Assembly (NCBI GenBank): GCA_018822435.1
Contig: JAHJKD010000003.1
Location: 1,208-65,207, forward strand
DNA from: Patescibacteria group bacterium
Lineage (GTDB): Bacteria > Patescibacteriota > Patescibacteriia > UBA9570 > JAHJKD01
Reading direction: 5' to 3'
Length of the DNA stretch: 64,000 nucleotides
In this document: one piece after another, positions 1 to 64,000 of the stretch
Position numbering within the stretch: position 1 is the stretch's first letter
How the letters are laid out: each line of letters opens with the position of its first letter
The notes under the pieces: model-generated
Seen by the model: the letters and a program-made list of their open reading frames with translations, nothing else
The model's database searches: none
What the model was told of the DNA's origin: nothing
Translations under genes and position numbers: made by a program

Positions 1-20
1 ATTTTTTCATGGTGATATTA

Positions 21-974
21 TTAATTGCTTATTGCTTTGAAATTTATTTTTTGAATTTCGTCCGGTTCTTGTTTTTTAGAATTTTTTTTATCATCTAATT
101 GTTCGTCTTCCTTTTCCTTTATTGTTTCAGCTTCTTCAACAACGGCTTCAAGTTCTATGGTATTAGCGATATCATCGAAGGTATTGTACCATTTCTGAAT
201 TTCAATCGGGGCGATGCCTTGTTCGACAAAATTGTAAAACTGGTCTTGGCCAGTGGTTAACCAAACCTTGTCAGTTGGTTCACAATTAACCGGATCATTT
301 TCGAAAAGCTGACGAACCTTGTCCATGAAATTAATTTTAGGGCCAGTTAGAGTGATAATGATCTGATTTTTATTGTTGTAAAAAATTAGATTTCTTTCAA
401 ACGTGACATCACAGAGCGCATCTTTGCTAAGAACCATGAATGATTTAGCCGCTTTATCACCACCGGCAATTTCTTTTACCATGAATGAATTTTCGTGCAT
501 TTCCGGAAAATCTTCGCCTGGTTCGCCGTCGTTTAAGGCATCACGGTCATCCCGGGCAGTTTTTTTATCGTAGCCGAACAGAGATGTTTCTGATTTTAAA
601 TCATCAATTGGGCGGCTGGCAACAGAGAGGGTCACCTTATTGCTTTCAGGATCAGGACTTCCTAGTTCAATGTCAGCGGGATAAAGAAAGCTGAATTCAG
701 CTTTGCCTTCTGAATAAGTCTCCCAATCTTCAGTATTGACTTCTGAATCTGTGGTTGCGTTCGTGCCTGGAGATGCTTGTGTTGAAGCACTGGGATTTGG
801 CACCACCTTTTGGGCAGGTTCTTTGAATTTATTGGCCGAAGAATTGGCAATAAATGAAACGACTAAGCCAAATATAATAACAAGACCCGCTACAATTAAT
901 AAGGTCCGCATGGAATTTAATTTTTTCCCTTTTGTCTTTTGCTTTTTTAGGATTATTCTTTCTTTTTTAGGCAT
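21..974 (-). CDS. Hypothetical membrane-anchored protein; N-terminal TM helix, Lys/Glu-rich C-terminal tail
   Basis: 317-aa ORF. Hydrophobic segment LLIVAGLVIIFGLVVSFI near the N-terminus. No recognisable catalytic motif. Last gene of a minus-strand operon with overlapping start/stop codons. Confidence 0.45.
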   Translation of the reverse strand: MPKKERIILKKQKTKGKKLNSMRTLLIVAGLVIIFGLVVSFIANSSANKFKEPAQKVVPNPSASTQASPGTNATTDSEVNTEDWETYSEGKAEFSFLYPADIELGSPDPESNKVTLSVASRPIDDLKSETSLFGYDKKTARDDRDALNDGEPGEDFPEMHENSFMVKEIAGGDKAAKSFMVLSKDALCDVTFERNLIFYNNKNQIIITLTGPKINFMDKVRQLFENDPVNCEPTDKVWLTTGQDQFYNFVEQGIAPIEIQKWYNTFDDIANTIELEAVVEEAETIKEKEDEQLDDKKNSKKQEPDEIQKINFKAISN

Positions 975-1983
975 AACGTGAAATCATTTTATCTTGAATT
1001 TTTTTATTTTTTAAAAGCAGTAATAGGAAGTTTGGAATTAACCTTCTTATTATACCTGATTTTTCAAATATTTTCATGTCTCTTTCTTGATGTTGTTTAA
1101 TTTCCAGCAATTCTTCAATTTTTTCGGATTTATAGTCTTTATCTAAGATCATGCGGGCTGTTTCCTGGCCAGTCAGCATGGCTGGGTACATACCTTCGCC
1201 CGTGAAACCGGATGTAAAGCCCCCGGCTGCGCCAATCAGAAAAACATTATCAAATTTATAACCTTGATAATCATAATTAATTAGATGAGACTGATATTTT
1301 CCTTTGGATACATCGATTTTCTTTTCTTTTAACCAAGTGCTAAAATTTTCTCTTAATACTTTAGGTTGCATATACCTGATATCGCAGGCACAACCAATAG
1401 AGTCAAACTCTTTATGCGGGAATATCCAGGCATAGCCGGAATGGAATGATTTTGTATTAAAAAATAATTCTAGGGCATTATATTTTTTTGGGACCAAATA
1501 TTGAATGCCCATTAATAATTTTTTTGATTCCAGGCCCAAATAATTCCGGGTAATTGAAGAAGCACCGTCAGCTCCGATCAAATAATCAAAGCCGATCTCT
1601 TCTTTTTTATTTAGAATTACTGATTCTTTTTTGATTTCCGTCACTTGGGCATTTGTGCGGACTTCAATATTTTTTAATTGTGAAAGCATCCATTGGCCGA
1701 GGCGACCCCGATCAACCGTAAATATAAAATTGTTTTTTTCTTCAGCAGTTACTGATTTTGAGGGTGTATGGACAACCACTTTATTAGCGGCGAAATCTAG
1801 AGTTTTTTTGGGAATTTTTAAATACTCGATATCTTTTAAAGTGAGACCGCCAGCACAAACCTTGGGTCCGATTTCAGGTTTTTGTTCTAAAAGTAAAACA
1901 GATTTGCCGGAAGCCATCAGATGGCGAGCGCAGTTCAAGCCGCCAGGGCCGGCCCCGATAATAATTATGTCGTAGGCTTTCAT
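967..1983 (-). CDS. FAD-dependent oxidoreductase, geranylgeranyl reductase family
   Basis: N-terminal dinucleotide-binding motif DIIIIGAGPGGLNCARHL. Overall similarity to the digeranylgeranyl-glycerophospholipid reductase / GGR family, judged by eye. Overlaps neighbouring genes by 4 to 8 nt. Confidence 0.65.
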   Translation of the reverse strand: MKAYDIIIIGAGPGGLNCARHLMASGKSVLLLEQKPEIGPKVCAGGLTLKDIEYLKIPKKTLDFAANKVVVHTPSKSVTAEEKNNFIFTVDRGRLGQWMLSQLKNIEVRTNAQVTEIKKESVILNKKEEIGFDYLIGADGASSITRNYLGLESKKLLMGIQYLVPKKYNALELFFNTKSFHSGYAWIFPHKEFDSIGCACDIRYMQPKVLRENFSTWLKEKKIDVSKGKYQSHLINYDYQGYKFDNVFLIGAAGGFTSGFTGEGMYPAMLTGQETARMILDKDYKSEKIEELLEIKQHQERDMKIFEKSGIIRRLIPNFLLLLLKNKKIQDKMISRYA

Positions 1984-2708
1984 TTGGTGTAAAATTTTAC
2001 GTAATCGAATTTTGCTTCGGTCGGAAGTTCGTCTTCATTTAACAGTCCTGTTTTTGACTTGTCGTCTGATATCCATATGTTCATAATTACCCTCTGGTCT
2101 CCTTGGGGGATGTCTTTTTTTGTTTCGTAAAGCATTTCACCATCCACATACCATTTTATATGTCCCGGCTGCCATTCAATAATGTAATCATGAAAAGCTT
2201 CTGAGGCGTCAAAATTGAGTTTAATTATCTCTGAATTTTCATCTTTTATACTGGTCCAATTATTAAAATGGATTTCGTTTGTGTTATTTCCACGAAATTC
2301 AACATCGATTTCATTAAGGCCGTTTTGATCATCTTCATAAGTAAAAAATGCTGTGATTATACCGTCTCCCTTGGCCACTTTCATTCTAGTTTCGTAGCGG
2401 CCAAATGAATAATTTTCCCGGGAGCGGTATTCCGCTCCGGAATAGTCGCGGCTAGCCTGGGGTTCGCCAGTCAGCTTTAACCTTAAGATACCATCGTCAA
2501 TGATTGCATTTTCAGGATTAAAGCGAGCCAGATTTTTGGCAAAAGTATGATTTGCCTTTTCCCACATATCATAATTTTCAGAATTGAAATTGTCTTCCCA
2601 GATTAAAACCCAGCCATAATCATCACTAGCAATAATAGCAGGATTGTTGCTACTACACCCGGCCAGCAAAAAGGGAATTATAATAAAAAAAATAAAATAT
2701 TTTTTCAT
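1980..2708 (-). CDS. Glycoside hydrolase family 16 (laminarinase/beta-glucanase-like) lipoprotein
   Basis: Lipoprotein signal peptide with lipobox LLAGC. GH16 catalytic motif E-I-D-V-E-F (ExDxxE). About 240 aa, typical of a single GH16 domain. Confidence 0.7.
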   Translation of the reverse strand: MKKYFIFFIIIPFLLAGCSSNNPAIIASDDYGWVLIWEDNFNSENYDMWEKANHTFAKNLARFNPENAIIDDGILRLKLTGEPQASRDYSGAEYRSRENYSFGRYETRMKVAKGDGIITAFFTYEDDQNGLNEIDVEFRGNNTNEIHFNNWTSIKDENSEIIKLNFDASEAFHDYIIEWQPGHIKWYVDGEMLYETKKDIPQGDQRVIMNIWISDDKSKTGLLNEDELPTEAKFDYVKFYTK

Positions 2709-3760
2709 GGCAGTAATTTTAATATTGCATCAATTACGATTTGTGGCTGTTTGAATAAGATATCATGGTCACTTTCTTCAGCTACTAATAATTCAGAATT
2801 TGTTGACATAGCGGCCAGGTCTTCCTGCACGCTTATTTGGGCATCACGATATTCCTGATTTTCTGATTCAGATAGTTGGGGAATTTCAGCGATCTGGCCG
2901 GCCCGAATGATTATCAGGGGCGTGTCGCCAAAGTTTTCAATTTCCCGGGCTTGACGAGCAGAAAGATCCTGGGATTCCAATTCTTGGCGCATTGTTTCCC
3001 AATGTTGGGAACGGGCCAATTCGGCTTCGTATTCCTCTTTTATATCATTAGGAATATCTGCAGAAATAAATGGTGCATATTCTGCAATACTATCAATTCC
3101 AGCCAGCCGGATTAAACCGAATTTTGCAGCGGTTTGAAATAATTGAAAAATAGTATCAAGAGAAGAATTTAACTGAATAACCTGGTCAGGAGAACGGGCA
3201 TCAAGATCTTCATGAGCAGAATCAACTAAAACCATACCCATAACTTCATTACCATGATTTTTTGTAAAAAGCCTGGCATTAAGGCCGCCCAAAGAATAAC
3301 CGGCGATAATAAATGGTCCTTCAGTTTCATTTATTTGATGCATTAAAAGATGAAGTTCATCTGACATTTGTTGGGCAGTGCGCTCGATGCTGGAAGGTTC
3401 TGACCAGCCATAACCGGGCCGGTCAAAAGAGCATACTTTAGAATATTGAGATAATTCTGATTGTATATAGCGCCAGTCAAGTGTACTTCCACCCATACCG
3501 GACTCAAGGAGAATAATAGGAGAGCCTTCGCCAGTGCAGTATAAGTGCATGTCCTGCGAATTCACTTTGTATATTTCACCAGCGGGAGAAAATAATTCTT
3601 GGTCAGCTGCAACATTGCGTGACTCCATGAACCAGCCTATTAGTAATAAAAAAATTATCAAACCAAAAAGTATTGCGAGAATAATTCCAAAAATTTTTCC
3701 AAAACGGGACTTGTTTTTTTGCTTTTCTCTTTTTTTTAAATTTTCACCGCGATGCGACAT
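2705..3760 (-). CDS. Alpha/beta-hydrolase fold protein (membrane-anchored esterase/lipase-like)
   Basis: N-terminal TM segment. Nucleophile elbow G-Y-S-L-G-G (GxSxG). Downstream Asp and His candidates complete a catalytic triad. Confidence 0.65.
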   Translation of the reverse strand: MSHRGENLKKREKQKNKSRFGKIFGIILAILFGLIIFLLLIGWFMESRNVAADQELFSPAGEIYKVNSQDMHLYCTGEGSPIILLESGMGGSTLDWRYIQSELSQYSKVCSFDRPGYGWSEPSSIERTAQQMSDELHLLMHQINETEGPFIIAGYSLGGLNARLFTKNHGNEVMGMVLVDSAHEDLDARSPDQVIQLNSSLDTIFQLFQTAAKFGLIRLAGIDSIAEYAPFISADIPNDIKEEYEAELARSQHWETMRQELESQDLSARQAREIENFGDTPLIIIRAGQIAEIPQLSESENQEYRDAQISVQEDLAAMSTNSELLVAEESDHDILFKQPQIVIDAILKLLP

Positions 3761-3810
3761 ATGATTATGGAGGCGGATTTAGCGAAATCCGCTTTCATTT
3801 TTTTAATTGA

Positions 3811-4143
3811 TTATTTAGCGCAGTCTGCGGGACAGTTTTCCGGAGTTTCCGGACAAGGGCAACCGATGGCCATACAAACTATTTCTTGGCAGACGCCATC
3901 ACCGCATAAGTCTTCACAGCTTTTCCCTTCGGGATTTTCCGGAGGGATGACCGGGGCTTGCTTTTCATTAGTGAAGCTCCGGCCGCTGTCGGTCATGCAT
4001 TGTTCGGGATACGACTCCATGATCGGATATCCGGCCGCGGCGCACTCCTCGAAGCTATTGATATCCGCATCTTTGTCAGGAGCAGCAGCGCAGCCGGCCA
4101 GCACGATCGCTGACACGGCGGCCAGCAGTAATATTTTTTTCAT
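3811..4143 (-). CDS. Small cysteine-rich secreted lipoprotein; compositionally foreign (high G+C)
   Basis: Lipobox VLAGC. Twelve Cys in ~90 mature residues (CAAAG..., CEDLCGDGVCQEIVCMAIGCPCPETPENCPADC). The ORF is visibly G+C-rich compared with its AT-rich neighbours. Confidence 0.5.
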   Translation of the reverse strand: MKKILLLAAVSAIVLAGCAAAPDKDADINSFEECAAAGYPIMESYPEQCMTDSGRSFTNEKQAPVIPPENPEGKSCEDLCGDGVCQEIVCMAIGCPCPETPENCPADCAK

Positions 4144-4148
4144 AGATA

Positions 4149-5096
4149 TTATTTGAAAGTTTTAAAATTTTTCACAAATTTTTTATCCAGCAAGACAATT
4201 CCCAAAGACATAAGTGCCAGGGTAATAATTCCGGCCAAGCCCACCATGCTTCCAAATAAAGGATTGGGATTGATTATAAAATATATGGTCATGCCGGCCA
4301 TGCCATTGAGCATGCCATGAAAAGCGGCTGCGCCTAAAACAGTCCTGGTTTTATAGCGGGCGTAAATAAAAGGCAGGGTCAGGCCCGTGGTAAACAAGAT
4401 CATCATGAGCGCACCCAACCAGGAATATCCGGGATAGTTGTAGCCTTGTAAAATTATGGGTGCGTGCCAGATACCCCAGATCACGCCAATCAATAAAGTT
4501 ACTTTAATTAATCCAAGCTGCCGGAGTTCGTCTAATAATAATCCGCGCCAGCCCAGTTCCTCACCTAATGCAAAAATTAAATTAATTGAGAAACCAACGA
4601 TGATTCCAGAAAAAATACTGCCAAAAAATAATAACAGGGGAGTAAAGGGAAGATTGTTAACATCAGTGGCTGCGTCTTGTCCGATCAGGCTGTTCACATC
4701 AGCCTCGTCGAGCATTTGTTGCATATTGGCTTTCATATCCGAATTTGAAAAACTTACCCGGCCAAATTCTTCCATACCGAGAACATTTCCAAATAAACCG
4801 GCGATATTAAAAGTGAGAAGCACGAGAGTGATCATTAGAATAATAGTCAGTATGATTCCCCAGAGATTAATATTTTTTAAAGTCAGACCATAATCAGACA
4901 GTTTTTTCTTATAAACCAGTTTTTGTAAAATAATTACAGCATAAGCAGGAGCAGGCATGAAAACAACCGCCAATACAACCATATAAACCAAAGACCCGAA
5001 CTGTATATCAAGTAAGTACATGATCAAAGCTATTCCCCAGGAAATAAAAAAAGTAATGCCTAAAAACTGCAGGATTTTTTTCCAATTGATATTCAT
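4149..5096 (-). CDS. CPBP-family (CAAX/Abi) intramembrane metalloprotease
   Basis: Multi-pass membrane protein. Conserved CPBP motifs EELGWRGLL (EExxxR) and FHGMLN (FxxxH ... HxxxN/D). Confidence 0.7.
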   Translation of the reverse strand: MNINWKKILQFLGITFFISWGIALIMYLLDIQFGSLVYMVVLAVVFMPAPAYAVIILQKLVYKKKLSDYGLTLKNINLWGIILTIILMITLVLLTFNIAGLFGNVLGMEEFGRVSFSNSDMKANMQQMLDEADVNSLIGQDAATDVNNLPFTPLLLFFGSIFSGIIVGFSINLIFALGEELGWRGLLLDELRQLGLIKVTLLIGVIWGIWHAPIILQGYNYPGYSWLGALMMILFTTGLTLPFIYARYKTRTVLGAAAFHGMLNGMAGMTIYFIINPNPLFGSMVGLAGIITLALMSLGIVLLDKKFVKNFKTFK

Positions 5097-5175
5097 ATTA
5101 TGTATATTTTACCATTTTTTTAATTATTTGCCGAATTCATGGTAAACTTAAATATATAATTTTAAAAATAATAAA

Positions 5176-5547
5176 ATGCAAAAAAAGAAGGATCTTGTAA
5201 ATTGGGCAAAAGAAATAGACGCTTCGCTTATTGTGATTGATAAAAATAATATTATTATTGAAATGAACGACAAGGCCAAAGAGATTTTTAATGAAAAAAA
5301 GAATAAACTGATCGGAGATAAAGTTTTCAAATGCCACCCGCCTTTTGCCCTTAAAAGAATAAAAGCTCTAATAAAAAAGAGAGAGCCGGACGTTTATACT
5401 ACTCAAACAAAGACGCAAAAAACTCTTGTTTACCATACGCCCTGGTATATAAATGGAAAATATATGGGTTTTATAGAATTGGAAGTTCCTATTCGCAGAG
5501 ATATGCGCAATATTTTGCGTGGTGATTTTGGATATAAAGAATATTAA
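5176..5547 (+). CDS. Small PAS-like domain protein (hypothetical)
   Basis: 123 aa. Alternating beta/alpha pattern typical of a PAS fold (LIVIDKNNIIIEMNDKAKEIF ... WYINGKYMGFIELEVPI). Low G+C like the host. Confidence 0.35.
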   Translation: MQKKKDLVNWAKEIDASLIVIDKNNIIIEMNDKAKEIFNEKKNKLIGDKVFKCHPPFALKRIKALIKKREPDVYTTQTKTQKTLVYHTPWYINGKYMGFIELEVPIRRDMRNILRGDFGYKEY

Positions 5548-5578
5548 CTGCACTTTCATCAACTAGGAGGGACCCACC

Positions 5579-5992
5579 ATGATCCACCGGAGTATTGTAA
5601 TTCTCGCGGCTTGGGCCTGTTTGGTCATAGCCATTCCCGCTCACACCCAGGACGAGGAGCCAGTCACGTTTGAGCGACTGGATAATGCAGGGTCGTTCAA
5701 AAGGAGCGACGGACGGATGTATTACTTCGTGCCGTTTGAAAGAAACGGAGCAATGCCTCTCATGTTCGCTAAGAAGATGCCAGATCTGGCCAACATGTAT
5801 ATGCTGGCGATGAGTGAGGCCTGGGGCTTGGCCAGCCTTGAAGATGTAGACGCGGTCATGGTGATGTGCGTGCAGTTTCCAGAAGTGCAAAAACATGCCG
5901 CCTGCATTTCGTTTTGGCAGCGGGATTCCCTTAAGGAGGGGGAGGAGTCCGCTGGTGTGGTGTTGGTTTCAGAGCCGTTGCCGGTTCTCTGA
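5579..5992 (+). CDS. Secreted hypothetical protein in a high-G+C foreign island
   Basis: Good SD sequence AGGAGG 8 nt upstream of the ATG. Signal peptide IVILAAWACLVIAIPAHTQ. G+C clearly higher than the flanks. Followed by a stem-loop terminator. The long overlapping minus-strand ORFs here were treated as high-G+C artefacts. Confidence 0.5.
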   Translation: MIHRSIVILAAWACLVIAIPAHTQDEEPVTFERLDNAGSFKRSDGRMYYFVPFERNGAMPLMFAKKMPDLANMYMLAMSEAWGLASLEDVDAVMVMCVQFPEVQKHAACISFWQRDSLKEGEESAGVVLVSEPLPVL

Positions 5993-5996
5993 ATCA

Positions 5997-6050
5997 GGGG
6001 TGCCTTGGAGACGTAAAAAACCTCCGAGGCGCCCCTTTGTCTTTTTATTT
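5997..6050 (+). terminator. Rho-independent terminator, probably bidirectional
   Basis: GGGGTGCCTTGGAG-ACGTAAAAAA-CTCCGAGGCGCCCC stem with two G-U wobble pairs, followed by TTTGTCTTTTTATTT. Lies between convergent genes 5579..5992 (+) and 6045..6404 (-). Confidence 0.6.
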
Positions 6051-6404
6051 CTTGTAAAACTGCATCATTTTTCGCTGGGAGACGAGAAGACAGGCCCAAG
6101 CCGGGATCGAGAAGAATATGGAAAGCGCCGCTGACACGGATGCGTATAGGGCATTATGAGTAGCTATATCAGGACTTAAGAGATTTCCGGGCGGGGCGCC
6201 GATGCCGCAGGCGAACCACTGCCCGAAGAACAGGAACATGTACCCGAAAACGCTCCATATGGCGGCCGTGCGCAAAGGCCCGTCAGATAATTTATAGACT
6301 TTCATCCAGTTCCAGATGACCAGGATGAAAAGCACCATGCCGATGATGGCAAAGATCCCGAAATAGAGCCACATCCAGGTAGGATGGCTTAAAGGAAAAT
6401 TCAT
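6045..6404 (-). CDS. Hypothetical integral membrane protein (high-G+C island)
   Basis: 119 aa with about 3 TM helices. Its start overlaps the stop of 6404..6634. G+C composition is foreign. Confidence 0.4.
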   Translation of the reverse strand: MNFPLSHPTWMWLYFGIFAIIGMVLFILVIWNWMKVYKLSDGPLRTAAIWSVFGYMFLFFGQWFACGIGAPPGNLLSPDIATHNALYASVSAALSIFFSIPAWACLLVSQRKMMQFYKK

Positions 6405-6634
6405 TATGTTACCCTCCTTTCTTTATGTCCAAAAATTAAAGCACCAGTTACCATAAGGGCGGCGCCAAGAGGCGGCGTCAATAATTGAAAAAGTCCGAAT
6501 GATTCATTATCCACCGAAAGCGGATAGGGCAAGGGGATCCCGGCCATTGCCCATAAGAAAGAGAAGGCCGTGTAAACGAACATGACAATGATTCCCAGAA
6601 CGAAGATTGTTTTTCCCAATGTTGTTGCTGGCAT
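6404..6634 (-). CDS. Hypothetical small membrane protein (high-G+C island)
   Basis: 76 aa with 2 TM helices. Translationally coupled to the downstream ORF. Confidence 0.35.
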   Translation of the reverse strand: MPATTLGKTIFVLGIIVMFVYTAFSFLWAMAGIPLPYPLSVDNESFGLFQLLTPPLGAALMVTGALIFGHKERRVT

Positions 6635-6691
6635 AATTTTTAGAGTTTTTTATTAAAAAATTTATTTATTACCTATTAATTAAAATATTTC

Positions 6692-6718
6692 ATATAACGT
6701 TCGTGTGTATGCGATGTT
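6692..6718. repeat. attC-like half-site F (end box plus left arm only)
   Basis: ATATAAC-GTTC-GTGTGTATGCG-ATGTT. Abuts the fic stop codon. Its arm can pair (one G-T wobble) with the arm CGCATACACGC of half-site E at 7638..7648. Confidence 0.5.
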
Positions 6719-7357
6719 TTATTTCTTTTTATTTTTTGAAAGATCTTGAGCCGTTTCTTCCAATGCTGATTTAATTATTGATTGTAACTCTTTAAGATCA
6801 CCCTGGTCAGCGTTTTGTAAAGCTTGAATATATTTTTTCCTTCCGGATTTAGTTTCCACTTTTAATTCCATTGGCGGTAAATTCAGATTCAAGAGAATAA
6901 TATTAATTAACAACCGTCCCATACGGCCATTGTAATCCTGAAAAGGATGAATCCATAAAAATCTATGATGCGCCCAGGTAAGCAGTTCAATTAATTCATC
7001 AAGAAATTTTCCATCATCTATTTTGGGAAGATTTTCCATCCTGACTTTAATATCTTCACACAGATCAATCATTAATTGGGGCACTAAAAAAAATTTTGGC
7101 GGAGTGTGATCAGAAATGTTTACCTCAATTTTGCGGAATTTACCGCCAAATTCAGGAAATATCCAACTAAAACCGACTTGATGTACTTTTTTAAGAAAAG
7201 AGGGAGTAATGGGTATTTTGCCTGATTTATATTTTTCTAAAATAAAATCCCAGGCTTTTTTAATGCCTTCAATTTCAAGGGGTATTAATTTAGAGCGGGG
7301 AATAACGCCAAAAGCAGTTTGCTTGTAGCTCGTTTCGTCTTTTTTCTTCCCGGTCAT
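6719..7357 (-). CDS. fic: Fic/Doc family protein (class I Fic toxin, AMPylation-type)
   Basis: Fic active-site motif HPFQDYNGRMGR (HxFx[DE]xNGRxxR, with Tyr in place of the first Gly). About 210 aa. A small upstream ORF carries an inhibitory motif. Confidence 0.75.
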   Translation of the reverse strand: MTGKKKDETSYKQTAFGVIPRSKLIPLEIEGIKKAWDFILEKYKSGKIPITPSFLKKVHQVGFSWIFPEFGGKFRKIEVNISDHTPPKFFLVPQLMIDLCEDIKVRMENLPKIDDGKFLDELIELLTWAHHRFLWIHPFQDYNGRMGRLLINIILLNLNLPPMELKVETKSGRKKYIQALQNADQGDLKELQSIIKSALEETAQDLSKNKKK

Positions 7358-7359
7358 AA

Positions 7360-7575
7360 TTATTTGGATTTGCTAATGACTTTCTGGACCATCTTTCTCG
7401 TGGTAGTGGGGTTTTCTGTTTTAGTGGTTCGGTAAATCATTTTTTCTTCAAATGCACGAAAATTATCTTGCCGTTCCTGGGAGGAAGATTTCCTATATTT
7501 TTTAAGTAATTTAATGATATTTTGCTTGCTCATATATTTAAAGTATAGCAAAAATACTGAAAAAGTCAATTTCAA
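7360..7575 (-). CDS. FicA/VbhA-like antitoxin candidate (true start probably the internal Met at 7533)
   Basis: Small ORF immediately upstream of fic on the same strand. Contains T-T-K-T-E-N, which fits the Fic inhibitory helix motif (S/T)xxxE(G/N) that class I antitoxins supply in trans. Confidence 0.45.
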   Translation of the reverse strand: MKLTFSVFLLYFKYMSKQNIIKLLKKYRKSSSQERQDNFRAFEEKMIYRTTKTENPTTTRKMVQKVISKSK

Positions 7576-7596
7576 AAATTAAAATAAAAAGAAATA

Positions 7597-7658
7597 AAAT
7601 ATGGGTGAAGTGAGGAGGAGGTACGACGACGAACGGAACCGCATACACGCTGTTAAAC
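7597..7658. repeat. attC-like half-site E (conserved core, right arm and end box)
   Basis: AATATGGGTGAAG...GAACCGCATACACGC-T-GTTAAAC. Its terminal box GTTAAAC is the exact reverse complement of box GTTTAAC at 8241..8247, across the def cassette. Confidence 0.5.
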
Positions 7659-7673
7659 GAAGTCAAGAAAAAT

Positions 7674-8219
7674 CTATGTTATATAATTTATTATTTTATG
7701 AATTACATTGAGCTTCTTTTGATCATACAATTCATCTATTGAAATTAAGTTCTTACAATCCTGAATTCTATCAATATATAAAATAGCATCAAGGTGATCA
7801 ATCTCATGTTGAACTAATCCTGCGAGTTTCCCTGAAAAATTGTACATACATTTTTTGCCTTGATTATTATACGCTTTGATAGTGATTTTTTTAAATCTTT
7901 TAACAAAGCTGCGCAAATAGAAAAAACTAAGGCATCCTTCACGGTTATTGATTAATGCTTTAGACTTTTGAATGATTTGCGGATTGATAAAAATATTAAA
8001 CTTTTCTTGATGATATATAATTATTATACGAACAGGATACCCTAATTGTGGCGCACAGAGCCCATTCCCATGGGAAGATGATATTCTTTTTATTGCCTTC
8101 ATTAATCTGATAATTTTACGAGATATCATCTGGACATCTTTTGATTGAATAGACTTAAGAGGTATCCTTTTAGATTTTTTCCGTAGGATAGGATTACCTA
8201 ATTGAAGAATTTTTTTCAT
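7674..8219 (-). CDS. def: Peptide deformylase, second divergent copy carried as a cassette
   Basis: All three PDF motifs are present: GNGLCAPQLG (motif 1, GxGxAAPQ with A changed to C), EGCLS (motif 2), QHEIDHLD (motif 3, HExxH). A canonical def-fmt pair sits at 59.5-60.9 kb. Confidence 0.8.
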   Translation of the reverse strand: MKKILQLGNPILRKKSKRIPLKSIQSKDVQMISRKIIRLMKAIKRISSSHGNGLCAPQLGYPVRIIIIYHQEKFNIFINPQIIQKSKALINNREGCLSFFYLRSFVKRFKKITIKAYNNQGKKCMYNFSGKLAGLVQHEIDHLDAILYIDRIQDCKNLISIDELYDQKKLNVIHKIINYIT

Positions 8220-8240
8220 AGAAAGATTTTTCTCGATTTT

Positions 8241-8334
8241 GTTTAACGTTCCTGGCTATGCGATGTTGCGACCGAAGGGAGCAATATGGGTGAGCTCTCT
8301 CGAAAGAGAGCGAACCGCATAGCCAGTGTTATGT
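8241..8334. repeat. attC-like structured repeat D
   Basis: GTTTAAC-GTTC-CTGGCTATGCG-ATGTT ... AATATGGGTGAG-CTCTCTCGAAAGAGAG-CGAACC-GCATAGCCAG-T-GTTATGT. The 11-bp arms CTGGCTATGCG and CGCATAGCCAG are perfect complements. End boxes fit RYYYAAC and GTTRRRY. Confidence 0.6.
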
Positions 8335-8382
8335 GTTGTAATTAAATTCAGCGAGCGAAGCGAGCTATATTATTGGGGTAAT

Positions 8383-9201
8383 TTATTCTTCGAAAATTTT
8401 TTCAAAGAATTTAACACGAGATTGTTTTGGATTGGGTAATAACATAATTTCTCTTAGATTTTGTATTTTACCATCTCTGATGAGTTCGGATAATATATCT
8501 AATACGGTAGAATTCTGGCCAAATATAACTCCGCCCGGCTTACATACTCTAACCATTTCTTCCATGAGGGCATAGTTATAATCTGATTCCGGTGGAGTAC
8601 CCTGCTTGGGACGAATGATAGTGTCGTCCATTCCATTGATCACCAAATTAGCTGAATCAGACGGTGCCGTGGCAAGAGTTAATAGCACATCGTCATTGAT
8701 GTAGTAACCATTATCTAAATTCGGCATTCTGATGGATTCTGGATTTGCTGGCGGGAGTGTGTGTTTGGCCTTAGCATTTTTTGAATCAATACCGATATAT
8801 TGACTTGCTCCAAATTCTTTGACTATGTTGCCAATAGAAAAATTCGCATCTTGTAAGACTCTTTCACCACAACCTAAGTCAATTAAGATTTGTCCATTTA
8901 GCTTTTGCTGTAGATATTCTTTAATTTTTTGTCGGACTTCTGGCGACGATTCCCCATAGGGACGACTCTCTTCGTCACCCAATCCTGCCCAGTAGTCAGC
9001 GAACTCGGTTTGATAACCTCCAAATTCTGTGTGCTCAATTATCTTGGTATATATAATGAGTCTGAGCTTTTCATCAAAATTTTCATCTTTATTCCAGTCC
9101 TCAGCTTTGCTAAGAGGCGGAATTAGATTTTGGATACGGAAAAAATTTCCGATATCAAATTGACTTTCTTGTTCTCTTCTTGGTCCTCTTTCAATGCTCA
9201 T
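8383..9201 (-). CDS. Class I SAM-dependent methyltransferase (orphan, substrate unknown)
   Basis: Motif I ILIDLGCGE (hh[DE]hGxGxG) and post-I CKPGGVIFG. No adjacent restriction partner. Confidence 0.6.
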   Translation of the reverse strand: MSIERGPRREQESQFDIGNFFRIQNLIPPLSKAEDWNKDENFDEKLRLIIYTKIIEHTEFGGYQTEFADYWAGLGDEESRPYGESSPEVRQKIKEYLQQKLNGQILIDLGCGERVLQDANFSIGNIVKEFGASQYIGIDSKNAKAKHTLPPANPESIRMPNLDNGYYINDDVLLTLATAPSDSANLVINGMDDTIIRPKQGTPPESDYNYALMEEMVRVCKPGGVIFGQNSTVLDILSELIRDGKIQNLREIMLLPNPKQSRVKFFEKIFEE

Positions 9202-9269
9202 ATTTCAAATAATAAATTGCCCCAATAATATACTTTTCTGCGACAGCAGAAAAGGAATTTAATTATTAC

Positions 9270-9396
9270 ACATAACGTTCCTGCGTATGCGATGTTTGCC
9301 AGTGGTATAATTGCACGAAGTGCTTACCACTGGCAAATATGGGTGGAGGCTTGCGGAGGTACGGAGCAAGCCGTAACCGCATACGCAGTGTTAGCT
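9270..9396. repeat. attC-like structured repeat A
   Basis: ACATAAC-GTTC-CTGCGTATGCG-ATGTT-[hairpin GCCAGTGGTA..TACCACTGGC]-AATATGGGTGGAGG-[hairpin GCTTGC..GCAAGC]-CGTAAC-CGCATACGCAG-T-GTTAGCT. Arms are perfectly complementary. The left box is the reverse complement of D's right box. The right box is the reverse complement of B's left box. Confidence 0.65.
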
Positions 9397-9460
9397 GATG
9401 TATTCCTTTTCTTTTCCGACGATAGTCGGTTGTTTTAAAAATTTTCAAATTTCTTTTTCC

Positions 9461-9592
9461 GTTTTGGGTGGTGGGCAGAGGGGAATTAAAGGGGTGAATG
9501 CCCGCCACCCAAAACACCTATTTCTGGTTTGAGGGAGGGGCAAGAGGGGAACAAAAGGGGTGAATTGCCCCGACCGAAAACTCTCTATTCTA
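9461..9592. repeat. Two tandem ~60-bp G-rich hairpin repeat units
   Basis: Unit 1 is GGGTGGTGGGC-AGAGGGGAATTAAAGGGGTGAAT-GCCCGCCACCC-AAAACACCTATTTCT. Unit 2 is GAGGGAGGGGC-AAGAGGGGAACAAAAGGGGTGAATT-GCCCC... The conserved core AGAGGGGAAnnAAAGGGGTGAAT is enclosed by a stem in each unit. Confidence 0.5.
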
Positions 9593-10334
9593 CTTGTCCA
9601 ATCTCTTTTCTGTATAAACAGTAGTCACAATCTTTGTCTGCCTTTGGTATTTTGTCATTTTCCAAGCACTTCTTGATATCTTTTAATGTTTTCTCTACCC
9701 AATCGTCACTTCCGATGTATTCAATAAGGTGAATATCAAATTCTAGTTTTGCATCAAAGGCTTTTTCATCTGGTCGTCCTGTGCAGTATACAAAATAACC
9801 TGTATTTGACATTTTGAGACCGTTTTGGCGTAAGAGCCACTGATATACTTCCATTTGCCTCTTATAGCCGTCCTGCCAGTCTTTATCCAGCTCTGTGACA
9901 GCTTCTGATTTTGCAGTAGCCTTGTAGTCTACAACAATGTATTCCTTTGTTTTTGGATCAAGCCACAAATCATCAATTGCTCCGCTGACGATAAAACCTG
10001 TTGGCTTGTGTGTGCACTCAACGCCTTTAAAGTTTTCTCTCCAAATATCTAGCGATTCGTGGGCTATAGGAATAGCATTAATGCCGTATTGTTTTTGTAT
10101 GGCGTGTTGTTCGCCGTTTGCTCGGTGTGCGTCAAATTCTGTTTTTAGGAGGTTGTCTACCGCGCTATTGAGTGAAAATGGATATCCGGGCGGTCGTTTC
10201 AATCCAAGTTTGTTATCCAAATAAAAACATTTTGGACATTGCTGGAATAAATCTATTTTTGAGCGTGAAAGACGCCAGCGTTTTCCGCCGTAGTTCCAGT
10301 CTGCTTTTCGTGGGATTGAGTAGTAGTCGGACAT
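9585..10334 (-). CDS. PD-(D/E)XK nuclease family protein with four Cys (Cas4/RecB-nuclease-like fold)
   Basis: Motif GAIDDLWLD...EYIVVDYKAT (D ... [D/E]xK). Cys pairs CPKC near the N-terminus and CDYC near the C-terminus suggest a metal or Fe-S site. Confidence 0.5.
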   Translation of the reverse strand: MSDYYSIPRKADWNYGGKRWRLSRSKIDLFQQCPKCFYLDNKLGLKRPPGYPFSLNSAVDNLLKTEFDAHRANGEQHAIQKQYGINAIPIAHESLDIWRENFKGVECTHKPTGFIVSGAIDDLWLDPKTKEYIVVDYKATAKSEAVTELDKDWQDGYKRQMEVYQWLLRQNGLKMSNTGYFVYCTGRPDEKAFDAKLEFDIHLIEYIGSDDWVEKTLKDIKKCLENDKIPKADKDCDYCLYRKEIGQVE

Positions 10335-10364
10335 GAAATTTAATTATTAATTAATATTTATTCA

Positions 10365-11576
10365 TCAAATCAGTTTCTTGGCCTTGCGATACATTTTTTT
10401 ATATGAATTTTCATTCACTTTCCTCAAAAACAATTTAAGGTCATTTTTTGCAATGATTTTATCTCCAAAGTAATACGATAATATCCCACTTCCATAAAGC
10501 AAGGCTGGTTCTTTATTTTTTTGGTATTCATTATTCAAAAATTCTACTACCTCAAGTGGATTAAATCCCAGTCTTTCAACTGGAATTGAAACTAACTTCT
10601 CATAACATTTAAAAGCACTTTTATAATTTTTCTCTAATATCTTAAAAAAGGCTAAATCAACAATTGTAAGCGTAGAGCTGGGGTATTTTTGTTGAAGTTC
10701 AGTTACGACTTTTTGAGCTTCTGCAATTTTTCCTTGTTTATACAAAAATGTAGCTAAATTTGTTAGTGCAAAATGATTATTCACATCGAGTTTCAAAATT
10801 TTATTACAAAATTCAATGCCTTTATTAAAATCTTTTTTATTTAAACCAAATTCAACAACTAAAATTGTATAATCATCAATAAGGTGGATAGCTGTGCTTT
10901 GTATTAAATCATCATTCCTTTTAGCTAGACTGTTATACAAACGTTCTAATAGAGCGATACTCTTACCAATTTTTCCATAAATCTTTAGTGAAAGCGCTAT
11001 TGTATATATTGATAAATCGAAGATATTGTTTGAAACGATTTGAATATCCTCAAATGAGTTATGTTCGATAATGTTCCAGTAATTTTTTCGTGCCATTCTC
11101 GACCTTAAATCTGCCAAAATCATTTTTCCTATTCTCTTTTCCTTATCATCTGGATGACCAAACGTAAAACTTAAATTTAATTTATTTATGTTGTTTCCAT
11201 CTTTTTTTAGGTTATCAACTGTGAAATCTCCCCATATAATCAAATCAATGTCTTTTTTATTTCTAAATTTTTCTGCTTCTTCCTGATTTTTAAATTTTTT
11301 AATATCTGAAAAATCTTGAACAACTACATATTTATCTAAATCTTGTTCTTTTAGGACTTGATTTATGTTTTTCTTTATTTGTTTGAAATAACTTCCAGAG
11401 TTCAAACCTTCATCAAATTCTATAGAAAGAGCGATGTTAAAATTAGCTGGAAACCATTGGAGTTTTCTTGCTCTGAGCCAATTATATAATTGCTTACGAT
11501 AAGTCCAACAGGCAGTCCCCAAGCCCCCTATTATTAGTAATATCAGCCCACTTATTATAGATTCAGTAATTTCCAT
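10365..11576 (-). CDS. Membrane-anchored protein with a C-terminal TPR-like repeat domain (unknown function)
   Basis: N-terminal TM helix (IISGLILLIIGGLGTA). Central domain without known motifs. C-terminal helical repeats of ~34 aa (ALTNLATFLYKQGKIAEAQKVV, AFFKILEKNYKSAFKCYEKLV). Confidence 0.45.
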   Translation of the reverse strand: MEITESIISGLILLIIGGLGTACWTYRKQLYNWLRARKLQWFPANFNIALSIEFDEGLNSGSYFKQIKKNINQVLKEQDLDKYVVVQDFSDIKKFKNQEEAEKFRNKKDIDLIIWGDFTVDNLKKDGNNINKLNLSFTFGHPDDKEKRIGKMILADLRSRMARKNYWNIIEHNSFEDIQIVSNNIFDLSIYTIALSLKIYGKIGKSIALLERLYNSLAKRNDDLIQSTAIHLIDDYTILVVEFGLNKKDFNKGIEFCNKILKLDVNNHFALTNLATFLYKQGKIAEAQKVVTELQQKYPSSTLTIVDLAFFKILEKNYKSAFKCYEKLVSIPVERLGFNPLEVVEFLNNEYQKNKEPALLYGSGILSYYFGDKIIAKNDLKLFLRKVNENSYKKMYRKAKKLI

Positions 11577-11631
11577 AATTTATTTTCATTACATTTTTCG
11601 AATATATTGAATTGTTAAAACCAAAAATATA

Positions 11632-12879
11632 TCATTTTACCAATTCACCACGAAAAGCTTTCCGGAACAGTGATTGTTGAATTTTATCAGTACGACTTTT
11701 AGCTTCTTTATATATATTTCTGGCTTCATTGACTTTACTTTTTATCATAGTTAGACGGTCAACAATCTTTTCTTGCTCCTCAATCGGCGGTAATGCTATT
11801 TGATATGTTTTAATATAATCAGTAGGAACACGAGCTTGACCCGCCGTCCCCGTCATATGTTGTTGCGCAATATGCCTAAAATAATCACTTCTTAAAATTG
11901 AATAAATGAATTTTGCATTTAGTCTGTCTGAGGGTCTAATGACATGAAATTCAGTAGTCCCAAACCCAATTCCATTAACCAAGTTATTAGCAATCGCTGA
12001 TTTACCATTTTCCATACAAGGTGTGATTTTTGCAAACAAGACATCGCCATTCTTGAAATAAGTGTAACCTTTTCGTACTTTTCCAATTTTTCTTATTTCA
12101 GGTGTTTCAATTTTCCCTGTATGCTCGTTTACTGCAGCCATTGGCACAAAACTAACATCTGTATCATCAGAAATATCTTTGACTTCGCTTTTTTTGGGAT
12201 TTATTTCAGCAATATCTTGTAATTCGACCATTTCCCAGCCTTCAGGTAGTACACTTTCATCATCTGGAATAAGCTTATGGAGTGCTGAAGACATTACGTT
12301 GGCTAAACGTATTTCAGCTTCAAAAAGTAATGACGTTGATTTTGTTAAAATACTTTTTGACTCGTTAAGTTTCATTAAAATCTCTTTTTGATTTGGAATT
12401 GGCGGAAGTGGAATTCGAAGATCTTTAATTATCGTTTGGCTTATATTTGATTGCGCCCCACCAAAACCCTTATCAATTAGGTTATCTTTTTCATTTATAA
12501 GATAAATTTTTAAAAAATCCTTTAAGATTTTACTTTCATCTGGAAAGAATGCACAAACGGCTTGGTTTGTTGTAGCTTCTATGCCAAGTTCAGCTGTTTG
12601 ACCAATGTTTGCTCCGTACATAGCCATTAAAAAAGTTCCTTTGGGTAGAATCTTTACGTTACTTGATTTTAAAGCATCTTTTGTGATTTTTTCTTCTGTT
12701 TCAAAAATTATATTTTCTTTTAATTCACCTGATTTTACCCAAGAAATTTTACCATTTTTATAAAATTCTTTATTGTTTCTACTTGGAGTTCCACCACTGG
12801 TTGTCTTACAAACAGTTTTTAGTTCTACCATTTTCCAGCCAGCAGGAAGTTCTATTTCATTATTTTTCATAATATACAT
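11632..12879 (-). CDS. hsdS: Type I restriction-modification specificity subunit HsdS
   Basis: Two target-recognition halves, each ending in the conserved motif LPPIxxQxxI (LPPIPNQKEIL and LPPIEEQEKIV), plus coiled-coil spacers. Confidence 0.8.
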   Translation of the reverse strand: MYIMKNNEIELPAGWKMVELKTVCKTTSGGTPSRNNKEFYKNGKISWVKSGELKENIIFETEEKITKDALKSSNVKILPKGTFLMAMYGANIGQTAELGIEATTNQAVCAFFPDESKILKDFLKIYLINEKDNLIDKGFGGAQSNISQTIIKDLRIPLPPIPNQKEILMKLNESKSILTKSTSLLFEAEIRLANVMSSALHKLIPDDESVLPEGWEMVELQDIAEINPKKSEVKDISDDTDVSFVPMAAVNEHTGKIETPEIRKIGKVRKGYTYFKNGDVLFAKITPCMENGKSAIANNLVNGIGFGTTEFHVIRPSDRLNAKFIYSILRSDYFRHIAQQHMTGTAGQARVPTDYIKTYQIALPPIEEQEKIVDRLTMIKSKVNEARNIYKEAKSRTDKIQQSLFRKAFRGELVK

Positions 12880-12885
12880 AGTTAA

Positions 12886-14244
12886 TTATCCCAATTCCTT
12901 TTGTAAATCTTCTAATTTATCTATCGCTTCTTTTAAAAAGTTTACACTTTCTTCAATTAAAACATTTGGCTCAGGAAGATTTGAGGGGTCATCGAAACTT
13001 TCATCTTTAAGCCATTTTAAATCTAAATTAAAATTTCTTTTTTTCAAATCTTCAAATAGGAATTTCTTCCATCGTTCTGTTTCCTGGTCTCTATTTTGAT
13101 ATTTCTCAAGAAAATCATTAAAGTATTCAGATTTTAGCGGTTTCCTTTTGGAAATTTTTTCTACATTTGTACGCAAGTCGTAAAACCACAAATTTTCTGT
13201 TTTCTCTCCTGTCTTTTCAAAAAAGATAACATTGGTTTTAACCCCAGGCGTATATGGTGTGAATGTTCCGTTTGGTAATCTAATTATGGTATGTAGATTA
13301 AAATTTTCTAAAAGCATTTTTCGTATTTTTGTCCCTGCTCCTCCTTCAAATAGAACGTTGTCTGGCATTACCATCGCACACCGACCACCATTTTTTAAAA
13401 TACTCATACAATGTTGTAGAAAGTTTAGTTGACGACTTTTGGTTACAACAAAAAAATCATCCCTACTATAAGAAACGCTGTTCGTTTTTTTGAAGGGCGG
13501 ATTTGTAAGAATTACATCATACCCATCGCCATACTTTTCTTTCAAAGAATCACCATAGGTAATTTGACCTTCTATTTCATGTAGATAAAGATTCATTATA
13601 CAAAGTCTTCTCGTTTCCCAAACAAATTCACCTCCTGAAATGGCTTCTTTTTGCAAAAAATCATATTCCTCTCTTTTTAAGCTCTTTTTTTCTTTTTCAA
13701 GCTCTTTAAAAATATACTCAAATGCTTCAATTAAGAATCCCCCCGTACCACAGGCAGGGTCATGGATTGTTTCATTGTGTTTAGGGTTTATACATTTAAC
13801 GATTGTTCGAATCAGTTCACGAGGGGTAAAATACTGACCAGCGCCTTTCTGTTCTGCTGCATATTTTGCGAGCAACCCTTCGTAAGCTGCTCCTTTAACA
13901 TCTATATCAATAGAAGACCACTCTTCATCGTCCAAAGCTCCAATTACTTTGTTTAGGCTAACAGGATTTCTAAATTTATTGTTTGATTGAGCAAAAATAT
14001 CTCCAAGCACTCCGGCTTCTTTTCCAAGATTCTTCAAAACTACTTCATAATGCTCAATAAGAGCCATGCCACTATGATTCATTAAAGTTTGCCAACTGTA
14101 TTCACTTGGTATACGAATACCTTTTTCATCAGCCATTTTGAGAAACAGCAAATATGTTAATTGTTCTATATAGTCACCATAATGCATACCTTCATCGTGA
14201 AGATTTCCTGCTAATGACCAAAGTTTTTGTACGATATCTGACAT
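12886..14244 (-). CDS. hsdM: Type I R-M N6-adenine DNA methyltransferase HsdM
   Basis: Motif IV NPPF (ILTNPPFKK). SAM-binding region DPACGTGGFL. N-terminal HsdM helical domain. Confidence 0.85.
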   Translation of the reverse strand: MSDIVQKLWSLAGNLHDEGMHYGDYIEQLTYLLFLKMADEKGIRIPSEYSWQTLMNHSGMALIEHYEVVLKNLGKEAGVLGDIFAQSNNKFRNPVSLNKVIGALDDEEWSSIDIDVKGAAYEGLLAKYAAEQKGAGQYFTPRELIRTIVKCINPKHNETIHDPACGTGGFLIEAFEYIFKELEKEKKSLKREEYDFLQKEAISGGEFVWETRRLCIMNLYLHEIEGQITYGDSLKEKYGDGYDVILTNPPFKKTNSVSYSRDDFFVVTKSRQLNFLQHCMSILKNGGRCAMVMPDNVLFEGGAGTKIRKMLLENFNLHTIIRLPNGTFTPYTPGVKTNVIFFEKTGEKTENLWFYDLRTNVEKISKRKPLKSEYFNDFLEKYQNRDQETERWKKFLFEDLKKRNFNLDLKWLKDESFDDPSNLPEPNVLIEESVNFLKEAIDKLEDLQKELG

Positions 14245-14257
14245 AGTATTTTAGTTA

Positions 14258-16939
14258 TTACATTGGTTGTAAAATATGTTCATTTATACGCTCTAGGGTT
14301 TCATTCAATTTACCTTCAAAATCCCTATTTGCTTTTGAAAAGCCACCCTTTCTACTAAAAGGCAATGAACGAAAATCGCTAGACTCTACAATGATATTTG
14401 TTTCAAGGTGGATTTTTATATCATCAAGCCATTGTTGCTGTGGCTCAGTCTCGCCCTCAAGTAACATTATCTTAAATGCTTTTTCTATACGTTGTCGTGG
14501 TGTATATAATTTTGTATTCCACATGGCGTGTGAAACAAATGCATATAAGTCAGCTGGGGTTTTAGTATGAGTTGCAATTTCATTTGCGCGTCTTAAATTA
14601 TCTTCTGTGAACCGTTCAGGTGTTTTTGCTAATTCATTTTTAAGCTCCTTGAAATGTTTCATTGAAAATTGTCTTGGTGAATTTAAAAGTATTTTAAGTG
14701 CCTCAATTGTCTTAGCATTTTGCTTAATATATTGCTTAAATGTTTCTAAGTAGTCTTTTGGTTTTAATTCTCTTCCGTCTGTAGTTCGAAAAATATATTC
14801 GGAGGTTGCAATTTCTGCCTTTTTTTCTTTAGAAATTATGAAACCTTGCCTGTAACGAGGGTAATTTTGTAAAAATTCAAGAAAATTAGGGTCTGACATT
14901 TGATTTAGAGCTTCTTCTTCTTGCTGAGCAAGCCTATCTTGAATACTTAATGAGAATTCTTGCAAGTTACCATCTGGTACTGCAAAGCGATTTTCAAGTT
15001 CTTTCCTCCCTTCTTCTGTTATATTCTTATCTACTCTTTGCAACTTCCTAGAAAGAGATTTCACGTTATCTTCAATATCTTTTCCATCACGAATTTCTTT
15101 AATGATTTCACCATAAGTCTTTCCAGCTTTCGTAATTGGTTGCATTATATCTCCGCCTTGCTCCTTCATGAAATCTATTACGCCAATAGCATCAAATACT
15201 GTGAAATGAGTTTTGTTAATATCTTTACAAAGCCGTGTGCCTCTACCAATCATTTGTTCGTAAAGAATTCGTGAACGAATAGGTCTTGCAATAAGCAAAT
15301 TTTCAATTGCTGGCACATCAACACCAGTAGAAAGCATATCAACGGTGACAACTATCCGTGGTTTTTTTAGATTTCTAAATTTACGAATTAGCTCATTTGG
15401 CTTATCGACGGTATAAGTTATTTTTTGAACAACATCATCACCTTCACCTAATTCTTTTCTAAATAGCTTTACCAATTGATTTGCATGTCGCTCATTAACA
15501 CTAAAAACTAAAGTTTTCTCATCTTTTCCAATATATTTACAGACTTCTTTAACAATTTTTCGGTTTCTATCTTCAACAGTCACTTTTCTCTCTAATCCGC
15601 TTGTATCAATATGCAAATCATCATCAAGAAGCTCATCTTTATGTTTTTTGGTTTTCCATTCCTCTATTGTAACTCCTTCTCCTTTTGAAAAAGATACTTC
15701 TTCTTTCATATCTATATCTGTTCGTATTCGTACTGCATCGAAATCTACTAAATATCCATCATCTACTGCCTTTAAATAGCCGTAAGAATACAGATCCTTT
15801 TCATCATGAACATCAAAATATGCTGCTGTGTGAGCTGCAGGCGTAGCAGTCAGTCCAAATTGATGTACATCAAAGTAATCCAAGACATATTTCCATTTAT
15901 TATAAATCGATCGATGGCACTCATCAGATATAATTAAATCAAAAGAATCAATTGGAAAATTCTTGTTATATTCAATTGGACTATCATCCCCGTCAGCCCA
16001 TTCATCTTCTGTTTTAACATCTACACCACTATCTCTGCCTTTAAGCATAGAATACAGTCTTTGTATGGTAGATACATAAACAAATGTATTTGATTTCTTT
16101 CTCTTTTTTAATTGTGATGGCTGTAATACCTCAGCATTATAATCAATTTTTTCACCATCTTCAGGCGTTGGTATCTTGTCACAATAGACAGAATATAAAG
16201 TATCAAATTTATTACCTTTTTCAGGTTCAAATGTTGAAAGAGCCGTTACTGTTTGATCTGCTAAACTTCTTCTATCAACCAAGAATAAAATTCTTTTAAA
16301 ATATCCAGACTTCATTAAATGATACATTAAGGCTGAAGCTGCAAATGTTTTTCCCGTACCAGTTGCCATTGCAATAAGCCCCATTCGTTTATTGTTCAGC
16401 AATCTGTTAACAACATATTCTGCGGCTTCTTTTTGATAAAATCTTAAAGCACGGTCGCCGTAAACAGTTTTAATCTCTTCGTTTTGAAGATACTTTATTG
16501 CGTTATTTTTATCTTCGGAAAGTCTTTCTGTTAAACTTTCTGGTGTATGAAAACCTTCAACTGCTCGACTAAAACTAGGTGATTCTCTTAAATTTTGAAA
16601 CCGTATATCTGTACCATTAGAGCTGTATACAAAAGGCACTTTGTAGCTGCCATACTTAGATTCAAAACCTTCTAAATCTTCTGCGTATCGTAAAGACTGG
16701 GTTAATACGCCATCAATTTGAGTTCCTTCCTTTTTTGCTTCAACTACACCTACAGGTTTACCATCAATTGTAAGTAAGTAATCAGCATCACCTGAGCTTG
16801 TAGGATATTCATAAATAGCCTCACAATCACTCCCTTTGATATCCGTTTTTCGCGAGACAACAGACCAGCCTGCTTTTTCAAGCAGTTTATCAATTTTTTC
16901 TGAACGTGTTTTTGATTCTTTAGGCATATTAAATTTCAT
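14258..16939 (-). CDS. hsdR: Type I restriction enzyme HsdR (helicase/nuclease subunit)
   Basis: Walker A MATGTGKTF and DEAH-box DECH (SDECHRS). N-terminal PD-(D/E)XK-type nuclease region. 893 aa. Confidence 0.85.
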   Translation of the reverse strand: MKFNMPKESKTRSEKIDKLLEKAGWSVVSRKTDIKGSDCEAIYEYPTSSGDADYLLTIDGKPVGVVEAKKEGTQIDGVLTQSLRYAEDLEGFESKYGSYKVPFVYSSNGTDIRFQNLRESPSFSRAVEGFHTPESLTERLSEDKNNAIKYLQNEEIKTVYGDRALRFYQKEAAEYVVNRLLNNKRMGLIAMATGTGKTFAASALMYHLMKSGYFKRILFLVDRRSLADQTVTALSTFEPEKGNKFDTLYSVYCDKIPTPEDGEKIDYNAEVLQPSQLKKRKKSNTFVYVSTIQRLYSMLKGRDSGVDVKTEDEWADGDDSPIEYNKNFPIDSFDLIISDECHRSIYNKWKYVLDYFDVHQFGLTATPAAHTAAYFDVHDEKDLYSYGYLKAVDDGYLVDFDAVRIRTDIDMKEEVSFSKGEGVTIEEWKTKKHKDELLDDDLHIDTSGLERKVTVEDRNRKIVKEVCKYIGKDEKTLVFSVNERHANQLVKLFRKELGEGDDVVQKITYTVDKPNELIRKFRNLKKPRIVVTVDMLSTGVDVPAIENLLIARPIRSRILYEQMIGRGTRLCKDINKTHFTVFDAIGVIDFMKEQGGDIMQPITKAGKTYGEIIKEIRDGKDIEDNVKSLSRKLQRVDKNITEEGRKELENRFAVPDGNLQEFSLSIQDRLAQQEEEALNQMSDPNFLEFLQNYPRYRQGFIISKEKKAEIATSEYIFRTTDGRELKPKDYLETFKQYIKQNAKTIEALKILLNSPRQFSMKHFKELKNELAKTPERFTEDNLRRANEIATHTKTPADLYAFVSHAMWNTKLYTPRQRIEKAFKIMLLEGETEPQQQWLDDIKIHLETNIIVESSDFRSLPFSRKGGFSKANRDFEGKLNETLERINEHILQPM

Positions 16940-16957
16940 TACATTGTTCTGATTGTT

Positions 16958-17173
16958 CTAACCCTGATTTTCAGGTGAACTTTTTTTCAAGAATGTTATT
17001 ACGTCTTTCTTGTGATAGCGTCTTGGCTGCGTATCACTTGGACGAAAGGCTTTAAGTAGTCCTTTATCGTCCCAACGTCTTAATGTCATAAGAGAAACTT
17101 GTAGTATATCTGCAACTTCCCGAAGGGATAGTATTTCCGGCATATCCTTTAATTGGTCTACTAGGTTTTTCAT
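16958..17173 (-). CDS. Small HTH DNA-binding protein (MerR/excisionase-type helix-turn-helix)
   Basis: 71 aa. LSLREVADILQVSLMTLRRWDDKGLL is a typical excisionase/MerR-family HTH. Located between the GmrSD-like gene and hsdR. Confidence 0.5.
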   Translation of the reverse strand: MKNLVDQLKDMPEILSLREVADILQVSLMTLRRWDDKGLLKAFRPSDTQPRRYHKKDVITFLKKSSPENQG

Positions 17174-17183
17174 AACAATAAAA

Positions 17184-19250
17184 TTAAGAAGAATGCTTAT
17201 TAAGTGATTGCTGTATTAAGAAAATGGCATAATCAATCTCCTCAGGCTCAGATAAGCTTACTTCTACATCTCCATTTCCCCAGCGTCCTAAATCCGTAAC
17301 ATCTTTTGCCATTCCTTTTGGGTCATCAAGTTCCTCAAATTTCATATTTAGAGAAAGTCTTAATCTGGTTTTTTGAGGGACAACATCTACAAAGTTTGTT
17401 GAAGTTTTGAAAGCTATGTAGAGCTTCATACATTCTTCTCTAATCTCTGGATTTAAAAGCATGATTCGCTCTTTTAATAGCTCGTAGAGAGTGAACATGT
17501 CGCCTTGTAGGTATTCATAATCTTCAATGTTGTAATCAGCTTCTTTTTCTGGTTGTAAGTCTTTTTTGTACTTCTCCAATATCTCATCAGATAAAACTGG
17601 AGCTTTCCAGATTTGCAGGGCTTCTTTGCTTAGAGTTTCGGCTCGTTGTTTAATCGTTTCTTCATTCCAAGTATCAAGGTCTATTAAATCTTTATTTAAA
17701 CGCACAGAGCTTTCTTTAAATCCTTTCTGCATATCTCTTTTTTCTGTGAACGATTTATTACTCATATCAGAGTTGTACCCCGTAAGAGTAAGATTTCCGA
17801 TAGTGTGCAAATACTCACTTTGGATTCTCTGGAAGTCCTCTCCAAGTGCTTCCTTCCATTGAGGGGTTAAGGTTTGAGGCATGATATGCTCAACGCTCAA
17901 ATCATCAAGATTTACTCGCTCTTTATTGTTGTGGTGTTCAATTTTCTCGAAGAGATAACCGCTATTTCTGAAATTGTAAACATCTTTCTTGGCTAGCTCC
18001 TCCTTAAATTCACTATCCTTAGGAAGTCGGTGATAGCTCTCTCGTAGTATGAAATTAGCCATGAGGCTTTCAATGTAATTCTCTGGCTCGATTTCTTTGT
18101 AGAGGTTCGCAAAGGTCTTATTAAGGGAATTGGTAGGAATACCACAAATAGCACGTCTAAAGACGTAGCATTCAACCAGTTTGAGAACTTCAATGAAATC
18201 TTCCTTTGTGATTATGTTGTTTTCGTAATCATCATAAACACTCATCAGGAATGGGTAAGCTACCTCAACCTTTAGAGTTCTGATGTTGTTAATTATCTCG
18301 TTTATTTGATTGTCTTCTTCTTTGTTAAATTCAAGTTTGGCGTAGTACTTTGAAAACTTGTGGACGTCTGCCACTACCTCTTCAATTTCTCTTCCGAAAA
18401 TATACTGCTTGTATGTTGTGTAAACTGAATCTAGGGTTGGGATTGAGCCTGTTTTGATAGTAAGGAAGCCACGCATGAAGTAGTCAAACTTTTCTTCATT
18501 TTGACCTTCGATAAAAAGGCTCTCCATTGGTAGCCAATACTTGGTGTAAATTTCTTTCTGATGGTCTGGCTCAAGCCCCATGAGAACATAATTCCTAATA
18601 AGGTCAGATTGAGACAAATCCAGTCCGGTAGAATTAAGACTTTCAAAAATAAGCTGAGGGTTGTCCTCTCTATCTAATGCAATATCAACAATGATAAGTT
18701 TTCGTATTCCTTTGAATAAATCATCAAGGTTAATGTTGCCTTTTTCTATTTGAGTAACAAAAAATAGGTAATTTTGGTAAATACGTTCGATTTCTTCATC
18801 TTTTGATATTTCTTCACCATCAACCAATTTTCTAAATACTTCTTTGTCATGTCGTGTAAGGCTTAGTTTAATTCGTTTATCATCTTTACTGTACTCATTC
18901 ACAAGGAAAGAGTTCATGATTTGACGTTTTGTAACCTCGTATTTCTCCTCCGATTTCTTCAAGGCATTCACCATTGCCAAGAAAAGCAATGACAGGGTTG
19001 TCAGTCTCTGCTGTCCATCAATTACAAGAGCCTGATTTGTACCTGCGATGTTATACATGCCAGCGGCTACATAAACGACCGAACCTATAAAGTGAGCAGG
19101 AACTGTATCATCAGTCGAAACTCGCAAAATATCATTCCAAAGTTGCTTACATTGGATTAAATTCCAGCTATAGGTACGCTGATAAATGGGAATAATGAAC
19201 TGCTGTTCTTTATTGATGAACGATATAAAATTGGTTTCTAATGCCTTCAT
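17184..19250 (-). CDS. GmrSD-like type IV (modification-dependent) restriction endonuclease, DUF262 plus DUF1524/HNH
   Basis: N-terminal DUF262 motifs YQRTYSW and IDGQQRLTTL (ParB/Srx-like NTPase). C-terminal His-Me finger LSVEHIMPQ (DUF1524). 688 aa. Confidence 0.75.
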   Translation of the reverse strand: MKALETNFISFINKEQQFIIPIYQRTYSWNLIQCKQLWNDILRVSTDDTVPAHFIGSVVYVAAGMYNIAGTNQALVIDGQQRLTTLSLLFLAMVNALKKSEEKYEVTKRQIMNSFLVNEYSKDDKRIKLSLTRHDKEVFRKLVDGEEISKDEEIERIYQNYLFFVTQIEKGNINLDDLFKGIRKLIIVDIALDREDNPQLIFESLNSTGLDLSQSDLIRNYVLMGLEPDHQKEIYTKYWLPMESLFIEGQNEEKFDYFMRGFLTIKTGSIPTLDSVYTTYKQYIFGREIEEVVADVHKFSKYYAKLEFNKEEDNQINEIINNIRTLKVEVAYPFLMSVYDDYENNIITKEDFIEVLKLVECYVFRRAICGIPTNSLNKTFANLYKEIEPENYIESLMANFILRESYHRLPKDSEFKEELAKKDVYNFRNSGYLFEKIEHHNNKERVNLDDLSVEHIMPQTLTPQWKEALGEDFQRIQSEYLHTIGNLTLTGYNSDMSNKSFTEKRDMQKGFKESSVRLNKDLIDLDTWNEETIKQRAETLSKEALQIWKAPVLSDEILEKYKKDLQPEKEADYNIEDYEYLQGDMFTLYELLKERIMLLNPEIREECMKLYIAFKTSTNFVDVVPQKTRLRLSLNMKFEELDDPKGMAKDVTDLGRWGNGDVEVSLSEPEEIDYAIFLIQQSLNKHSS

Positions 19251-19369
19251 AATTGAAATTTAATTAATTTTCTCAGGTTATACAAAGTATTACAAAGTTA
19301 GTATAACAATTCTAGTGTTTTTCACAAGAGAATGAAGGGAAGAGAAGAGCTGTATATTATAAAGAGTTG

Positions 19370-19500
19370 TTCCGCCGATAGGCGGAACTCCATATATTCC
19401 CCTCATTAAAAAAGCGTTTCCGTAGCGTAGCGGAGGAAACACCATATTTCCCCTTATAAATAAATCGTTTTCGGAGCAAAGCGGAGAAAACACCTTATAT
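19370..19500. repeat. Three tandem ~45-bp hairpin repeat units
   Basis: Units are GTTCCGCC-GATA-GGCGGAAC-TCCATATATTCCCCTCATT, GTTTCC-GTAGCGTAGC-GGAGGAAAC-ACCATATTTCCCCTTAT and GTTTTC-GGAGCAAAGCGGAG-AAAAC-ACCTTATATCCACTC. Hairpin stems differ between units but the tail nCCATATnTCCCCT is conserved. Confidence 0.5.
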
Positions 19501-19582
19501 CCACTCTAAAAATAAAGAAAAAGAAATTTGAAAATTTTTTAAAACAATTGGGCGATAGCCCAGAAAAGAAAAGGAATATTTC

Positions 19583-19697
19583 AGCTAACGTTTCGGCATA
19601 TACGATGTTGCACGGGTGTATAATAGCCGACAGGCTACACCCGTGCAATATGGGCGGAGCGACCATCGGGAGCGTAGCCGTATATGCCGTGTTATAT
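19583..19697. repeat. attC-like structured repeat B
   Basis: AGCTAAC-GTTT-CGGCATATACG-ATGTT-[hairpin GCACGGGTGTA..TACACCCGTGC]-AATATGGGCGGAGC-...-CGTATATGCCG-T-GTTATAT. Arms are perfect complements and covary relative to A and D. The left box is the reverse complement of A's right box. The right box is the reverse complement of C's left box. Confidence 0.65.
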
Positions 19698-19721
19698 GAT
19701 GTAATTTATCAAAATTTTTTA

Positions 19722-20870
19722 CTATTCTATTTTTAATATTTTGCAATCCACGAGATATGGCGACTTGAAATCTGTCATTTCGCCTGCTTTTTTGCCTGGA
19801 ACAGGAAATAATCTTGCTGATAATGGCTTATCTAACTTAATTGCTAAAGTCGCCATATCGAGAAGTGTCGCTTCAATCTTTTCTGCTGGCGTGTCGCCTG
19901 GAATTGGAACTGTGTCTAAACCAACACCGCAAACTGCTGAATATAAAAGCAGGTTAGTAATGCCGTAGGTAGCTTCATTTGCTCTCGTTGCAAGTCCAAG
20001 GTCTTCGCATACTGGGAGCATAAGACCAGAATAGCCACATATCTTAACTGACAAACCTTTGAGTACACGAGTGACCAAAGCAGAAATTGTAAGTGTTCCT
20101 TGACTTCCAAATTTGCCAAAGCCGAGTTTTTCAAAAGCAAAAGCAATACTTTCATGCTCCTCAAGTCCTGGATTTAGTGAAGCATCAATACCATTATAGC
20201 CAATGCCAAAGTCTTTTGAAATCTGTTGAGCTAAATCGGCGACTTTCTTAGTTTCTTCTTCAAATATTGCTTTTAGGTTTTGCTCTGCTTCTATGAGATT
20301 GCTTGATTTTGAAAATGCCTTCACGGCTAAGTCTCCGCACTCCAAGCCAATACCGAAAGCGGTTTCTCCCTCGTGAAAACCGGTAGGAAAGAACGGAATA
20401 CCTGGCTTACAATTTGCGGAGGCGCAGAATCTAAAATTGCCGTAACCGTTTTCGGTTTCCTCTGCAATTCGTTTGATAACTTGAGCTGCTATTTTGGCAT
20501 TTTCAAAATCTATTCCACTTTCCTTGTCGCCGATTTTGGCGGAGCATGAAATTTGAGAGGTAACTTTATTAAATTCAGGAATGAGTTTAATTTTATCTGG
20601 CGTTTTTGCGTAGCCCATATTGAAAAAACTTACGTCGAGGCTTTGGCAAATTTGTTCTATTTTTTGAATCGCACTTACAATTTCTGCGTCTGAAAGACTA
20701 CCAAGATATTCTTCCCATGAATTAGTGGCTATTCTGGTCGTCTGCACTTCATAACCTGCTTTTTCAAACACTTCCTTAGCTTTGCGATTGAATTCAGCAG
20801 TTTGTCTTATTTGATCTTCAATATCAGGTGATTGAAGCGACACGCCAGTTGTTATTGTTCTTATTTTCAT
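19722..20870 (-). CDS. DUF711/UPF0210-family protein
   Basis: N-terminus MKIRTITTGVSL resembles the conserved DIRTITMGISL start of UPF0210 proteins. 382 aa, shorter than typical family members. Assignment is from memory of the family signature. Confidence 0.45.
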   Translation of the reverse strand: MKIRTITTGVSLQSPDIEDQIRQTAEFNRKAKEVFEKAGYEVQTTRIATNSWEEYLGSLSDAEIVSAIQKIEQICQSLDVSFFNMGYAKTPDKIKLIPEFNKVTSQISCSAKIGDKESGIDFENAKIAAQVIKRIAEETENGYGNFRFCASANCKPGIPFFPTGFHEGETAFGIGLECGDLAVKAFSKSSNLIEAEQNLKAIFEEETKKVADLAQQISKDFGIGYNGIDASLNPGLEEHESIAFAFEKLGFGKFGSQGTLTISALVTRVLKGLSVKICGYSGLMLPVCEDLGLATRANEATYGITNLLLYSAVCGVGLDTVPIPGDTPAEKIEATLLDMATLAIKLDKPLSARLFPVPGKKAGEMTDFKSPYLVDCKILKIE

Positions 20871-20912
20871 GGTGCGAAATATTAAAAATTAAAAATTTTG
20901 ATAAATTATTTC

Positions 20913-21001
20913 ATATAACGTTTCGGCATAGCCGAAGTTTGACGGGTGTAAAATACGCCGAAGGTGTACACCCGTCAAATTTGGGTGAGCGAGCGTTAAA
21001 A
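20913..21001. repeat. attC-like structured repeat C (variant)
   Basis: ATATAAC-GTTTCGGCATAGCCGAAGTT-[hairpin TGACGGGTGTA..TACACCCGTCA]-AATTTGGGTGAGCGAGC-GTTAAAA. The left arm self-pairs here (TTCGGC-ATA-GCCGAA). Confidence 0.5.
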
Positions 21002-21021
21002 ATAAAATTGTTTTTATTCGT

Positions 21022-21462
21022 TTAGAATAATAACTTGTATGTTACTCCTTCTTTCCATTGTGGATTTTCCCATTCTTTGAAATCAAAATTTTCACATAGA
21101 TTTCGCATAGGAGAATTTTTAAAAGCGGTTTCTGTAACAACTCCTGTAGCTTTTTTGTTTTTTGCGTGTTCAATACATCTACCCATCAGTTTTTTTCCTA
21201 TACCAAGCTTTTGAAAATATGGATCAACGAGTATTTCACGGATGAAAAAGAAATTGTCTTCCCACCAACCTCTGTCTATAGAACAAAAAGCCACAAATTC
21301 AGCTCCTTTCTTTGCGATAAGATAAAGGCTATCTTTTAGCTGAAAGTGTTTTTTTAGTGAATCTATTGTGGCTTTGTCGTAGGTATAATTGAAAGATTTT
21401 TTATTACGTAAAAAATCAATTTCTTTTTCATTTTTCATCTCTGTAATTTTGATTTCATCCAT
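21022..21462 (-). CDS. GNAT-family N-acetyltransferase
   Basis: Acetyl-CoA-binding motif A QKLGIGKKLMGRCIEHAK (Q/RxxGxG/A). About 145 aa, the typical size for a single GNAT domain. Confidence 0.75.
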   Translation of the reverse strand: MDEIKITEMKNEKEIDFLRNKKSFNYTYDKATIDSLKKHFQLKDSLYLIAKKGAEFVAFCSIDRGWWEDNFFFIREILVDPYFQKLGIGKKLMGRCIEHAKNKKATGVVTETAFKNSPMRNLCENFDFKEWENPQWKEGVTYKLLF

Positions 21463-21483
21463 AGAATTAAAACAATTTTATTT

Positions 21484-21513
21484 AGCTCGCGAACCGGCTA
21501 TGCCGTGTTAGCT
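21484..21513. repeat. Truncated attC-like site G (arm plus end box only)
   Basis: AGCTCGCGAACCGGCTATGCCGT-GTTAGCT. Resembles only the right arms of A, D and E. Box GTTAGCT is the reverse complement of AGCTAAC at 21783..21789. Confidence 0.45.
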
Positions 21514-21521
21514 GAAGTTAA

Positions 21522-21752
21522 TTATTTTTCCCATTTTAAGTATGCCCTAATATTTAAGGCAATTAGGATTATGCAAACAATTACTCCAGGCCAGATTTGA
21601 GCCATGTAGTTGACTATGATCCACGCTATATTCGCAGCAATATAGATTATGAACGCATATCTTTTTTTATTGCCAATTAGGTAAACAAAAAGGAGTGAGC
21701 CTGTCATAGCTATCCAGTCTATACCATAGTAATTGCCAATTATATGTTCCAT
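21522..21752 (-). CDS. Small hypothetical membrane protein (2 TM), first cassette next to the attI-like region
   Basis: 76 aa with two hydrophobic helices. No assignable family. Confidence 0.35.
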   Translation of the reverse strand: MEHIIGNYYGIDWIAMTGSLLFVYLIGNKKRYAFIIYIAANIAWIIVNYMAQIWPGVIVCIILIALNIRAYLKWEK

Positions 21753-21917
21753 ATAGAAAAATAATTAATTTCAGCTAACTGGTTATTATACGAAGTGTTT
21801 TCATATAATATGCATGATTTAGGGTGTTATGCGGCTATTGCGGAGAAGGGAAGATTGCTGTAATATTTTAAATAACATCCTAAAAACATCTTCTAATATA
21901 CTTAAAATTCATCAATT
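21753..21917. promoter_or_regulatory. attI-like region and divergent promoter zone between the recombinase gene and the first cassette
   Basis: Contains box AGCTAAC (21783..21789) complementary to the first cassette's GTTAGCT, a TCATATAA element resembling the starts of repeats C and F, and a GTTATGC box (21836..21842). AT-rich with several -10-like hexamers. Promoter positions were not resolved. Confidence 0.4.
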
Positions 21918-22739
21918 ATGCAAGATTACCTCAAAAAGGCAAAGGAAGAGCTTTTGGTTCGGAATTATAGCCAAAAGACTATTAAAAGTTATACTTCTTG
22001 TTTGCGGAACTATTTTGAATATTTAGATTCTGTTGGTTTTGATTTGGGAGTGGTGGACAGGGAAGTGATAAAAAAATTCTTATTAAAGAAAAAGGGGAAA
22101 GGGTATTCACCACAAACTTTGAATCTTTTTCTCAATGCGATTAAATTTTTTTATAGAGAAATTATTAAATCACAGGAGGAAATTGATTTGAAGTTTTCCA
22201 AACGGTCGCAGAAATTGCCGGTGGTGCTATCGCGCAATGAAATCCAGCTCATCCTAGATGAGGTCGCTAATTCCAAACATAAGCTGCTGATCGGGTTGAC
22301 TTATGGGGCAGGCTTAAGGGTGAGTGAAGTCATAAATTTGAAGGTCAGGGACATTGACTTGGAGAGAGGAGTAATTGCTGTCCGAGCCGGGAAAGGGGAT
22401 AAGGATAGGATCACGGTTTTGCCTGAAAAATTATCGTCTGAAATAATGGCTAGGATAAGGGGAAGGAGTGGGCCGGAGTTTGTTTTTGTCAGTGAACGGG
22501 GCGGACGGTTGACAGCAAGAACAGCACAGAAAGTATTTGAAAATGCTTTGCGGAAGGCAGGGATCCAAAAAGATGCCACTTTTCATTCATTGCGCCATAG
22601 TTTTGCGACTCATTTACTAGAGAGCGGGACGGACATCAGATATGTGCAGACATTGTTGGGACATCGCAATATTCGGACCACGCAAATTTATACCCAGGTG
22701 AGCACGGCTAATATCAGGGCCATTGCCAGCCCGCTATAA
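21918..22739 (+). CDS. Site-specific tyrosine recombinase (XerC/XerD/IntI superfamily), the presumptive cassette integrase
   Basis: C-terminal catalytic region with R (LRVSE), K (GKGDKDR), HxxR (HSLRHSFATHLL), R and Y (HRNIRTTQIYTQV). N-terminal core-binding domain. Only 273 aa, and the segment between the KxxR box and HxLRH is ~58 aa, too short for the IntI-specific insertion. Confidence 0.85.
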   Translation: MQDYLKKAKEELLVRNYSQKTIKSYTSCLRNYFEYLDSVGFDLGVVDREVIKKFLLKKKGKGYSPQTLNLFLNAIKFFYREIIKSQEEIDLKFSKRSQKLPVVLSRNEIQLILDEVANSKHKLLIGLTYGAGLRVSEVINLKVRDIDLERGVIAVRAGKGDKDRITVLPEKLSSEIMARIRGRSGPEFVFVSERGGRLTARTAQKVFENALRKAGIQKDATFHSLRHSFATHLLESGTDIRYVQTLLGHRNIRTTQIYTQVSTANIRAIASPL

Positions 22740-22789
22740 AGTTCACTACGTTTGACAGATCATTTATTTAAATTTAAAATAATAGTCCT

Positions 22790-23143
22790 ATGAAAAATGA
22801 AATCACAAAAAAATTAAAAGAACACGACAAGCTGTTTGCTAAAATTGACAAACGGTTTGACGGACATGATAAGCGCTTTGACGAACATGACAGGCAATTA
22901 GAAGCAATAGCGAAGTCAGTAGGAAAAAATACTCAAGACATGGGAGATATAAAACAAGATATTAGCGGCATAAGAAAGGAAATGGCTACAAAAAAGGATA
23001 TTGAGAAGATTTCAAACACTCTTGATAAGTTAGTTGGTTTTGCAAAAAAGAAAGATGAGGAAATGACCTTTATGGGTGAGCGGGTGACTAGGGTAGAAAA
23101 AGATGTCAAACATATTAAGCCGCTTGTGGGCCTGAGTAATTAA
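22790..23143 (+). CDS. Hypothetical coiled-coil protein
   Basis: 117 aa, charged and helical, with internal repeat DKRFDGHDKRFDEHD. Followed by a terminator. Confidence 0.35.
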   Translation: MKNEITKKLKEHDKLFAKIDKRFDGHDKRFDEHDRQLEAIAKSVGKNTQDMGDIKQDISGIRKEMATKKDIEKISNTLDKLVGFAKKKDEEMTFMGERVTRVEKDVKHIKPLVGLSN

Positions 23144-23160
23144 ATAAAACAATTATTTAT

Positions 23161-23197
23161 CCCAAGCCCCGAATTTATTCGGGATATTGGGTTTTTT
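23161..23197 (+). terminator. Rho-independent terminator
   Basis: CCCAAGCCCCGAAT-TTA-TTCGGGATATTGGG nested stem followed by TTTTTT. Confidence 0.6.
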
Positions 23198-23251
23198 GTT
23201 TGCAGTGGATTTATTATTAGAAATTTGGTATGATATAGTCCAAAATATTTT

Positions 23252-23716
23252 ATGAAAAGAGCCTTATTTATAGGAAGATTCCAGCCTTTCCACAACGGCC
23301 ACCTCTCGGTTGTCAAAGCAATTGATAGTGATATTGACGAGGTAATTGTCGGGGTGGGATCCAGCCAATATTCTGATACTGAAGAAAATCCCTGTAGCTT
23401 TGAACAAAGGGAAAAGATGATAAAGAAAGTTCTGGATAAAGAATTGGAAAAACCGTTTCAGATTATTTCCGTGCCAGATATTCATGACGAGAAGAATTGG
23501 GTCAAGCATGTCGTGAATATTGTGCCGGATTTTGATGTTGTTTACACGGGTAATGATTGGGTGAGGGGATTATTTGATCAAGCGGGCCGGGAGACCAGGC
23601 CAGTGCAAGAAGAGATTGAAATTTCTGGGACTGAATTGAGGAAGATGATTAAAGAAGATGATGAGAAGTGGAAGCAGTATGTGCCAAAAGAAATAATTGA
23701 AGATATAAAAAAATGA
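23252..23716 (+). CDS. Nicotinamide-nucleotide adenylyltransferase, archaeal/NadM type (cytidylyltransferase fold)
   Basis: N-terminal signature LFIGRFQPFHNGHL ((H/T)xGH nucleotidyltransferase motif). About 150 aa. Begins an NAD-synthesis cluster. Confidence 0.7.
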   Translation: MKRALFIGRFQPFHNGHLSVVKAIDSDIDEVIVGVGSSQYSDTEENPCSFEQREKMIKKVLDKELEKPFQIISVPDIHDEKNWVKHVVNIVPDFDVVYTGNDWVRGLFDQAGRETRPVQEEIEISGTELRKMIKEDDEKWKQYVPKEIIEDIKK

Positions 23717-24288
23717 AGCGTCCGCTCAAAGTCATATTAGGAACAAATGCCCTGGTTATTTTAGCCGGTGCTTTGCTGACTCCTATTTGGGCAATTTACG
23801 TGGAAGGTATCGGCGGAGATATACTGACGGCCGGTTTTGCTTATGCCATATTTTTAATTGTGGCTGGCGTAGTGATAGTTGTTTTCGGAAAGCTTGAAGA
23901 CAAGATCAAAAGAAAAGATCTTGTTGTAGTGGTTTCATACGCAATCATGGGAGTCGGATTTTTTTGTTATTTATTGGTTAAAAGTCCCTGGCAATTATTT
24001 ATTGTCCAGGCGATTATTGGTTTAGGAGAAGCAATTTATATACCTGCTCTCAATGCATTATATGATAGATTTATTGAAGAAAAAAAAGCCGCTTCCCAAT
24101 GGGGGTCCTGGGATGGCATGATATATATAGTGGCTGGCGTGGCGGCAATTTCCGGGGCGGTAATAGCGGATTATTTGGGTTTTTCTATGCTTTTTATTGC
24201 CATGGGATGCTTTTGCCTTCTAAGTGCTCTTGGTATGCTAATTTTACCAAAAAATAAATTTCAAAAATGGAGCAAGCGGAAGTCATAG
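23713..24288 (+). CDS. Half-size MFS-like membrane protein (6 TM), possible transporter
   Basis: 191 aa with six predicted helices. Start overlaps the NMNAT stop and the end overlaps the nadA start, so it is embedded in the NAD cluster. Confidence 0.4.
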   Translation: MKRPLKVILGTNALVILAGALLTPIWAIYVEGIGGDILTAGFAYAIFLIVAGVVIVVFGKLEDKIKRKDLVVVVSYAIMGVGFFCYLLVKSPWQLFIVQAIIGLGEAIYIPALNALYDRFIEEKKAASQWGSWDGMIYIVAGVAAISGAVIADYLGFSMLFIAMGCFCLLSALGMLILPKNKFQKWSKRKS

Positions 24289-25172
24289 AAAAAATAAATA
24301 AGCTGAAAAAGGAGAAGAACGCGGTCTTGTTAGTGCATAATTATCAGCGGCCGGAAATATATGAGGTGGCTGATTTTATGGGAGATTCTTTGGAGCTGGC
24401 CCGGGAAGCAAGCAAGACTAATGCGGAGATAATAATTTTTTGCGGAGTAGATTTTATGGCGGAGTCAGCCAAGATCCTAAATCCGGATAAATTAGTATTA
24501 TTACCCACGCTTGAGGCAAGATGTCCGATGGCCGCGCAAGTTGATATCCCTACTTTAAAGAAAATGCAGGCGGAATATCCGGACGCAGCTACGGTCGGTT
24601 ATGTAAATACGACCGCAGCTACAAAAGCGCATTGCGATGTGTGCTGTACTTCGGCTAATGCTGTAAAAGTTGTTAAAACTTTACCAAATAAGAAAATCAT
24701 TTTTTTACCAGACGAAAATCTAGCTAATTATGTAGCTTGGCAAGCGCCCGAAAAAAAGATAATTCCCTGGCCCGGTTTTTGTTATGTTCATTCTAAAATA
24801 ATGGTCAAGCAGGTCAGAGAAGCGAAAAAAAATCATCCTCAGGCTAAATTAGTCGTCCATCCAGAATGTCCGATTGAAGTCTGCAAAGAAGCTGATGTGG
24901 TGACAAGCACGACCGGGATGTCAGTTTATGTGGGCGAAGACGACGGAGAAGAATATATTATCGTGACAGAGCAGGGCATGGTTAATCGCCTGAAACGCGA
25001 TTATCCCGGAAAAACTTTTTATTCCGTGGGCGGCATTTGCATCCAAATGAAAAAAAATAATTTAGAAAATATTTTAAACAGCCTGGAAAAAGAAATGCAC
25101 GTGGTGGAAGTTGATGAAAAAATAGCAGAAAAAGCCAAACAGGCTTTAGATAGAATGCTGGCTATCAAATAA
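24267..25172 (+). CDS. nadA: Quinolinate synthase NadA
   Basis: About 300 aa with the threefold-repeat architecture of NadA and conserved Cys ligands. Positioned with nadC and nadB. Confidence 0.8.
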   Translation: MEQAEVIEKINKLKKEKNAVLLVHNYQRPEIYEVADFMGDSLELAREASKTNAEIIIFCGVDFMAESAKILNPDKLVLLPTLEARCPMAAQVDIPTLKKMQAEYPDAATVGYVNTTAATKAHCDVCCTSANAVKVVKTLPNKKIIFLPDENLANYVAWQAPEKKIIPWPGFCYVHSKIMVKQVREAKKNHPQAKLVVHPECPIEVCKEADVVTSTTGMSVYVGEDDGEEYIIVTEQGMVNRLKRDYPGKTFYSVGGICIQMKKNNLENILNSLEKEMHVVEVDEKIAEKAKQALDRMLAIK

Positions 25173-25207
25173 CTACACGAGGGCGCGCATAAATAATTAA
25201 AAAATCT

Positions 25208-26107
25208 ATGGAAAAAAATAAAAAAATTGAAAAAATCTTTATTCAGAAAGAAAAATTGAGCTTAAAAGATAAGGCGTATAAAAAATGTGTGGAACGGTAT
25301 ACAGTTGATGTATTGGATGAAGATGTGGGCAAGAAAGGCGATATTACATCAGCTCATATTTTAAAAGGAGTAAAAAAGAAAAAAGCTGATGCTGTTATAA
25401 AAGCGCATGAAAAGGGAATCGTAGCGGGCGTGGAAGAAATGGAATGGTTTTTAAAGCAGAATAAATTAAAAACTAAAGTTTTTAAGAGAGATGGAGAGAA
25501 GGCTAGTAAAGGGGATAAGATATTGAAAATATCTGGTAAGCCAAAAGACATTTTAAAAACGGAAAGAGTGGTGTTGAATGTGATCAGCCGGATGAGCGGT
25601 ATTGCCACAGAATGCGCTAAATTACGCGTTTACACAAAAGGAAAAGTTGTGCCGTGCCCGACCAGAAAAACATTATGGTCTTTAATGGATAAAAAGGCTT
25701 GTGTGGTGGGCGGCGGCGGTTCGCATCGGCTGGGATTATGGAATTTTATTTTAATAAAAGATAATCATCTTGATTTACTTAATAATGATATGAAAAAGGC
25801 TTTGGCTCCGTTGCAAAAATCAAAGAGAGTAGTTGAAGTTGAAGTTAGCGATAAAGGCCAGGCTTTGGAAGCGGCTGGATATAATCCTGATATTATAATG
25901 TTTGATAATTGGAAGCCAAAGAAAATTAAGAAAATGATAAATAAGATAGACAGGGAATATAAAGAGAATGAGATTATTTTCGAAGCTTCAGGCGGCATAA
26001 CAAGAGATAATATCAAGAAATATGTCCAAGCCGGAGTGGATGTTATTTCTCTGGGATATATTACGCATTCTGCCAAGAGCATGGATTTTAGTTTAGACTT
26101 TATTTAA
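25208..26107 (+). CDS. nadC: Nicotinate-nucleotide pyrophosphorylase (carboxylating) NadC
   Basis: Type II phosphoribosyltransferase fold. Lys-rich N-terminal extension of ~35 aa. Confidence 0.7.
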   Translation: MEKNKKIEKIFIQKEKLSLKDKAYKKCVERYTVDVLDEDVGKKGDITSAHILKGVKKKKADAVIKAHEKGIVAGVEEMEWFLKQNKLKTKVFKRDGEKASKGDKILKISGKPKDILKTERVVLNVISRMSGIATECAKLRVYTKGKVVPCPTRKTLWSLMDKKACVVGGGGSHRLGLWNFILIKDNHLDLLNNDMKKALAPLQKSKRVVEVEVSDKGQALEAAGYNPDIIMFDNWKPKKIKKMINKIDREYKENEIIFEASGGITRDNIKKYVQAGVDVISLGYITHSAKSMDFSLDFI

Positions 26108-26110
26108 TAT

Positions 26111-27580
26111 ATGAAATATAAAACAGATTTTTTAGTAATCGGGTCGGGCATTGCCGGGCTTAATTTTGCCTTAAAAGCGGCCAAGCATGGCAAAGTAGCT
26201 GTAGTCACGAAAAAAGAATTAATGGAAAGTAATTCTAACTATGCCCAAGGCGGGATTGCCGCTGTTTTAGATCCGGTTGATAATTTTAAATCGCATGTGG
26301 AGGACACTTATAATGCCGGCGGAAAAATCGGAGACAAAAAAGCGATCGAGATCATGATCAAAGAGGCGCCGCAAAAAATAGATGAGTTGATCGACTTAGG
26401 CGTTGGCTTTAACAGGATCCAGGGAAAGCTGGACCTGGCCCAGGAAGGCGGGCACTCCAGAAGGCGGATCGTCCACGCCAAGGATGCGACCGGCCGGGAA
26501 ATTGAAAGAGCCTTGGTTTTCAATATCCGCCATAATTCCAATATTGAAGTTTTTGAAGCTAATATCGTGGTTGATCTGATCGTCAAGAACGGAAAGTGCC
26601 TCGGGGCGTATGCTTTGGATACGGATGAAAAAAAAATTAATTCTTTCTTTGCCAAAGCGACTGTTCTGGCCACCGGGGGAGCGGGCCGGGTTTTTAAAAA
26701 CAGCTCTAATCCAAAAATTGCGACCGGCGACGGCCTGGCCATGGCTTATCGGGCCGGGGCTGAACTCCAGGATCTGGAATTCGTCCAGTTCCATCCGACC
26801 GCGCTTAATAAAAAAGGGTATCCCCATTATTTAATATCAGAAGCGATCCGGGGCGAAGGAGGAAAATTATTAAATTCGAAGAGAAAAAGGTTTGTCAAAG
26901 AATTGGCGCCCAGAGATATTGTGAGCCGGGCCATTGTAGAAGAAGAAAAAACCGGACCAGTATATTTGGATGTTCGCCATTTAGGCGAAGATGAAATAAA
27001 AAGAAGATTTCCCGGGATCTATGATCAGCTCTGGTGGTATGGCATTTTTATGGAAAAAGACCTTATCCCGGTGGCGCCGGCCGCGCATTTCAATTGCGGC
27101 GGGGTAGTGACTGATTTGAACGGAAAAACCGGCATTGAAGGGCTTTATGCTTTTGGTGAAGTGGCCCGCACAGGCGTGCATGGCGGCAATCGCCTGGCTT
27201 CAAATGCCTTGCTGGAGTGCATGGTTTTTTCCGGCCGGGCATTGAAAGCTGCTAAAAATTTCATACAAGGGAAAAGAATTATTGAATCAGCTGTTCCTAG
27301 ATTGAAAATAATTAATATTAATGATAGGACCGGAAAATTAAGGAGGCGCATGCAAGCTATTATGTGGGAAAATGTTGGAGTTGTAAGAAATAGGCAGGAT
27401 TTGGCAAAAACTATTGGAAAATTGGAAAAAATTGAGGAAGAAACCGGAACTTTATATAAAAAAGGCGTAAATGCGCAGATAATAGAGCTACGGAACATGA
27501 TTGAAGTGGCAAAATTAATAGCAGAATCAGCTTATTTACGGGAAAAAAGCGTGGGTACGCATCATATTGCTAAAAACTAG
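26111..27580 (+). CDS. nadB: L-aspartate oxidase NadB
   Basis: FAD motif DFLVIGSGIAGL. Conserved succinate-dehydrogenase/fumarate-reductase flavoprotein core (RxxHxxGG-like HAKDATGREI, HYLISEAIRGEGG). Confidence 0.85.
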   Translation: MKYKTDFLVIGSGIAGLNFALKAAKHGKVAVVTKKELMESNSNYAQGGIAAVLDPVDNFKSHVEDTYNAGGKIGDKKAIEIMIKEAPQKIDELIDLGVGFNRIQGKLDLAQEGGHSRRRIVHAKDATGREIERALVFNIRHNSNIEVFEANIVVDLIVKNGKCLGAYALDTDEKKINSFFAKATVLATGGAGRVFKNSSNPKIATGDGLAMAYRAGAELQDLEFVQFHPTALNKKGYPHYLISEAIRGEGGKLLNSKRKRFVKELAPRDIVSRAIVEEEKTGPVYLDVRHLGEDEIKRRFPGIYDQLWWYGIFMEKDLIPVAPAAHFNCGGVVTDLNGKTGIEGLYAFGEVARTGVHGGNRLASNALLECMVFSGRALKAAKNFIQGKRIIESAVPRLKIININDRTGKLRRRMQAIMWENVGVVRNRQDLAKTIGKLEKIEEETGTLYKKGVNAQIIELRNMIEVAKLIAESAYLREKSVGTHHIAKN

Positions 27581-27642
27581 ATATCGTCGTATAATAATAC
27601 TGCTCTTTTTAGGGTAATATTAAGAAAAATTAATAAACACAT

Positions 27643-28764
27643 ATGATTAAAAAGGTCCTATTACTAGGGGGAATTTTTGCATTATTTATAATGCTTGTGC
27701 CAATGGCAGGTGAAGCTATTATTATTAAAGATTATGACTGGCGCACTAAAGCAGCTGAAGGCTTTAATGATGATGAAAATGCTTCTTTAATGAAGATGGC
27801 TAAGAGAAATGATAAGTTATTTGTTTCTACCTATAATGCCACTACAGGCACAGAAATTTGGAGAACAGACGATAATTTCAATTGGGCACAGATTAATACA
27901 GATGGTTTTGGCGACTCTCAAAACACTTATGTTAGTGCCATGATAATCTGGAAAAATCGGTTATGGGTGGCTACTTACAACGAAGACACAGGAACAGAAT
28001 TATGGAAATGGCAAAAAGGTGAATGGAAAAAGAAAAATAAAGATGGATTTGGCAGTACTCATAATGTCGCTGTAACTGCTTTGCTAGGATTTCGGGGAAA
28101 ATTATATGCTTTTGTAAAAAAGGACAATGGAAAAGATGTGGTTGTCTTCCGAGCTAAATATCCAAAAAAATCAACCTGGAAAAGAGCCGGTGGATTTGGA
28201 TTAGTGGAGGGGGAGATGGCTTTAGCTGAGGTGGTAACCACGAATAAAGTAAATAAAGAAATGTATGCAGGCGGAGACGGCAGTTATGTTTATAAGAGTG
28301 CGAATGGAAAAGACTGGGAAGTAATTAATTCTAATACTCCGGATGAAACCGGCTGGGGCGCTGTTGGCAATGTCCAGATCAGCTCTATGGCTGCGAAAAA
28401 TGGGAAAATGTTTGTAGGAACTAAAAATCCGACTAAAGGTGTTCAGCTTTGGAGATATGACAACGGTGTTTGGCAGCAAAGAGGCGGTAATGGCCTTGGT
28501 GACCCGGAAAATTCAGATATTACTGATATGTACGTAAAAAAAGGGAAAAAATCAGGTAAATATTATTTATATGCTGGCATTGAAAATGACAATGGTTTGA
28601 AAGTTTTTCGAACCAAAGGCGGTAAGAAATGGTATCAGCTCAATTCTAATGATGGATTTGGCAATATGAGCAATACTACTCCTCATGATCTACAGTTTTA
28701 TAGTAAAATGTTGTTTGTGACTGTAAATAATCTTATTTACGCGACAGATTTTTCTACTAATTAA
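27643..28764 (+). CDS. Secreted repeat protein (beta-propeller-like, recurring DGFG/W motifs)
   Basis: Signal peptide. At least five repeats containing DGFG(D/S/N) followed by Trp-rich strands. Confidence 0.45.
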   Translation: MIKKVLLLGGIFALFIMLVPMAGEAIIIKDYDWRTKAAEGFNDDENASLMKMAKRNDKLFVSTYNATTGTEIWRTDDNFNWAQINTDGFGDSQNTYVSAMIIWKNRLWVATYNEDTGTELWKWQKGEWKKKNKDGFGSTHNVAVTALLGFRGKLYAFVKKDNGKDVVVFRAKYPKKSTWKRAGGFGLVEGEMALAEVVTTNKVNKEMYAGGDGSYVYKSANGKDWEVINSNTPDETGWGAVGNVQISSMAAKNGKMFVGTKNPTKGVQLWRYDNGVWQQRGGNGLGDPENSDITDMYVKKGKKSGKYYLYAGIENDNGLKVFRTKGGKKWYQLNSNDGFGNMSNTTPHDLQFYSKMLFVTVNNLIYATDFSTN

Positions 28765-28789
28765 TTACTCGGGAAAAAATTATTGAATA

Positions 28790-30301
28790 ATGGCTAAAAC
28801 CGAATACGAAGCAGTTATTGGCCTGGAAATCCATATCCAGATCAATACGAAATCAAAAATGTTCTGCGGCTCTGATAATGCAGAAGTAGAAGAGCCGAAT
28901 GTTAATGTTTGCCCGATTTGCATGGGGCATCCCGGAACATTGCCGGTTGTTAATGACGAAGCCATAAAAAAGGGCCTGGCCATGGCCCTTGCTTTGAATT
29001 GTAAGATTAATCAGGACAGTAAATTTGATAGAAAGCAATATTTTTACCCTGATTTGCCCAAAGGTTATCAGATTTCCCAATATGATTTACCTTTGGCAGA
29101 AAAGGGCTATTTAGAAATATATCCGGACAATATTACGCCTATGCAGGTGAAGATTGAGAGACTGCACTTGGAGGAAGATACAGCTAAGATTTTTCACACT
29201 AAAGACGGCGTGCAACTTGATTTTAACAGAGCGGGCAGTCCGCTCATGGAAATAGTTACTGAACCTGATTTTGATGACCCGGCTGAAGCTAAATTGTTTT
29301 TACAAGATTTACAAATCATTGCCCGATATCTGGATGTTTCAGATGCGGACATGGAAAAAGGCCATTTACGTTGTGATGCCAATATTTCTATACGCGAAAA
29401 AGGGGATAAAGCACTATACCCAAAGACGGAAATTAAAAATTTGAATTCTTTTCGGGCAGTTGAAAATGCTTTGAATTTTGAGATTAAAAGACAAACCCGG
29501 CTTTGGGAGGATAATGAAGCGCCAGACAAACAGGAAACCAGAGGTTGGAATGATAAAAAGAAAGAGACCGTTCCGCAAAGAGCAAAAGAAGGTTTAGCTG
29601 ACTATCGATATTTTCCAGAGCCAGACATACCCCCACTGGTATTTGAAAAGAAAGATATTCAGAAAATAGAAGATTACATGCCTGCCCTGCCTCATGTGAG
29701 GCGAGAAAGATTTATGCAGGAGTATGGATTATCATATGTTAATGCCAGAATTGTGACTAACAATCCCAAAATTGCGGATTACTTTGAAGATTCCATGTCT
29801 GAATTGCAAGCGTGGCTATATTCTTTGGATAATACCGAAGGTTCAGATGAAGAAATTTGGACGAAATACGGTGACAAAGTGACAAAAATGCTATTAAGCA
29901 CTTTAACTACTGAAGTTTTTGGATTATTAAAGGAAAATAATCAAGATTTTATAGATTTAAAGATAACCCCAGAGAACATTGCTGAACTCATAACTTTAAA
30001 ATGGGAAAATAAACTTAATAGCGCCAATGCAAAGAAGGTCCTACGAGTAATGTTTGATAAAGGCAGCGATCCTTCCCAAGTCATGGAAGAGGAAGATTTA
30101 GAACAAGTGCAGGATGTTGGAGAAATTGATGCTATTTGCGATCGAATTATCAAAAATAATCCGGATCCAGCGGAAGATTTTAAAAATGGCAAGGAAAAAT
30201 CACTCATGTTTTTAGTAGGGCAAGCCATGAAAGAATCTAAGGGCAAAGCAAATCCACAAATGCTCATGGATATTTTCCACAAAAAGCTTGACAATAAATG
30301 A
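28790..30301 (+). CDS. gatB: Asp/Glu-tRNA amidotransferase subunit B
   Basis: N-terminus KTEYEAVIGLEIHIQINTKSKMFCG is typical of GatB. C-terminal YqeY-like tail. Confidence 0.85.
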   Translation: MAKTEYEAVIGLEIHIQINTKSKMFCGSDNAEVEEPNVNVCPICMGHPGTLPVVNDEAIKKGLAMALALNCKINQDSKFDRKQYFYPDLPKGYQISQYDLPLAEKGYLEIYPDNITPMQVKIERLHLEEDTAKIFHTKDGVQLDFNRAGSPLMEIVTEPDFDDPAEAKLFLQDLQIIARYLDVSDADMEKGHLRCDANISIREKGDKALYPKTEIKNLNSFRAVENALNFEIKRQTRLWEDNEAPDKQETRGWNDKKKETVPQRAKEGLADYRYFPEPDIPPLVFEKKDIQKIEDYMPALPHVRRERFMQEYGLSYVNARIVTNNPKIADYFEDSMSELQAWLYSLDNTEGSDEEIWTKYGDKVTKMLLSTLTTEVFGLLKENNQDFIDLKITPENIAELITLKWENKLNSANAKKVLRVMFDKGSDPSQVMEEEDLEQVQDVGEIDAICDRIIKNNPDPAEDFKNGKEKSLMFLVGQAMKESKGKANPQMLMDIFHKKLDNK

Positions 30302-30405
30302 AAAAAGCGCTAATATTATCTTTAATATGCGCAAGATACGATATGTAGACAACAAATTACCAATATCTTTTAAGGTCCCTCACTTAATCCATGGGGGATT
30401 TTTTT

Positions 30406-31464
30406 ATGCTTATGAAAAATCATAAATCTGCCAAACTAGTTCTTGAAGATGGGTCCGAATTTGAAGGGAAGTCATTTGGTTGCAATATTAGCAATGATGG
30501 AGAAGTGGTTTTTAACACCGGCATGGTCGGATATCCAGAAAGCCTGACCGATCCTTCTTATGCCGGGCAAATATTAGTCTGTACATATCCTCTGATCGGG
30601 AATTATGGCGTGCCTAAAGGGAAAGACAAATTTGAATCAGATGGAATTAAAGTCAGGGGATTAATTGTATCTGAATATATTGATGAATATAGCCATTGGC
30701 AAGCAGAAAAATCATTGGGAGAGTGGCTTAAAGAAGAAAAGATTCCCGCGATTTTTGGGATAGATACAAGAGCGTTGACGAAAAAGTTGAGAACAAAAGG
30801 GGTTATGTTAGGCCAGATTGTGATTAATGGAAAAAAGATGGAAAAGATAGAAGATCCAAATTTAAGAAATCTAGCCGCTGAAGTCTGCATAAAAAAACCA
30901 AAAATAAACGGCAGAGGAAAAAAGACAGTATTACTGCTTGATTGCGGAGTTAAAGAGAATATTATTAGGTCTCTTGTTAAAAGAGGAGTCAAAGTAAAAC
31001 AAGTGCCCTGGAATTATGATTTTTCTCAAGAAAAATATGATGGCATTCTTTTATCTAACGGACCAGGCGATCCCATGATGTGTACCACCACTATTCTAAA
31101 CATAAAAAAAGCTTTAACAGAAAATAAGCCAATATTTGGAATTTGTTTAGGTAATCAGATAATGGCTCTGGCCTCTGGAGCAAAGACGTACAAGCTTAAA
31201 TTCGGGCACAGAGCACAAAATCAGCCTTGCCTGATGGAAGGCACGCAAAGATGTTATCTGACTACGCAAAATCATGGATTTGCGGTTAGGGAGAAGACCT
31301 TAGGAAATGAGTGGAAGATCTGGTTCCGGAATGCTAATGACAATACAGTTGAGGGCATCAGACATAAGAAAAAACCTTTTATGGCCGTCCAGTTCCATCC
31401 GGAATCAACGCCAGGCCCGGAAGATACAGAATTTTTATTTGATGAATTTGTAAAACAACTATGA
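30406..31464 (+). CDS. carA: Carbamoyl-phosphate synthase small (glutaminase) subunit CarA
   Basis: Class I glutamine amidotransferase triad region (GICLGNQ, HNH). The ORF track begins at 30391 but the Met at 30406 follows a GGGGGA SD. The stop overlaps the carB start. Confidence 0.85.
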   Translation: MLMKNHKSAKLVLEDGSEFEGKSFGCNISNDGEVVFNTGMVGYPESLTDPSYAGQILVCTYPLIGNYGVPKGKDKFESDGIKVRGLIVSEYIDEYSHWQAEKSLGEWLKEEKIPAIFGIDTRALTKKLRTKGVMLGQIVINGKKMEKIEDPNLRNLAAEVCIKKPKINGRGKKTVLLLDCGVKENIIRSLVKRGVKVKQVPWNYDFSQEKYDGILLSNGPGDPMMCTTTILNIKKALTENKPIFGICLGNQIMALASGAKTYKLKFGHRAQNQPCLMEGTQRCYLTTQNHGFAVREKTLGNEWKIWFRNANDNTVEGIRHKKKPFMAVQFHPESTPGPEDTEFLFDEFVKQL

Positions 31465-34400
31465 GCAAAGAGATGAAAAAAGTAATCATCTTAGGATCAG
31501 GCGGCCTTAAAATTGGCCAGGCCGGAGAATTTGATTATTCTGGGAGCCAGGCAATTAAATCTTTGAAAGAGGATGGGATTAAGACGGTTTTAGTTAATCC
31601 AAATATTGCTACAGTCCAGACTAGCGAAAACATGGCTGATAAAGTTTATTTTTTACCAGTTGAATTTAGTTTTGTAGAAAGGATTATTAAGAAAGAAAAA
31701 CCAGATGGAATTTTACTGGGCTTTGGCGGGCAAACAGCTTTGAATGTTGGTCTGGAGCTGGATGAGAAAGGAGTCCTGCATCGAAATAATGTAAAAGTAT
31801 TAGGCACATCCTGCGATACAATTCGGGCAACTGAAGACAGGGAAATATTTATAAAGAAGTTGAATGAAATTGATGTGAAGGTGGCTCGGAGTCAGGCTGT
31901 TAAATCAACTGAAGAAGGCCTGGAAGCCGGTGAAAAAATTGGTTTTCCTCTCATGATCCGGGCAGCATATTCTTTGGGAGGACTGGGCTCGGGAATTATT
32001 AAAAATAAGACAGAGCTAAAGAAGAGATTGAATGAATTATTTAAACAAGCACCTCAAGTACTACTAGAAGAAAGTTTATTAGGATGGAAAGAAGTTGAAT
32101 ACGAAGTAGTGAGGGATAAAGAAAACAATTGCGTGACTGTTTGTAATATGGAAAATCTGGACCCAATGGGAATCCATACGGGCGAGAGCATTGTGGTAGC
32201 ACCTTCTCAAACGTTAAATAATGCTGAATATCATGGTTTAAGAACAGTCGCCCAAAAAGTAGTCAGGCATTTAGAAATAATAGGTGAGTGTAATATTCAA
32301 TATGCAACTAAAGGTGGGGATTACAGAGTAATCGAAGTAAATGCACGGCTTTCAAGGAGTTCGGCCTTAGCATCAAAGGCAACCGGGTATCCGCTGGCTT
32401 GGGTGGCAGCCAAGCTTTCACTAGGCAAATCGCTGCCTGAAGTGGTTAATTCAGTCACTAAATCAACGCAAGCTTGCTTTGAGCCGGCGCTTGATTATGT
32501 GGCCTTAAAGATTCCCAGATGGGATCTGAAAAAATTTAAAAGAGTAGAAAATAGAATATCTTCAGAAATGAAAAGCGTGGGAGAAGTCATGGCTCTGGGG
32601 CGCAGTTTTGAAGAAGTTCTGCAAAAAGCTTTGCGCATGCTTAATGTAAACGCGGCTGGCCTGACTGGAGACGTTCCCCAAGTGGACGACCTAAAAAAGG
32701 AAATTAAATTTGCCACGGATAAGCGGATCTTTGCTTTAGCAAAAGCTTTTCAAGCGAACATGTCTGTAAATGACGTAAATAAGCTATCACAGATTGACCC
32801 TTGGTTTTTAGATAGGATTAAAAATATCGCTAAATTTAAAATAAAGCTTGATAAAGGAACTTTACTGGAAGCTAAGAAATTGGGATTTTCTGATGAACAA
32901 ATTGCCAGACAAACTGGGAAAACTTCAGATGCTGTGAGAAAATTAAGAAAAAATTTCAAAATAATACCTGTAGTAAAACAAATAGATACGCTGGCCGGCG
33001 AGTTTCCGGCGAAGACAAATTATTTATATATGACTTATCATGGTACGGAGAATGATATTAAAAGAGGGAAAAATGAAGTAATGGTTTTAGGCAGCGGGCC
33101 ATATCATATTGGGTCTAGCGTTGAATTTGATTGGTCTTGCGTCCAAGCTGTTCAGGCCAGTGCAGAGCTAGGATATAAAACCGTTATGATAAATTGCAAT
33201 CCAGAAACTGTGTCCACGGATTATGATATTTGCGATCGCTTGTATTTTGAAGAGCTGACTTTAGAAAGAGTTTTAGATATTCATGATGTGGAAAAACCCG
33301 AGGGAGTGATTATTTCCATGGGCGGCCAAGTGCCTAATAATCTGGCTAGTGATTTAGATAAAAACAGGGTTAGAATTTTTGGAACTTCTGCCAGAGATAT
33401 TGACCGGGCGGAAAATAGGCATAAATTTTCACAATTGTTAGATGACATGGGCCTTGATCAGCCAGAGTGGCGGGAACTTACATCGAAAGCAGAAGCAAAG
33501 AAATTTGCCGATAAGGTAGGCTACCCGGTCTTAATCAGGCCGTCTTATGTTCTTTCCGGGGCAGCCATGAACGTCGCTTTTGACGGGGTGAATCTGGATG
33601 ATTATCTGGAAAAGGCGGCTGAAGTGTCTAAAAAATATCCAGTGGTTATTTCTAAATTCGTTGAAGGGGCCAGAGAAATCGAAATAGATGGTGTAGCCCA
33701 GGACGGCGATTTAAAAATATATGCTTTATCAGAGCATATCGAAAAAGCAGGTGTTCATTCTGGTGATGCCCATGTCGTCCTGCCTCCACAGAAAACTTAT
33801 CTAGAAACTATCCGCCGGGCAAAAAAGAGGACAAAGGCAGTGATCAGCGCTTTAAATATCACGGGTCCGTTTAATATTCAGTTTTTGGCAAAAAATAATC
33901 AGATCAGGATAATAGAATTAAATTTAAGAGCCTCAAGAAGCCTGCCTTTTGTTTCTAAGGTGACAAAATATAATTTTGCCAAACTGGCGACCAAAGCCAT
34001 GCTTGGCGAGGATATTTCCGGAGACTACAATACCTTGGATTTAAACTATGTCGGGGTGAAGTCACCGCAGTTTTCATATAGCCGCTTAAAAGGAGCTGAT
34101 CCGGTTCTTTACGTAGAAATGGGGTCGACCGGAGAAGTGGCGGCTTTTGGAGAGGGTTATCAGGAAGCAGTCATGAAATCTATATTAGCGACCGGATTCA
34201 AGCTTCCGGAAAAAAATATTTTACTTAGCATTGGAAAACAGGAAAATAAAGAGGATTTATTGAAATTTATCAAGAGGTTGGAAGATAAAAGATATAAGAT
34301 ATATGCGACAGAGCACACTTCAGACTTTTTAACAGAAAATAAAGTACATAACCAAAAAGTTTATAAGATACAGACAAATAAAAAACCCAATGTTCAGGAA

Positions 34401-34622
34401 TTACTTGAAAAGGGTAAGATTGATCTGATAATCAATATTCCGACTAAATATAACAGGGCAGAAATTAGTGATGGTTATCTGATTAGAAGGTTGGCAACTG
34501 ACCATAACATTTCATTGATAAATGACCAACAAATAGCCAAGATTTTCATAAATGGACTTTGTAATCTGGACTTAAAAAATATGCCCATAAAAAGTTGGGA
34601 TGAATACGAAAATCTGGTATAA
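31461..34622 (+). CDS. carB: Carbamoyl-phosphate synthase large subunit CarB
   Basis: 1053 aa with duplicated ATP-grasp halves, oligomerisation domain and MGS-like C-terminal domain. Confidence 0.9.
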   Translation: MSKEMKKVIILGSGGLKIGQAGEFDYSGSQAIKSLKEDGIKTVLVNPNIATVQTSENMADKVYFLPVEFSFVERIIKKEKPDGILLGFGGQTALNVGLELDEKGVLHRNNVKVLGTSCDTIRATEDREIFIKKLNEIDVKVARSQAVKSTEEGLEAGEKIGFPLMIRAAYSLGGLGSGIIKNKTELKKRLNELFKQAPQVLLEESLLGWKEVEYEVVRDKENNCVTVCNMENLDPMGIHTGESIVVAPSQTLNNAEYHGLRTVAQKVVRHLEIIGECNIQYATKGGDYRVIEVNARLSRSSALASKATGYPLAWVAAKLSLGKSLPEVVNSVTKSTQACFEPALDYVALKIPRWDLKKFKRVENRISSEMKSVGEVMALGRSFEEVLQKALRMLNVNAAGLTGDVPQVDDLKKEIKFATDKRIFALAKAFQANMSVNDVNKLSQIDPWFLDRIKNIAKFKIKLDKGTLLEAKKLGFSDEQIARQTGKTSDAVRKLRKNFKIIPVVKQIDTLAGEFPAKTNYLYMTYHGTENDIKRGKNEVMVLGSGPYHIGSSVEFDWSCVQAVQASAELGYKTVMINCNPETVSTDYDICDRLYFEELTLERVLDIHDVEKPEGVIISMGGQVPNNLASDLDKNRVRIFGTSARDIDRAENRHKFSQLLDDMGLDQPEWRELTSKAEAKKFADKVGYPVLIRPSYVLSGAAMNVAFDGVNLDDYLEKAAEVSKKYPVVISKFVEGAREIEIDGVAQDGDLKIYALSEHIEKAGVHSGDAHVVLPPQKTYLETIRRAKKRTKAVISALNITGPFNIQFLAKNNQIRIIELNLRASRSLPFVSKVTKYNFAKLATKAMLGEDISGDYNTLDLNYVGVKSPQFSYSRLKGADPVLYVEMGSTGEVAAFGEGYQEAVMKSILATGFKLPEKNILLSIGKQENKEDLLKFIKRLEDKRYKIYATEHTSDFLTENKVHNQKVYKIQTNKKPNVQELLEKGKIDLIINIPTKYNRAEISDGYLIRRLATDHNISLINDQQIAKIFINGLCNLDLKNMPIKSWDEYENLV

Positions 34623-34649
34623 TAAGGATATAAAAACTAAAAAAATAAT

Positions 34650-35570
34650 ATGGATTTTAAAGGAAAAGACATCATCTCTATCCCGGATATTTCCAAGCAG
34701 GAAATAGACCATGTTTTGGCTATAGCTGCCAAAATGAAGAAAAAGCCAAACCCGAGTTTATTAAAAGACAAAGTATTGGCCAGTTTGTTTTATGAACCAT
34801 CTACCCGGACAAGATTAAGTTTTGAAACAGCCGCAGAAAGACTGGGTATGCGTGTTATCGGATTTGCTGAAGCAGGCGTATCTTCTTCAGGCAAGAAAGG
34901 GGAATCCCTTCATGATTCAATTAAGAATATCGGCTTATATGCCGATGTAATCGCCATGCGGCATCCGGCTGAAGGAAGCGCCCGCCTGGCTTCTGAAGCA
35001 ACTGATAAACCAATTCTTAACGGCGGTGACGGAGCTAATCAGCATCCTACCCAAACATTATTGGATCTTTTCACAATTAAGGAAACTCAGAAAAAACTAT
35101 CTGGTTTGGATATTGCCATTGTAGGAGATCTGAAATTCGGACGGACAACCCACTCGCTGGCCCAAGCCCTGGCATATTATAATCCGCGTCTTTACTTTGT
35201 AGCGCCGGAAGCTCTGCAAATGCCGGATCATATTCTGAAGTTTTTAAAGAAAAATAAAGTAAAATTCTCCCAACATGAGAAAATTGAAAATGTTATTAAT
35301 AAAGTAGATATTCTTTATATGACCAGGATCCAGAAAGAAAGATTTCCTGATCCTTTGGAATATGAAAGGGTAAAGAATGTGTATGTATTGACCGAGGATA
35401 TGTTGGAAGGTGTAAAGCCAAATATGAAAGTCATGCATCCCTTACCTCGCGTTGATGAAATTGAACCAAGCGTAGATAAAACCAAACATGCTTATTACTT
35501 CCAACAAGCAGAAAATGGTTTGTATGTGCGTCAAGGTTTACTCGGCTTAGTATTAGGAAAATTAAAATAA
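34650..35570 (+). CDS. pyrB: Aspartate carbamoyltransferase catalytic subunit PyrB
   Basis: Motifs STRTR, HPTQ and HPLPR. Followed by pyrI. Confidence 0.85.
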
Positions 35571-35605
35571 TTCTTCGATAAAATCAGAATAAATAATATA
35601 AATAT

Positions 35606-36082
35606 ATGGCAAATAAACAACCAGAAAGACCATTTAAGGTCTACACAATTAAAGAAGGTACGGTCATTGACCACATTCCGCGCGGCCGGGCAATTGAAAT
35701 TCTCAGGATGTTAAAATTAGTTGATAGCGGAAATTTCGTGACCATGGGATCAAATTTTAAATCTAAGAAAAAAGGATATAAAGACATAATTAAAATTGAA
35801 GGAAAAGAGCTAACTCCGGAAGAAGTAAATCAAGTAGCTTTGCTCGCACCAAAAGCGACCATTAATATTATCAGGGACTATAAGATCGTTGATAAATTTG
35901 TCGTGGAATTACCCGAAGTTTTTGAAGACATGGTGAAATGTCCGAATCCGAAGTGCATAACCAATATGGATCCGCAAAATGCCAAATTTATTCCTACTTT
36001 TGAAGGCAAGGAAATGCTTTTACAATGCGTTTACTGTGAAAAATTATTTAAACCAGAAGAATTAAATGAATACGTTAAGTGA
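35606..36082 (+). CDS. pyrI: Aspartate carbamoyltransferase regulatory subunit PyrI
   Basis: 158 aa with a C-terminal Zn-binding CxxC...CxxC (CPNPKC...CVYCEK). Confidence 0.8.
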   Translation: MANKQPERPFKVYTIKEGTVIDHIPRGRAIEILRMLKLVDSGNFVTMGSNFKSKKKGYKDIIKIEGKELTPEEVNQVALLAPKATINIIRDYKIVDKFVVELPEVFEDMVKCPNPKCITNMDPQNAKFIPTFEGKEMLLQCVYCEKLFKPEELNEYVK

Positions 36083-37280
36083 GAAAGATCTGCAGGAATG
36101 GTTAGAAACTGAATCCTGGGATAAGGTAAAAAATAAAGTAGAAAAAGCTGGCCATATTTTATTGCCGGCCATGATTGATTCTCATGTGCATTTTCGCATT
36201 CCTGGCGGAGATTATAAAGAAGACTGGGAATGGGGGAGTAAAGCGGCTATTGCCGGCGGTATTTGCGGTGTTTGCGATATGCCGAATACAAATCCGCCCA
36301 TTATTACCAAAGAAGTCCTGGATAAGAAAATAGACCGGGTAAAAAAAGAAGAAGTCGATGGTTTTAAAGACTTTCATTATTTAGGCGTTTATGGCAATCG
36401 TGAGCCTGATTTGAGAGCTAAAGATGAAGTCGTGGCCCTGAAAGTTTATACTGGTTCGTCTACTGGAGATTTATTAGTAGAAACCGAAAAAGGACTGGAA
36501 AAAGTTTTTAAAGAATGGCCAGGCGTAATTGCTGTACATGCAGAAGATGAGAAAATTATTCAGGAAAATATAGCCCGATATGCCGATCTTAACGAACCGA
36601 TCAAACATTCCAAAATTCGCAGCCCGGAAGCGGCTGTCAGCGGCATCAAAAAAGTTTTAAAGTTTGTTAAAAAATTTAATCGGGCGACATATTTTTGCCA
36701 TGTTTCTACAGAAACCGAGCTAGAAGTTTTAGTTGCGGCCAAAGAACAAGGTCTGCCGATATATATTGAAGTAACTCCGCATCACTTATATTTGGATGAA
36801 AGCGCTTACGATGAGTGGGGAAATTTTGTGAAAATAAATCCGCCTTTACGGACAAAGAAAGACAATGAAGCATTATGGCTGGCAGTTTCCAGCGGAATTG
36901 TGGATGTGATCGCGTCTGATCATGCTCCGCATCTACCTGAAGAAAAAGCACTTGATTATGCCAATGCTCCGGCCGGCGTACCTGGTGTGGGCCAAATATT
37001 GCCTCTTATGCTCAATGCTGTGAGTGAAGGCAGATTAAGTCTAGAAAGATTAATTGAATGCATGCATGACAACCCCAAGAAAATATTCGGCTTAAAGGGC
37101 TTGAAAAATTGCGGAGTTGTTGTCGACCTAAAGCAAGAAAATAAAATTTTAAAAGAAGGTCTTGGCACAAAATGCGGATGGAGTCCTTACGAAGGCATGA
37201 CCTTAAAAGGCTGGCCTGAATGGACAATCATTGACGGCCAAGCCATGGATATGAAAGTAAATCAATTAAAAGATATATAA
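36066..37280 (+). CDS. pyrC: Dihydroorotase PyrC (amidohydrolase)
   Basis: Metal-binding DSHVHFR near the N-terminus and amidohydrolase-fold motifs. Overlaps the pyrI end by 17 nt. Confidence 0.75.
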   Translation: MNTLSEKDLQEWLETESWDKVKNKVEKAGHILLPAMIDSHVHFRIPGGDYKEDWEWGSKAAIAGGICGVCDMPNTNPPIITKEVLDKKIDRVKKEEVDGFKDFHYLGVYGNREPDLRAKDEVVALKVYTGSSTGDLLVETEKGLEKVFKEWPGVIAVHAEDEKIIQENIARYADLNEPIKHSKIRSPEAAVSGIKKVLKFVKKFNRATYFCHVSTETELEVLVAAKEQGLPIYIEVTPHHLYLDESAYDEWGNFVKINPPLRTKKDNEALWLAVSSGIVDVIASDHAPHLPEEKALDYANAPAGVPGVGQILPLMLNAVSEGRLSLERLIECMHDNPKKIFGLKGLKNCGVVVDLKQENKILKEGLGTKCGWSPYEGMTLKGWPEWTIIDGQAMDMKVNQLKDI

Positions 37281-37283
37281 ACA

Positions 37284-38222
37284 ATGAGACATTTAATTTC
37301 ACTCAAAGATTACACAGCAGGCGAGATTACAGAAATAATCGAGCTGGCTGAAAAAATCAAAGCCAACCAAAAAGATTATTGGCAAGCATTAGACCACATG
37401 ACTTTGATCATGCTTTTTCAAAAATCATCAACCCGCACGCGCCTTTCTTTTGAGGAAGGCATGACCCAACTAGGAGGCCATGGAATTTTTCTAGATCAAA
37501 AGACTTCGCAATTTGCCCTGACTGATTTTAGGGATGAGATCCAGGCAGTGATGCGGTTTGGCGACATGTTGATGTTCCGGGCCATGAAAGTAGAAGATGT
37601 GGAAAAAGCCGCTTCTTTGAATGCGGTTCCAGTTATTGATGCGTGTTCAGAGAAATATCATCCTTGTCAGGCTTTATCTGACTTGCTGACAATGTCGGAA
37701 AAATCCGGAGGTTTGGGCAATATCAAAAAGGTTGCCTGGTTAGGCATTGAAAACAATGTTTCAAATACGCTCATGCTGGCTTGCGCTAAGCTGGGAATAG
37801 AAGTATCGATAATAGCTCCAAAAGTTAATGAACCGAGCATAGATGAAGAACTAAATAAAATGGCTGAAGACACAGGTAAGGTCACAAGAACTCTTGATTT
37901 AGAAGAAGGCTTAAAAGATGCGGATTTTGTCCATACTGACACCTGGATGGATATGGAGTTTTTTGAAGAAGGAAGGGTGAAACCAGATTTTAAAGAAGAA
38001 TATGAAGTCAGGATTGATTTGTTTAAGCCATATCAGTTGTCCGGAGAATTAATAGATAAATATTGTCCAGAGGCCAAGATCATGCATTGCATGCCTTGTC
38101 ATATTGGATATGAAATATCAAGATCAGCCATGGACCATGGAAACGCGGTAATAATTGATCAGGCCGAAAACAGACTGCATGCCCAAAAAGCTATAATGCT
38201 ATGGTTAAATGACCACCGTTAA
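37284..38222 (+). CDS. Ornithine-carbamoyltransferase-like transcarbamylase paralog with an altered substrate loop
   Basis: STRTR, HPCQ and an HCLP-like HCMPCH motif, plus the OTCase-type N-terminus (ISLKDYTAGEITEIIELAEKIK). The canonical ornithine-binding DxWxSMG is replaced by DTWMDME. Confidence 0.6.
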   Translation: MRHLISLKDYTAGEITEIIELAEKIKANQKDYWQALDHMTLIMLFQKSSTRTRLSFEEGMTQLGGHGIFLDQKTSQFALTDFRDEIQAVMRFGDMLMFRAMKVEDVEKAASLNAVPVIDACSEKYHPCQALSDLLTMSEKSGGLGNIKKVAWLGIENNVSNTLMLACAKLGIEVSIIAPKVNEPSIDEELNKMAEDTGKVTRTLDLEEGLKDADFVHTDTWMDMEFFEEGRVKPDFKEEYEVRIDLFKPYQLSGELIDKYCPEAKIMHCMPCHIGYEISRSAMDHGNAVIIDQAENRLHAQKAIMLWLNDHR

Positions 38223-39117
38223 ATTTTTAAACAAACAATTCAACGGCCCACTGGTTTTAGCATCAGGCGTTTTAGGCGTGAACGCTTCTTCTTGGGGCAA
38301 TGTGAATAAGCACGGAGCTGGAGGGATTACAATTAAGTCTTGCTCACTACAACCAAGAGAGGGCCATCCCAATCCGACCATGACAGGCACAAAGCATTAT
38401 TTTATTAATGCGGTTGGTCTTTCTAATCCTGGTGTGGAAGAGGTTGTAAAAGAAGTTGAGGTTTTTAGAAAAACTAATAAGACGCCTTTAATAGGCAGTG
38501 TGTTTGCCGGATGCGTGGAAGATTTTGGGAAATGCGCTAAAGCTTTGGCAGAATCTGCAGTCGATTTTATTGAAATAGATATTTCATGCCCCAATGTAAA
38601 ACATGAGTTTGGTGAGCCGTATGCTTTTTCTCCGGATGCCACAAAAAAAATTACTGCTGAAGTAAGAAAGCAAGTAAAAAAGCCAATCATCATAAAATTA
38701 TCAGCTGATGCGCCCGATATAGTAGCTGTGGGCAAAGCGGCTGAAAAAGCCGGAGCTGACGCCTTGTGTGCCATCAACACGATGTCTGGCATGGCTATTA
38801 ACGCGGAAATGGCCGCCCCTGTGCTCTCTAATGTCCAGGGCGGCGTATCTGGACCGGCGATCAAGCCCATGGCCCTGAAAGCAGTCTGGGACCTTTATGA
38901 AAATGTAAAAATTCCGATTATTGGAACGGGCGGAGTAACCTATGGGGTTGATGCAATAGAAATGCTCATGGCCGGCGCAAGTTTAGTTGGAGTTGGTTCG
39001 GCCGTGTATTTTAGAAAAATTGATGCTTTTAAACTGATCAATGAAGAGATCGAAGACTTTATGAAGAAAAATAATTACAAGACCATTAAGTCAATGATTG
39101 GGGCGGCGCATAAATGA
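38209..39117 (+). CDS. pyrD: Dihydroorotate dehydrogenase catalytic subunit (class 1B) PyrD
   Basis: FMN-binding TIM-barrel family with conserved N-terminal NPLVLASG-like VLASG and active-site Cys region. Confidence 0.8.
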   Translation: MTTVKFLNKQFNGPLVLASGVLGVNASSWGNVNKHGAGGITIKSCSLQPREGHPNPTMTGTKHYFINAVGLSNPGVEEVVKEVEVFRKTNKTPLIGSVFAGCVEDFGKCAKALAESAVDFIEIDISCPNVKHEFGEPYAFSPDATKKITAEVRKQVKKPIIIKLSADAPDIVAVGKAAEKAGADALCAINTMSGMAINAEMAAPVLSNVQGGVSGPAIKPMALKAVWDLYENVKIPIIGTGGVTYGVDAIEMLMAGASLVGVGSAVYFRKIDAFKLINEEIEDFMKKNNYKTIKSMIGAAHK

Positions 39118-39893
39118 GTGAAATAAAAGTATATAAAATAAGGAAAGTCAAAGATGAAACACCTTTCATGAAGACTTTTACGTTTGTTGGAGACCTAGGA
39201 GCAAAACCTGGCCAGTTTGTAATGGTTTGGATCCCGGGTGTTGATCAGAAGCCGTTTGGAATTTCCCGGCAAACTAAAAATGAATTTGATGTGTCTGTTT
39301 TAGTGCGGGGTAAGTTTACTAAAGCGATGTTCAAACTTGAAGCAGGGGATAAATGCGGAATATCCGGACCATTTGGAACAAGTTTCAGTTTAGTTAAGAA
39401 TAAAAAAGTAGCAGTAGTCGGTGGTGGATGTGGCATGGCGCCCCTTGGTTTCTTAATTGATGAGCTTAAAAAAAATAAATGTAAAGTGACCATTTATAAC
39501 GGTGCTCGGTCAATTGATAATGTCATGTTTGTAAATAGGTTTAAGGATTCACAATTTTGCACAGGTGATGCTACTCTTGGGCATGAAGGCTATGCGACTG
39601 ATTTATTGGAAGGACAAATTGGCAAACTTAATCCGGTTATGGTTTATTCCTGCGGTCCGGAAATGATGATGCAGGTGGTTTGTGAAATTTGTTCGGAAAA
39701 TAAGGTGCCATGTGAAGTTTCCATGGAAAGATACATGAAATGCGGATTTGGTGTTTGCGGTCAATGCGTAATGGATCCATTAGGGATTCGTATGTGCACA
39801 GAAGGTCCGGTGATATCTTGCGAACTTACTAAAAAATTGGCTGAGTTTGGAAATTACTACCGGGATAAATCAGGTAAAAAAGTAAATTTTTAA
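39114..39893 (+). CDS. pyrK: Dihydroorotate dehydrogenase electron-transfer subunit PyrK
   Basis: Ferredoxin-reductase-like FAD/NAD domain and C-terminal [2Fe-2S] Cys cluster CGFGVCGQCVMD...C. Gene order is pyrD-pyrK, the reverse of the usual pyrK-pyrD. Confidence 0.75.
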   Translation: MSEIKVYKIRKVKDETPFMKTFTFVGDLGAKPGQFVMVWIPGVDQKPFGISRQTKNEFDVSVLVRGKFTKAMFKLEAGDKCGISGPFGTSFSLVKNKKVAVVGGGCGMAPLGFLIDELKKNKCKVTIYNGARSIDNVMFVNRFKDSQFCTGDATLGHEGYATDLLEGQIGKLNPVMVYSCGPEMMMQVVCEICSENKVPCEVSMERYMKCGFGVCGQCVMDPLGIRMCTEGPVISCELTKKLAEFGNYYRDKSGKKVNF

Positions 39894-39901
39894 TTTAAAA
39901 T

Positions 39902-40501
39902 ATGGATAAAAAAGAATTGATTTTAAAACTGGCAGATATTAATGCCATTAAATTTGGAGAGTTCACATTAAAATCAGGCATTCAGTCGCCGATTTATATT
40001 GATCTGCGCGTGATCGTATCTTTCCCTGAAGTTTTAAGGGCAGTATCTGATGAGATGTGGAAGAAAGTTGAAGACCTGGATTTTGACATGGTTTGCGGCG
40101 TGCCTTATACGGCCTTGCCTATTGCTACGGCTATTTCCTTAGATCATGATATACCTATGGTAATGCGAAGAAAAGAAGTGAAGAAATATGGCACGAAGCA
40201 GGCTATAGAAGGAATATTTGAACCAGGCCAGACTTGCCTGATTGTGGAAGACTTGGTAACTTCAGGTTCAAGCGTGTTTGAGACAATAGAACCGCTTGAG
40301 GCGCAAGACATCAAAGTGAGAGATGTCGTTGTGCTATTAGACCGCGAACAAGGCGGCCGGCAGAATTTGGCGGAAAAAAATTATAATTTGCATTCTGTAA
40401 TCACTATGCAGGAATTGCTGGATACGCTTTTAGAAGCCAATAAGATCGGGGAGGCCATGCATGATAAAGTCATGGAATTTATTAAACAAAGTCAAACGTA
40501 A
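39902..40501 (+). CDS. pyrE: Orotate phosphoribosyltransferase PyrE
   Basis: PRPP-binding motif LIVEDLVTSGSS. About 200 aa. Confidence 0.8.
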   Translation: MDKKELILKLADINAIKFGEFTLKSGIQSPIYIDLRVIVSFPEVLRAVSDEMWKKVEDLDFDMVCGVPYTALPIATAISLDHDIPMVMRRKEVKKYGTKQAIEGIFEPGQTCLIVEDLVTSGSSVFETIEPLEAQDIKVRDVVVLLDREQGGRQNLAEKNYNLHSVITMQELLDTLLEANKIGEAMHDKVMEFIKQSQT

Positions 40502-40514
40502 TAATAATTCAAAA

Positions 40515-40550
40515 TTTTGTAGAGACGCGATTAATCGCGTCTCTACAAAA
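40515..40550. repeat. Perfect 15-bp-stem palindrome of the TTTTGTAG...CTACAAAA family
   Basis: TTTTGTAGAGACGCG-ATTAAT-CGCGTCTCTACAAAA. Lies between pyrE and pyrF inside the operon. Terminator-like on both strands. Confidence 0.6.
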
Positions 40551-40566
40551 TTTAAAAATAATAAAT

Positions 40567-41328
40567 ATGAAGTACGAAGATAGAATTACAACCACAACAA
40601 ACCCAACAGCGAAAAGATTATTTGAATTGATGGTAGAAAAAGAAACAAATTTATCTGTGGCAGCGGATTTGACATCAAGCCGGGAGATTCTGGATTTGCT
40701 GGATAAAATCGGACCGGAAATTTGCGTGGCTAAATTACACGTGGATATTATTACTGATTTTACCCCGGAATTTATTGATAAGCTGATGGCGCTAAAAGAG
40801 AAACATAACTTTTTAATATTTGAAGATCGCAAGTTTGCTGATATTGGCAATACTGTGAAAATGCAATACAGTGGCGGTGTTTATCATATAGTAGACTGGG
40901 CGGATATTACTAATGCTCATACCGTGCCTGGTCCGGGAATAATAGAAGGCATGAAAGAGGTGGGATTGCCAAAAGGCCGAGGTTTATTATTACTGGCAGA
41001 AATGACACCAGAAGGTACGTTAGCTAAGGGCAAATACACAAAAGAGTCTATTAAAATGGCGCAAGAGAACGAAGATTTTGTAATTGGATTCATTACCACC
41101 AAGAAACTGATTAATGATCCGAAATTCATTAATTTTACTCCTGGAGTTAAGTTTGGCGGTGGCGGAGACGCCCTTAAACAGCAGTATAATACCCCGGAAA
41201 AGGCCATAAAAGGCGGTTCTGACGTGTTAATTGTAGGAAGGGGCATATATCAAGCTGATAACCCTCAAGAAGAGGCTAAGAAATATAAGGAAGAAGCCTG
41301 GAAAGCTTATTTAGATTCTACCAGCTAG
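40567..41328 (+). CDS. pyrF: Orotidine-5'-phosphate decarboxylase PyrF
   Basis: Motifs DLTSSREILDLLDKIGPEICVAKLHVDIITDF (Asp-x-Lys-x-x-Asp catalytic array) and the FEDRKFADIGNT region. Confidence 0.8.
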   Translation: MKYEDRITTTTNPTAKRLFELMVEKETNLSVAADLTSSREILDLLDKIGPEICVAKLHVDIITDFTPEFIDKLMALKEKHNFLIFEDRKFADIGNTVKMQYSGGVYHIVDWADITNAHTVPGPGIIEGMKEVGLPKGRGLLLLAEMTPEGTLAKGKYTKESIKMAQENEDFVIGFITTKKLINDPKFINFTPGVKFGGGGDALKQQYNTPEKAIKGGSDVLIVGRGIYQADNPQEEAKKYKEEAWKAYLDSTS

Positions 41329-42588
41329 AGAAAATGATTCAGCTTTAGTAATTTTAATGTCAATAAACCGGCCGGCCAAGCGTCGGTTTTTTGGTGCTTT
41401 AAACCGCACAGTGACCATGCCTTCAGTGCGGCCGAGCCAATGGTCTTTGGAATATTTTTCCACTAATATTTTTTGGATCGTGCCGACTAATTTTTTGTTA
41501 TGATCCAGGGCGGTTTTCATGAGGATTGAAGTTAGCTGTTTTTCTCTGCGTTTTTTTTCTAGCTGGGAAACATTATCTTTAAGTTGAGAGGCGGCCGTGC
41601 CGGGACGGACGGAAAATTGGGCTGTGAAAGCCATATTGAATTTTAATTCTTTGAATAACTTAGCTGTGTCTTCAAATTGTTTTTTAGTTTCACCGGGAAA
41701 ACCTACTATGACATCAGTAGATATGGATACATCAGGAATTTCTTGCCTAATTTTTTTATATAGATTTTTATATTGAGCCACAGTATAAGGCCGGTTCATT
41801 TTTTTTAAAACAGCATTGCTACCAGACTGGACTGGTAAATTTATTTGATTACAAACGTTTGGATATTTAGCAATCACTTCAATTAGTTCGTCAGAGAAAT
41901 CTTTTGGATGCGGAGAAGTAAATCTGATCCAGGGGCGGGAATAGGGATTACCGCTTTCAGTTAATTTTGCGATTTTTTCAAGCAGGGTAGGGAAGTCTAT
42001 TTCTGTTTTTTTATCCAAACCGTAAGAATTCACATTTTCTCCTAAAAGTGTAATTTCTTTATAGCCTTTTTTAATCAAGTTTTTCACTTCTGCGATAATG
42101 TCTTTTGATGGCCGTGATTTTTCTCGTCCACGTGTATAAGGAACGGCACAATAAGTGCAGTAATTATTACACCCAGTAGAAATAGGCACATAAGCCTGAT
42201 ATTTAGAGATATAATCAGGATCGATTTTTAAATAGTTTTTTGGAAATTTAATATCAGTTTGTTCAAGAAATTTTGGAATTTTATTAATTTCCTGAAGATC
42301 GATAATAAGATCGAATTTTGGCTTGAATTTTTGGATATCATGATCCAAAACGCAGCCGGTCAATATGGCAATAAGTTCGCCTTTTTTTTGTCGCTTAGCC
42401 CACCAGCGGAATTTTCCGTAAACCCGGTCTATGGCAGATTGACGCACCGAGCAGGCAACCACGACGATCAGGTCGGCTAATTTATCGTCATCAGTTTTTT
42501 TATATCCTAAGGACTTAAGAATTTTTTCAATTCTTTCTGCATCGGATTTGTTCATTTGGCAGCCTAAAGGCCATATCCAATATTTCAT
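41311..42588 (-). CDS. Radical-SAM methylthiotransferase, MiaB/RimO family
   Basis: MTTase N-domain cysteines, radical-SAM CNNYCTYCAVP (CxxxCxxC) and C-terminal TRAM domain. Confidence 0.75.
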   Translation of the reverse strand: MKYWIWPLGCQMNKSDAERIEKILKSLGYKKTDDDKLADLIVVVACSVRQSAIDRVYGKFRWWAKRQKKGELIAILTGCVLDHDIQKFKPKFDLIIDLQEINKIPKFLEQTDIKFPKNYLKIDPDYISKYQAYVPISTGCNNYCTYCAVPYTRGREKSRPSKDIIAEVKNLIKKGYKEITLLGENVNSYGLDKKTEIDFPTLLEKIAKLTESGNPYSRPWIRFTSPHPKDFSDELIEVIAKYPNVCNQINLPVQSGSNAVLKKMNRPYTVAQYKNLYKKIRQEIPDVSISTDVIVGFPGETKKQFEDTAKLFKELKFNMAFTAQFSVRPGTAASQLKDNVSQLEKKRREKQLTSILMKTALDHNKKLVGTIQKILVEKYSKDHWLGRTEGMVTVRFKAPKNRRLAGRFIDIKITKAESFSLAGRI

Positions 42589-43724
42589 GGCTTCAAGTAT
42601 TTGAGAATATTGGATAGTAGTTTTTTATCAAATATTGAGGGAATAATATTTGCAGCCGAGGGATTCTGGACAGTGGCGGAAATGGCCTCAGCGCATTTTA
42701 ATTTATGCTGGGTCGTGATTTTTTTGAATTTATATTCAAGGGCGGCCCGGAACATGCCGGGAAAGACGAGGGCATTATTTATCTGGTTGGGAAAGTCGGA
42801 ACGGCCCGTAGCGATAATATACGCGCCAGCTTTTTTGGCTAAATCTGGCATGATTTCCGGCACCGGATTGGCCATGGCAAAAATGATCGGCTTGTCAGCC
42901 ATGGTTTTAATATGATGCGGCTTTAATATTCCTGGTGCAGATACGCCGATAAAGACATCAGCATTTTGAATGGCGTCATCCAGCTTACCTTTAATTCCAG
43001 ATTTATTTGATTTTTTGACAGCTAATTTTTGATATTTATTCATATGGTGGGCGACTGATGTTTCCAGAATGCCGAATTTATCAATTAATATGATATCGGC
43101 AGGTTTTTTTAGTGAAAGCAAGTTAAAAATTGCCAGTCCGGCCGCACCAGCGCCGTTTATCACTATTTTTACCTCACTCCATTTTTTACCGGTTAATTTG
43201 AGGGCATTGATAAGACCGGCCAGGGCAGCAATAGCTGTGCCGTGCTGGTCGTCGTGGAATACGGGAATATCAATCAATTTTTCCAAAGCATTTTCAACTT
43301 CAATGCATCTTGGCGCAGAAATGTCTTCTATGTTGATGCCAGCAAAAGTAGGTGATATATGGACTATTGTATCAATTATTTCTTTTACGTTCTGTGTGTT
43401 TAGAAGAATAGGATACGCATCGATATTAGCAAACTTTTTAAACAAATTCGCTTTGCCCTCCATTACTGGCAAGCCGGCTTCTGCGCCAATGTTTCCCAGG
43501 CCGAGAACGGCGGATCCGTCTGTGACAATGGCAATAGTATTAGGACGGTTAGTATAATCGTCTATTTTATTTTTATTTTTTTTAATCTCTTTACACGGAG
43601 CAGCCACACCAGGCGTGTAATACAAGGAAAGGTCCTCTTTTGTGCGTAAGGGGACCTTGTTTTTTATCTCAATTTTTCCTTGATATTTTTTATGCAAGCT
43701 TAGAGCTTTTTGATCCAATTTCAT
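42585..43724 (-). CDS. NAD(P)-dependent malic enzyme (short form)
   Basis: Malic-enzyme signature region TDGSAVLGLGNIGAEAGLPVMEGKANLFKKFANID and Rossmann motif GAGAAG. Confidence 0.8.
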   Translation of the reverse strand: MKLDQKALSLHKKYQGKIEIKNKVPLRTKEDLSLYYTPGVAAPCKEIKKNKNKIDDYTNRPNTIAIVTDGSAVLGLGNIGAEAGLPVMEGKANLFKKFANIDAYPILLNTQNVKEIIDTIVHISPTFAGINIEDISAPRCIEVENALEKLIDIPVFHDDQHGTAIAALAGLINALKLTGKKWSEVKIVINGAGAAGLAIFNLLSLKKPADIILIDKFGILETSVAHHMNKYQKLAVKKSNKSGIKGKLDDAIQNADVFIGVSAPGILKPHHIKTMADKPIIFAMANPVPEIMPDLAKKAGAYIIATGRSDFPNQINNALVFPGMFRAALEYKFKKITTQHKLKCAEAISATVQNPSAANIIPSIFDKKLLSNILKYLKP

Positions 43725-45435
43725 CTTTTAATCTTTTTATAAATTTGGCTTTTGACATTTTAACAACTTCTTTTTTCCCACGGATACGGACATGCAGATC
43801 TTTTGACTCCATTTCTTTGTCACCAATTACCAACATATAAGGAATTTTTTGTTTTTCCGCCAGCCTGATTTTATTGCCGACAGTTTCGTTTTCCAATTGC
43901 AATTCAACTCTCAAGCCGTCCGCTTCAAATTCTTTGGCTAGTTTTTCACAGAATTTATTATGATCAGATCCGACTGAGGCGATGGAAATATGCACTGGCG
44001 CCAGCCAAAGCGGGAAGTCACCGGCATAATTTTCAATTAAAATGCCCAAGAACCTTTCTATGCCTCCAAGGACAGTACGATGGATCATTAATGGCCGTTC
44101 TTTTTTGCCTTTTTTGTTTATATATTCTATGTCGAATCTTTCTGTCAAATTGAAGTCAACCTGGATGGTGCCTGTCTGCCATGTGCGCCCGAGGGCATCG
44201 GCATTATGAAAATCTATTTTAGGGCCATAAAAAGCGCCGTCACCCGCATTGATTTTATAATCAACTTTTAATTCTTTCAGAACTTCTTCCATTTGTTTTT
44301 CCATTTTTTCCCAGGCTAATTTTTCACCAATGAATTTTTTTGGCCGAGTGGAAAGCTCTACATGATATTCTAGCTCAAAAACTTCATATATCTCTTTATA
44401 TAATTTAAACATGGATTTTAATTCAGCCTTTAATTGAGATGGTTCCAGATAAATATGAGCGTCATCTTGAGTGAATTGCCTGACTCGAAATAATCCGGCC
44501 AGGACCCCGGATTTTTCATGGCGATGGACTAACCCTAGTTCAGCAATGCGCAAAGGAAATTCTCGGTAAGAATGGGATTTTTCTTTATAAAATAATAAAC
44601 CACCGGGACAGTTCATGGGTTTGATGCCCCAAGTCTGGCCTTCCACTTCAGTGAAATACATATTTTCTTTATAGTTATCAAGATGGCCGGAAATTTTCCA
44701 AAGTTCTGACGTTAAAATTTGTGGGGTACGAATTTCTTTGTAACCAGCTCCATGATGCACTTGACGCCAATATTTGATTATTTCTTCCCAGATAGTCATG
44801 CCTTTGGGATGTATAAAGACCATGCCTGGGGCTTCTGGATGAAAAGAGAATAAATCCAGTTCTTTGCCGATTTTGCGATGGTCTCTTTTTTCCGCTTCTT
44901 CTATTTTTTCTAAATAATCATCTAGTTGTTCTTTGTTTTCAAAACCGACACCGTAAATGCGTTGGAGCATTTTATTCTTTTCATCACCGCGCCAATAAGC
45001 GCCGGCAATTTTGGTGAGCTTAAATGCTTTAAAAGGGATTTCTTTAGAAGATCTTACATGAGGACCGGCACATAGATCAATAAATTCTCCTGATGCATAA
45101 AAAGTGACTTTTTTTTCACCATCTTTTTTCAAGCCTTCTATCAGTTCTTTCTTATAAGGCTGGCCTTTAACTTTCTTCAATGCATCAGTAATGGTTGCTT
45201 CTTCTTTTTTGAATTCAATGTTCCGGGCAATCGATTTTTTCATCTGTTTTTCTATTTTTTTGAGGTCCTGAGGGACAAGAGGGCGATCCAGTTCAAAATC
45301 ATAATAAAAGCCATTTTCAATAGTAGGACCAATACCGAGCTTGGCTTCTGGAAACTGTTTTAAAACAGCGTCAGCCATTACATGGGATAAGGAATGGCGT
45401 ATTTTTTCCAGTTGTTTTTCGTTATTGTCTTTCAT
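43690..45435 (-). CDS. thrS: Threonyl-tRNA synthetase (lacks the N-terminal TGS domain)
   Basis: Second additional (editing-like) domain HSLSHVMA. Class II motifs FRVRQFTQDDAHIY and GxER (GGIERF). C-terminal anticodon-binding domain. Confidence 0.85.
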   Translation of the reverse strand: MKDNNEKQLEKIRHSLSHVMADAVLKQFPEAKLGIGPTIENGFYYDFELDRPLVPQDLKKIEKQMKKSIARNIEFKKEEATITDALKKVKGQPYKKELIEGLKKDGEKKVTFYASGEFIDLCAGPHVRSSKEIPFKAFKLTKIAGAYWRGDEKNKMLQRIYGVGFENKEQLDDYLEKIEEAEKRDHRKIGKELDLFSFHPEAPGMVFIHPKGMTIWEEIIKYWRQVHHGAGYKEIRTPQILTSELWKISGHLDNYKENMYFTEVEGQTWGIKPMNCPGGLLFYKEKSHSYREFPLRIAELGLVHRHEKSGVLAGLFRVRQFTQDDAHIYLEPSQLKAELKSMFKLYKEIYEVFELEYHVELSTRPKKFIGEKLAWEKMEKQMEEVLKELKVDYKINAGDGAFYGPKIDFHNADALGRTWQTGTIQVDFNLTERFDIEYINKKGKKERPLMIHRTVLGGIERFLGILIENYAGDFPLWLAPVHISIASVGSDHNKFCEKLAKEFEADGLRVELQLENETVGNKIRLAEKQKIPYMLVIGDKEMESKDLHVRIRGKKEVVKMSKAKFIKRLKDEIGSKSSKLA

Positions 45436-45446
45436 ATATTTTTAGA

Positions 45447-45482
45447 TTTTGTAGTGGCACAGCGTGCTGTGCCACTACAAAA
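45447..45482. repeat. Palindrome of the TTTTGTAG...CTACAAAA family (terminator-like)
   Basis: TTTTGTAGTGGCACAGC-GT-GCTGTGCCACTACAAAA at the 3' end of gene 45494..46621. Confidence 0.55.
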
Positions 45483-45493
45483 TAATAATTTGA

Positions 45494-46621
45494 TTAAGTT
45501 TGGAGATCTCGAATTTCAAAATCAATCTGGTTTTCCATGAGTGGTGATGTCTGTACCCAGAAAGGAGAGAAGTCAACTTCCACCTGATCGATTTCAGCAA
45601 AGTTGTTAAAATATTTTTTTATGGAATTTTTTGTTTTATTGGTGATATTGCTTTTATCTAAAATTGAATTTTTTCCATTAATTTGTTTGGTGCCGTGGAC
45701 TGTAATTTTAATAACAGCATTTTTACCATCTTCGTCTATGCTTAAGACGGCATATTCGATGTTGTCCATGGCTGGAGATGTTACAAGGGTAGTACCAAGG
45801 TCTAAATTTTCTTCTAATTTTTTCGTGGCTACTTCCAGGAATTTTTTTTCATTGAAACTTATATTGGAGACTTTAATTTTTTCATAAACTTCTAATGAAC
45901 TGACTTCATCACCAACTTCATGGCTGACATCTGACTCTACTATTCTTTTTTCAACAGTATTTTCTTTTATATTATCTGGATGTTCCGCTTCAGCCTTTAA
46001 ATTTTCAATGGCTTCATCAGCTAGCTGCTTAGATAATTCTTCGGATGCTTTTTTAATATCATCTTCAGTAACAATAGCAACTTCCGTCGTGCCGCCTGTC
46101 ATGGCTTGAGTGCTTTCTCCATAAATAGATTGTTTTTTTGCGGCGTTAAGAGCGACTACTTCGAATGTGGACGGGCCAATATCTCCTTCAGTGCCTGTGA
46201 CGTCAGCCAAGACATTAACATCAACACTGCCGCCAGCCGGAGCATTTATATTTTCCTGAGTTCGGAAAAGGACGCCCTCCTTGGAAAGTAGGCGAGTGGT
46301 GGCCACCATAGGCTGATCAGCGGAATAGTTATTGAAAATCGTTACAATTCCACTTGCTCTGCCCTCACCCTCTATAATAGTAGTTTCTTTGAAGCCGGTA
46401 TAAATTTTTGTGCCTTCTACTTCAGTTTCTGATATTTCACCATCCAGATCGTTAAGAGTGACCTGAAAAGAGGCGGTTTCTTCAATTTGAGCCGGGTAAA
46501 TAATAATTTTAGTCTGAGCAAAGGCAAAATAGCCGACAAAAAGCACAAGAACAATACTGAGGCTGATAAAACCCCAGACTATTTTATTGTATTTTTTACT
46601 AATTTTACCCTTTTTTAACAT
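45494..46621 (-). CDS. Hypothetical membrane-anchored extracytoplasmic protein
   Basis: N-terminal TM helix (IVWGFISLSIVLVLFVGYFAFA). Ser/Thr/Glu-rich ectodomain with no known motif. Confidence 0.4.
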   Translation of the reverse strand: MLKKGKISKKYNKIVWGFISLSIVLVLFVGYFAFAQTKIIIYPAQIEETASFQVTLNDLDGEISETEVEGTKIYTGFKETTIIEGEGRASGIVTIFNNYSADQPMVATTRLLSKEGVLFRTQENINAPAGGSVDVNVLADVTGTEGDIGPSTFEVVALNAAKKQSIYGESTQAMTGGTTEVAIVTEDDIKKASEELSKQLADEAIENLKAEAEHPDNIKENTVEKRIVESDVSHEVGDEVSSLEVYEKIKVSNISFNEKKFLEVATKKLEENLDLGTTLVTSPAMDNIEYAVLSIDEDGKNAVIKITVHGTKQINGKNSILDKSNITNKTKNSIKKYFNNFAEIDQVEVDFSPFWVQTSPLMENQIDFEIRDLQT

Positions 46622-46628
46622 ATGAAAA

Positions 46629-49600
46629 TTATACCAGAATTACCGAATCTTGGCCAAGCAAACGATTTATGTCAGAAATTACGTCCTGGGATGATCTAAT
46701 ATTTGTATTTATCTCTTTTCCATCAACATTTAAATATACGGCGTAATTCCCCTTATTTTTAATAAGTAAATTGCGTATTTCGTTAAAAAGCTGTTTTTTT
46801 ACTCGGCTAGGCATAGTAATAAGTAATTTTGTGGCCATGGCCTGATCAGGATTAAATATGTCAGCCTGTTCCACAATTAGTTTAAGATCTCCTTCTTTGG
46901 CATCTAATTTGCCTTTTAGTTCGAGAATATTACCACTTTCCCAATAAGCCGGATATTCTTCTAAAGTCTTTGGGAAAACTATGGCTTCTATTTCTTTATA
47001 CTGATCCTCAATTGTAACAAATAACATAGGATCGCCTTTGCGCGTAAATATTTTTTTACTGGTGGTAACGACCGCGATAATATTAATGGACTCGTCGCCC
47101 AGATATTTAGGCAATTCAGAAAAAGGTATGGATCGATCTGCCAATATTTCCTTGTACTCGTTAAGGGGATGGTCAGAAATATAAAGGCCAAGTAATTCTT
47201 TTTCCCAGCCTAATTTAATTTTTGACTCAACTTCAGGCGCCTCTGCTAATCGAAGTTTAGGCAGATTATCAACCGGGAACTGGCCAAATAAATTTGTCTG
47301 GCCAGAAGCAGCTTCGTCTTTGGCGTTTTTAGAAAAGGCCAGTAAAGATTCGATATTCGATAACATCATATTTCTTTCGCCGAATTCGTCCAGGGCGCCG
47401 GTTTTTATTAATGATTCTAAAGATTTTTTATTCAAATCTTTGTCTTGTACCCTGGTAAGAAAGTCTTCTAAGTTATTGTAGGGGCCATTTTCTCTTCTTT
47501 CTGCAATTATAACTGATATTACATTGGCACCGACATTTTTAATGGCTGATAATCCAAAACGGATGCGGGGATTTTTTTCCTGCAGGCTTTCTTTAACAAC
47601 CGTGAATGTAGAGAAAGATTCATTGATAGAGGGCGGCATTACATTAATGCCCATATCTTCAGTCTCTGAAACTTCAATCGCGATACGATCTGTATCACCA
47701 TGATCACTGGTGAGTAAGGCAGCCATGAATTGGGCGGGATAATTTGCTTTTAGATAAGCGGTCTGGTAAGCGATCATGGCATAGCAGGCACCATGAGAAC
47801 GGTTAAAGCCGTAGCCGGCAAATGGTTCAATAAATTCAAAAACTTTTTCTGCGACTTTTTTTGAAACACCGTTCTTGACTGAGCCAGCAATAAATTTTTC
47901 TTTTTGTTCGGCCAGCAGTTTTGGAATTTTTTTAGCCACCGCTTTTCTAAGTACGTCAGCCTCACCCAAAGAGTAACCAGCCAGATCCTGCGCAATTTTC
48001 ATGACCTGTTCCTGATAAATGGCGACGCCAAAGGTTTTTTCCAAAATTGGTTTTAAGGAGGGATGCAGATAATAAGTTTGTTTCAGACCTTTTTTGCCTT
48101 TGATGTAATCAGGGATCCATTCCATAGGACCAGGACGATAAAGGGAAACCATCGCAATAATATCTTCGAAATCGGTCGGTTTGAGGTCTCTTAAATATCT
48201 TTTCATGCCAGATGATTCCAACTGAAATACTCCGGTAGTAGCCGCTTTTTGAAGCAACTCAAAGGTCAATTTATCCTCAAGTGGAATTTGATCTATGTCG
48301 ATTTTTTCACCAATAGTTTTTTCCACGATGCTCAAAGTGTTTTCAATGATAGTTAGGTTTTTTAAACCTAAAAAGTCCATCTTGAGAAGACCAAGGTCTT
48401 CAACCGGATGAAGTGAGTACTGGGTAGTAATAGCCTGATCATCCTGAGAAGGGTATTGCAGAGGGACTAGTTTAGTCAGGGGTTCTTTTGTAATAACAAC
48501 TCCGCAAGCGTGGGTGGAAGAATGCCTGGCTACGCCCTCTAATTTTTTAGATAAATCTAAAAGTCTGGTGGCGTCTGGATCGTCTCTATATATTTCTTTT
48601 AATTCAGGGACTTTTTTTAAGGCTTGATCAAGGGTGGTGAACATCGGAATTAATTTGGCAATCTGGTCACAATAGCTATAGGAAACGCCAAGGACACGGC
48701 CAACATCTCTTACGGCTGCGCGGGCAGCCATGGTTCCGAATGTTATTATCTGGGCGACTTTGTCTTTGCCATATTTTGATTCTACATAACGGATAACTTC
48801 GTCGCGCCGGGTATCAGCAAAATCAAGATCGATATCAGGCATGGAAACTCTTTCCGGATTCAAGAACCTCTCAAATAAAAGCTCATATTTTATCGGATCA
48901 ATATTAGTGATACCGGTTAGGAAAGCAACAATAGAGCCGGCGGCTGAGCCACGGCCCGGCCCGACCACAATGCCTTGTTCTTTGGCCCAGTTTACAAAGT
49001 CAGCGACGATCAGAAAGTAAGAAGCAAAGCCTGTATTTTTAATAACATCAAGTTCATAGTCCATCCTTTTTTTTATTTCATCCGTGATATTTTGGCCGTA
49101 TCTTTTTTCCAAGCCCTTAAAACAAATATTACGAAGTTGTTCATCCGGGGTAATGCCTTCAGGTAATTCAAAGTGGGGGAGCTGGATCTTGCCAAGTTCG
49201 ATTTCCAGATTGCATTTGTCGGCAACCTCCTCCGTGTTTTTAACAGCGTCAGGCATATCCTTGAACCATTCTTCCATTTCTTTTTTAGTCTTCATGGAAA
49301 AATCTTCACCCACCATTGACAGACGATCCTTGTCGTCCAGTTTTTTCTTGGTCTGGATGCAGACAAGGGCATCCTGGGCAGCGTCATCTTCTGGATCAAG
49401 ATAATGGACATCGTTGGTAGCAATAAGTTTCAGATCCATTTCTTCGGCTAGTTCTTTTAAGATTGAATTTACTTTTTCTTGCTTATCAATTGATGGGTTA
49501 TGCTGAACTTCCAAATAGAAATCTTCTTTAGGAAAAACTTCTAAATATTTATTGATTGCTTCCCTGGCTTTTTCTTTGCCATGAGCAATAATAGTTTTTG

Positions 49601-50081
49601 GTATTTCACCTTGAAGACAAGCCGTGGATGCAATTAGTCCTTCAGAGTGTTCTTTTAATATTTCCAGGTCAATACGCGGTTTATAATAAAACCCCTCAAG
49701 GTGCGCAATCGTGCTTAGTTTAAGGAGGTTTTCATAACCAGTTTGATTTTTGGCAAGGAGAATTAGATGAAACGGTCCTTCATCGACTTTCGGACGTTTG
49801 TTATGAAGCCCGTTCGGAGCCACATAAGCTTCTATGCCGATGATAGGTTTTATGCCGGCATCTTTACAGGCTTCATAAAATTCAATGATGCCGTACATGA
49901 CGCCATGGTCAGTCAGGGCTAAAGACTTCATGCGGTTTTTTTTGGCACGCTTGACCAGCTCGTCTATCTTGGACAGGCCGTCCAATAAACTGTAGTGGCT
50001 ATGGGTGTGAAGATGGGTAAAATTCATGAAAAAATAATTTGAGTGTTTAAATATTTTACTAGATTTACTGGTTTTTGGCAA
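46629..50081 (-). CDS. dnaE: DNA polymerase III alpha subunit DnaE
   Basis: N-terminal PHP domain (HLHTHSHYSLLDG), polymerase core, fingers and OB domain. 1150 aa. Confidence 0.9.
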   Translation of the reverse strand: MPKTSKSSKIFKHSNYFFMNFTHLHTHSHYSLLDGLSKIDELVKRAKKNRMKSLALTDHGVMYGIIEFYEACKDAGIKPIIGIEAYVAPNGLHNKRPKVDEGPFHLILLAKNQTGYENLLKLSTIAHLEGFYYKPRIDLEILKEHSEGLIASTACLQGEIPKTIIAHGKEKAREAINKYLEVFPKEDFYLEVQHNPSIDKQEKVNSILKELAEEMDLKLIATNDVHYLDPEDDAAQDALVCIQTKKKLDDKDRLSMVGEDFSMKTKKEMEEWFKDMPDAVKNTEEVADKCNLEIELGKIQLPHFELPEGITPDEQLRNICFKGLEKRYGQNITDEIKKRMDYELDVIKNTGFASYFLIVADFVNWAKEQGIVVGPGRGSAAGSIVAFLTGITNIDPIKYELLFERFLNPERVSMPDIDLDFADTRRDEVIRYVESKYGKDKVAQIITFGTMAARAAVRDVGRVLGVSYSYCDQIAKLIPMFTTLDQALKKVPELKEIYRDDPDATRLLDLSKKLEGVARHSSTHACGVVITKEPLTKLVPLQYPSQDDQAITTQYSLHPVEDLGLLKMDFLGLKNLTIIENTLSIVEKTIGEKIDIDQIPLEDKLTFELLQKAATTGVFQLESSGMKRYLRDLKPTDFEDIIAMVSLYRPGPMEWIPDYIKGKKGLKQTYYLHPSLKPILEKTFGVAIYQEQVMKIAQDLAGYSLGEADVLRKAVAKKIPKLLAEQKEKFIAGSVKNGVSKKVAEKVFEFIEPFAGYGFNRSHGACYAMIAYQTAYLKANYPAQFMAALLTSDHGDTDRIAIEVSETEDMGINVMPPSINESFSTFTVVKESLQEKNPRIRFGLSAIKNVGANVISVIIAERRENGPYNNLEDFLTRVQDKDLNKKSLESLIKTGALDEFGERNMMLSNIESLLAFSKNAKDEAASGQTNLFGQFPVDNLPKLRLAEAPEVESKIKLGWEKELLGLYISDHPLNEYKEILADRSIPFSELPKYLGDESINIIAVVTTSKKIFTRKGDPMLFVTIEDQYKEIEAIVFPKTLEEYPAYWESGNILELKGKLDAKEGDLKLIVEQADIFNPDQAMATKLLITMPSRVKKQLFNEIRNLLIKNKGNYAVYLNVDGKEINTNIRSSQDVISDINRLLGQDSVILV

Positions 50082-50135
50082 GATGAAAAAAGCATGATAT
50101 AATGAGGTAAATTAAAAAAAATTAAATTACTAATT

Positions 50136-50585
50136 ATGCCTCCAACAAAACCGAGAAAGCCAGTCGAACCAAAAAAATGCGGACACAATTGGGTCTGGAT
50201 TGTTCTCTATATGGTAATTGTTTTGGCCATTATTTTAGGCGGAACAAAAATTGCCTTGGTACAGTACAATTATGACAAAGCCATGGACGACGGCACCTAT
50301 CAAGCCGTATTCCTGACAAACGGCCAAGTTTACTTTGGTCAGCTAGAAAGTTTAGGTTTTGGCACTATGCAGCTTAAAGACGTTTATTACTTGCAGGTTA
50401 GTGAAGATGAAGAAGCAGAAGCAGAAGCAGAAGCAGCCAACCAAAATTTTACGTTAGTAAAATTGGGCGATGAATTGCATGGACCGACCTCTGATATGGT
50501 GATAAATAAGAAACAGATCTTATTCTGGGAAAATTTAAGGCAAGACTCTCCTGTATTAGAGACTATTCAAGGCGGAGGACAATAA
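50136..50585 (+). CDS. Hypothetical membrane-anchored protein with acidic EAEAEAEA tract
   Basis: One TM helix. No known motifs. Confidence 0.35.
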   Translation: MPPTKPRKPVEPKKCGHNWVWIVLYMVIVLAIILGGTKIALVQYNYDKAMDDGTYQAVFLTNGQVYFGQLESLGFGTMQLKDVYYLQVSEDEEAEAEAEAANQNFTLVKLGDELHGPTSDMVINKKQILFWENLRQDSPVLETIQGGGQ

Positions 50586-50599
50586 AATATTAGATTAAT

Positions 50600-50637
50600 A
50601 AAAAGTAGAGACGTAAAATTTTACGTCTCTACTTTTT
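50600..50637. repeat. Perfect 19-bp-stem palindrome of the same family, acting as a bidirectional terminator
   Basis: AAAAAGTAGAGACGTAAAA / TTTTACGTCTCTACTTTTT. Shares the GTAGAGACG core with 40515..40550. Lies between convergent genes. Confidence 0.6.
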
Positions 50638-50653
50638 GATTTAAAGAAAGAAT

Positions 50654-50926
50654 TTATTTTTCTTTTTTATCCTGAACAAATTCAACGATGCTTTTAACTT
50701 CTTTGGCCACAAAAGCAATGGAATTTGCAGAAGAAGAAACTTTGTCCTTAATACTGTTGATGGCTTCTTCGAGTTCGGCTAGTTTTTCCCGAACTTCAGT
50801 GAGAATCTCATTGGACTGTTTCATTACTTGGGCCAAATAGTACATAATCCAGACTAGAAAACCCGTAAATACTAAGGCGCAAATAGAAACAGTCAGATAC
50901 AAAATGTTATGAGCTTGATCAAGCAT
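50654..50926 (-). CDS. Small membrane-anchored coiled-coil protein (DUF948-like)
   Basis: 90 aa with an N-terminal TM helix and a C-terminal amphipathic helix. Confidence 0.35.
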   Translation of the reverse strand: MLDQAHNILYLTVSICALVFTGFLVWIMYYLAQVMKQSNEILTEVREKLAELEEAINSIKDKVSSSANSIAFVAKEVKSIVEFVQDKKEK

Positions 50927-51004
50927 ATATTTATTTTAATTTTAACTCCTGGGAAAATTATACCATAGTTTACTTCAAAGGCCAAATATTGTATTATATA
51001 GAAT

Positions 51005-51835
51005 ATGGCTGATAAAATGGGTAATACACAATTTAAATTTGGTTATTGGTGGGTTAACAATAAGACCAAAATTCAAAAATATATTAAATATTTACTATTT
51101 GTAATTGTCGGGATTTTAAGTGTGATTTTTCTTTTATATCTACTTCAGTATATTGTTAATTTCAATCAAGCAAACCAGTATATGTCACAAATATCCGGCC
51201 AGGAGGTTAATTACGGGGGAACTTCTCAGCCTTCTGCGATTGAACAGGGAAATTCATATAGCTTTTCTGCTGGTAAGGATAAAGCCGATTTAATGGGATT
51301 CATAACAAACCCGAATCCGGATTGGTCGGCTAAAACTCTCTTTTATACCTTTACAGGCAGTGGCGGAACGACCCAACCAGTCGAATCATTCATTTTACCC
51401 GGAGAAACGAAAACATTAACTGATTTAGGAGTCCCAAATTCAGGTACAGGGACAAGTAAACCAAAAATAGTTATTTCAGATATAAAATGGCTAAAAGCAA
51501 AAACTGACATGCCGGAATTGATTTTTGAATTCAATGACCTTAAATATCAAACTGCAGAACCTGTCTCCGGTGATGATTCAGCCGGATCAATCGTGTCTGG
51601 AACAGTAATAAATAAAAGTGCTTTCGGATTCTATGAAACAAAAGTTACAGTAGTGTTAACTTATAGCAATGCTCCGGTTGGCGTGGGAGTTACCAGAATT
51701 AATGATTTCAAATCTTTTGAAGAAAGACCCATCGAATTAAGGTTCCCTGACCGTTATCCCATCGGTGTTGACATGGAACCTGAAATTGAGGTAAACATAT
51801 TGGACGAGGATAACCTCATTTATCCCGGCCAATAA
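51005..51835 (+). CDS. Hypothetical membrane-anchored protein
   Basis: N-terminal TM helix and extracytoplasmic beta-rich domain. Confidence 0.35.
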   Translation: MADKMGNTQFKFGYWWVNNKTKIQKYIKYLLFVIVGILSVIFLLYLLQYIVNFNQANQYMSQISGQEVNYGGTSQPSAIEQGNSYSFSAGKDKADLMGFITNPNPDWSAKTLFYTFTGSGGTTQPVESFILPGETKTLTDLGVPNSGTGTSKPKIVISDIKWLKAKTDMPELIFEFNDLKYQTAEPVSGDDSAGSIVSGTVINKSAFGFYETKVTVVLTYSNAPVGVGVTRINDFKSFEERPIELRFPDRYPIGVDMEPEIEVNILDEDNLIYPGQ

Positions 51836-51838
51836 ATT

Positions 51839-52945
51839 ATGGGTTTAAAACAATATTTTAGCTTAATTAAGCAATATGATTGGTGGATTTTCGGCCTTGT
51901 TTTGTTATTGATTACTTTTGGCTTAGTTATCATATATTCTATTGGCACAAACGCTGAAATTCCCGATTTGAGCCGTTTTAATAAACAGCTTATTTTTTTT
52001 GGCATTGGTTTCATTGCCATGATTTTGTTTAGTCTGGTTGATTATCGGATGTTGTCTTCTTATGCTTATGTTTTTTATATAGTCGGGTTTATTATATTAG
52101 TTTTATTATTAATTTTTGGAACGACTATTCGCGGAACAACAGGTTGGTTCGTACTCGGAGGAATCAGCATACAGCCGGTGGAATTTGTGAAGTTATTGTT
52201 TGTAATATTTATGGCGCGATTTTTTTCAGACAAAGCCCTGCAAATGGATCAATGGAAAAATATCGGCCTGTCCGCCGTATTTACAGGTAGTATGGTTGGT
52301 TTGGTTATGCTGCAACCTGATTTAGGTTCGGCGTTAATATTTATTGCGATTTGGCTGGGCTTATTATTGATGCAGAAAGTCAAGTGGTATAAATTAGTGA
52401 TTATATTTTTAATTCTTATAATGATTGCGACTTCAGGCTGGCTTTTTTTCTTGGAAGATTATCAAAAGCAAAGGATCATGACTTTTATTGATCCGGCCCT
52501 AGATCCATTGGGAACTGGTTATAATGTAACCCAGTCAATTATTGCAGTTGGATCCGGCCGATTACTGGGCAGAGGTCTTGGATTGGGGCCGCAAAGCCAA
52601 TTGGAATTTTTACCAGAAAGTGAAGCTGATTTTATTTTTGCGGTAATTGCGGAAGAACTGGGATTTTTAGGAGCTGGTTTTGTTTTACTCTTGTTTTGTT
52701 TCTTATTTTATAGGATTTGGCGCATAATCAGAGGAACAACTGATGATTTTGCGGTTATGTTAGGATCCGGTATTTTTATTATATTTTTAACGCAAACTCT
52801 TATCAATATAGGTATGAATTTAGGTTTGATGCCGGTTACAGGTCTGCCTCTTCCCTTTATTTCAGCGGGTGGTTCATCTCTTATTGTTTCTTTATCTTTA
52901 ATCGGAATATTACAAAGTATTCGAATCCGGGAGAATTTGACATAA
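51839..52945 (+). CDS. SEDS-family peptidoglycan polymerase (FtsW/RodA/SpoVE)
   Basis: About 10 TM helices with conserved SEDS motifs, including the PLPFISAGGSSL region. Confidence 0.8.
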   Translation: MGLKQYFSLIKQYDWWIFGLVLLLITFGLVIIYSIGTNAEIPDLSRFNKQLIFFGIGFIAMILFSLVDYRMLSSYAYVFYIVGFIILVLLLIFGTTIRGTTGWFVLGGISIQPVEFVKLLFVIFMARFFSDKALQMDQWKNIGLSAVFTGSMVGLVMLQPDLGSALIFIAIWLGLLLMQKVKWYKLVIIFLILIMIATSGWLFFLEDYQKQRIMTFIDPALDPLGTGYNVTQSIIAVGSGRLLGRGLGLGPQSQLEFLPESEADFIFAVIAEELGFLGAGFVLLLFCFLFYRIWRIIRGTTDDFAVMLGSGIFIIFLTQTLINIGMNLGLMPVTGLPLPFISAGGSSLIVSLSLIGILQSIRIRENLT

Positions 52946-52977
52946 AAAAGGTTTTAAACTATAATAATCCTTGAATT

Positions 52978-53307
52978 ATGCAAAAAAAATCGGGAAAATT
53001 CATACCATTTATTAGGCAGGAAGCACTGAGAAAGCTGATTTCTCAGTGTCCGATTTGTAACGCTAAAAATTCAACCTTTAATATCAAAGTGCTTGATGAA
53101 AAAGAAGACGCACAACTTACCTATATAAGATGTAGGCAGTGCGGTGGCCGTTTAATGGCTTTAATAATGGCTAATGGACCAATAGTAAGCTCGATCGGGT
53201 TGATTACTGACTTGAATGAGGACGATATTATAAGATTTAGAGATTCCGGACCAGTGACTGAAGACGATCTTTTGAAACTGCATGAAAATTTAAAAGGGAG
53301 GATTTAA
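52978..53307 (+). CDS. Small zinc-ribbon protein (hypothetical)
   Basis: CPICNAK...CRQCGG forms a CxxC...CxxC zinc ribbon. Confidence 0.35.
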   Translation: MQKKSGKFIPFIRQEALRKLISQCPICNAKNSTFNIKVLDEKEDAQLTYIRCRQCGGRLMALIMANGPIVSSIGLITDLNEDDIIRFRDSGPVTEDDLLKLHENLKGRI

Positions 53308-53350
53308 TAATTATTTCCTAGTTTTTAATAATTAATCGGGAATTTTTTTT

Positions 53351-54070
53351 ATGGAAGAGAAATTTGAACTTAAAGCTGAAAGCAGGGAGGGTAAACGCGA
53401 AGATGGCTTTATTCCAGGAGTTTATTACGGACCTGGCGTAGAAAATAAAAATATTAGGGTGGATGAAAAAGCTTTTAAAGCGATATTAGTGGATGCTACG
53501 AGAAGTACTTTGATTGATTTTTTTGTCGATGGCAAACAGACCGGTAAAGTATTGATAAAAGAGGTGCAACGTAATCCGCTTACAACTGAACCAACGCATG
53601 TTGATTTTTACCAAGTTAACATGGATAATCCGATTAATGCGGAAATGGAACTCATTTTTATCGGCGAATCACCAGCCGAAAAAGAGATGGGCGGTATTTT
53701 AGTTACTAATAAAGACAAACTGAACATCAAATGTTTGCCAGCTGATCTTATTTCAAAAGCGGAAGTTGACATTACTCCTTTAAAAACTTTTGATGATTCT
53801 ATTAAAGTAAAGGATATATCCATCCCGGAAAAGATTGAAGTCTTAGATGGAATGGATGATATCGTAGCCTTAGTGTCTCCTCCAAGGACAGAAGAAGAGT
53901 TAAAAGCTCTGGAAGAAGCACCAGAAGAAGAAGCGGCTGATGTTGAAGTTGTTGGTGAAAAAGAAAAAGAAGATGCTGCCGAAGGAGAAGATTCTGCTAC
54001 GCCAGAGGCTTCGCAGGAATCTTCTGAAGAAGGCAAAAAACAAGAAGAGAAAAAAGAAGAAAAGAAATAA
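53351..54070 (+). CDS. rplY: 50S ribosomal protein L25 / general stress protein Ctc form, with acidic C-terminal extension
   Basis: N-terminal L25 beta-barrel domain (REGKREDGFIPGVYYG). Ctc-type C-terminal domain with an EEK-rich tail. Confidence 0.7.
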   Translation: MEEKFELKAESREGKREDGFIPGVYYGPGVENKNIRVDEKAFKAILVDATRSTLIDFFVDGKQTGKVLIKEVQRNPLTTEPTHVDFYQVNMDNPINAEMELIFIGESPAEKEMGGILVTNKDKLNIKCLPADLISKAEVDITPLKTFDDSIKVKDISIPEKIEVLDGMDDIVALVSPPRTEEELKALEEAPEEEAADVEVVGEKEKEDAAEGEDSATPEASQESSEEGKKQEEKKEEKK

Positions 54071-54083
54071 TCCTTCGATACAA

Positions 54084-54163
54084 TTTTGCTCTACTTTGCC
54101 CTTCGGGCTTCGTAGGAGCAAAATCACTCAGGATTAATCAATAAAGCGAAGCCCTGAGTGATT
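54084..54163. other. Cluster of two stable hairpins downstream of rplY (terminator or small RNA candidate)
   Basis: ATTTTGCTCTAC-[GCCCTTCGGGC]-GTAGGAGCAAAAT and AATCACTCAGG-(20-nt loop)-CCTGAGTGATT. Followed by CGAGCGAAGCGAG, a 13-mer that also occurs at 8352..8364. Confidence 0.4.
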
Positions 54164-54230
54164 TCGAGCGAAGCGAGAAATTGTACCGAAGGGCGAATTA
54201 AAGTAATTATTAAAAATTAAATATAAAAAA

Positions 54231-55325
54231 ATGGGAGAATCTTCTAATAATAAGATTAAAGATTTCTTTTGGAAACTTAAAAAGAATCCGAAAGCGCAAG
54301 TAATTATATTAGTAATTTTTTTAGTTATAGTGGCAGCTGTGGCAGGACTACTGATTTTTTATCCTGGCAGCGCTAATCGCATTACTGAATTAGTTGGAAA
54401 TAGGAATTTAAATGGCACCGGTGATGTTCGATTAATTGATGGTGTTAAGACAAATCCTGGTATGGAGAATTTATTTCCTCAGACCATCGTGATTGAAAAT
54501 TTAGCCACAGTCAGGCCTCAGGCCGGACTGGGTGAGGCAAATTTGGTATATGAATTTTTAGCCGAAGGCGGCATTACCAGGTTTTTAGCTGTGTATGCTA
54601 GTGGCGATAATATTGAATTGATCGGCCCAGTTCGATCTGCCCGTCATTATATTGTTGATTTATCAGAAGAATATCATGGTTTATTTGCCCATATCGGCGG
54701 CAGTCCGCAAGCTTTAGGCGTATTAAACGTAAATGATTACCTGGTGGATCTGAATCAATTTGGTAACCCTGGTTATTATTGGCGGGATGTGAACATCGGA
54801 GCGCCCCATAATTTATTTACTTCTTCTGACCTGATGTTTTTCGCTCAGCGGGATAAAGTTGGTGAGGAAGCTCAAGGCGACTACACTCCCTGGAAATTCA
54901 AGAAAGAAACCAGTAAAGATGAAAGGCCGACTGAGGAAAAATCTGTAAAAATTAATTTTTCATCAGGCTCATATGAAGTGGAATGGAAATATAATCCTGA
55001 CACCAATATATATGCCCGTTTTAACGGTGGTCTTGAACACACTGATAAAAACACAGAAGAACAGTTAACTGCTAAAAATATTGTTGTGCAATATGCAGAA
55101 ACTTCTTTATTAGAAGAAGGAACTGGCCGGCTTGATATTAAAACTCAGGGCGAAGGCAATGCGGTCGTGTTTATGGACGGGGTTGGGACAGAAGGTACCT
55201 GGAAAAAAGATGAAAGAGGGGACAGGACATTATTTTATGATGCCAACGGAGACGAGATTGAATTTAATCCGGGTAAATCTTGGATAGAAATTGTACCAAC
55301 AGACAAGACAATCGAATACAACTAA
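54231..55325 (+). CDS. DUF3048 (YerB-like) domain lipoprotein or membrane-anchored protein
   Basis: N-terminal TM helix. Conserved block QAGLGEANLVYEFLAEGGITRFLAVY...GPVRSARHYIVD...HIGGSP. Confidence 0.55.
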   Translation: MGESSNNKIKDFFWKLKKNPKAQVIILVIFLVIVAAVAGLLIFYPGSANRITELVGNRNLNGTGDVRLIDGVKTNPGMENLFPQTIVIENLATVRPQAGLGEANLVYEFLAEGGITRFLAVYASGDNIELIGPVRSARHYIVDLSEEYHGLFAHIGGSPQALGVLNVNDYLVDLNQFGNPGYYWRDVNIGAPHNLFTSSDLMFFAQRDKVGEEAQGDYTPWKFKKETSKDERPTEEKSVKINFSSGSYEVEWKYNPDTNIYARFNGGLEHTDKNTEEQLTAKNIVVQYAETSLLEEGTGRLDIKTQGEGNAVVFMDGVGTEGTWKKDERGDRTLFYDANGDEIEFNPGKSWIEIVPTDKTIEYN

Positions 55326-55341
55326 TATAAAAATAAAAAAA

Positions 55342-56442
55342 ATGGGGGCTTGGGACAGAATTCGATATGATCGAAATGTGCAATTAGGCATTGTTATTAG
55401 TGCCCTAGTTGTAATTAGTTTGCTTATTTGGGGCGGTATCGGATATACCATGTGGAAAGATAATCAGGGACCCAGAGTACAGAAAAACTTTTTGCCTGAA
55501 GTCCAGAACGGGGAAGTTAAAACCAAGGGAGGCACTGAACCAAGAAAGTTAGATGGCATAATCGTATCAGTTGAAGACGCAAATAAATATCCTGTAGGTG
55601 TAATGATTGAAAATTTAGCCGGAGACGGAGTCAGGCCGCAATTCGGGTTAAGCCGGGCATTAGTTGTCTATGAAGTAATTGTAGAAGGCGGCATAACACG
55701 TTTTATGGCTCTTTTTGGCGGAGAAGAGTCCACCCAAATTGGACCGGTCCGATCAGCCCGTCCGACATTTCTGGAGTTTGCGTCTGAATATGATGTGGTT
55801 TATACCCATGCCGGCGGATCCCCTGAAGCCTTAGGAGCAATTGACGGGTTAAAAATAAAAGATATAAATGCTTTGACCGGCGGCAGTAAATATTTTTGGA
55901 GAGATACAGGCCGCTTTGCCCCGCATAATTTATTTACTTCTTCTGAATTATTAGAATATGCCCTGCGAGACAAAGGTTTGGAAAATAAGGAAGTCGATTT
56001 TGAATCCTGGGATTTTCGGGACGGGAGGCCAATTAAAGACAGGGCAGAAGGGGATAAATTTATTAAGTTATTCTTTTCATCACCGGGCTATGATGTAGAG
56101 TGGAAGTACAATCGAGAAAATAATAATTATGAACGGCTCAATGGCGGGGTATTGCAAAATGACGCCGTAAATGGGGAAACGATCACAGCAAAAAATATCG
56201 TTGTACAGATAGTGCCTCCGGAAATTCCAGCGGGAGAAAAAGGCAGAATTAATTTTATTGTAACAGGCCAAGGCAAGGCCATGATTTTCCATGAGGGCCA
56301 GGCTATAGAAGGCATCTGGAAGAAAAAAGATCGCTTGGCCAGAACAAAGTATTATGATGAAGAAGGAAAAGAAATTCAGTTGATTCGAGGAAATACTTGG
56401 GTGGAAATATTACCAGAAGACAAGATTTTAGAATATAACTAG
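55342..56442 (+). CDS. DUF3048 domain protein, tandem paralog
   Basis: Same conserved blocks (VVYEVIVEGGITRFMALF...GPVRSARPTFLEF...HAGGSP). The ORF track starts at 55291 and overlaps the upstream gene, so the Met at 55342 is preferred. Confidence 0.55.
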   Translation: MGAWDRIRYDRNVQLGIVISALVVISLLIWGGIGYTMWKDNQGPRVQKNFLPEVQNGEVKTKGGTEPRKLDGIIVSVEDANKYPVGVMIENLAGDGVRPQFGLSRALVVYEVIVEGGITRFMALFGGEESTQIGPVRSARPTFLEFASEYDVVYTHAGGSPEALGAIDGLKIKDINALTGGSKYFWRDTGRFAPHNLFTSSELLEYALRDKGLENKEVDFESWDFRDGRPIKDRAEGDKFIKLFFSSPGYDVEWKYNRENNNYERLNGGVLQNDAVNGETITAKNIVVQIVPPEIPAGEKGRINFIVTGQGKAMIFHEGQAIEGIWKKKDRLARTKYYDEEGKEIQLIRGNTWVEILPEDKILEYN

Positions 56443-56449
56443 ATGTCTC

Positions 56450-56935
56450 ATGAAAAAATATGGAGCCCTAATAGTCCTGGTTTTGTTGTGGATATTCATA
56501 CCTATTACTTATGTCGTATTTGCTCTTAGATATTCTTTCTTTACAGCGGAAACAGTTGAAATAATAACGACGCTAGAACCATATTTTCATTATTTGAATA
56601 TAGGATTAATAATTTTACTGGCAATATTAGCCATATTACTCCTATCGCTTGCCCTTTTAATAAAAAGAAATGTCGTTTCAGTTTGTCGCTGGCTAGGAAA
56701 TGCTTTTTTAATATCCGGCCTTGTTGGTAGCGTGGCTTTATTAATTCAAAGATTACTATTCAGCGATAATCTGGAAAGATTTCAGCAATATTCGGATTTA
56801 TTGACACAAATAACATTTGAAGTGATTAATTCGTTTCTGGATATATTATTCTGGCCTTTTATTATTACATTAGGGGCCGGATTAATTTTATTATCGATTG
56901 CGGCAATAATCACTGGTAAAAAGAAAAAGAAGTAA
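56450..56935 (+). CDS. Hypothetical integral membrane protein (4-5 TM)
   Basis: Hydrophobic helices throughout. No motif recognised. Confidence 0.35.
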   Translation: MKKYGALIVLVLLWIFIPITYVVFALRYSFFTAETVEIITTLEPYFHYLNIGLIILLAILAILLLSLALLIKRNVVSVCRWLGNAFLISGLVGSVALLIQRLLFSDNLERFQQYSDLLTQITFEVINSFLDILFWPFIITLGAGLILLSIAAIITGKKKKK

Positions 56936-56936
56936 T

Positions 56937-58091
56937 ATGAAAATAGACAAGTCATTTTGGAGCGGAGTCGCATTAATGATCGGAACAGCCATAGGAGCGG
57001 GTATCTTTGGTATTCCTTACGTGATTGCAAAAGTTGGATTTATTCCCGGTATTTTATATATTTTGGTTTTAGGGGCGGTAATTCTGTTAACAACTCTATG
57101 CTACGGGGAAGTTGTATTAAGGACAAAAGAAAAACATCAATTACCTGGATATGCGAATAAATATTTAGGCGTGTGGGGCAAACGGATTTCTTTAGTTGCG
57201 ATTGTATTCAGTATCTTTGGGGCAATGCTCGCTTATACGATTGAAATTGGCGTATTTTTAAATGCTTTGTTTAGTCCTGTGTTCGGGGGCAGTCCGAGAA
57301 TTTATAGTTTAATTTTTTATGCCCTGGCAGCCATGGCCATATATGTTGGTTTGAAAACAGTGGCAAATATTGAAAAAATCATGGTGGCTATATTGTTATT
57401 GATTATCGCCGGATTATTTATATTTGGAATTAGTGAAGTTAATTTAAGTAATTTTACTGAATTTAACGCGGCTCATCTGCTTCTGCCATATGGCGTGATA
57501 CTATTTGCCTTAGGTGCAGGCACAGCCGTACCAGACGCCCGATTTTTATTGGGCAAGAATCCAAAAAAACTTTTAAATGTTATTAGCATAGGCGTAATCG
57601 TACCGTTGATCGTTTATCTTATTTTCACTTTTTTAGTGGTTGGCATTACAGGTACAGAAACGACCGAATCAGCCATCATTGGGTTGGGATTGGCATTAGG
57701 ACCAATTATGCTATTAGTCGGGGCAATATTTGGCGTTTTATCCATGTCGACTTCTTTCTTGGCTCTGGGAAATGTATTAAAGGAAACTTTCATGTTTGAT
57801 TTTAAAGTGAAGAAATTACTGGCCTGGCTCATTGTGATGGTGGTTCCTTTGATTATATATTTATTTGATGTTTTATCTTTTATAGAAGCAATCGGATTTG
57901 CTGGTGGAGTTGTTGGCGGAGTAGAGGGGATTATTATGGTCTGGATGTTTCATCGGGCCAAGAAGAAGGGGGATCGAAAACCGGAATATGATCTTAAAAT
58001 TCCACAGCCGGTCTTATGGTTTATGTATGTGATCTTTTTTGGAGGCATCATTTATGTTCTTTGGGAGGGGTTAACCAAGTGGTTCGTATAA
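56937..58091 (+). CDS. Aromatic/hydroxy amino-acid permease (HAAAP/APC-superfamily) transporter
   Basis: Conserved N-terminal MIGTAIGAGIFGIPY (GTAIGAGM/FxLP signature of the HAAAP family). About 11 TM helices. Confidence 0.55.
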   Translation: MKIDKSFWSGVALMIGTAIGAGIFGIPYVIAKVGFIPGILYILVLGAVILLTTLCYGEVVLRTKEKHQLPGYANKYLGVWGKRISLVAIVFSIFGAMLAYTIEIGVFLNALFSPVFGGSPRIYSLIFYALAAMAIYVGLKTVANIEKIMVAILLLIIAGLFIFGISEVNLSNFTEFNAAHLLLPYGVILFALGAGTAVPDARFLLGKNPKKLLNVISIGVIVPLIVYLIFTFLVVGITGTETTESAIIGLGLALGPIMLLVGAIFGVLSMSTSFLALGNVLKETFMFDFKVKKLLAWLIVMVVPLIIYLFDVLSFIEAIGFAGGVVGGVEGIIMVWMFHRAKKKGDRKPEYDLKIPQPVLWFMYVIFFGGIIYVLWEGLTKWFV

Positions 58092-58092
58092 A

Positions 58093-59580
58093 ATGGCAAT
58101 ATCTGATTATTACAAATATAGGCTCTTAGAAATCATTCCCGGATTTTTGGTTTGGGGTACTTTAATTGGAATGGTTGTTTTTTCTTTTATTAAGCCGTTG
58201 TGGATGATAATTTTTATTATCATTTTTGATTTTTATTGGTTATCAAGAATTTTATATTTATTAGTATTTTTATTCATATCCTTTAGCCGTTATAAAAAAT
58301 CAATTAAAATTGATTGGCTGAAAAAATGTGAAGACGTGCCAGAGTGGAAAAATATGTATCATGCAATCTTTTTACCAACTTACAAAGAAGATTGGGATAT
58401 TGTAGATGGGACATTTGACAGCTTGATAAATTCTGATTATCCTTTGGATAAAATGATTGTTGTGTTTGCGGCGGAAGAAAGGGACAAAGAAGATGTTGAG
58501 AAAATAGCAGAGCAAGTTCGGGAAAAATATGAGAAATATTTCAATAAATTAATTGTTACTTTTCATCCAGATAATATTCCCGGCGAAGTAAAAGGCAAGG
58601 GCGCAAATATTCATTATGCGGGCAAGATAGTAAAAAATTATGTGGATGAGCAGAATATACCATATCAAAACGTAATTGTGTCTTCTTTTGATATTGATAC
58701 TTGCGTGCATCCGCAATATTTTTCATACCTGACATATCATTACCTCAAACATCCGAATCCGACACATGCAAGTTTTCAGCCAATTCCGCTATTTAATAAT
58801 AATATCTGGGATTCACCGGCATTCATGCGAATTGCCTCATTTGGTACCACTTTCTGGCTCATGACAGAGCAATTGAGGCCGGAAAGGCTATTTACCTTCT
58901 CATCACACAGTATGAGCTTTAAAGCCCTGGTAGACGTCGGTTTTTGGCAGAATGATATTGTAACTGAAGACTCCCGTATTTTTTTACAATGTTTTTTACA
59001 TTATAATGGGGATTACGAGGTATATCCTATGTATATTCCGGTTTCTATGGATACAGTCATGGGCAAGAGCTGGTGGTCTTCCTTGGAAAATTTATATAAA
59101 CAACAAAGACGCTGGGCATTTGGGGTGGAACACTTTCCCTATATGCTTTGGCATTTTAGGAAAAATAAAAAAATTCCCTGGGGCAAGAAATTTCGTTATG
59201 TCCTGAACCTGACAGAAGGATTTTATTCCTGGGCAACTGCGCCAATCATGATTTTCATACTAGGCCGATTGCCTTTAATGGTGGCTTCACCGGAAGTCAG
59301 CTCTTTAGTTGTCGTTCAGAATGCACCATATATTTTGCAATGGTTGATGACAGCGGCCATGATCGGTTTATTGGTTTCAGCCGTCCTGTCTTTTATGTTA
59401 TTACCACCGCCGCCGAAACGGACGCATAAAGGGAAATATTTTGTCATGGTTCTGCAATGGCTGCTATTCCCGATTTCTATGATTGTATTTGGTTCTGTGC
59501 CAGCCATCGACGCGCAAACGCGCATGATGACGGGAAAATATTTGGGCTTTCATGTTACTGAGAAAGCTCGGAAAAAGTAG
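58093..59580 (+). CDS. Membrane-embedded family-2 glycosyltransferase (processive, cellulose-synthase-like)
   Basis: Motifs D,D,D (DKMIV, SSFDIDT, TED) and QxxRW (YKQQRRWAFG). Flanking TM helices. Confidence 0.65.
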   Translation: MAISDYYKYRLLEIIPGFLVWGTLIGMVVFSFIKPLWMIIFIIIFDFYWLSRILYLLVFLFISFSRYKKSIKIDWLKKCEDVPEWKNMYHAIFLPTYKEDWDIVDGTFDSLINSDYPLDKMIVVFAAEERDKEDVEKIAEQVREKYEKYFNKLIVTFHPDNIPGEVKGKGANIHYAGKIVKNYVDEQNIPYQNVIVSSFDIDTCVHPQYFSYLTYHYLKHPNPTHASFQPIPLFNNNIWDSPAFMRIASFGTTFWLMTEQLRPERLFTFSSHSMSFKALVDVGFWQNDIVTEDSRIFLQCFLHYNGDYEVYPMYIPVSMDTVMGKSWWSSLENLYKQQRRWAFGVEHFPYMLWHFRKNKKIPWGKKFRYVLNLTEGFYSWATAPIMIFILGRLPLMVASPEVSSLVVVQNAPYILQWLMTAAMIGLLVSAVLSFMLLPPPPKRTHKGKYFVMVLQWLLFPISMIVFGSVPAIDAQTRMMTGKYLGFHVTEKARKK

Positions 59581-60415
59581 GGTGACCTTTTAAAAATTCT
59601 GCATAGGACATTGATTGTTTGCCTTCTGGTTGAATTTCAGCAATCACTAATTCCTCGCCCTTAAGATGGGCTTTTTTTATTTTATATCTTTTATCTTTCC
59701 ATTTGAAAAATATGCCCGGCCATGGGGTATAAGCTCGAAGTTTATTCATTATTTCAACTGGTTCGTCTTTTTTTATATCAATTTCACCATCTTCTCTTTT
59801 AATCATTTTGGAAAAAGTGGCCTTAGACCCATCCTGAGGTTGGGGTTTAATAGAATTTTTCAGATATAGTTTTATTGTTTTTACTAACAATTCTGCGCCT
59901 TCTTGTGCACAAATATTGCTCAAGGCCGGATAATCAGTATTTTGAGGTATTTTTATTATTTGCTGAGAGAGGATAGGACCGGAATCCATGCCTTTATCCA
60001 GCTCCATGATTGTAATTCCGGTTTCAGGGTATCCGTTTAATAAAGCGGACTGCATGGGTGAGGGGCCGCGCAGGTCAGGCAGCAGGGAAGGATGTAAGTT
60101 AATAAAACCGCATGTAGGAATGCCTAGGATTTCCTGGGGAATTATTTTTCCATAAGCAACTACGATTCCTAAATCTGGTTTTAAGTTTTTAATGAAGTCA
60201 GAAGAAAGTTTTTCGGGTTGATGAAGCTCAAGATTTTTTTCTTTAGCCAGCAGAGCTACTGGTGGAGGGGTAAGAATTTTTTTACGACCAACTGGCTTAT
60301 CTGGCTGGGTAATAACTGTAATTAAAAAATCCCCTTCATCAAGCAATGATTTCAAAGAAGGAATAGCGAAGTCGGGCGTACCGAAAAATAATATATTAGT
60401 CATTGATCCGATCAA
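59555..60415 (-). CDS. fmt: Methionyl-tRNA formyltransferase
   Basis: N-terminal formyltransferase domain (ILFFGTPDFAIPSL...HPSLLP, SLLPxxRG motif). Adjacent to def. Confidence 0.8.
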   Translation of the reverse strand: MIGSMTNILFFGTPDFAIPSLKSLLDEGDFLITVITQPDKPVGRKKILTPPPVALLAKEKNLELHQPEKLSSDFIKNLKPDLGIVVAYGKIIPQEILGIPTCGFINLHPSLLPDLRGPSPMQSALLNGYPETGITIMELDKGMDSGPILSQQIIKIPQNTDYPALSNICAQEGAELLVKTIKLYLKNSIKPQPQDGSKATFSKMIKREDGEIDIKKDEPVEIMNKLRAYTPWPGIFFKWKDKRYKIKKAHLKGEELVIAEIQPEGKQSMSYAEFLKGHPTFSELSQ

Positions 60416-60863
60416 TAAATAAAATGCCGTCTAAGTGGTCAACTTCATGCTGGATAACGCGGGCAAACAAACCTTTGGCTTTGAATTCTATTTTTTCTCC
60501 GTTTTCATTTAGGGCTTTGAATCTGATCTTATTAGGACGGGAAATATCAGCAAATTCACCAGGCAGAGACAGGCAGCCCTCTTCTGCCGTATTTATTTTT
60601 GTAGATAAAAAAGTAATTTTAGGATTAATTAAAATTAGATCTTCATTAGTGGGGGAGGCAGCCTTTCCAATTACGACAAAACGAAGATTTGTGCCAACTT
60701 GGGGAGCGGCCAGGCCGATGCCATCGTCTTCATACATGACTTTTTTCATGGCATCAAAAAAACCTTGATTATATTGGATAATCTGTTCACCTGAAATTTC
60801 ATCAGACTTTTTTCTTAGGATTGGGTTCTTTGCCCCGGTTTGAATTGATAAATTATTGTTCAT
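60396..60863 (-). CDS. def: Peptide deformylase (canonical copy)
   Basis: GIGLAAPQVG, EGCLSLPG and QHEVDHLDG. Translationally coupled to fmt. Confidence 0.85.
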   Translation of the reverse strand: MNNNLSIQTGAKNPILRKKSDEISGEQIIQYNQGFFDAMKKVMYEDDGIGLAAPQVGTNLRFVVIGKAASPTNEDLILINPKITFLSTKINTAEEGCLSLPGEFADISRPNKIRFKALNENGEKIEFKAKGLFARVIQHEVDHLDGILFIDRIND

Positions 60864-60886
60864 GACTAAATATACTAACAGATATT

Positions 60887-62494
60887 TTACAATCTGTCAA
60901 TAATGAAGTTGTCCGGATTTTTTATGTTTTTTAGTTCTTCAGGGTTTTTAATATATGATTCTTGCCTATTTTTTTTATTTATTATTTTAATTAAATTGCC
61001 GTAGGGAGGATATTTTAATTTTTTACGGATATCTTTTTCTTCTTCGTAAAAAGCTTTGAAATTTAAGTGAGCGGCCATATTAATGGCCGGATGCAGAGGG
61101 GAATGGGTCTGGATAACGGTTTTTTTATTTAAGTTGATTATTCTGACTAGTTTTTCAAATACTCGTGAAGAAGCATTGAATTCTGGTATGGCCAGCTCGT
61201 GGTCGACTGAAATTACGCCAATTAAATCAATATTTTTTATATCAATATAATTCAGGGCAAAGTCTGTTCCAATTATAATATCAGCATCGTAAATATTATC
61301 TGGGAGCTCGTCTTTAGTCAATTCAATAATATTTTTAGTAGGAAATACATTTTGAATTTCTGATAATAATTTTTTAATTCCATACACAGCTTGCTTTAAA
61401 TCAAGCGACTGGCATTTGGGGCAGGCGGTTAAATTTTCATCAAGTTTAATAATATGTCCGCATTTTCGGCATACGTATAATTTGAATTCACCTTTGCGGT
61501 TAAATAATAAAAAAGATTTTTTTGATTCTGATAATTCTTTTTTTAATGGATCACTGAAATAAGAGTAATTTCCGGATATTTTTTCATCTGACATATTAAT
61601 AACTTTTGCAATATCAATTTTCCGTAATAATTCAATTTTCTCCAAATCAAAATAATGTTCAATAAGCGGAGCCTGAGAGGTGTATAAAATTTTTATACGA
61701 GGGTTTAATTTAACAATTTCTTCGGCCACTTTTACAACATTGTACCTGGGATTCTGGTCATAGTTTTTATGCGATTTATTCTCTTCATCATCAATGACAA
61801 GCAGTTCAACATTTTCCGTAGGAAAGAAAATTCCTTTTTTTGTGCCAATAATAATTTTTCTTTTGCCAGATTTAAAATCAGCCCATTCATTATATATGGA
61901 ATTTTTAGAGAGCCCGGAATGTATATAGCCAATATCTAGGCCTGGTATCACGAGCATATCATTTAATTCCGGTACAATAATAAGGGCCTGGCCTTTTAGA
62001 TTTTTTAACAAACCTATTATAAAAGCATTTTTTTCATTTCTATTTGAATAAAAGAGAAGTTGTTCTTGTTTATTGATTTTTTTTATGGCTTGTTTAATAT
62101 CTGGAATTCTATTTTTTGAAATTGTTGTTCCAGAGGGAATGAGTTGGTTTTGTTTGACTTTATGTTTAGCTTTAGGAATATCAGGCAAGAGTGTTTTAAA
62201 AGCCAGGGTAGGGGAGATAAAATAATATTTTTCTAGCCAGTCAAGAAGCTTAGTTTGCTCTTGAGATAGTGATAAATCACCTAGTTTTTTTATAATTGGC
62301 TTAATATTTTTAAAAGCAGTTGTTTTTTTTAATTCATAAACAAGGCCTGTAATTTTTGTTTTACGGAATTCAACTTGCACTATATCTCCAGGAGTTATGG
62401 CAAGATCTTCAGGAATGGAATAGTCAAAAGCTTGGATAGAGCGAGGAGCCTTTATTTGTGGTATAATAGCTGCGTACATAAATATATTATACAT
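60887..62494 (-). CDS. priA: Primosomal protein N' (PriA)-like, reduced form that appears to lack the Walker A motif
   Basis: N-terminal 3'-DNA-binding domain (IIPQIKAPRSIQAFDYSIP) and Zn-binding CxxC...CxxC (CRKCGH...CPKC). No GxGKT/S P-loop was found where PriA has one. 535 aa. Confidence 0.55.
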   Translation of the reverse strand: MYNIFMYAAIIPQIKAPRSIQAFDYSIPEDLAITPGDIVQVEFRKTKITGLVYELKKTTAFKNIKPIIKKLGDLSLSQEQTKLLDWLEKYYFISPTLAFKTLLPDIPKAKHKVKQNQLIPSGTTISKNRIPDIKQAIKKINKQEQLLFYSNRNEKNAFIIGLLKNLKGQALIIVPELNDMLVIPGLDIGYIHSGLSKNSIYNEWADFKSGKRKIIIGTKKGIFFPTENVELLVIDDEENKSHKNYDQNPRYNVVKVAEEIVKLNPRIKILYTSQAPLIEHYFDLEKIELLRKIDIAKVINMSDEKISGNYSYFSDPLKKELSESKKSFLLFNRKGEFKLYVCRKCGHIIKLDENLTACPKCQSLDLKQAVYGIKKLLSEIQNVFPTKNIIELTKDELPDNIYDADIIIGTDFALNYIDIKNIDLIGVISVDHELAIPEFNASSRVFEKLVRIINLNKKTVIQTHSPLHPAINMAAHLNFKAFYEEEKDIRKKLKYPPYGNLIKIINKKNRQESYIKNPEELKNIKNPDNFIIDRL

Positions 62495-62499
62495 GATAT

Positions 62500-63207
62500 A
62501 TGGAAATTGAGGAGCTTATAAAAAAACATAATATTATTATTGAAAATCATGCGCTTGAGCTGTATGAAGAGGGTTTAAGACGCATGAAAAATAGTGAGGA
62601 TCCGCTTCATGCGGATGAACATGTTGGTGATATATTTGGAAATCTGGATGAATTCTTAAGGAAAGAAAAAAGTATTAGAAATAGCGAAATTAATTTTTCC
62701 GTACTGCTTCCCGCTATTGCGTGGCATGATACGTGGAAAGCGACCCGACCGCAAACAAAGAATTTGGTAAAATATCGATACGAACAAATATGGGACGGGA
62801 TCGGATCAGCCCGGGTGCTGACTGAATTTGTCCAGGACAAAAAAATTGACAAACAACTGACTGACAGGATAGTGCGAAGCGTATATTATCATACGCAAGT
62901 GCCAGACCAACTAAGAAGGAAATCTGAGGATTATTATGAAAATGATCTGGATCTGGAAACTAAGATCTTGCGTGATATGGATGGACTGGATATGTGGAGC
63001 ATGAAAAGGATACACTTAGCTGAAGCAGAGCATTGTGATGAAGAGGGCGTATTTCGTGACAGAAAAATGTTTTTTATTGCCCGGTGGGTTTATAATGCGA
63101 TGGATAAAAAGACCATGATTTTTCATTTTGACTGGCCGAAACAGGAATATCTTAAGCGAAAAAAAATCCTGCTGGATTACAGCCGGGATATTCTAGACGC
63201 GAATTAG
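62500..63207 (+). CDS. HD-domain phosphohydrolase-like protein
   Basis: H...HD motif (HADEHVGD ... IAWHDTWK). Confidence 0.45.
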   Translation: MEIEELIKKHNIIIENHALELYEEGLRRMKNSEDPLHADEHVGDIFGNLDEFLRKEKSIRNSEINFSVLLPAIAWHDTWKATRPQTKNLVKYRYEQIWDGIGSARVLTEFVQDKKIDKQLTDRIVRSVYYHTQVPDQLRRKSEDYYENDLDLETKILRDMDGLDMWSMKRIHLAEAEHCDEEGVFRDRKMFFIARWVYNAMDKKTMIFHFDWPKQEYLKRKKILLDYSRDILDAN

Positions 63208-63209
63208 AA

Positions 63210-63788
63210 CTACTGTTTTTTAAGTTTGTATTTATAGAATAAATTGACAGCTGCAAAAACGATTATGCCCCCCAAAAAGCAGAGCATAAGGTCGTTGGCT
63301 GTGTCCCGGCCGTCACCAAGCCGGTTAGAGCCGAAAATCAGGTCTTCAAAATATTCCTCCCATTCATACAGCACTCCGAACATGACACTGACGCAGAGAG
63401 TTAAAGTAGTTGTGCCCACCAAGCCCATCTTAAAGACTTTGGCTTTTTGCAATTCCCAGAAAACATAGAGAAGATTAGCCGCAATGGCAATGCCCGAAGC
63501 AAAGTGGAGGAATTGATCATACCAAGAAAAAGCGCTGTAGAAATGAAACATATCTGCCAGGGCGTCAAGATAGAGCAGGACTATTATTATAAGCAGCCCC
63601 CAGAGCGGAAGCTGTTTTTTTGTAATTTTACGGAACCAGGAGTTCAAGAGCTCTATTATGAGCCAGGTAACGCAAGAAGTTATGACTAAACCGAGCCAGG
63701 TAAACTCTAATTCAAAATTAAGAATTTTAAAGAAATTTAAAAGTTCAAATAATATTAAGATTGAAATTAGTATACGGAAAATAATCAT
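63210..63788 (-). CDS. Hypothetical polytopic membrane protein
   Basis: Several TM helices. Conserved C-terminal block YEWEEYFEDLIFGSNRLGDGRDTANDL, shared with the next ORF. Confidence 0.4.
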   Translation of the reverse strand: MIIFRILISILILFELLNFFKILNFELEFTWLGLVITSCVTWLIIELLNSWFRKITKKQLPLWGLLIIIVLLYLDALADMFHFYSAFSWYDQFLHFASGIAIAANLLYVFWELQKAKVFKMGLVGTTTLTLCVSVMFGVLYEWEEYFEDLIFGSNRLGDGRDTANDLMLCFLGGIIVFAAVNLFYKYKLKKQ

Positions 63789-64000
63789 GCTTTATTTTCT
63801 TTATTTTTTATTCCTTGCTTAAAAATAACTTCTAAGACAATTAATGTCAGGATGCATCCCATGCCCGCCATAACCAAATCATTGGCTGTATCCATTCCAT
63901 CACCGAGCCGGTTTGAACCAGTAAAGACATCTTCCAGATATTCTTCAATTTCATAAACTACGCCCAAAGTGAGGGCAGCAGAAAAAATAAAAAGGTTTTT
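63785..64000 (-). CDS. Paralog of the preceding membrane protein (5' end beyond the window)
   Basis: Shares the block YEIEEYLEDVFTGSNRLGDGMDTANDL. The ORF runs off the window edge. Confidence 0.35.
   Translation of the reverse strand, partial: KNLFIFSAALTLGVVYEIEEYLEDVFTGSNRLGDGMDTANDLVMAGMGCILTLIVLEVIFKQGIKNKENKA

Follow-up and report, generated by a model that had tools for sequence, protein, structure and literature searches.

Structured repeats as probable cassette recombination sites of an integron-like gene-capture platform in a Patescibacteria chromosome

In integrons (IntI, attI and attC; e.g., the sedentary chromosomal VCR arrays of Vibrio), the gene of a tyrosine recombinase diverges from an array of cassettes that all point in one direction and mostly hold a single gene, and the primary site adjoins the recombinase gene. 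An imperfect palindrome closes each cassette; it is its structure, not its sequence, that is conserved, and the strand that folds is opposite to the ORFs. The cassette boundaries lie inside AAC/GTT, and the start of a cassette can pair with the outer box of that cassette's site. Genes of unknown function, toxin-antitoxin genes and defence genes make up most of the cargo, and one site type is common to unrelated cargo, as with the VCRs. The locus described here resembles integrons in all of these respects. It differs by its host, which belongs to the CPR, by a recombinase that lacks the IntI-specific insertion and scores as XerA-type, and by sites with a conserved three-way junction (GATGTT, AATATGGGYGNAG, CGNARCC), a fixed bulge (4 nt versus 1 nt) and R stems that range from 12 bp to over 22 bp, compared with 7 bp in integrons. 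Moreover, promoter-like and hairpin modules of their own flank many of the CPR cassettes, and whole genes can be found inside the variable arms. To our knowledge, typical attC sites have neither a conserved three-way junction nor R stems of this length.

Xer-type systems provide a second set of comparisons. IMEX elements use the host Xer at dif; this applies especially to the CTX phage, whose folded single-stranded attP(+) mimics dif. The present locus similarly has an Xer-family recombinase, a dif-like core and a folded single strand predicted to mimic that core, and integrations stack at one locus in both. In contrast to IMEX, it contains many small single-gene cassettes with their own structured sites instead of phage genomes, and a single recombinase is encoded beside the site. 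In Acinetobacter, the pdif modules are likewise discrete gene modules (including toxin-antitoxin and resistance genes) bounded by Xer-type sites, which are plain 28-bp double-stranded sites in alternating orientation; we know of no pdif site with covarying stems or a three-way junction. Archaeal XerA/dif and streptococcal XerS/difSL also combine a single recombinase with a palindromic core beside its gene (difSL adjoins xerS in streptococci), and archaeal XerA is nearest both by sequence family model (NF040815) and among the solved Xer structures (4a8e). As far as we know, these two systems resolve chromosome dimers and no cassette arrays are known for them.

The DNA analysed is a 64,000-nt stretch (hereafter the window) of a Patescibacteria (CPR) chromosome. 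Judged from its sequence, its structured repeats are probably the cassette recombination sites (i.e., attC analogues) of an integron-like gene-capture platform. The system is not an integron by definition but most likely works like one. A literature search returned no earlier description of such an arrangement, nor of such a system in CPR.

Repeat elements, cassettes and covariation

Five copies of the repeat (A, B, C, D and E), rather than three, are present in the window. From 5′ to 3′, every copy consists of TAAC, a 4-nt bulge, an 11-bp stem (the L stem), a three-way junction, the other stem arm, T and GTTA. Three copies on the + strand are intact, namely A (9273-9393, 121 nt), B (19586-19694, 109 nt) and D (8244-8331, 88 nt), with covariance model scores of 120.8, 118.8 and 90.8 bits, respectively. 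Their L stems pair CTGCGTATGCG (9281-9291) with CGCATACGCAG (9378-9388) in A, CGGCATATACG (19594-19604) with CGTATATGCCG (19679-19689) in B and CTGGCTATGCG (8252-8262) with CGCATAGCCAG (8316-8326) in D. The 11/11 pairings that the initial annotation had quoted for these three copies are all present in the sequence, as are the internal hairpins that it had quoted for A, B and C.

The two other copies, also on the + strand, fall beyond the coordinate range of the initial annotation and are interrupted by genes within a hairpin. Element C (20916-21510, split into 20916-20996 and 21484-21510) is the site of cassette 1 and its L stem (20924-20934 with 21495-21505) is paired at 11/11 across a 595-nt span. 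Its hairpin 1 (20940-20977) is formed by 20940-20950 pairing with 20967-20977, while the loop of hairpin 2 contains a GNAT gene (21022-21462, − strand) surrounded by a 15-nt perfect inverted repeat. Element E (6695-7655, split into 6695-6718 and 7598-7655), the last site of the array, has an L stem (6703-6713 with 7640-7650) of 10 Watson-Crick pairs and one G.T pair. The expected position of hairpin 1 is taken by two − strand ORFs, a Fic gene (6719-7357) and an ORF of 71 aa (7360-7575), and a perfect inverted repeat of 17-19 nt (6717-6735 with 7581-7599) bounds this insert. A search with the filters off found no further element to the left of E.

Folded as single-strand DNA, the elements reach z-scores of -5.4 to -7.9. 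The core AATATGGGYGRAG has three matches versus 0.29 expected, and TAACGTT..GATGTT has four versus 0.02 expected. The conservation of the core and of the GATGTT junction, as first proposed, is thus above chance, but the core is not simply unpaired: the ATGTT:AATAT and GGY:RCC pairings form the bases of the two inner hairpins in a tight three-way junction, and both covary.

The array (6695-21775) comprises five co-oriented, mostly single-gene cassettes, each closed by one element. Cassette 1 (21511-21775, − strand), bounded by GTTAGCTGAAGT (from 21507) and TTTCAGCTAAC (to 21779), carries an ORF for a C-terminal fragment of a PnuC-like NMN transporter (21522-21752, − strand). The cargo of cassette 2 is a DUF711 protein (19722-20870, − strand). 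Cassette 3 (9394-19585, − strand), of 10.2 kb, encodes GmrSD, an HTH protein, the type I R-M proteins HsdR, HsdM and HsdS, a TPR protein and a PD-(D/E)XK nuclease. About 70 nt at its two ends are mutually complementary (inverted repeats I2 and I4) and accompany promoter-like and hairpin modules; these flank modules are found again in other loci. Cassette 4 contains a 272-aa ORF without family match (8383-9201, − strand), with the inverted repeats I9 and I1 at its flanks, and cassette 5 a peptide deformylase gene (7674-8219, − strand) with the inverted repeat I8 at its flank. The + strand is the bottom strand for most cargo ORFs. Most ORFs of the window's own cassettes have a Pfam match; in related loci (L010, L013, L014, L016 and L057), 11 out of 20 cassette ORFs have none. 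The cargo, which includes toxin-antitoxin, R-M, GNAT, NUDIX and small enzymes, has a composition typical of integrons.

Covariation was assessed by a pairing-free test, in which copies were searched by the 5′ motif only and the complement was sought afterwards. In the genome loci, an 11/11 complement lies exactly 1 nt before GTTA in 17 of the 20 correctly oriented matches, while chance matches reach only 4-8 of 11. Over all loci, the distribution is bimodal, with at least 10/11 in 100 out of 213 matches. In the 17 genome copies, 94.1% of the cells are paired, compared with 73.7% after shuffling and 29-47% with the partners slid; in 91 distinct metagenome copies, the values are 92.5% and 72.6% after shuffling, and changes occur on both sides in 27 of 34 pairs. 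Both inner hairpins covary in the two sets. The L stem of the 91 copies shows compensatory changes at all 10 modelled pairs, which none of 500 shuffles equalled. Uncompensated stems are limited to rare decaying copies (e.g., L014:5892, at 9/11) and do not reach the frequency expected by drift. The covariation in this larger set bears out the earlier proposal that selection acts on structure and that the elements are not inert.

The covariance model gives about 120 bits on the + strand and at most 20 bits on the − strand. Two G.T pairs are kept on the + strand (in 78 and 85 of the 91 copies) and, at other positions, G.T outnumbers A.C by 117 to 56. This excess is moderate evidence for the strand of folding, and part of it derives from an alignment that an RNA-type model had fitted. 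The initial annotation had also mentioned structured RNAs, and the repeats could be non-coding RNAs acting as intergenic processing or insulator signals, or small antisense RNAs expressed from TGnTATAAT in the long hairpin 1. Covariation with G.U-type pairs, tandem G.A motifs and GNRA-like loops would fit such RNAs, as would the TA[TCA]AAT motif present on the folding strand in 25 of 34 long hairpin-1 variants. However, no Rfam family was matched at E<=1 and the folding strand is antisense to most cargo genes. Together with the boundary data presented below, this makes an RNA function decidedly improbable.

Recombinase, core site and cassette boundaries

A 273-aa Xer-type tyrosine recombinase (21918-22739, + strand) is transcribed away from the array. 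It contains the Pfam Phage_integrase and SAM-like N domains, and RKHRHY-type catalytic motifs are readable in the XerA alignment and invariant in 36 homologues. The NCBIfam model NF040815 (XerA_Arch) scores 229 bits, above its cutoff of 220, whereas the integron integrase model TIGR02249 matches in two stretches with a score of 216.7, under its cutoff of 265 (E = 4.8e-64). Similarly, XerA (4a8e) aligns in one stretch and IntI (2a3v) in two, with about 43 residues missing. The recombinase has 23 residues where IntI4 has 66, and its AlphaFold model has no helix in this region (residues 181-199). In Foldseek, V. cholerae IntI (2a3v) is the top PDB match, followed by 4a8e. The enzyme is therefore nearest to archaeal XerA and to IntI, without the IntI-specific insertion. 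This insertion (the I2 helix region) is treated as necessary for attC recombination in the integron literature (Messier & Roy 2001, cited in PMC9668308; PMC7790495; PMC4792948).

Because the insertion is absent, the system is not an integron by definition. A bona fide integron with a merely divergent integrase and attC sites would account for the shared layout (divergent tyrosine recombinase, adjacent primary site, one folded site per cassette and AAC/GTT boundaries) and for the Foldseek and TIGR02249 matches. It is nevertheless very unlikely, given the missing insertion, the higher score of the XerA model, R boxes that fit RYYYAAC/GTTRRRY only at AAC/GTT plus one position, and the conserved three-way junction and long R stems of the sites. 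The attC-like reading first proposed is upheld by the one-strand cassette array, the tyrosine recombinase, the attI-like core site and the integron-type boundaries, with the qualification that the elements would be attC analogues of an Xer-type system and not members of the integron family.

The attI-like or dif-like core site (21768-21796, + strand) reads ATTTCAGCTAA-CTGGTTA-TTATACGAAGT, i.e., two inverted 11-bp arms (consensus TTAnnYGAWGT) around a 7-nt centre. About 20 CPR loci have a conserved counterpart upstream of the recombinase. The cassette junction is the TAAC at 21776-21779 within the core site. Core site and element both carry tATtTCnnaTAAC, followed by a spacer and TATgCGAwgT, in line with a common layout for protein binding. 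Between the core site and the recombinase gene, a second copy of the arm motif, the direct repeat GTGTTATGCGGCTATT (21825-21840, + strand), is a candidate accessory binding site, and most CPR loci have a TATATTATGCGAA-like repeat at a distance of about 45 nt from the core.

Such a core could suggest that the cassettes are Xer/dif-dependent modules recombining as plain double-stranded sites, like IMEX or the Acinetobacter pdif modules, the palindromes being inverted binding arms and no strand being folded. The recombinase is indeed above the XerA family cutoff, the primary site adjoins the gene and has the classic 11-7-11 layout of a palindromic core, and the I2 region on which IntI depends for folded substrates is missing. 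However, this model leaves unexplained why the arms are mutually complementary in each element yet different between elements, with 10/10 L-stem pairs compensated and both inner hairpins covarying. Neither does it account for the one-strand G.T positions, the constant 4-nt versus 1-nt asymmetry and the conserved three-way junction, and we consider it unlikely.

Across the cassette, the three variable nts beside AAC/GTT are complementary in 15 of 21 cases; the core-site junction gives 8 of 12, compared with 7 of 34 within one element and a frequency of 0.11 for random pairs. Furthermore, the C/T of (C/T)AAC follows the G/A of the preceding element's GTT(G/A). In the reconstructed site of an excised cassette, the R stem grows to 22 bp, with folding energies of -37.7 and -44.8 kcal/mol versus -22.9 and -34.3 kcal/mol in the array. 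Strain comparison places the turnover at the same position. The recombinase protein (P0002) is identical in loci L001 and L002, which differ by 5 out of 2932 nts downstream of its start codon; upstream, 142 nts are identical up to TAAC, to the left of which the cassettes are unrelated. The contigs L005, L009 and L324 start exactly at the core-site TAAC, and L324 encodes the window's own recombinase. The cross-cassette complementarity, together with strain divergence and contig starts at TAAC, points to a crossover inside AAC/GTT and to circular cassette intermediates. Structured RNAs would leave unexplained the complementarity of the junctions over cassette lengths of 0.3-10 kb, the arms common with the recombinase-side site, the strain differences starting exactly at TAAC and the one-sided confinement at the recombinase gene.

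Proposed mechanism

In the integron-like platform proposed here, the Xer-family tyrosine recombinase (21918-22739) would act with a double-stranded primary site just upstream of its gene and with the five cassettes. We infer that an element folded on its + strand mimics the primary site. One binding arm would be the R stem (ATTTCRnnTAAC with GTTAnnYGATGT), and the other would be formed by the conserved inner L stem and ATGT:ATAT across the three-way junction (..TATGCGATGT). The variable outer L stem and the 3-nt bulge (5′ GTTC opposite 3′ T) would form the spacer, which would need pairing only, and this would explain the compensatory changes. The bulge may provide polarity and strand choice. 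A cut by the recombinase inside AAC/GTT, followed by a single-strand exchange with the primary site or another element, would then insert or excise circular cassettes.

Several observations weaken the integron-like reading. The recombinase lacks the IntI-specific insertion, although the literature holds it necessary for attC recombination, and the evidence for the folding strand is moderate. Whole genes lie inside hairpin 2 or hairpin 1 in about 10% of the elements, which no integron model predicts, and the recombinase has the opposite orientation at locus L140. In addition, the recombinase family is very common in CPR and shows conserved synteny with core genes in close relatives, hence the enzyme may primarily be a housekeeping dimer-resolution enzyme.

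Distribution beyond the window

Over 1.22 Mb, the covariance model returned 51 matches, all on the recombinase strand. Forty-eight of them lie upstream of the recombinase gene, in the window and 16 CPR loci with recombinases 51-67% identical; in these loci, the approximately 10 kb downstream of the recombinase contain no element except one weak match. This confinement bears on the possibility that dispersed palindromic repeats (REP/MITE-like) piled up by chance in an intergenic-rich island. The elements are short GC-rich palindromic units between genes of an AT-rich genome, as such repeats would be. However, the other 42 kb of the window contain no copy, the orientation is fixed with one element per cassette, the junction logic holds, and the model is silent in 79 of 80 viral contigs with a chance match to the sequence pattern. 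A chance accumulation is thus extremely improbable. In metagenomes, contigs with more than one match never mix strands (21 contigs). ORFs and elements alternate, and the first cassette adjoins the core site directly, with no element between.

Structure and covariation of the elements

Five elements are present in the window, all of them within 6695-21510. Three are intact (A, 9273-9393; B, 19586-19694; D, 8244-8331) and two are split by genes (C, 20916-21510; E, 6695-7655). The initial annotation had described an 11-bp stem that covaries between copies and had likened the repeat to attC sites. The stems that it quoted are present as written in A (9281-9291 with 9378-9388), B (19594-19604 with 19679-19689) and D (8252-8262 with 8316-8326), as are the internal hairpins of A, B and a fourth copy, C (near 20940-20977). 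The conserved core that it pointed out also exceeds chance (3 matches for 0.29 expected), and TAACGTT..GATGTT is matched 4 times for 0.02 expected.

On the + strand, all copies share one layout: TAAC, 4 unpaired nts (GTTC or GTTT), an 11-nt 5′ arm, ATGTT and hairpin 1, followed by AATATGGGYGNAG, hairpin 2, CGNARC, an 11-nt 3′ arm, a single T and GTTA. Alignment of 17 copies gives a consensus structure with an R stem, an L stem and a three-way junction, which is tight and formed by pairing of ATGTT with AATAT and of GGY with RCC. The AAC/GTT outer boxes and an asymmetric unpaired spacer (GTTC versus T) are present, and the RYYY/RRRY positions fit the attC consensus in part only. Folded as single-stranded DNA, the intact copies lie well below shuffled sequences (z = -5.4 to -7.9). 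The gene-split copies keep the layout. In copy C, a GNAT gene (21022-21462) occupies the loop of hairpin 2 and the 3′ arm is found at 21495-21505. In copy E, TAACGTT..GATGTT lies at 6695-6718, the AATATGGG core at 7598 and the complementary arm at 7640-7650, followed by T-GTTA, with an L stem of 10 Watson-Crick pairs and one G.T pair; hairpin 1 is replaced by a Fic gene and a 71-aa ORF, both bracketed by a 17-19 nt perfect inverted repeat. A model search of 1-24000 with filters off returned no elements beyond the five, and neither a further element nor a partner of the 5′ flank of E was found to the left of 6695; the array ends there. The stretch that adjoins this distal end (5550-6640) holds no element, is GC-rich (by eye well above the 32-41% G+C of the window) and contains two small membrane-like ORFs (6045-6404 and 6404-6634); it looks foreign.

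A recombinase scan with one genome per species provided 80 loci. When the 5′ motif alone was searched, without requiring pairing, and the complement was looked for afterwards, the window and the CPR loci together gave 20 correctly oriented matches upstream of the recombinase. For 17 of the 20, a perfect 11/11 complement is located exactly 1 nt before GTTA; seven chance matches reach 4-8 of 11 only, even as the best over all GTTA sites within 3 kb. Pairing in the 17-copy alignment amounts to 94.1%, compared with 73.7% in shuffles (none of 500 reached the observed value), and falls to 29-47% when the partners are slid, and 9 of the 10 L-stem pairs have changed on both sides. A covariance model built from these 17 aligned copies found 51 matches in 1.22 Mb, all on the recombinase strand. 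Of these, 48 lie upstream of the recombinase gene, spread over the window and 16 CPR loci. Outside the CPR, there was one clear match, a typical element of 44 bits in a MAG labelled archaeal (L035:14179-14282), and one weak attC-like match in a Bacteroidetes MAG (L029:9095-9243), a short way upstream of a recombinase with 42% identity. These two matches may mean that the system or its relatives extend beyond the CPR, or else that the MAGs are mis-binned.

A pattern scan of metagenomes returned at least 120 stretches, and the model was applied to the first 80 listed. These 80 contain 92 elements on 53 contigs, 21 of which carry more than one element, with strands never mixed. The 91 distinct copies from the same 80 stretches are 92.5% paired versus 72.6% in shuffles, and both sides have changed in 27 of 34 pairs, including all 10 of the L stem. 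The alignment and the model scan of metagenomes, which the initial annotation had proposed as a check, uphold the covariation of the stem in 17 and in 91 copies. As a control, viral contigs with the same pattern were scanned, and 79 of 80 loci had no model match. On the basis of this control and of the distribution of the model matches, a dispersed-repeat reading was rejected. The exception, an IMG/VR contig classed as viral (L252:1620-3751), carries an array of empty cassettes: eight elements within 2.1 kb, with no room for ORFs. A close relative of element A (L014:5892-6012, on another contig; 82% identity over 256 nts including flank) has uncompensated changes (L stem 9/11, two mismatches in hairpin 1) and looks like a decaying site.

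Structured RNAs were also considered. The whole window has no match in Rfam 15 at the gathering score, nor do the element regions at E<=1, and a tRNA/tmRNA search found none. A hammerhead or another small ribozyme, suggested by the three-way junction, was rejected, since the junction bases are paired and there is neither a CUGANGA/GAAA core nor an Rfam match. Promoter and terminator scans gave weak consensus matches only, inside hairpin 1 on either strand, which were given no weight. TA[TCA]AAT, a -10-like motif, occurs on the folding strand in 25 of 34 long variants of hairpin 1 and in none of 56 short variants. It is found at 9306-9311 in A, at about 19619-19624 in B and in related loci, often with TGn in front; the opposite strand has a weak TTGCCA-18-AATTAT match, also within hairpin 1.

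The folding strand is probably the + strand, which is the bottom strand relative to most ORFs, as it is in integrons. Conserved G.T pairs occur on the + strand in TAACG with TGTTA and in ATGTT with AATAT (78 and 85 of 91 copies), the remaining columns hold 117 G.T versus 56 A.C in an alignment fitted by a model that rewards G.U pairs, and the model scores about 120 bits on the + strand and at most 20 bits on the - strand. Because the alignment came from a model that rewards G.U pairs, this evidence is moderate. In nearly all cassettes, the R arms also have a conserved T.T mismatch and G.T pair (GTTAnnYGATGTA versus TATTTCRnnTAAC, for example 9390-9402 versus 19577-19589), which may be a second polarity signal.

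The recombinase and the site beside it

Directly to the right of the array, a gene transcribed away from it (21918-22739) encodes a tyrosine recombinase of 273 aa, identical in sequence to a protein annotated in a Patescibacteria MAG and with thousands of relatives of about 60% identity in CPR assemblies. It belongs to the Xer family, with a score of 229 against NF040815 recomb_XerA_Arch (NCBIfam), just over the cutoff of 220, and P. abyssi XerA as best PDB sequence match (173.7 bits in a single aligned stretch). The TIGR02249 integron integrase model scores 216.7, under its cutoff of 265, and matches in two stretches. V. cholerae IntI4 (2a3v) likewise aligns in two stretches, with 23 residues opposite 66 of IntI. 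The AlphaFold model of the recombinase (mean pLDDT 81.6) has no helix at residues 181-199, and Foldseek ranks IntI 2a3v first (E = 2e-15) and XerA 4a8e second (E = 3.9e-14). The additional domain specific to IntI around patch III (i.e., the I2 helix) is absent according to the alignment, TIGR02249 and the AlphaFold model. The insertion that defines IntI is attributed to Messier & Roy 2001 in a citing paper (PMC9668308), and the IntI-specific insertion is also covered in PMC4792948 and PMC7790495. On the basis of the family-model scores, the PDB alignments, the AlphaFold model and the Foldseek ranking, the recombinase is intermediate between XerA and IntI, without the insertion that defines IntI.

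No second recombinase was found in the window. A 117-aa coiled-coil ORF downstream of the recombinase was dropped as a candidate accessory protein, being conserved in close relatives only. A nadD-like gene, NadA, NadC and NadB lie just past the recombinase (23252-27580), and the first cassette (21522-21752) carries the C-terminal part only of a PnuC-like NMN transporter. In another locus, L140, a more distant recombinase (252-1064, 41% identity) is oriented oppositely with respect to a five-element array at 2117-9429.

The window and about 20 CPR loci share a conserved core site, 142 nts upstream of the recombinase gene. In the window (21768-21796) it reads ATTTCAGCTAA-CTGGTTA-TTATACGAAGT, with inverted 11-bp arms (consensus TTAnnYGAWGT) that both end in TAA at a 7-nt centre, and hence has the layout of an Xer core (two inverted arms of about 11 bp and a 6-8 bp centre). 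The about 20 CPR loci share tATtTCnn(T/C)AAC-TSGTT-TTATRCGAA upstream of the gene, and in most of them the arm recurs as a direct repeat about 45 nts further on. The core site adjoins the recombinase gene, which is divergent from the cassettes, and in this respect is an attI-like primary site. GC skew proved uninformative as to whether the core site is dif: negative or close to zero at first, it rises at the recombinase to about +0.2-0.27 (window about 20000-24000, with the change near 22 kb), which is not readable as an origin or terminus because the gene strand switches at the same place.

The 5′ half of the element is colinear with the core site (tATttCnnaTAAC, a spacer and TATgcGAtGT), the spacer of the element being 2 nts longer. 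From this we infer that the folded element imitates the core site. The R stem would be one binding arm, the conserved inner L stem with the ATGT/ATAT across the junction would be the other, and the variable outer L stem with its 3-nt bulge would serve as the spacer. Such a role of the outer stem would explain why its positions vary yet stay paired.

Cassette boundaries and turnover

The arrays alternate ORFs and elements, with the ORFs mostly on the opposite strand. As in integrons, the cassettes form a co-oriented array, each with a structured, imperfectly palindromic site and AAC...GTT boxes. The first cassette touches the site beside the recombinase with no element between. Because the recombinase-nearest cassette has no element on that side, each element is assigned to the gene on its recombinase-proximal side (in ORF direction).

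The 3 nts that flank AAC and GTT vary among elements. In 15 of 21 neighbouring pairs, the 3 nts after GTT are the reverse complement of the 3 nts before the AAC of the next element, most of the misses being pairs in which an intervening element is missing from the list. The same match is found at 8 of 12 junctions with the recombinase-proximal site and within 7 of 34 single elements, for a random-pair rate of 0.11. CAAC variants are preceded by an element that has GTTG. For integron cassettes, the rule is a crossover inside AAC/GTT and passage through circular intermediates, and the 3-nt pattern is what the same mechanism would predict here. The crossover would then fall within GTT/AAC, and the start of a cassette pairs with the outer box of its own site. 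When the site of an excised cassette is rebuilt, the R stem reaches 22 bp and the folds go from -22.9 to -37.7 and from -34.3 to -44.8 kcal/mol. In the window, the gene segments are each bracketed by inverted repeats of 22-27 nts or more (I8, I9, I4, I2 and I1), which take in the GTTA of the left element and the TAAC of the right element.

Evidence of exchange at the core site comes from two related loci, L001 and L002, with a recombinase 67% identical to that of the window. The two encode the same recombinase protein (P0002) and the same downstream genes, with 5 of 2932 nts differing from the start codon onward. They are also identical over the 142 nts upstream of the start codon, up to TAAC, beyond which they are unrelated and carry different cargo, with one element in L002. 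Furthermore, three independent contigs (L005, L009 and L324) start exactly at the T of the core-site TAAC (21776-21779 in the window), L324 being a separate assembly with the window's own recombinase. Such contig ends are expected if the population carries differing cassettes at this position.

The inter-element genes of the window, all on the minus strand, encode a PnuC-like transporter fragment, a DUF711 protein, a 10-kb block (GmrSD, a type I restriction-modification system, a TPR protein and a PD-(D/E)XK nuclease), a 272-aa ORF with no family match and a peptide deformylase. Across the loci examined, cassettes encode enzymes (GNAT, NUDIX, P-loop kinase, M24 and trypsin-like peptidases, peptide deformylase and a radical SAM / photoproduct-lyase-like protein), other families (RibD_C, ASCH, ABC transporter and DUF711) and selfish or defence cargo (a Fic module and restriction systems). 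In related loci, 11 of 20 cassette ORFs have no Pfam match; most cassette ORFs of the window do match.

Relation to integrons and the creation of cassettes

Integrons serve as the standard case of both structure-specific recombination and modular gene capture. Their integrase is held to have acquired the use of folded single strands when one extra domain was added to an Xer-like ancestor. Judged from sequence, the present system appears integron-like in every feature that can be tested at this level. It is not filed as an integron because its integrase fails the defining insertion test. Folded single-stranded DNA of the CTX phage integrates at dif in an Xer-dependent manner, and the present system may resemble it in this respect. 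A search of openly accessible full-text literature found no integron, attC site or cassette array described for Patescibacteria/CPR; the papers with both integron and CPR terms contain only IntegronFinder runs in resistome surveys.

Our tentative reading, held at a little under even confidence, is that, across the CPR, cassettes are recombined in a structure-specific, single-strand manner by an Xer-family recombinase that lacks the I2 insertion, either as a surviving ancestral form of the integron or as an independent invention of it. If so, the I2 domain is not required for this life-style, or the system is a living model of the pre-integron state, and cassette-based gene capture extends to the CPR. 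A compact swap-in shelf of defence, toxin-antitoxin and small enzyme genes would then be a major adaptation route for their tiny genomes, and new compact, structure-defined recombination sites would become available for engineering.

The proposed I2-less platform of the CPR has features that integrons lack, namely three-way-junction sites with gene-holding arms and reusable promoter/terminator "chassis" flanks; such features may shed light on the creation of cassettes. Through the nested-gene elements and shared flanks, the origin of cassettes, a long-standing question, can be approached directly. An ORF is nested within about one in ten elements; eight clear cases lie in hairpin 2, and copy E has its insert in hairpin 1. 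Each nested ORF is enclosed by the arms of a perfect, AT-rich inverted repeat of 14-27 nts, and 7 of 9 such ORFs are antisense to the folding strand. We know of no integron precedent for genes nested inside element hairpins. An intron-like reading was set aside in view of this antisense orientation and of the length of the elements (53-195 nts).

Shared flanks are illustrated by a related contig, L132. Element A with 125 nts of flank is 99.6% identical to its start (9274-9518 of the window versus L132:1-245), and the opposite flank is 81-97% identical (19393-19662 versus L132:4608-4826). The shared flanks enclose unrelated cargo: about 10 kb of restriction systems in the window, ORFs of 1311 and 104 aa in L132, and in L014 an ABC transporter. 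Many loci contain these flank modules, and the pattern resembles an exchange of cargo within a cassette frame that is itself conserved.

The 10-kb cassette has, at its 3′ end, a tandem pair of 55-nt hairpin repeats (GTTTTGGGTGG...CCACCCAAAAC; 9461-9515 and 9527-9581), which marks the end of the homology between the window and L132; the same hairpin is also found beside elements in L014, L084, L098, L118, L124 and L185. At its 5′ end, a promoter-like or leader module in minus-strand sense (..CGGAGCAAAGCGGAGAAAACACCTTATATCC..TAAAAATAAA..; 19447-19585) is shared with the starts of cassettes in about ten other loci, which suggests that many cassettes come with expression signals of their own.

What the first reader, a model, noticed from the sequence alone, without database searches (positions are those of the whole stretch)
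9270..19697. A single ~10 kb defence cassette: GmrSD-like enzyme, HTH, type I R-M, TM-TPR protein and Cys4 PD-(D/E)XK nuclease, bounded by matching attC boxes
Between repeat A and repeat B there is no other attC-like site. The outer boxes match perfectly (GTTAGCT / AGCTAAC), implying the block moved as one unit. It carries seven minus-strand genes: a DUF262-DUF1524 type IV enzyme, a small HTH protein, hsdR, hsdM, hsdS, a membrane-anchored TPR protein and a 4-Cys PD-(D/E)XK nuclease. Integron cassettes are usually under 1.5 kb, so a ~10 kb multi-system defence cassette is unusual.
Basis: partly seen in the sequence, partly recalled or inferred. Interest (0 to 1): 0.7.

Follow-up and report, generated by a model that had tools for sequence, protein, structure and literature searches.

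The report
Giant defence cassette in Xer-type integron
A 10.3 kb, seven-gene anti-phage block is a single gene cassette in an integron-like array of an ultra-small (Patescibacteria/CPR) bacterium, and the array is run by a Xer-type recombinase with dif-like sites rather than a classical integron integrase.

Summary
Window 9276-19588 is one unit. It is bounded by two structured attC-like sites (9270-9396 and 19583-19697) whose boxes GTTAGCT/AGCTAAC match. A covariance model and two half-site HMMs find no internal site. All seven minus-strand genes are as described: GmrSD-DUF5655, HTH, hsdR, hsdM, hsdS, TM-TPR and a 4-Cys PD-(D/E)XK nuclease.

Three points are new:

1. The 7-nt boxes are the tips of a ~75-nt inverted repeat with leader and tail hairpin modules. 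These modules recur at 90-100% identity on cassettes with unrelated cargo in other CPR genomes.
2. The host is a Patescibacteria MAG. The adjacent 273-aa recombinase lacks the IntI-specific insertion. The attI is a dif-like Xer core site. The attC-like site is conserved across CPR: 92 hits in 41 of 80 loci, all upstream of the recombinase and on its strand, with strong covariation.
3. Cassettes in this family are typically ~1.1 kb. This one is the largest measured, but multi-gene R-M cassettes of 9.2, 8.3, 7.5 and 6.4 kb also occur.

So it is a real but extreme member of an apparently undescribed Xer-type integron-like system. Mobility of this particular block is inferred, not shown.

The parts
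9270..9396 (+). attC-like site 3, the giant cassette's own recombination site. Read along the gene (minus) strand it runs R'' AGCTAAC ... R' GTTATGT. It is a three-way-junction hairpin.
   Evidence: Covariance model 116 bits; half-site HMM hits at 9263-9301 and 9365-9403; fold z -6.3
9390..9465 (.). Left arm of the ~75-nt terminal inverted repeat. It starts at GTTAGCT and contains its own small hairpin, 9416-9429.
9461..9581 (.). Two tail hairpin modules downstream of the last gene: 17-bp GTTTT...AAAAC stems around a conserved loop, GAGGGGAAnnAAAGGGGTGAAT. Also present in L047, L073, L078, L033 and L052.
   Evidence: family D6
9585..10334 (-). 249-aa PD-(D/E)XK nuclease, Cas4-like, with Cys pairs CPKC and CDYC
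   Evidence: PF12705 E 4.6e-14; PADLOC Cas4 models; below the NCBIfam cas4 cut-off; sequence
10365..11576 (-). 403-aa TPR protein with a hydrophobic N-terminal helix. It belongs to a small family, found mostly in CPR, that occurs alone in other defence or mobile contexts.
11632..12879 (-). hsdS, type I specificity subunit with two target-recognition domains
   Evidence: PF01420 E 3.3e-43, two stretches; PADLOC Specificity_I E 9.6e-94
12886..14244 (-). hsdM, type I methyltransferase
   Evidence: PF02384 E 9.8e-71; PADLOC MTase_I E 1.1e-162
14258..16939 (-). hsdR, type I restriction subunit (ResIII helicase plus EcoEI_R_C)
16958..17173 (-). 71-aa HTH (HTH_17/MerR/excisionase-type) protein between GmrSD and hsdR; a possible controller
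   Evidence: PADLOC mad1 E 4.8e-11
17184..19250 (-). 688-aa GmrSD-family type IV enzyme (DUF262 + DUF1524) with a C-terminal DUF5655
19300..19327 (-). Promoter-like site (TTGTGA, 16-nt spacer, TG before TATACT) about 50 nt upstream of GmrSD. It lies inside the segment 17179-19328, which is 85% identical in DNA to the non-array locus L220.
19365..19514 (.). Three tandem ~50-nt leader hairpin modules. Other CPR cassettes carry one to three copies.
19515..19589 (.). Right arm of the terminal inverted repeat, ending in AGCTAAC. This is the cassette's 5' end on the gene strand. The 23-nt leader GTTAGCTGAAATATTCCTTTTCT occurs in more than 120 metagenome contigs.
19583..19697 (+). attC-like site 2. 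It belongs to the upstream DUF711 cassette and supplies the boundary G|TTAGCT.
   Evidence: Covariance model 114 bits
21768..21796 (-). attI: a dif-like Xer core site, ACTTCGTATAA-TAACCAG-TTAGCTGAAAT, 123 nt upstream of the recombinase start
   Evidence: compared with the XerC/XerD pdif oligonucleotides in PMC7399989; contig L002 ends at 21776
21918..22739 (+). 273-aa Xer-type tyrosine recombinase, transcribed divergently from the array, lacking the IntI-specific insertion

Best explanation
Window 9276-19588 (10,313 bp) is the third cassette of a five-cassette chromosomal integron-like array in a Patescibacteria genome.

The array has this layout: a Xer-type recombinase gene (21918-22739), a dif-like attI (21768-21796), then cassettes transcribed away from attI. 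Each cassette ends in a ~95-125-nt attC-like site.

The proposed mechanism is inferred, not shown. The strand antisense to the cassette genes folds each site into a hairpin. The outer arm (TTAnnnGA[T/A][G/A]T), a 6-bp central region with a bulge, and the inner arm together imitate a dif site. The recombinase exchanges one strand at G|TTA with attI or with another site. A cassette therefore moves as [TTAxyz...genes...attC...G].

This cassette belongs to a 'chassis' family with a conserved ~75-nt inverted repeat, a leader and tail hairpins. Several independent modules have accumulated inside that chassis:
- a GmrSD-DUF5655 type IV enzyme with its own promoter;
- an HTH plus a complete type I R-M (hsdR, hsdM, hsdS);
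- a membrane TPR protein;
- a Cas4-like nuclease.

Functionally, type I cuts unmodified foreign DNA and type IV cuts modified DNA, which gives complementary cover. The roles of the last two genes are unknown.
For: Boundaries, box match and absence of internal sites.

Gene identities.

Array logic in the window: five 5' halves, five 3' halves, five cassettes and one attI.

Family distribution: 92 site hits in 41 of 80 CPR loci, all upstream of the recombinase and on its strand, none downstream. 33 of 39 loci with at least 2 kb of upstream sequence have a site.

Structure is under selection: 94.6% of cells are paired against 31-45% in slid controls, with 719 double changes. The G-T pairs that are conserved work only on the + strand, and the + strand folds better than the minus strand.

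attI is conserved in 57 of 69 loci. It matches published XerC/XerD site oligonucleotides.

The same end modules carry other cargo: type III R-M + KAP NTPase (7.5 kb), methyltransferases + a DpnII-like enzyme + GmrSD (5.4 kb), type I R-M + AAA_15/21 ATPase + DUF2130 (9.2 kb), and ABC transporters.

Contigs of other assemblies break at cassette junctions: 9421/9431, 19591 and 21776.

GC content is 31-34% in 10-17 kb against 37-42% in the flanks.

Mosaic origin: the GmrSD module is 85% identical in DNA to a non-array locus. TPR homologues occur alone elsewhere.
Against: No excised circle, empty site or alternative location of this block was found; all other copies are 100% identical contigs of the same population.

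The left junction at 9421-9431 is spanned only by the window's own assembly.

The recombinase lacks the IntI insertion, which in classical integrons contacts the extrahelical bases of attC. Hairpin recombination is therefore an analogy, not a demonstrated activity.

The recombinase is about 60% identical to a ~270-aa protein found across CPR MAGs, so it could be only a housekeeping Xer.

The local GC skew switches from negative to positive near 21.5 kb, which does not look like a terminus, where a dif site would be expected.

The defence function rests on annotation only.
Confidence: 0.78

Rival explanations
1. The block is a fusion of several former cassettes whose internal sites were deleted. 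In that case it is a historical composite rather than something captured as one unit.
For: The modules have separate histories. The GmrSD gene plus its promoter is 85% identical in DNA to the non-array locus L220. TPR homologues stand alone elsewhere. GC content differs between 10-17 kb and 17-19 kb. A close GmrSD homologue sits next to a different type I system in a different gene order in L216.
Against: No half-site remnant scores better than E = 8.8. Intergenic gaps of 6-55 nt leave no room for a site. The homologous modules found elsewhere are not in arrays and have no sites, which points to accretion by ordinary recombination inside a chassis rather than to cassette fusion.
Confidence: 0.12
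2. The block is a non-autonomous transposon-like element with ~75-nt terminal inverted repeats. It targets attC/attI boundaries and is moved in trans by a transposase, not by the array recombinase.
For: The long terminal inverted repeats are conserved at 90-100% across distant CPR genomes and carry variable cargo. Assemblies break within the repeats.
Against: The block and the other chassis cassettes examined contain no transposase. The repeats begin exactly at the GTTA/TAAC boxes. Of 119 leader copies with enough flank, 52 lie within 200 nt of the attC hallmark CCCAWATT, and many of the rest that were read by eye follow attI-like TTCGyATAAnAAyGA or other attC-body sequence; no systematic count was made. 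The outer-arm motif GTTAnnnGATGT/GAAAT is shared by cassettes that lack this chassis. No target-site duplication is evident.
Confidence: 0.06
3. The repeats are Xer/dif-type double-stranded sites, and the array is a pile-up of IMEX-like or pdif-module-like elements at the chromosomal dif site. Recombination is double-stranded, with no hairpin step.
For: The recombinase passes the XerA model (229 bits against a cut-off of 220) and fails the IntI model. The attI and each 3' half-site plus cassette start resemble XerC/XerD core sites. Cassettes are flanked by inverted dif-like halves, as in Acinetobacter pdif modules.
Against: Double-stranded recombination gives no reason for the strong covariation of the inner stem and of two further hairpins, nor for G-T pairs that work on one strand only. 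The local GC skew is origin-like, not terminus-like.
Confidence: 0.2

Closest known systems
Sedentary chromosomal integrons (e.g. the Vibrio cholerae superintegron with VCR attC sites) and their defence cassettes
   Same: A divergent tyrosine recombinase gene, an attI next to it, and co-oriented promoterless-looking cassettes. Each cassette ends in an imperfect-palindrome site with AAC...GTT cores. The cassette-specific box is complementary across the cassette. The bottom strand folds better. Cargo includes toxin-antitoxin (Fic), acetyltransferase, peptide deformylase and defence genes.
   Different: The recombinase lacks the IntI-specific insertion of ~43 aa. The site sequence is conserved across a whole phylum-level radiation instead of only within species. 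attI is dif-like. The stems extend 20-75 nt beyond the R box. Cassettes reach 6-10 kb and carry complete multi-gene systems. In classical integrons, by contrast, defence cassettes are reported to be streamlined and long loci absent (10.1101/2024.07.02.601686).
CTX-phi-type IMEX integration by XerCD at dif through a folded single-stranded attP hairpin (from my own knowledge: Val et al. 2005)
   Same: Two inverted dif-like half-sites, separated by tens of nucleotides, fold in one strand into a Xer substrate with an imperfect central region. A Xer-family enzyme is involved and the target is dif-like.
   Different: Here the elements are promoter-poor gene cassettes stacked in an array beside the recombinase gene, not phage genomes. 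There is a single recombinase rather than a XerC/XerD pair. Nothing here has been tested experimentally.
Acinetobacter pdif modules (PMC7399989)
   Same: Modules are flanked by inverted Xer-type core sites. The arm sequences are nearly the same: ACTTCGTATAA and TTATGnGAAAT-like.
   Different: pdif modules lie on plasmids, use 28-bp double-stranded sites without hairpin structure, and are not organised next to a recombinase gene.
Defence islands that combine type I R-M with a GmrSD-family type IV enzyme
   Same: The same gene families and the same logic, cutting unmodified plus modified DNA. L216 shows HTH-hsdR-hsdM-hsdS-GmrSD-DUF5655 as a chromosomal island.
   Different: Here the island is packaged between recombination sites as one cassette. 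It also carries two extra genes of unknown role (TPR protein and Cas4-like nuclease).

Membership tests
Integron (classical, IntegronFinder sense) | IntI tyrosine recombinase carrying the IntI-specific additional domain | tested here: not met
   TIGR02249 scores 216.7 bits against a cut-off of 265 and matches in two stretches. The alignment to VchIntIA (2a3v) breaks at residues 177-244 of the chain, so ~43 residues are absent.
Integron (classical, IntegronFinder sense) | attI adjacent to a divergently transcribed recombinase gene, with the cassette array on that side only | tested here: met
   The attI core is at 21768-21796. All 92 family site hits are upstream of the recombinase and on its strand; none are downstream.
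Integron (classical, IntegronFinder sense) | attC sites: structured imperfect palindromes with R''/L''/L'/R' and AAC...GTT cores; structure conserved with covariation | tested here: met
   The canonical IntegronFinder attC model itself could not be run.
Integron (classical, IntegronFinder sense) | The R' tail of the preceding site is complementary to the R'' of the cassette's own site | tested here: met
   It holds for all five window cassettes. In 55 family cassettes it exceeds the control pairing.
Integron (classical, IntegronFinder sense) | Demonstrated excision and integration of cassettes by the recombinase | not testable with these tools
   The support is indirect only: contig breaks at junctions and shared cassette ends across genomes.
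Xer/dif system and IMEX elements | Xer-family recombinase | tested here: met
   NF040815 (recomb_XerA_Arch) scores 229 bits against a cut-off of 220. The best solved relative is P. abyssi XerA, 4a8e.
Xer/dif system and IMEX elements | A core site of about 28 bp: two 11-bp arms around a 6-8-bp central region | tested here: met
   The site ACTTCGTATAA-TAACCAG-TTAGCTGAAAT is conserved in 57 of 69 loci. Its arms match the pdif oligonucleotides ODN3 and ODN4 of PMC7399989.
Xer/dif system and IMEX elements | The site lies at the replication terminus and resolves chromosome dimers | tested here: inconclusive
   The local cumulative GC skew has a minimum near 21-22 kb, which is origin-like, but the foreign cassettes distort it. 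No whole genome was available.
Type I restriction-modification system | HsdR, HsdM and HsdS all present and of full length | tested here: met
GmrSD type IV restriction enzyme | DUF262 (GmrS-like) and DUF1524 (GmrD-like, HNH) domains in one protein | tested here: met
   PF03235 E 3.7e-36 and PF07510 E 1.7e-25.
MADS (methylation-associated defence system) | The full mad1-mad8 gene set | tested here: not met
   Only mad1-, mad2- and mad5-like hits were found. The mad2- and mad5-like hits (HsdM and HsdS) are weaker than the type I models for the same proteins.
CRISPR-associated Cas4 | Passes the cas4 model and sits with cas1/cas2 and a CRISPR array | tested here: not met
   TIGR00372 scores 29.9 bits against a cut-off of 65. 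No cas genes or array are nearby.

The most novel reading that the evidence does not exclude
Patescibacteria (CPR) as a group carry a previously undescribed 'Xer-integron'. A short Xer-type recombinase without the IntI domain, a dif-like attI beside its gene, and phylum-wide conserved hairpin sites that imitate dif together capture and stack cassettes, including 5-10 kb multi-gene defence islands. This would be a living intermediate between Xer/dif (or CTX-type hairpin integration) and classical integrons. It would also be a major, systematically under-assembled gene-exchange platform in ultra-small bacteria.
Probability: 0.45. Interest if true: 0.92.

Novelty: new variant of a known kind. Interest (0 to 1): 0.8.

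Why it matters
Classical integron work holds that cassette recombination limits size, so defence cassettes are miniaturised and long systems are absent. Here a complete type I R-M, a type IV enzyme and two further genes travel in one 10.3 kb cassette. Sister cassettes of 6-9 kb show that this is a habit of the system, not an accident.

The platform itself may matter more. A Xer-type enzyme, a dif-like attI and conserved dif-mimicking hairpins were found in 33 of 39 CPR loci that have enough upstream sequence. If the platform is active, three things follow:
- It offers a testable model for how integrons arose from Xer recombination.
- It is a route for gene flow in CPR bacteria.
- It explains why 32 of 80 CPR contigs end within 1 kb upstream of this recombinase gene, so the variable gene pool of these organisms is probably under-sampled in MAGs.

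Tried and rejected
- Rfam at gathering thresholds found nothing in the window.
- I looked for an empty site or another context for the block, using exact-protein look-ups of the block's first and last genes and of the two neighbouring cassettes. Only 100% identical contigs of the same population came back, broken at cassette junctions.
I used half-site HMMs instead.
- TPR protein and Cas4-like nuclease as a fixed two-gene system: rejected. TPR homologues occur without that nuclease.
- Homology between the nuclease and the DUF2779 protein that follows GmrSD in L216: not significant.
- MADS membership: rejected.
- Phage carriage of the sites: the chassis leader and a generic 5' half-site pattern both give 0 hits in 2.9 million viral contigs.
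- Literature: six searches combining CPR or Patescibacteria with integron, attC, Xer, dif or cassette terms found no description of this system. One paper only names a 'Cand' Xer-related recombinase subgroup (PMC8138268). The library does not hold most subscription journals, so prior description cannot be excluded.

Full report
**Observation.**
The window holds five attC-like repeats. Read on the + strand they are:
- 6691-7658 (split)
- 8241-8334
- 9270-9396
- 19583-19697
- 20913-21513 (split)

These came and were confirmed by a covariance model and half-site HMMs. The two repeats that bound the finding score 116 and 114 bits. As single strands they fold with z of about -6.3 to -6.9.

Inside 9397-19582 the best covariance-model hit with filters off is 19 bits, on the tail hairpins. 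Everything else is at background level. HMMs of the 5' and 3' halves, built from 67 and 76 family sites, find exactly five of each in the window and nothing better than E = 8.8 inside the block. The seven genes are packed with gaps of 6-55 nt that carry no site features.

**What the boxes really are.**
The 7-nt boxes are the tips of a ~75-nt inverted repeat, 9390-9465 against 19515-19589. Two stretches, 93% and 96% complementary, flank a small hairpin whose stem differs between the two arms by compensatory changes.

Inward of the right arm lie three ~50-nt leader hairpin modules and a promoter-like site (19300-19327). Inward of the left arm lie two tail hairpins. Every cassette of the window has such an extension of 22-36 nt.

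**Host and recombinase.**
Exact-protein look-ups place the window in Patescibacteria-group MAGs from NCBI. The ORF at 21918-22739, divergent from the array, is a 273-aa tyrosine recombinase. It passes the XerA model (229 bits against a cut-off of 220) and fails the integron-integrase model (216.7 against 265). Its alignment to VchIntIA (2a3v) breaks where the IntI-specific insertion lies, so about 43 residues are missing. It is ~60% identical to a ~270-aa protein found throughout CPR genomes.

**A phylum-wide array.**
The model built from the window's five sites finds 92 further sites in 41 of 80 CPR loci that carry a recombinase homologue. All are upstream of the recombinase gene and on its strand; none are downstream. 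Of the 39 loci with at least 2 kb of upstream sequence, 33 have a site. In 32 of 80 loci the contig ends within 1 kb upstream of the gene, which suggests that the arrays break assemblies.

On the 96-site alignment, 94.6% of cells are paired, against 31-45% when partners are slid, and there are 719 double changes. The alignment was fitted to the model, so this leans in the structure's favour, but the margin is large. Two nearly invariant G-T pairs exist only on the + strand. That is the strand antisense to the cassette genes, and it also folds better. This matches the bottom-strand rule of integrons.

**dif-like sites.**
A site with consensus TTCG(C/T)ATA(A/G)AAACGA|GTT(A/G)nnn(G/A)AAAT lies 85-135 nt upstream of the recombinase start in 57 of 69 loci. 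In the window it reads ACTTCGTATAA-TAACCAG-TTAGCTGAAAT at 21796-21768. Its arms match the XerC/XerD pdif oligonucleotides ACTTCGTATAATCGCCATTATGTTAAAT and ATTTCGCATAAGGCGTATTATGCGAAAT in PMC7399989.

The 3' half of each attC-like site, together with the start of the next cassette, reads CCnnATAtnCngTG|TTAnnnGATGT. The 5' half is its inverted partner with three extra bases. The folded site therefore imitates a dif site with a bulged central region. From my own knowledge, this is the logic of CTX-phi integration by XerCD. Contig L002 ends at 21776, inside the attI TTA.

**Cassette sizes and sister cassettes.**
Between adjacent detected sites the median cassette is 1,062 nt (n = 55; 95th percentile 3,060). 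With half-site HMMs over 208 loci the median is 1.19 kb (n = 88). The window's 10,199 nt is the maximum, followed by 8,307, 6,418 and 5,507 nt. That second sample is enriched for the chassis described next.

The block's end modules recur at 90-100% identity in other CPR genomes whose recombinases are only 55-62% identical. The 23-nt leader occurs in more than 120 metagenome contigs. The 41 cassettes for which both chassis ends were found, including the window's, span 0.1-10.2 kb, with a median of about 2.5 kb. Their cargo is mixed:
- type I R-M + AAA_15/21 ATPase + DUF2130 (L107, 9.2 kb);
- type III R-M + KAP NTPase (L047, about 7.5 kb);
- methyltransferases + a DpnII-like enzyme + GmrSD (L073, 5.4 kb);
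- a helicase-nuclease + DUF2130 (L111, 6.4 kb);
- also ABC transporters, radical SAM enzymes and surface proteins.

Large multi-gene cassettes, often defence cassettes, are therefore a recurrent feature. The window's is the extreme case.

**Origin of the block.**
GC content is 31-34% across 10-17 kb, against 37-42% in the flanks. The GmrSD gene with its promoter-like region (17179-19328) is 85% identical in DNA to L220. L220 has neither attC halves nor a type I system. A 70% homologue sits in a chromosomal HTH-hsdRMS-GmrSD island in L216. TPR homologues occur singly in other CPR defence or mobile contexts. The cassette is therefore a mosaic assembled inside a conserved chassis. I could not show whether it was captured whole or built up in place.

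**Mechanism and confidence.**
Shown:
- the anatomy of the block and array;
- the absence of internal sites;
- the gene families;
- family-wide conservation and covariation of the sites;
- the dif-like attI;
- the missing IntI insertion;
- shared chassis ends;
- the size distribution.

Inferred:
- that the recombinase moves the cassettes;
- that it acts on a folded single strand at G|TTA;
- that the block is mobile as one unit;
- that the genes defend against phages.

I put 0.78 on 'a single giant cassette of an integron-like array'. I put about 0.5 on the hairpin-Xer mechanism.

**Comparison with known systems and novelty.**
The system works like a sedentary chromosomal integron. It fails the defining IntI-domain test, so I do not file it as a classical integron. 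It shares its enzyme family and site sequence with Xer/dif, CTX-type IMEX elements and pdif modules, but it differs from each in organisation. The preprint 10.1101/2024.07.02.601686 reports that integron defence cassettes are streamlined and that long loci are absent. This cassette runs against that pattern.

Six literature searches found no description of CPR arrays of this kind. PMC8138268 only names a 'Cand' Xer-related subgroup. The library is incomplete, so I rate the finding a new variant of a known kind rather than categorically new.

Noticed in passing
window 20906-21520 (GNAT ORF 21022-21462) and 6685-7663 (Fic ORF 6719-7357 plus a 71-aa ORF 7360-7575): Two attC-like sites are split: whole genes sit inside the loop of one of the site's variable hairpins, closed by 20-22-nt inverted repeats. 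The same arrangement, with similar junction sequences, recurs in L066, L161, L062 and L169. Of 134 paired half-sites in the family, 16 span more than 250 nt, though some of these are mis-pairings. Exchange at G|TTA does not explain how the genes got there.
   Followed up: partly
window 21768-21807; loci L005-L084, about 85-135 nt upstream of the recombinase start: The conserved dif-like attI core is often preceded by a short palindrome, ATACGAA-AACAC-TTCGTAT. It lies beside the recombinase gene in 57 of 69 CPR loci.
   Followed up: partly
loci L005-L084: In 32 of 80 CPR genome contigs the contig ends within 1 kb upstream of the recombinase gene. The arrays appear to break MAG assemblies systematically, so their cassette content is probably under-represented in CPR genomes.
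   Followed up: partly
window 7674-8219: One cassette encodes an accessory peptide deformylase (TIGR00079, 109 bits, above its cut-off). A second deformylase on a mobile cassette fits a recent report of accessory PDFs on mobile elements (PMC12690207, seen but not read).
   Followed up: no
all cassette ends: window 9397-9401 against 19578-19582, and family consensus: The outer arm carries a conserved 2-nt asymmetry. It reads GATGT after R', but GAAAT for the reverse complement of the bases before R''. This gives T-G and T-T on the + strand and C-A and A-A on the minus strand. It may mark which strand is used.
   Followed up: partly
window 9416-9429 and 19549-19562: Each arm of the 75-nt inverted repeat contains its own 5-bp hairpin followed by a T-rich run. 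The two stems differ by compensatory changes (CCGAC/GTCGG against TGGGC/GCCCA). Both are terminator-like and point into the cassette.
   Followed up: no
window ~21,000-22,000: Cumulative GC skew reaches its minimum here and gene orientation diverges. That pattern is origin-like, which is unexpected if attI doubles as the chromosomal dif site.
   Followed up: no

Follow-up and report, generated by a model that had tools for sequence, protein, structure and literature searches.

Organisation of the locus

The window, a 64,000-nt stretch of a contig from a Patescibacteria group bacterium, carries two minus-strand genes directly downstream of hsdS that encode a stand-alone nuclease and a membrane-anchored TPR protein (Table 1). 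The two ORFs are separated by a spacer of 30 bp, as the initial annotation had described, and on the coding strand no terminator-like sites separate hsdS, the TPR gene and the nuclease. The defence setting was also correctly recognised: the type I restriction-modification (R-M) set is complete, with hsdR, hsdM and hsdS all identified, and a regulator and a type IV restriction enzyme are encoded upstream of it. The window gave no Rfam matches, and it has no tRNA gene, which excludes a tRNA-linked integration site as the explanation.

Table 1. Coordinates of the features in and around the two-gene locus (positions in the window)
Feature	Coordinates	Strand	Evidence or remark
R1 attC-like repeat	6690-7655	+	Halves 6690-6716 and 7597-7655 pair across Fic (6719-7357) and a 71-aa ORF
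R1 attC-like repeat	8239-8338	+	Between a 272-aa gene and the cassette copy of def; DNA fold, covariation, covariance model (CM)
R1 attC-like repeat	9268-9400	+	Downstream of the nuclease; fold z-score -6.4, covarying stem, CM 121 bits
Left arm of ~200-nt inverted repeat	9385-9590	.	Tandem hairpins with AGGGGAA loops
Cas4/RecB-like PD-(D/E)XK nuclease, 249 aa	9585-10334	-	Stand-alone, CX2C...CX2C (Cys4); PF12705, motifs
TPR protein, 403 aa	10365-11576	-	N-terminal TM helix, alpha/beta domain, C-terminal TPR superhelix
Type I R-M genes	11632-16939	-	Pfam, PADLOC, NCBIfam
hsdS	11632-12879	-	
hsdM	12886-14244	-	
hsdR	14258-16939	-	EcoAI/EcoEI-like
HTH_17/MerR-like regulator	16958-17173	-	Upstream of hsdRMS
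GmrSD-type type IV restriction enzyme	17184-19250	-	With DUF5655; upstream of hsdRMS
Right arm of ~200-nt inverted repeat	19385-19595	.	Same inverted repeat as the left arm
R1 attC-like repeat	19581-19701	+	Upstream of the GmrSD-to-nuclease block; DNA fold, covariation, CM
R1 attC-like repeat	20907-21518	+	Halves 20907-20997 and 21487-21518 pair across a GNAT gene (21022-21462)
Tyrosine recombinase	21918-22739	+	XerA/integron-integrase type; PF00589, NF040815

The two arms of the inverted repeat enclose the genes from the nuclease through GmrSD. The arms align with counterparts in a related locus (L047/L048; loci fetched for comparison are numbered with the prefix L), and the right arm is homologous to positions 3202-3394 of L047, next to a type I R-M cassette unlike that of the window. 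A reading of the segments 9250-9581 and 19397-19703 as direct repeats (attL/attR) delimiting a single integrative element was rejected; they are copies of a repeat family plus the 200-nt inverted repeat. No inverted repeats flanking the nuclease were found in L043-L067, and the perfect 99-nt inverted repeat of L013 has one copy at the contig end and may be an assembly artefact. Since flanking repeats were lacking in the other loci searched except L013, a nuclease transposon bounded by inverted repeats is not general.

The nuclease and its genomic contexts

The proposal of a PD-(D/E)XK enzyme with two cysteine pairs held: PF12705 (PDDEXK_1) matches residues 21-242 with 53.4 bits against a gathering cut-off of 22, placing the protein in this superfamily. 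In an alignment of 21 homologues about 100 of the 249 columns are invariant, including both pairs, C33/C36 (CPKC) and C236/C239 (CDYC), a further cysteine (C184) and the RecB-type motifs D121/D122 (IDDLW), D136-Y-K138 (VDYK) and Q160...Y164. To judge from these motifs, the enzyme probably processes or degrades DNA ends in a metal-dependent manner, and the Cys4 metal or Fe-S site probably staples the N- and C-termini together. The suggested likeness to Cas4 and AddB outside a CRISPR context was likewise borne out: matches to the curated Cas4 models fall below their cut-offs (TIGR00372, 29.9 bits versus 65; PF01930, 22.0 versus 22.7), the Cas4 HMMs of PADLOC match at 1.6e-9, and there were no cas genes among the annotated neighbours in any sampled context. 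Sequence and profile searches against the PDB returned noise only, with no match to a solved Cas4 structure. The protein belongs to a very large, strongly conserved family of stand-alone RecB/Cas4-like enzymes found across Patescibacteria, with at least 8000 homologous clusters; among the best 120 of these, identity to the window nuclease is 65-94%.

In 14 of the 19 independent contexts sampled, the nuclease immediately follows a same-strand defence system, separated from it by 0-56 nt; the sample is biased in that nine nuclease contexts are on contigs classed as viral. The upstream systems are varied, spanning type I, II, IIG, III and IV restriction, Gabija-like, SMODS+SLATT and HerA systems. 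They comprise GmrSD_N (L050), Dcm/REase (L051), MTase+ResIII (L052), type IIG (L059/L060), hsdR with a Gabija-like system (L061), SMC/AAA_21 (L062), SNF2 (L064), HerA (L065) and hsdR with SMODS-AGS_C and SLATT (L067), and the window, L013, L047, L063 and L066 are further contexts of this kind. The five contexts with no defence gene directly upstream are mostly housekeeping neighbourhoods. The L047/L048 relative carries a nuclease of 94% identity with a different type I system upstream; its nucleotide homology to the window is confined to 9586-10352, thus beginning just upstream of the nuclease start codon, and resumes at 19397-19589.

Our reading is that the nuclease is a conserved gene, resident or generalist, positioned where defence clusters end on their downstream side. 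It would be a stable resident, with very different defence systems coming and going immediately upstream on the same strand; as the systems are swapped at this position, the nuclease marks the downstream edge of the cluster. The tiny upstream gaps fit co-transcription, and therefore a functional link, equally well as they fit an anchor gene, a point that we count against this explanation.

The TPR protein and its genomic contexts

The AlphaFold2 model of the TPR protein (pLDDT 88.7) comprises an N-terminal helix (residues 2-41, hydrophobic over 5-25), an alpha/beta domain (46-170) and a helical repeat (171-403) whose helices are modelled at pLDDT above 90. In Foldseek searches the C-terminal half aligned with consensus TPR proteins, OGT and LapB with E-values down to 3.6e-5, and consensus TPR, OGT and KLC were matched with probability 1.0; Pfam TPR scores lie just under their cut-offs (TPR_2, 26.3 versus 27). 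Model and structural matches together identify a TPR superhelix, and the architecture first proposed from the sequence, an N-terminal TM helix with C-terminal TPR-like repeats, is upheld. The alpha/beta domain gave weak PelC-like structural matches, and a TIR or enzyme-like N-domain was dropped for want of a structural match. By the positive-inside rule the bulk of the protein is predicted to lie in the cytoplasm, and on the model the protein is a putative membrane-anchored scaffold with no recognisable catalytic domain. It may act alone by binding proteins at the membrane, either as a tether or as a sensor of the abortive-infection type. For both proteins the biochemical function is inferred.

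The TPR family is small and sporadically distributed. It has 81 homologues, the next best after the self-match being 55% identical; at 50% identity there are 186 representatives, and those listed are of comparable length and share the N-terminal placement of the domain. Only six loci carrying the protein were found in a set of 185,579 species genomes, and these span unrelated phyla. The neighbours at some 17 independent TPR loci are varied (AAA_28/Bro-N; GmrSD_N+HEPN; hsdM-YhcG-hsdS-DUF2971; helicase; peptidase; RNR), and a serine or tyrosine recombinase often adjoins the gene. In other contigs the gene is bracketed by attC-like structured repeats, with R1 copies 3-125 nt from its ends in L016, L034 and L037. 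The TPR gene is probably mobile cargo that arrived in the window genome with the low-GC hsdRMS block.

A repeat array beside a tyrosine recombinase

The stretch from 6.7 to 21.8 kb can be viewed as an array, composed of gene cassettes together with structured repeats, that lies beside a XerA/integron-integrase-like recombinase. The R1 repeats in this stretch fold with z-scores of -6.3 to -7.6, and their inner stem shows compensatory changes in four of 10 pairs with none broken. The paired arms were found by a gapped scan and a covariance model, which also matches in five other contigs; an ungapped scan missed the bulged repeats, and a search of the structured repeats against Rfam gave nothing, either at the gathering threshold or with E-values allowed up to 1. 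We know of no attC sites that enclose genes, as two of the R1 copies do. The recombinase gene, on the plus strand, points away from the arrayed minus-strand genes and repeats. It matches NF040815 (XerA/integron integrase) with 229 bits against a cut-off of 220, and scores 216.7 bits against the 265 set for the integron integrase model TIGR02249, this match falling in two stretches of which the first ends at model position 177 of 315. No description of an integron-like system in Patescibacteria was found in the literature searched.

Relationship between the two genes

The initial annotation had proposed that the two genes form a module of a membrane-bound TPR sensor and an effector nuclease, and had looked to co-occurrence across genomes as a check. 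In its full form this would be a self-contained two-gene anti-phage system, in which infection is sensed by the TPR protein, which recruits the neighbouring nuclease or switches it on. Adjacency on one strand with no intervening terminator and the defence context of both genes speak for it, as does a second adjacency in L013, the only one of 69 fetched loci in which tblastn found both genes together. There the longest ORFs of the nuclease and the TPR gene overlap at stop and start and type I R-M adjoins, but the order is reversed (nuclease then TPR), and this is a single co-occurrence in about 17 TPR loci; in the 17 nuclease contexts that were collected independently of the TPR protein, no TPR homologue turned up. 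Further, the families differ about 100-fold in size (at least 8000 clusters versus 81), and a nuclease that keeps 65-94% identity across classes (among the best 120 matches) is much too conserved to be partnered with a protein whose identity drops to 40-55%. GC3 also divides the pair, grouping the nuclease (0.38) with the backbone (0.353 +/- 0.041) and the TPR gene (0.233) with hsdS/M/R (0.21-0.25); composition and homology both break within the 30-bp spacer or right beside it. The lack of co-occurrence elsewhere, which the initial annotation had named as grounds for refutation, is thus essentially what was observed, and the constant gene order that would mark a dedicated system is not kept in L013; we consider a two-gene system very unlikely. 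The original remark that the pair is not a named system stands: PADLOC has no match or model for the TPR protein and gives only generic Cas4 HMM matches for the nuclease, so that the pair is not a catalogued defence system.

We think it probable instead that the two genes are neighbours by circumstance and not partners, the nuclease being a resident at the defence edge and the TPR gene mobile cargo within a cassette-array stretch. The second adjacency in L013 counts against circumstance, since chance would be unlikely to produce it twice unless both genes are drawn to R-M loci; we argue that they are, which would account for the repeated adjacency.

Two other readings give one of the genes a partner among the defence systems. 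There is some possibility, which we hold with considerable doubt, that the nuclease is a generalist accessory effector, co-transcribed with whatever defence system is upstream and degrading or resecting the DNA ends left by it, in the manner of a RecBCD/AddAB-like clean-up in bacteria with minimal repair machinery, and that the TPR protein is unrelated. The frequent, closely spaced defence systems upstream and the RecB-type motifs including QxxxY are in keeping with this, and a Cas4-family enzyme is reported to work together with pAgo (PMC12094033). However, the upstream systems include SMODS+SLATT, whose action is not DNA cleavage, five contexts lack a defence gene directly upstream, and the conservation of the nuclease resembles that of a housekeeping gene. 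The TPR protein in turn might be an accessory of type I R-M, for instance by regulating the HsdR/M/S complex or tethering it to the membrane, given that its gene equals hsdRMS in GC3 and that in four TPR loci out of about 17 (the window, L012, L013 and L068) a type I R-M is only a few genes away. Most TPR loci are without type I R-M, however, the hsdR families differ between the loci that have it, and the placement of the TPR as a single gene between R1 repeats (L034, L037) argues for its autonomy; we regard this role as improbable.

Given neighbours by circumstance, the pair should not be catalogued as a two-gene anti-phage system, which saves the effort of cloning it. The nuclease is itself a candidate shared DNA-end processor and, because it ends most of the sampled Patescibacteria defence clusters, a practical marker of defence islands in these poorly annotated bacteria. 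Genes such as that of the TPR protein appear to be moved by the repeat array with its Xer/integron-type recombinase; if the repeats are recombination sites, this would be an integron-like system in Patescibacteria, new with respect to the literature searched. More speculatively, and in our view rather unlikely in this full form, the Cas4-like nuclease may be near-universal in Patescibacteria and, as a single enzyme, serve most defence systems of the lineage (type I-IV restriction, Gabija-like, CBASS-like and HerA-based) as a downstream partner or docking point that they share, with some clusters and TPR-type cargo carried as cassettes on an integron-like platform of a XerA-type recombinase and a new attC-like class of repeats.

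Comparison with known systems

In Cas4 and AddB one N-terminal and three C-terminal cysteines ligate a 4Fe-4S cluster, whereas the window nuclease has a 2+2 arrangement (C33-x2-C36 and C236-x2-C239) plus the invariant C184. With the solo Cas4 and Cas4-like nucleases of PF12705 (Hudaiberdiev et al., 2017; PMC5704561) it has in common the RecB-type PD-(D/E)XK core, QxxxY and four conserved cysteines, as well as a location outside CRISPR loci, frequency in CPR genomes and adjoining R-M genes; it differs in scoring under the curated Cas4 cut-offs and in being neither fused to nor paired with a helicase.

The TPR protein resembles LapB (YciM) in its N-terminal TM helix followed by a predicted cytoplasmic TPR superhelix, a likeness of predicted structure seen by Foldseek. 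By comparison with LapB it lacks the rubredoxin domain, has an extra alpha/beta domain between the TM helix and the TPR, and is encoded in a mobile or defence context, not an LPS context.

The array differs from integrons in that its recombinase is short (273 aa) and below the integron-integrase cut-off with a split match, that two repeats hold genes inside their loops, and that one 'cassette' is about 10 kb and also bounded by the 200-nt inverted repeats. It is nevertheless like integron arrays (IntI with attC) in its divergent tyrosine recombinase, its co-oriented genes separated by imperfect palindromes of 85-215 nt, the conserved AAC...GTT and covarying inner stem of the repeats, and a cargo of GNAT, Fic and defence genes.

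Defence-island hot spots flanked by core genes have been described, for example in the E. coli defence island repertoire (PMC10121019). Unlike those of E. coli, the Patescibacteria loci have only one conserved flanking gene in evidence, itself a nuclease, always co-oriented with the cargo and almost abutting it; as in the E. coli hot spots, very different defence systems are swapped alongside a conserved gene in related genomes, with a recombinase nearby in some cases.

The TPR gene and the nuclease gene as a proposed pair

As described in the initial annotation, the gene for the membrane-anchored TPR protein and that for the Cys4 PD-(D/E)XK nuclease are both on the minus strand, separated by 30 bp and directly 3' of hsdS. 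On the same strand, 5' of hsdS, are hsdM, an hsdR of EcoAI/EcoEI-like type, a short HTH gene and the gene for a type IV restriction enzyme, GmrSD. A promoter-like site lies 5' of GmrSD and hairpins lie 3' of the nuclease; no terminator-like site was found in the interval from hsdS through the TPR gene to the nuclease. A TPR protein of identical sequence is labelled 'Patescibacteria group bacterium' at NCBI.

The further proposal, that the two proteins form a sensor-effector anti-phage module, is not supported: family size, co-occurrence, composition and a break in homology all speak against it. The nuclease family comprises at least 8000 clusters, the best 120 being 65-94% identical and spanning several candidate phyla. 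Searches with the TPR protein returned 81 proteins (55% identity for the best after the self-match), and a search across 185,579 species genomes yielded only six loci, whose bins carry the labels Peribacteria, Magasanikbacteria, Saccharibacteria, Firestonebacteria, Delongbacteria and Ignavibacteriaceae. By tblastn over 44 TPR-homologue loci, of which about 17 are independent, and 26 nuclease-homologue loci, both genes were found together outside the window only in locus L013; its order (type I R-M, YgjP-like peptidase, nuclease, TPR) is the window order reversed. The GC3 of the TPR gene (0.233) falls within the range of hsdS/M/R (0.21-0.25); that of the nuclease (0.38) is to be set against a backbone of 0.353 +/- 0.041 (20 ORFs). 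In a relative (loci L047/L048) the nuclease is 94% identical, but the type I system preceding it is another one, with an hsdM of 734 aa and an hsdR bearing a T1R_D3-like domain, and there is no TPR gene; blastn homology with the window covers only 9586-10352 and then resumes at 19397-19589, beyond GmrSD. Common to these loci and the window is an inverted repeat of roughly 200 nt, composed of tandem hairpins with G-rich loops, which in the window brackets the nuclease-to-GmrSD block. In L013 a perfect 99-nt inverted repeat surrounds the HTH-type I R-M-nuclease-TPR block; as one copy is at the contig end, this may be an assembly artefact.

Coordinates of the features in the window and in other loci
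Locus	Feature	Position	Strand	Length
Window	TPR gene, ORF	10365-11576	-	403 aa
Window	Nuclease gene, ORF	9585-10334	-	249 aa
Window	hsdS	11632-12879		
Window	Inverted repeat	9385-9590, 19385-19595		roughly 200 nt
L013	Inverted repeat	1-99, 10561-10659		99 nt
Window	Tyrosine recombinase	21918-22739		273 aa
Window	Repeat array	6690-21780		
Window	Element copies	8239-8338, 9268-9400, 19581-19701		
Window	Split element copies	20907-20997 + 21487-21518; 6690-6716 + 7597-7655		
L048	Element copies	3920-4042, 4726-4855		
L010	Element copies	6250-6466, 8729-8943		
L016	Element copies	42-127, 3490-3599		
L034	Element copy	796-908		
L037	Element copy	774-881		
Window	Hairpin A with TATAAT box	9290-9320, 19610-19625	box opposite to genes	
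Window	Deformylase gene, in array	7674-8219		
Window	Second deformylase gene	60399-60827		
Window	Fic/Doc protein and upstream ORF	6719-7575		71 aa (ORF)
Window	Protein in own slot	8383-9201		272 aa

Genes adjoining the nuclease and the TPR gene

Counting near-identical loci once, 14 of 19 nuclease contexts have a defence system directly upstream on the same strand, with gaps of 0-56 nt; this was so at all nine IMG/VR loci (eight independent). The systems include type I, II, IIG, III and IV restriction, Gabija-like, SMODS+SLATT, HerA and SMC-like classes, partners too diverse for the nuclease to be functionally paired with one in particular. The remaining five (L043/L044, L045, L046, L049 and L053-L058) have no defence gene directly upstream and mostly housekeeping surroundings, with a type II R-M two genes downstream of the nuclease in L045. 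We favour the reading that the nuclease gene is a resident anchor and that defence genes build up next to it; alternatively, the nuclease may process DNA ends as a generalist, expressed together with the defence genes upstream.

Neighbours of the TPR gene also vary among loci, and the gene mostly closes its co-directional run; it was absent from the viral contigs searched. The pattern is that of mobile accessory cargo with a preference for defence islands.

Genes upstream of the nuclease and neighbours of the TPR gene
Locus	Upstream of nuclease	Neighbours of TPR gene
Window	GmrSD, type I R-M, then TPR gene	
L013	type I R-M	
L047/L048	another type I R-M	
L050	GmrSD_N	
L051	two Dcm methylases, BpuJI_N/NOV_C enzyme, 488-aa protein	
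L052	SNF2, N6_N4 MTase, ResIII, T5orf172	
L059/L060 (IMG/VR)	Eco57I/TaqI_C type IIG	
L061 (IMG/VR)	hsdR, OLD-family ATPase, UvrD helicase (Gabija-like)	
L062 (IMG/VR)	SMC/AAA_21	
L063 (IMG/VR)	MTase, ResIII	
L064 (IMG/VR)	SNF2	
L065 (IMG/VR)	HerA	
L066 (IMG/VR)	MTases, NOV_C, DUF3644	
L067 (IMG/VR)	hsdR, SMODS-AGS_C, SLATT_4	
L001/L032		Bro-N, AAA_28
L005		GmrSD_N, HEPN protein, serine recombinase
L008		ribonucleotide reductase
L010		divergent tyrosine integrase
L012		hsdM-YhcG-hsdS-DUF2971, KilA-N
L016		trypsin-like peptidase
L020		RecD/TraI-like helicase
L023, L068		serine recombinases
L035		Fic, GmrSD_N-HNH, wHTH protein

The TPR protein

An AlphaFold2 model built on 34 homologues (pLDDT 88.7) comprises a TM and juxtamembrane helix (2-41), an alpha/beta domain (46-170) and a helical repeat (171-403). 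An Arg/Lys-rich segment follows the TM helix and the N-terminus is short and acidic, from which, by the positive-inside rule, we infer that the bulk of the protein is cytoplasmic. Foldseek placed the C-terminal half among TPR proteins, LapB included; the N-domain, modelled separately (pLDDT 85.8), gave no matches beyond weak PelC-like ones (E 5.5e-3, TM about 0.3) and none to viral models. A profile of this domain recovered 186 representatives among 1.84 billion proteins; among the matches listed, length is similar and the domain again occupies the N-terminal position. The protein belongs to a small uncharacterised family of mobile cargo. In the alignment of TPR homologues, rows P0188, P0192, P0195 and P0198 have W at many sites where all others have G (e.g. 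LNSW, IIWWDF), which suggests lineages reading UGA as glycine (code 25) that were translated with a UGA = tryptophan code.

A structured repeat array beside a tyrosine recombinase

Copies of an element of 100-135 nt (in other contigs, some 85 to 215 nt) separate the minus-strand genes of window 6.7-21.8 kb, and the array adjoins a tyrosine recombinase that passes the cut-off of NF040815 (XerA/integron integrase; 229/220) and stays below that of TIGR02249 (integron integrase; 216.7/265), which it matches in two stretches. The ends of the element (TCAtATAAC ... GTTatATGA) and an ATATGGG box are conserved; inside are two hairpins and an 11-bp inner stem with covariation between copies (compensatory changes in four of ten pairs, none broken). 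As single-stranded DNA, copies gave fold z-scores between -6.3 and -7.6. A covariance model derived from five of the copies matched L048, L010, L016, L034 and L037, with no copy in nuclease-only loci or elsewhere in the 64-kb window, and Rfam gave no match to the repeats. The halves of the two split copies pair perfectly, one across a GNAT gene and the other across a Fic gene and a 71-aa ORF. Copies begin 3 nt (L034) and 125 nt (L016) past the TPR stop codon and, in L037, finish 38 nt ahead of the start codon, so that in these contigs the TPR gene resembles a cassette of its own.

Together, array and recombinase resemble a platform of integron-like or invertible-cassette type in Patescibacteria. 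The copies may be attC-like sites or inversion sites whose spacers match, or may form a structure in RNA. Literature searches gave no relevant account of integrons in Patescibacteria or CPR, and the array deserves separate follow-up. In several copies, hairpin A includes a TATAAT box (TGGTATAAT near 9305; GTGTATAAT near 19615); should the segment invert, the box would face the downstream genes, and the element may thus switch a promoter.

Other genes were observed inside the array. One of two peptide deformylase genes has low GC (0.289) and is just 37% identical to the 60.4-kb copy, and so looks like a cassette-borne paralogue. The Fic/Doc protein (PADLOC PDC-S04/SoFic-like), inside a split repeat, is possibly a toxin-antitoxin-like pair with its upstream ORF. 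The 272-aa protein between two repeat copies had no match in Pfam, PADLOC, NCBIfam or PHROGs.

The nuclease as a solo Cas4-like protein

The nuclease matched PF12705 at 53.4 bits (cut-off 22), and Cas4 models below their cut-offs (PF01930, 22.0/22.7; TIGR00372, 29.9/65; PADLOC Cas4, 1.6e-9). The RecB-type motifs IDDLW, VDYK and RQMEVYQW are invariant across 21 homologues, as are cysteines C33-x2-C36, C236-x2-C239 and C184. Sequence and profile searches detected no relative among solved structures; in PHROGs the matches were to one family without assigned function and, weakly, to exonucleases. The TPR-nuclease pair itself is of low interest; the recurrent placement of the nuclease deserves its own follow-up, and the family could serve to mark defence islands in the genomes of CPR bacteria. 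The nuclease adds a member to the known group of solo Cas4-like proteins. Solo Cas4 was reported to occur commonly in CPR and DPANN, and where it adjoins R-M in DPANN it was read as having an uncharacterised defence role (Hudaiberdiev et al., 2017; PMC5704561).
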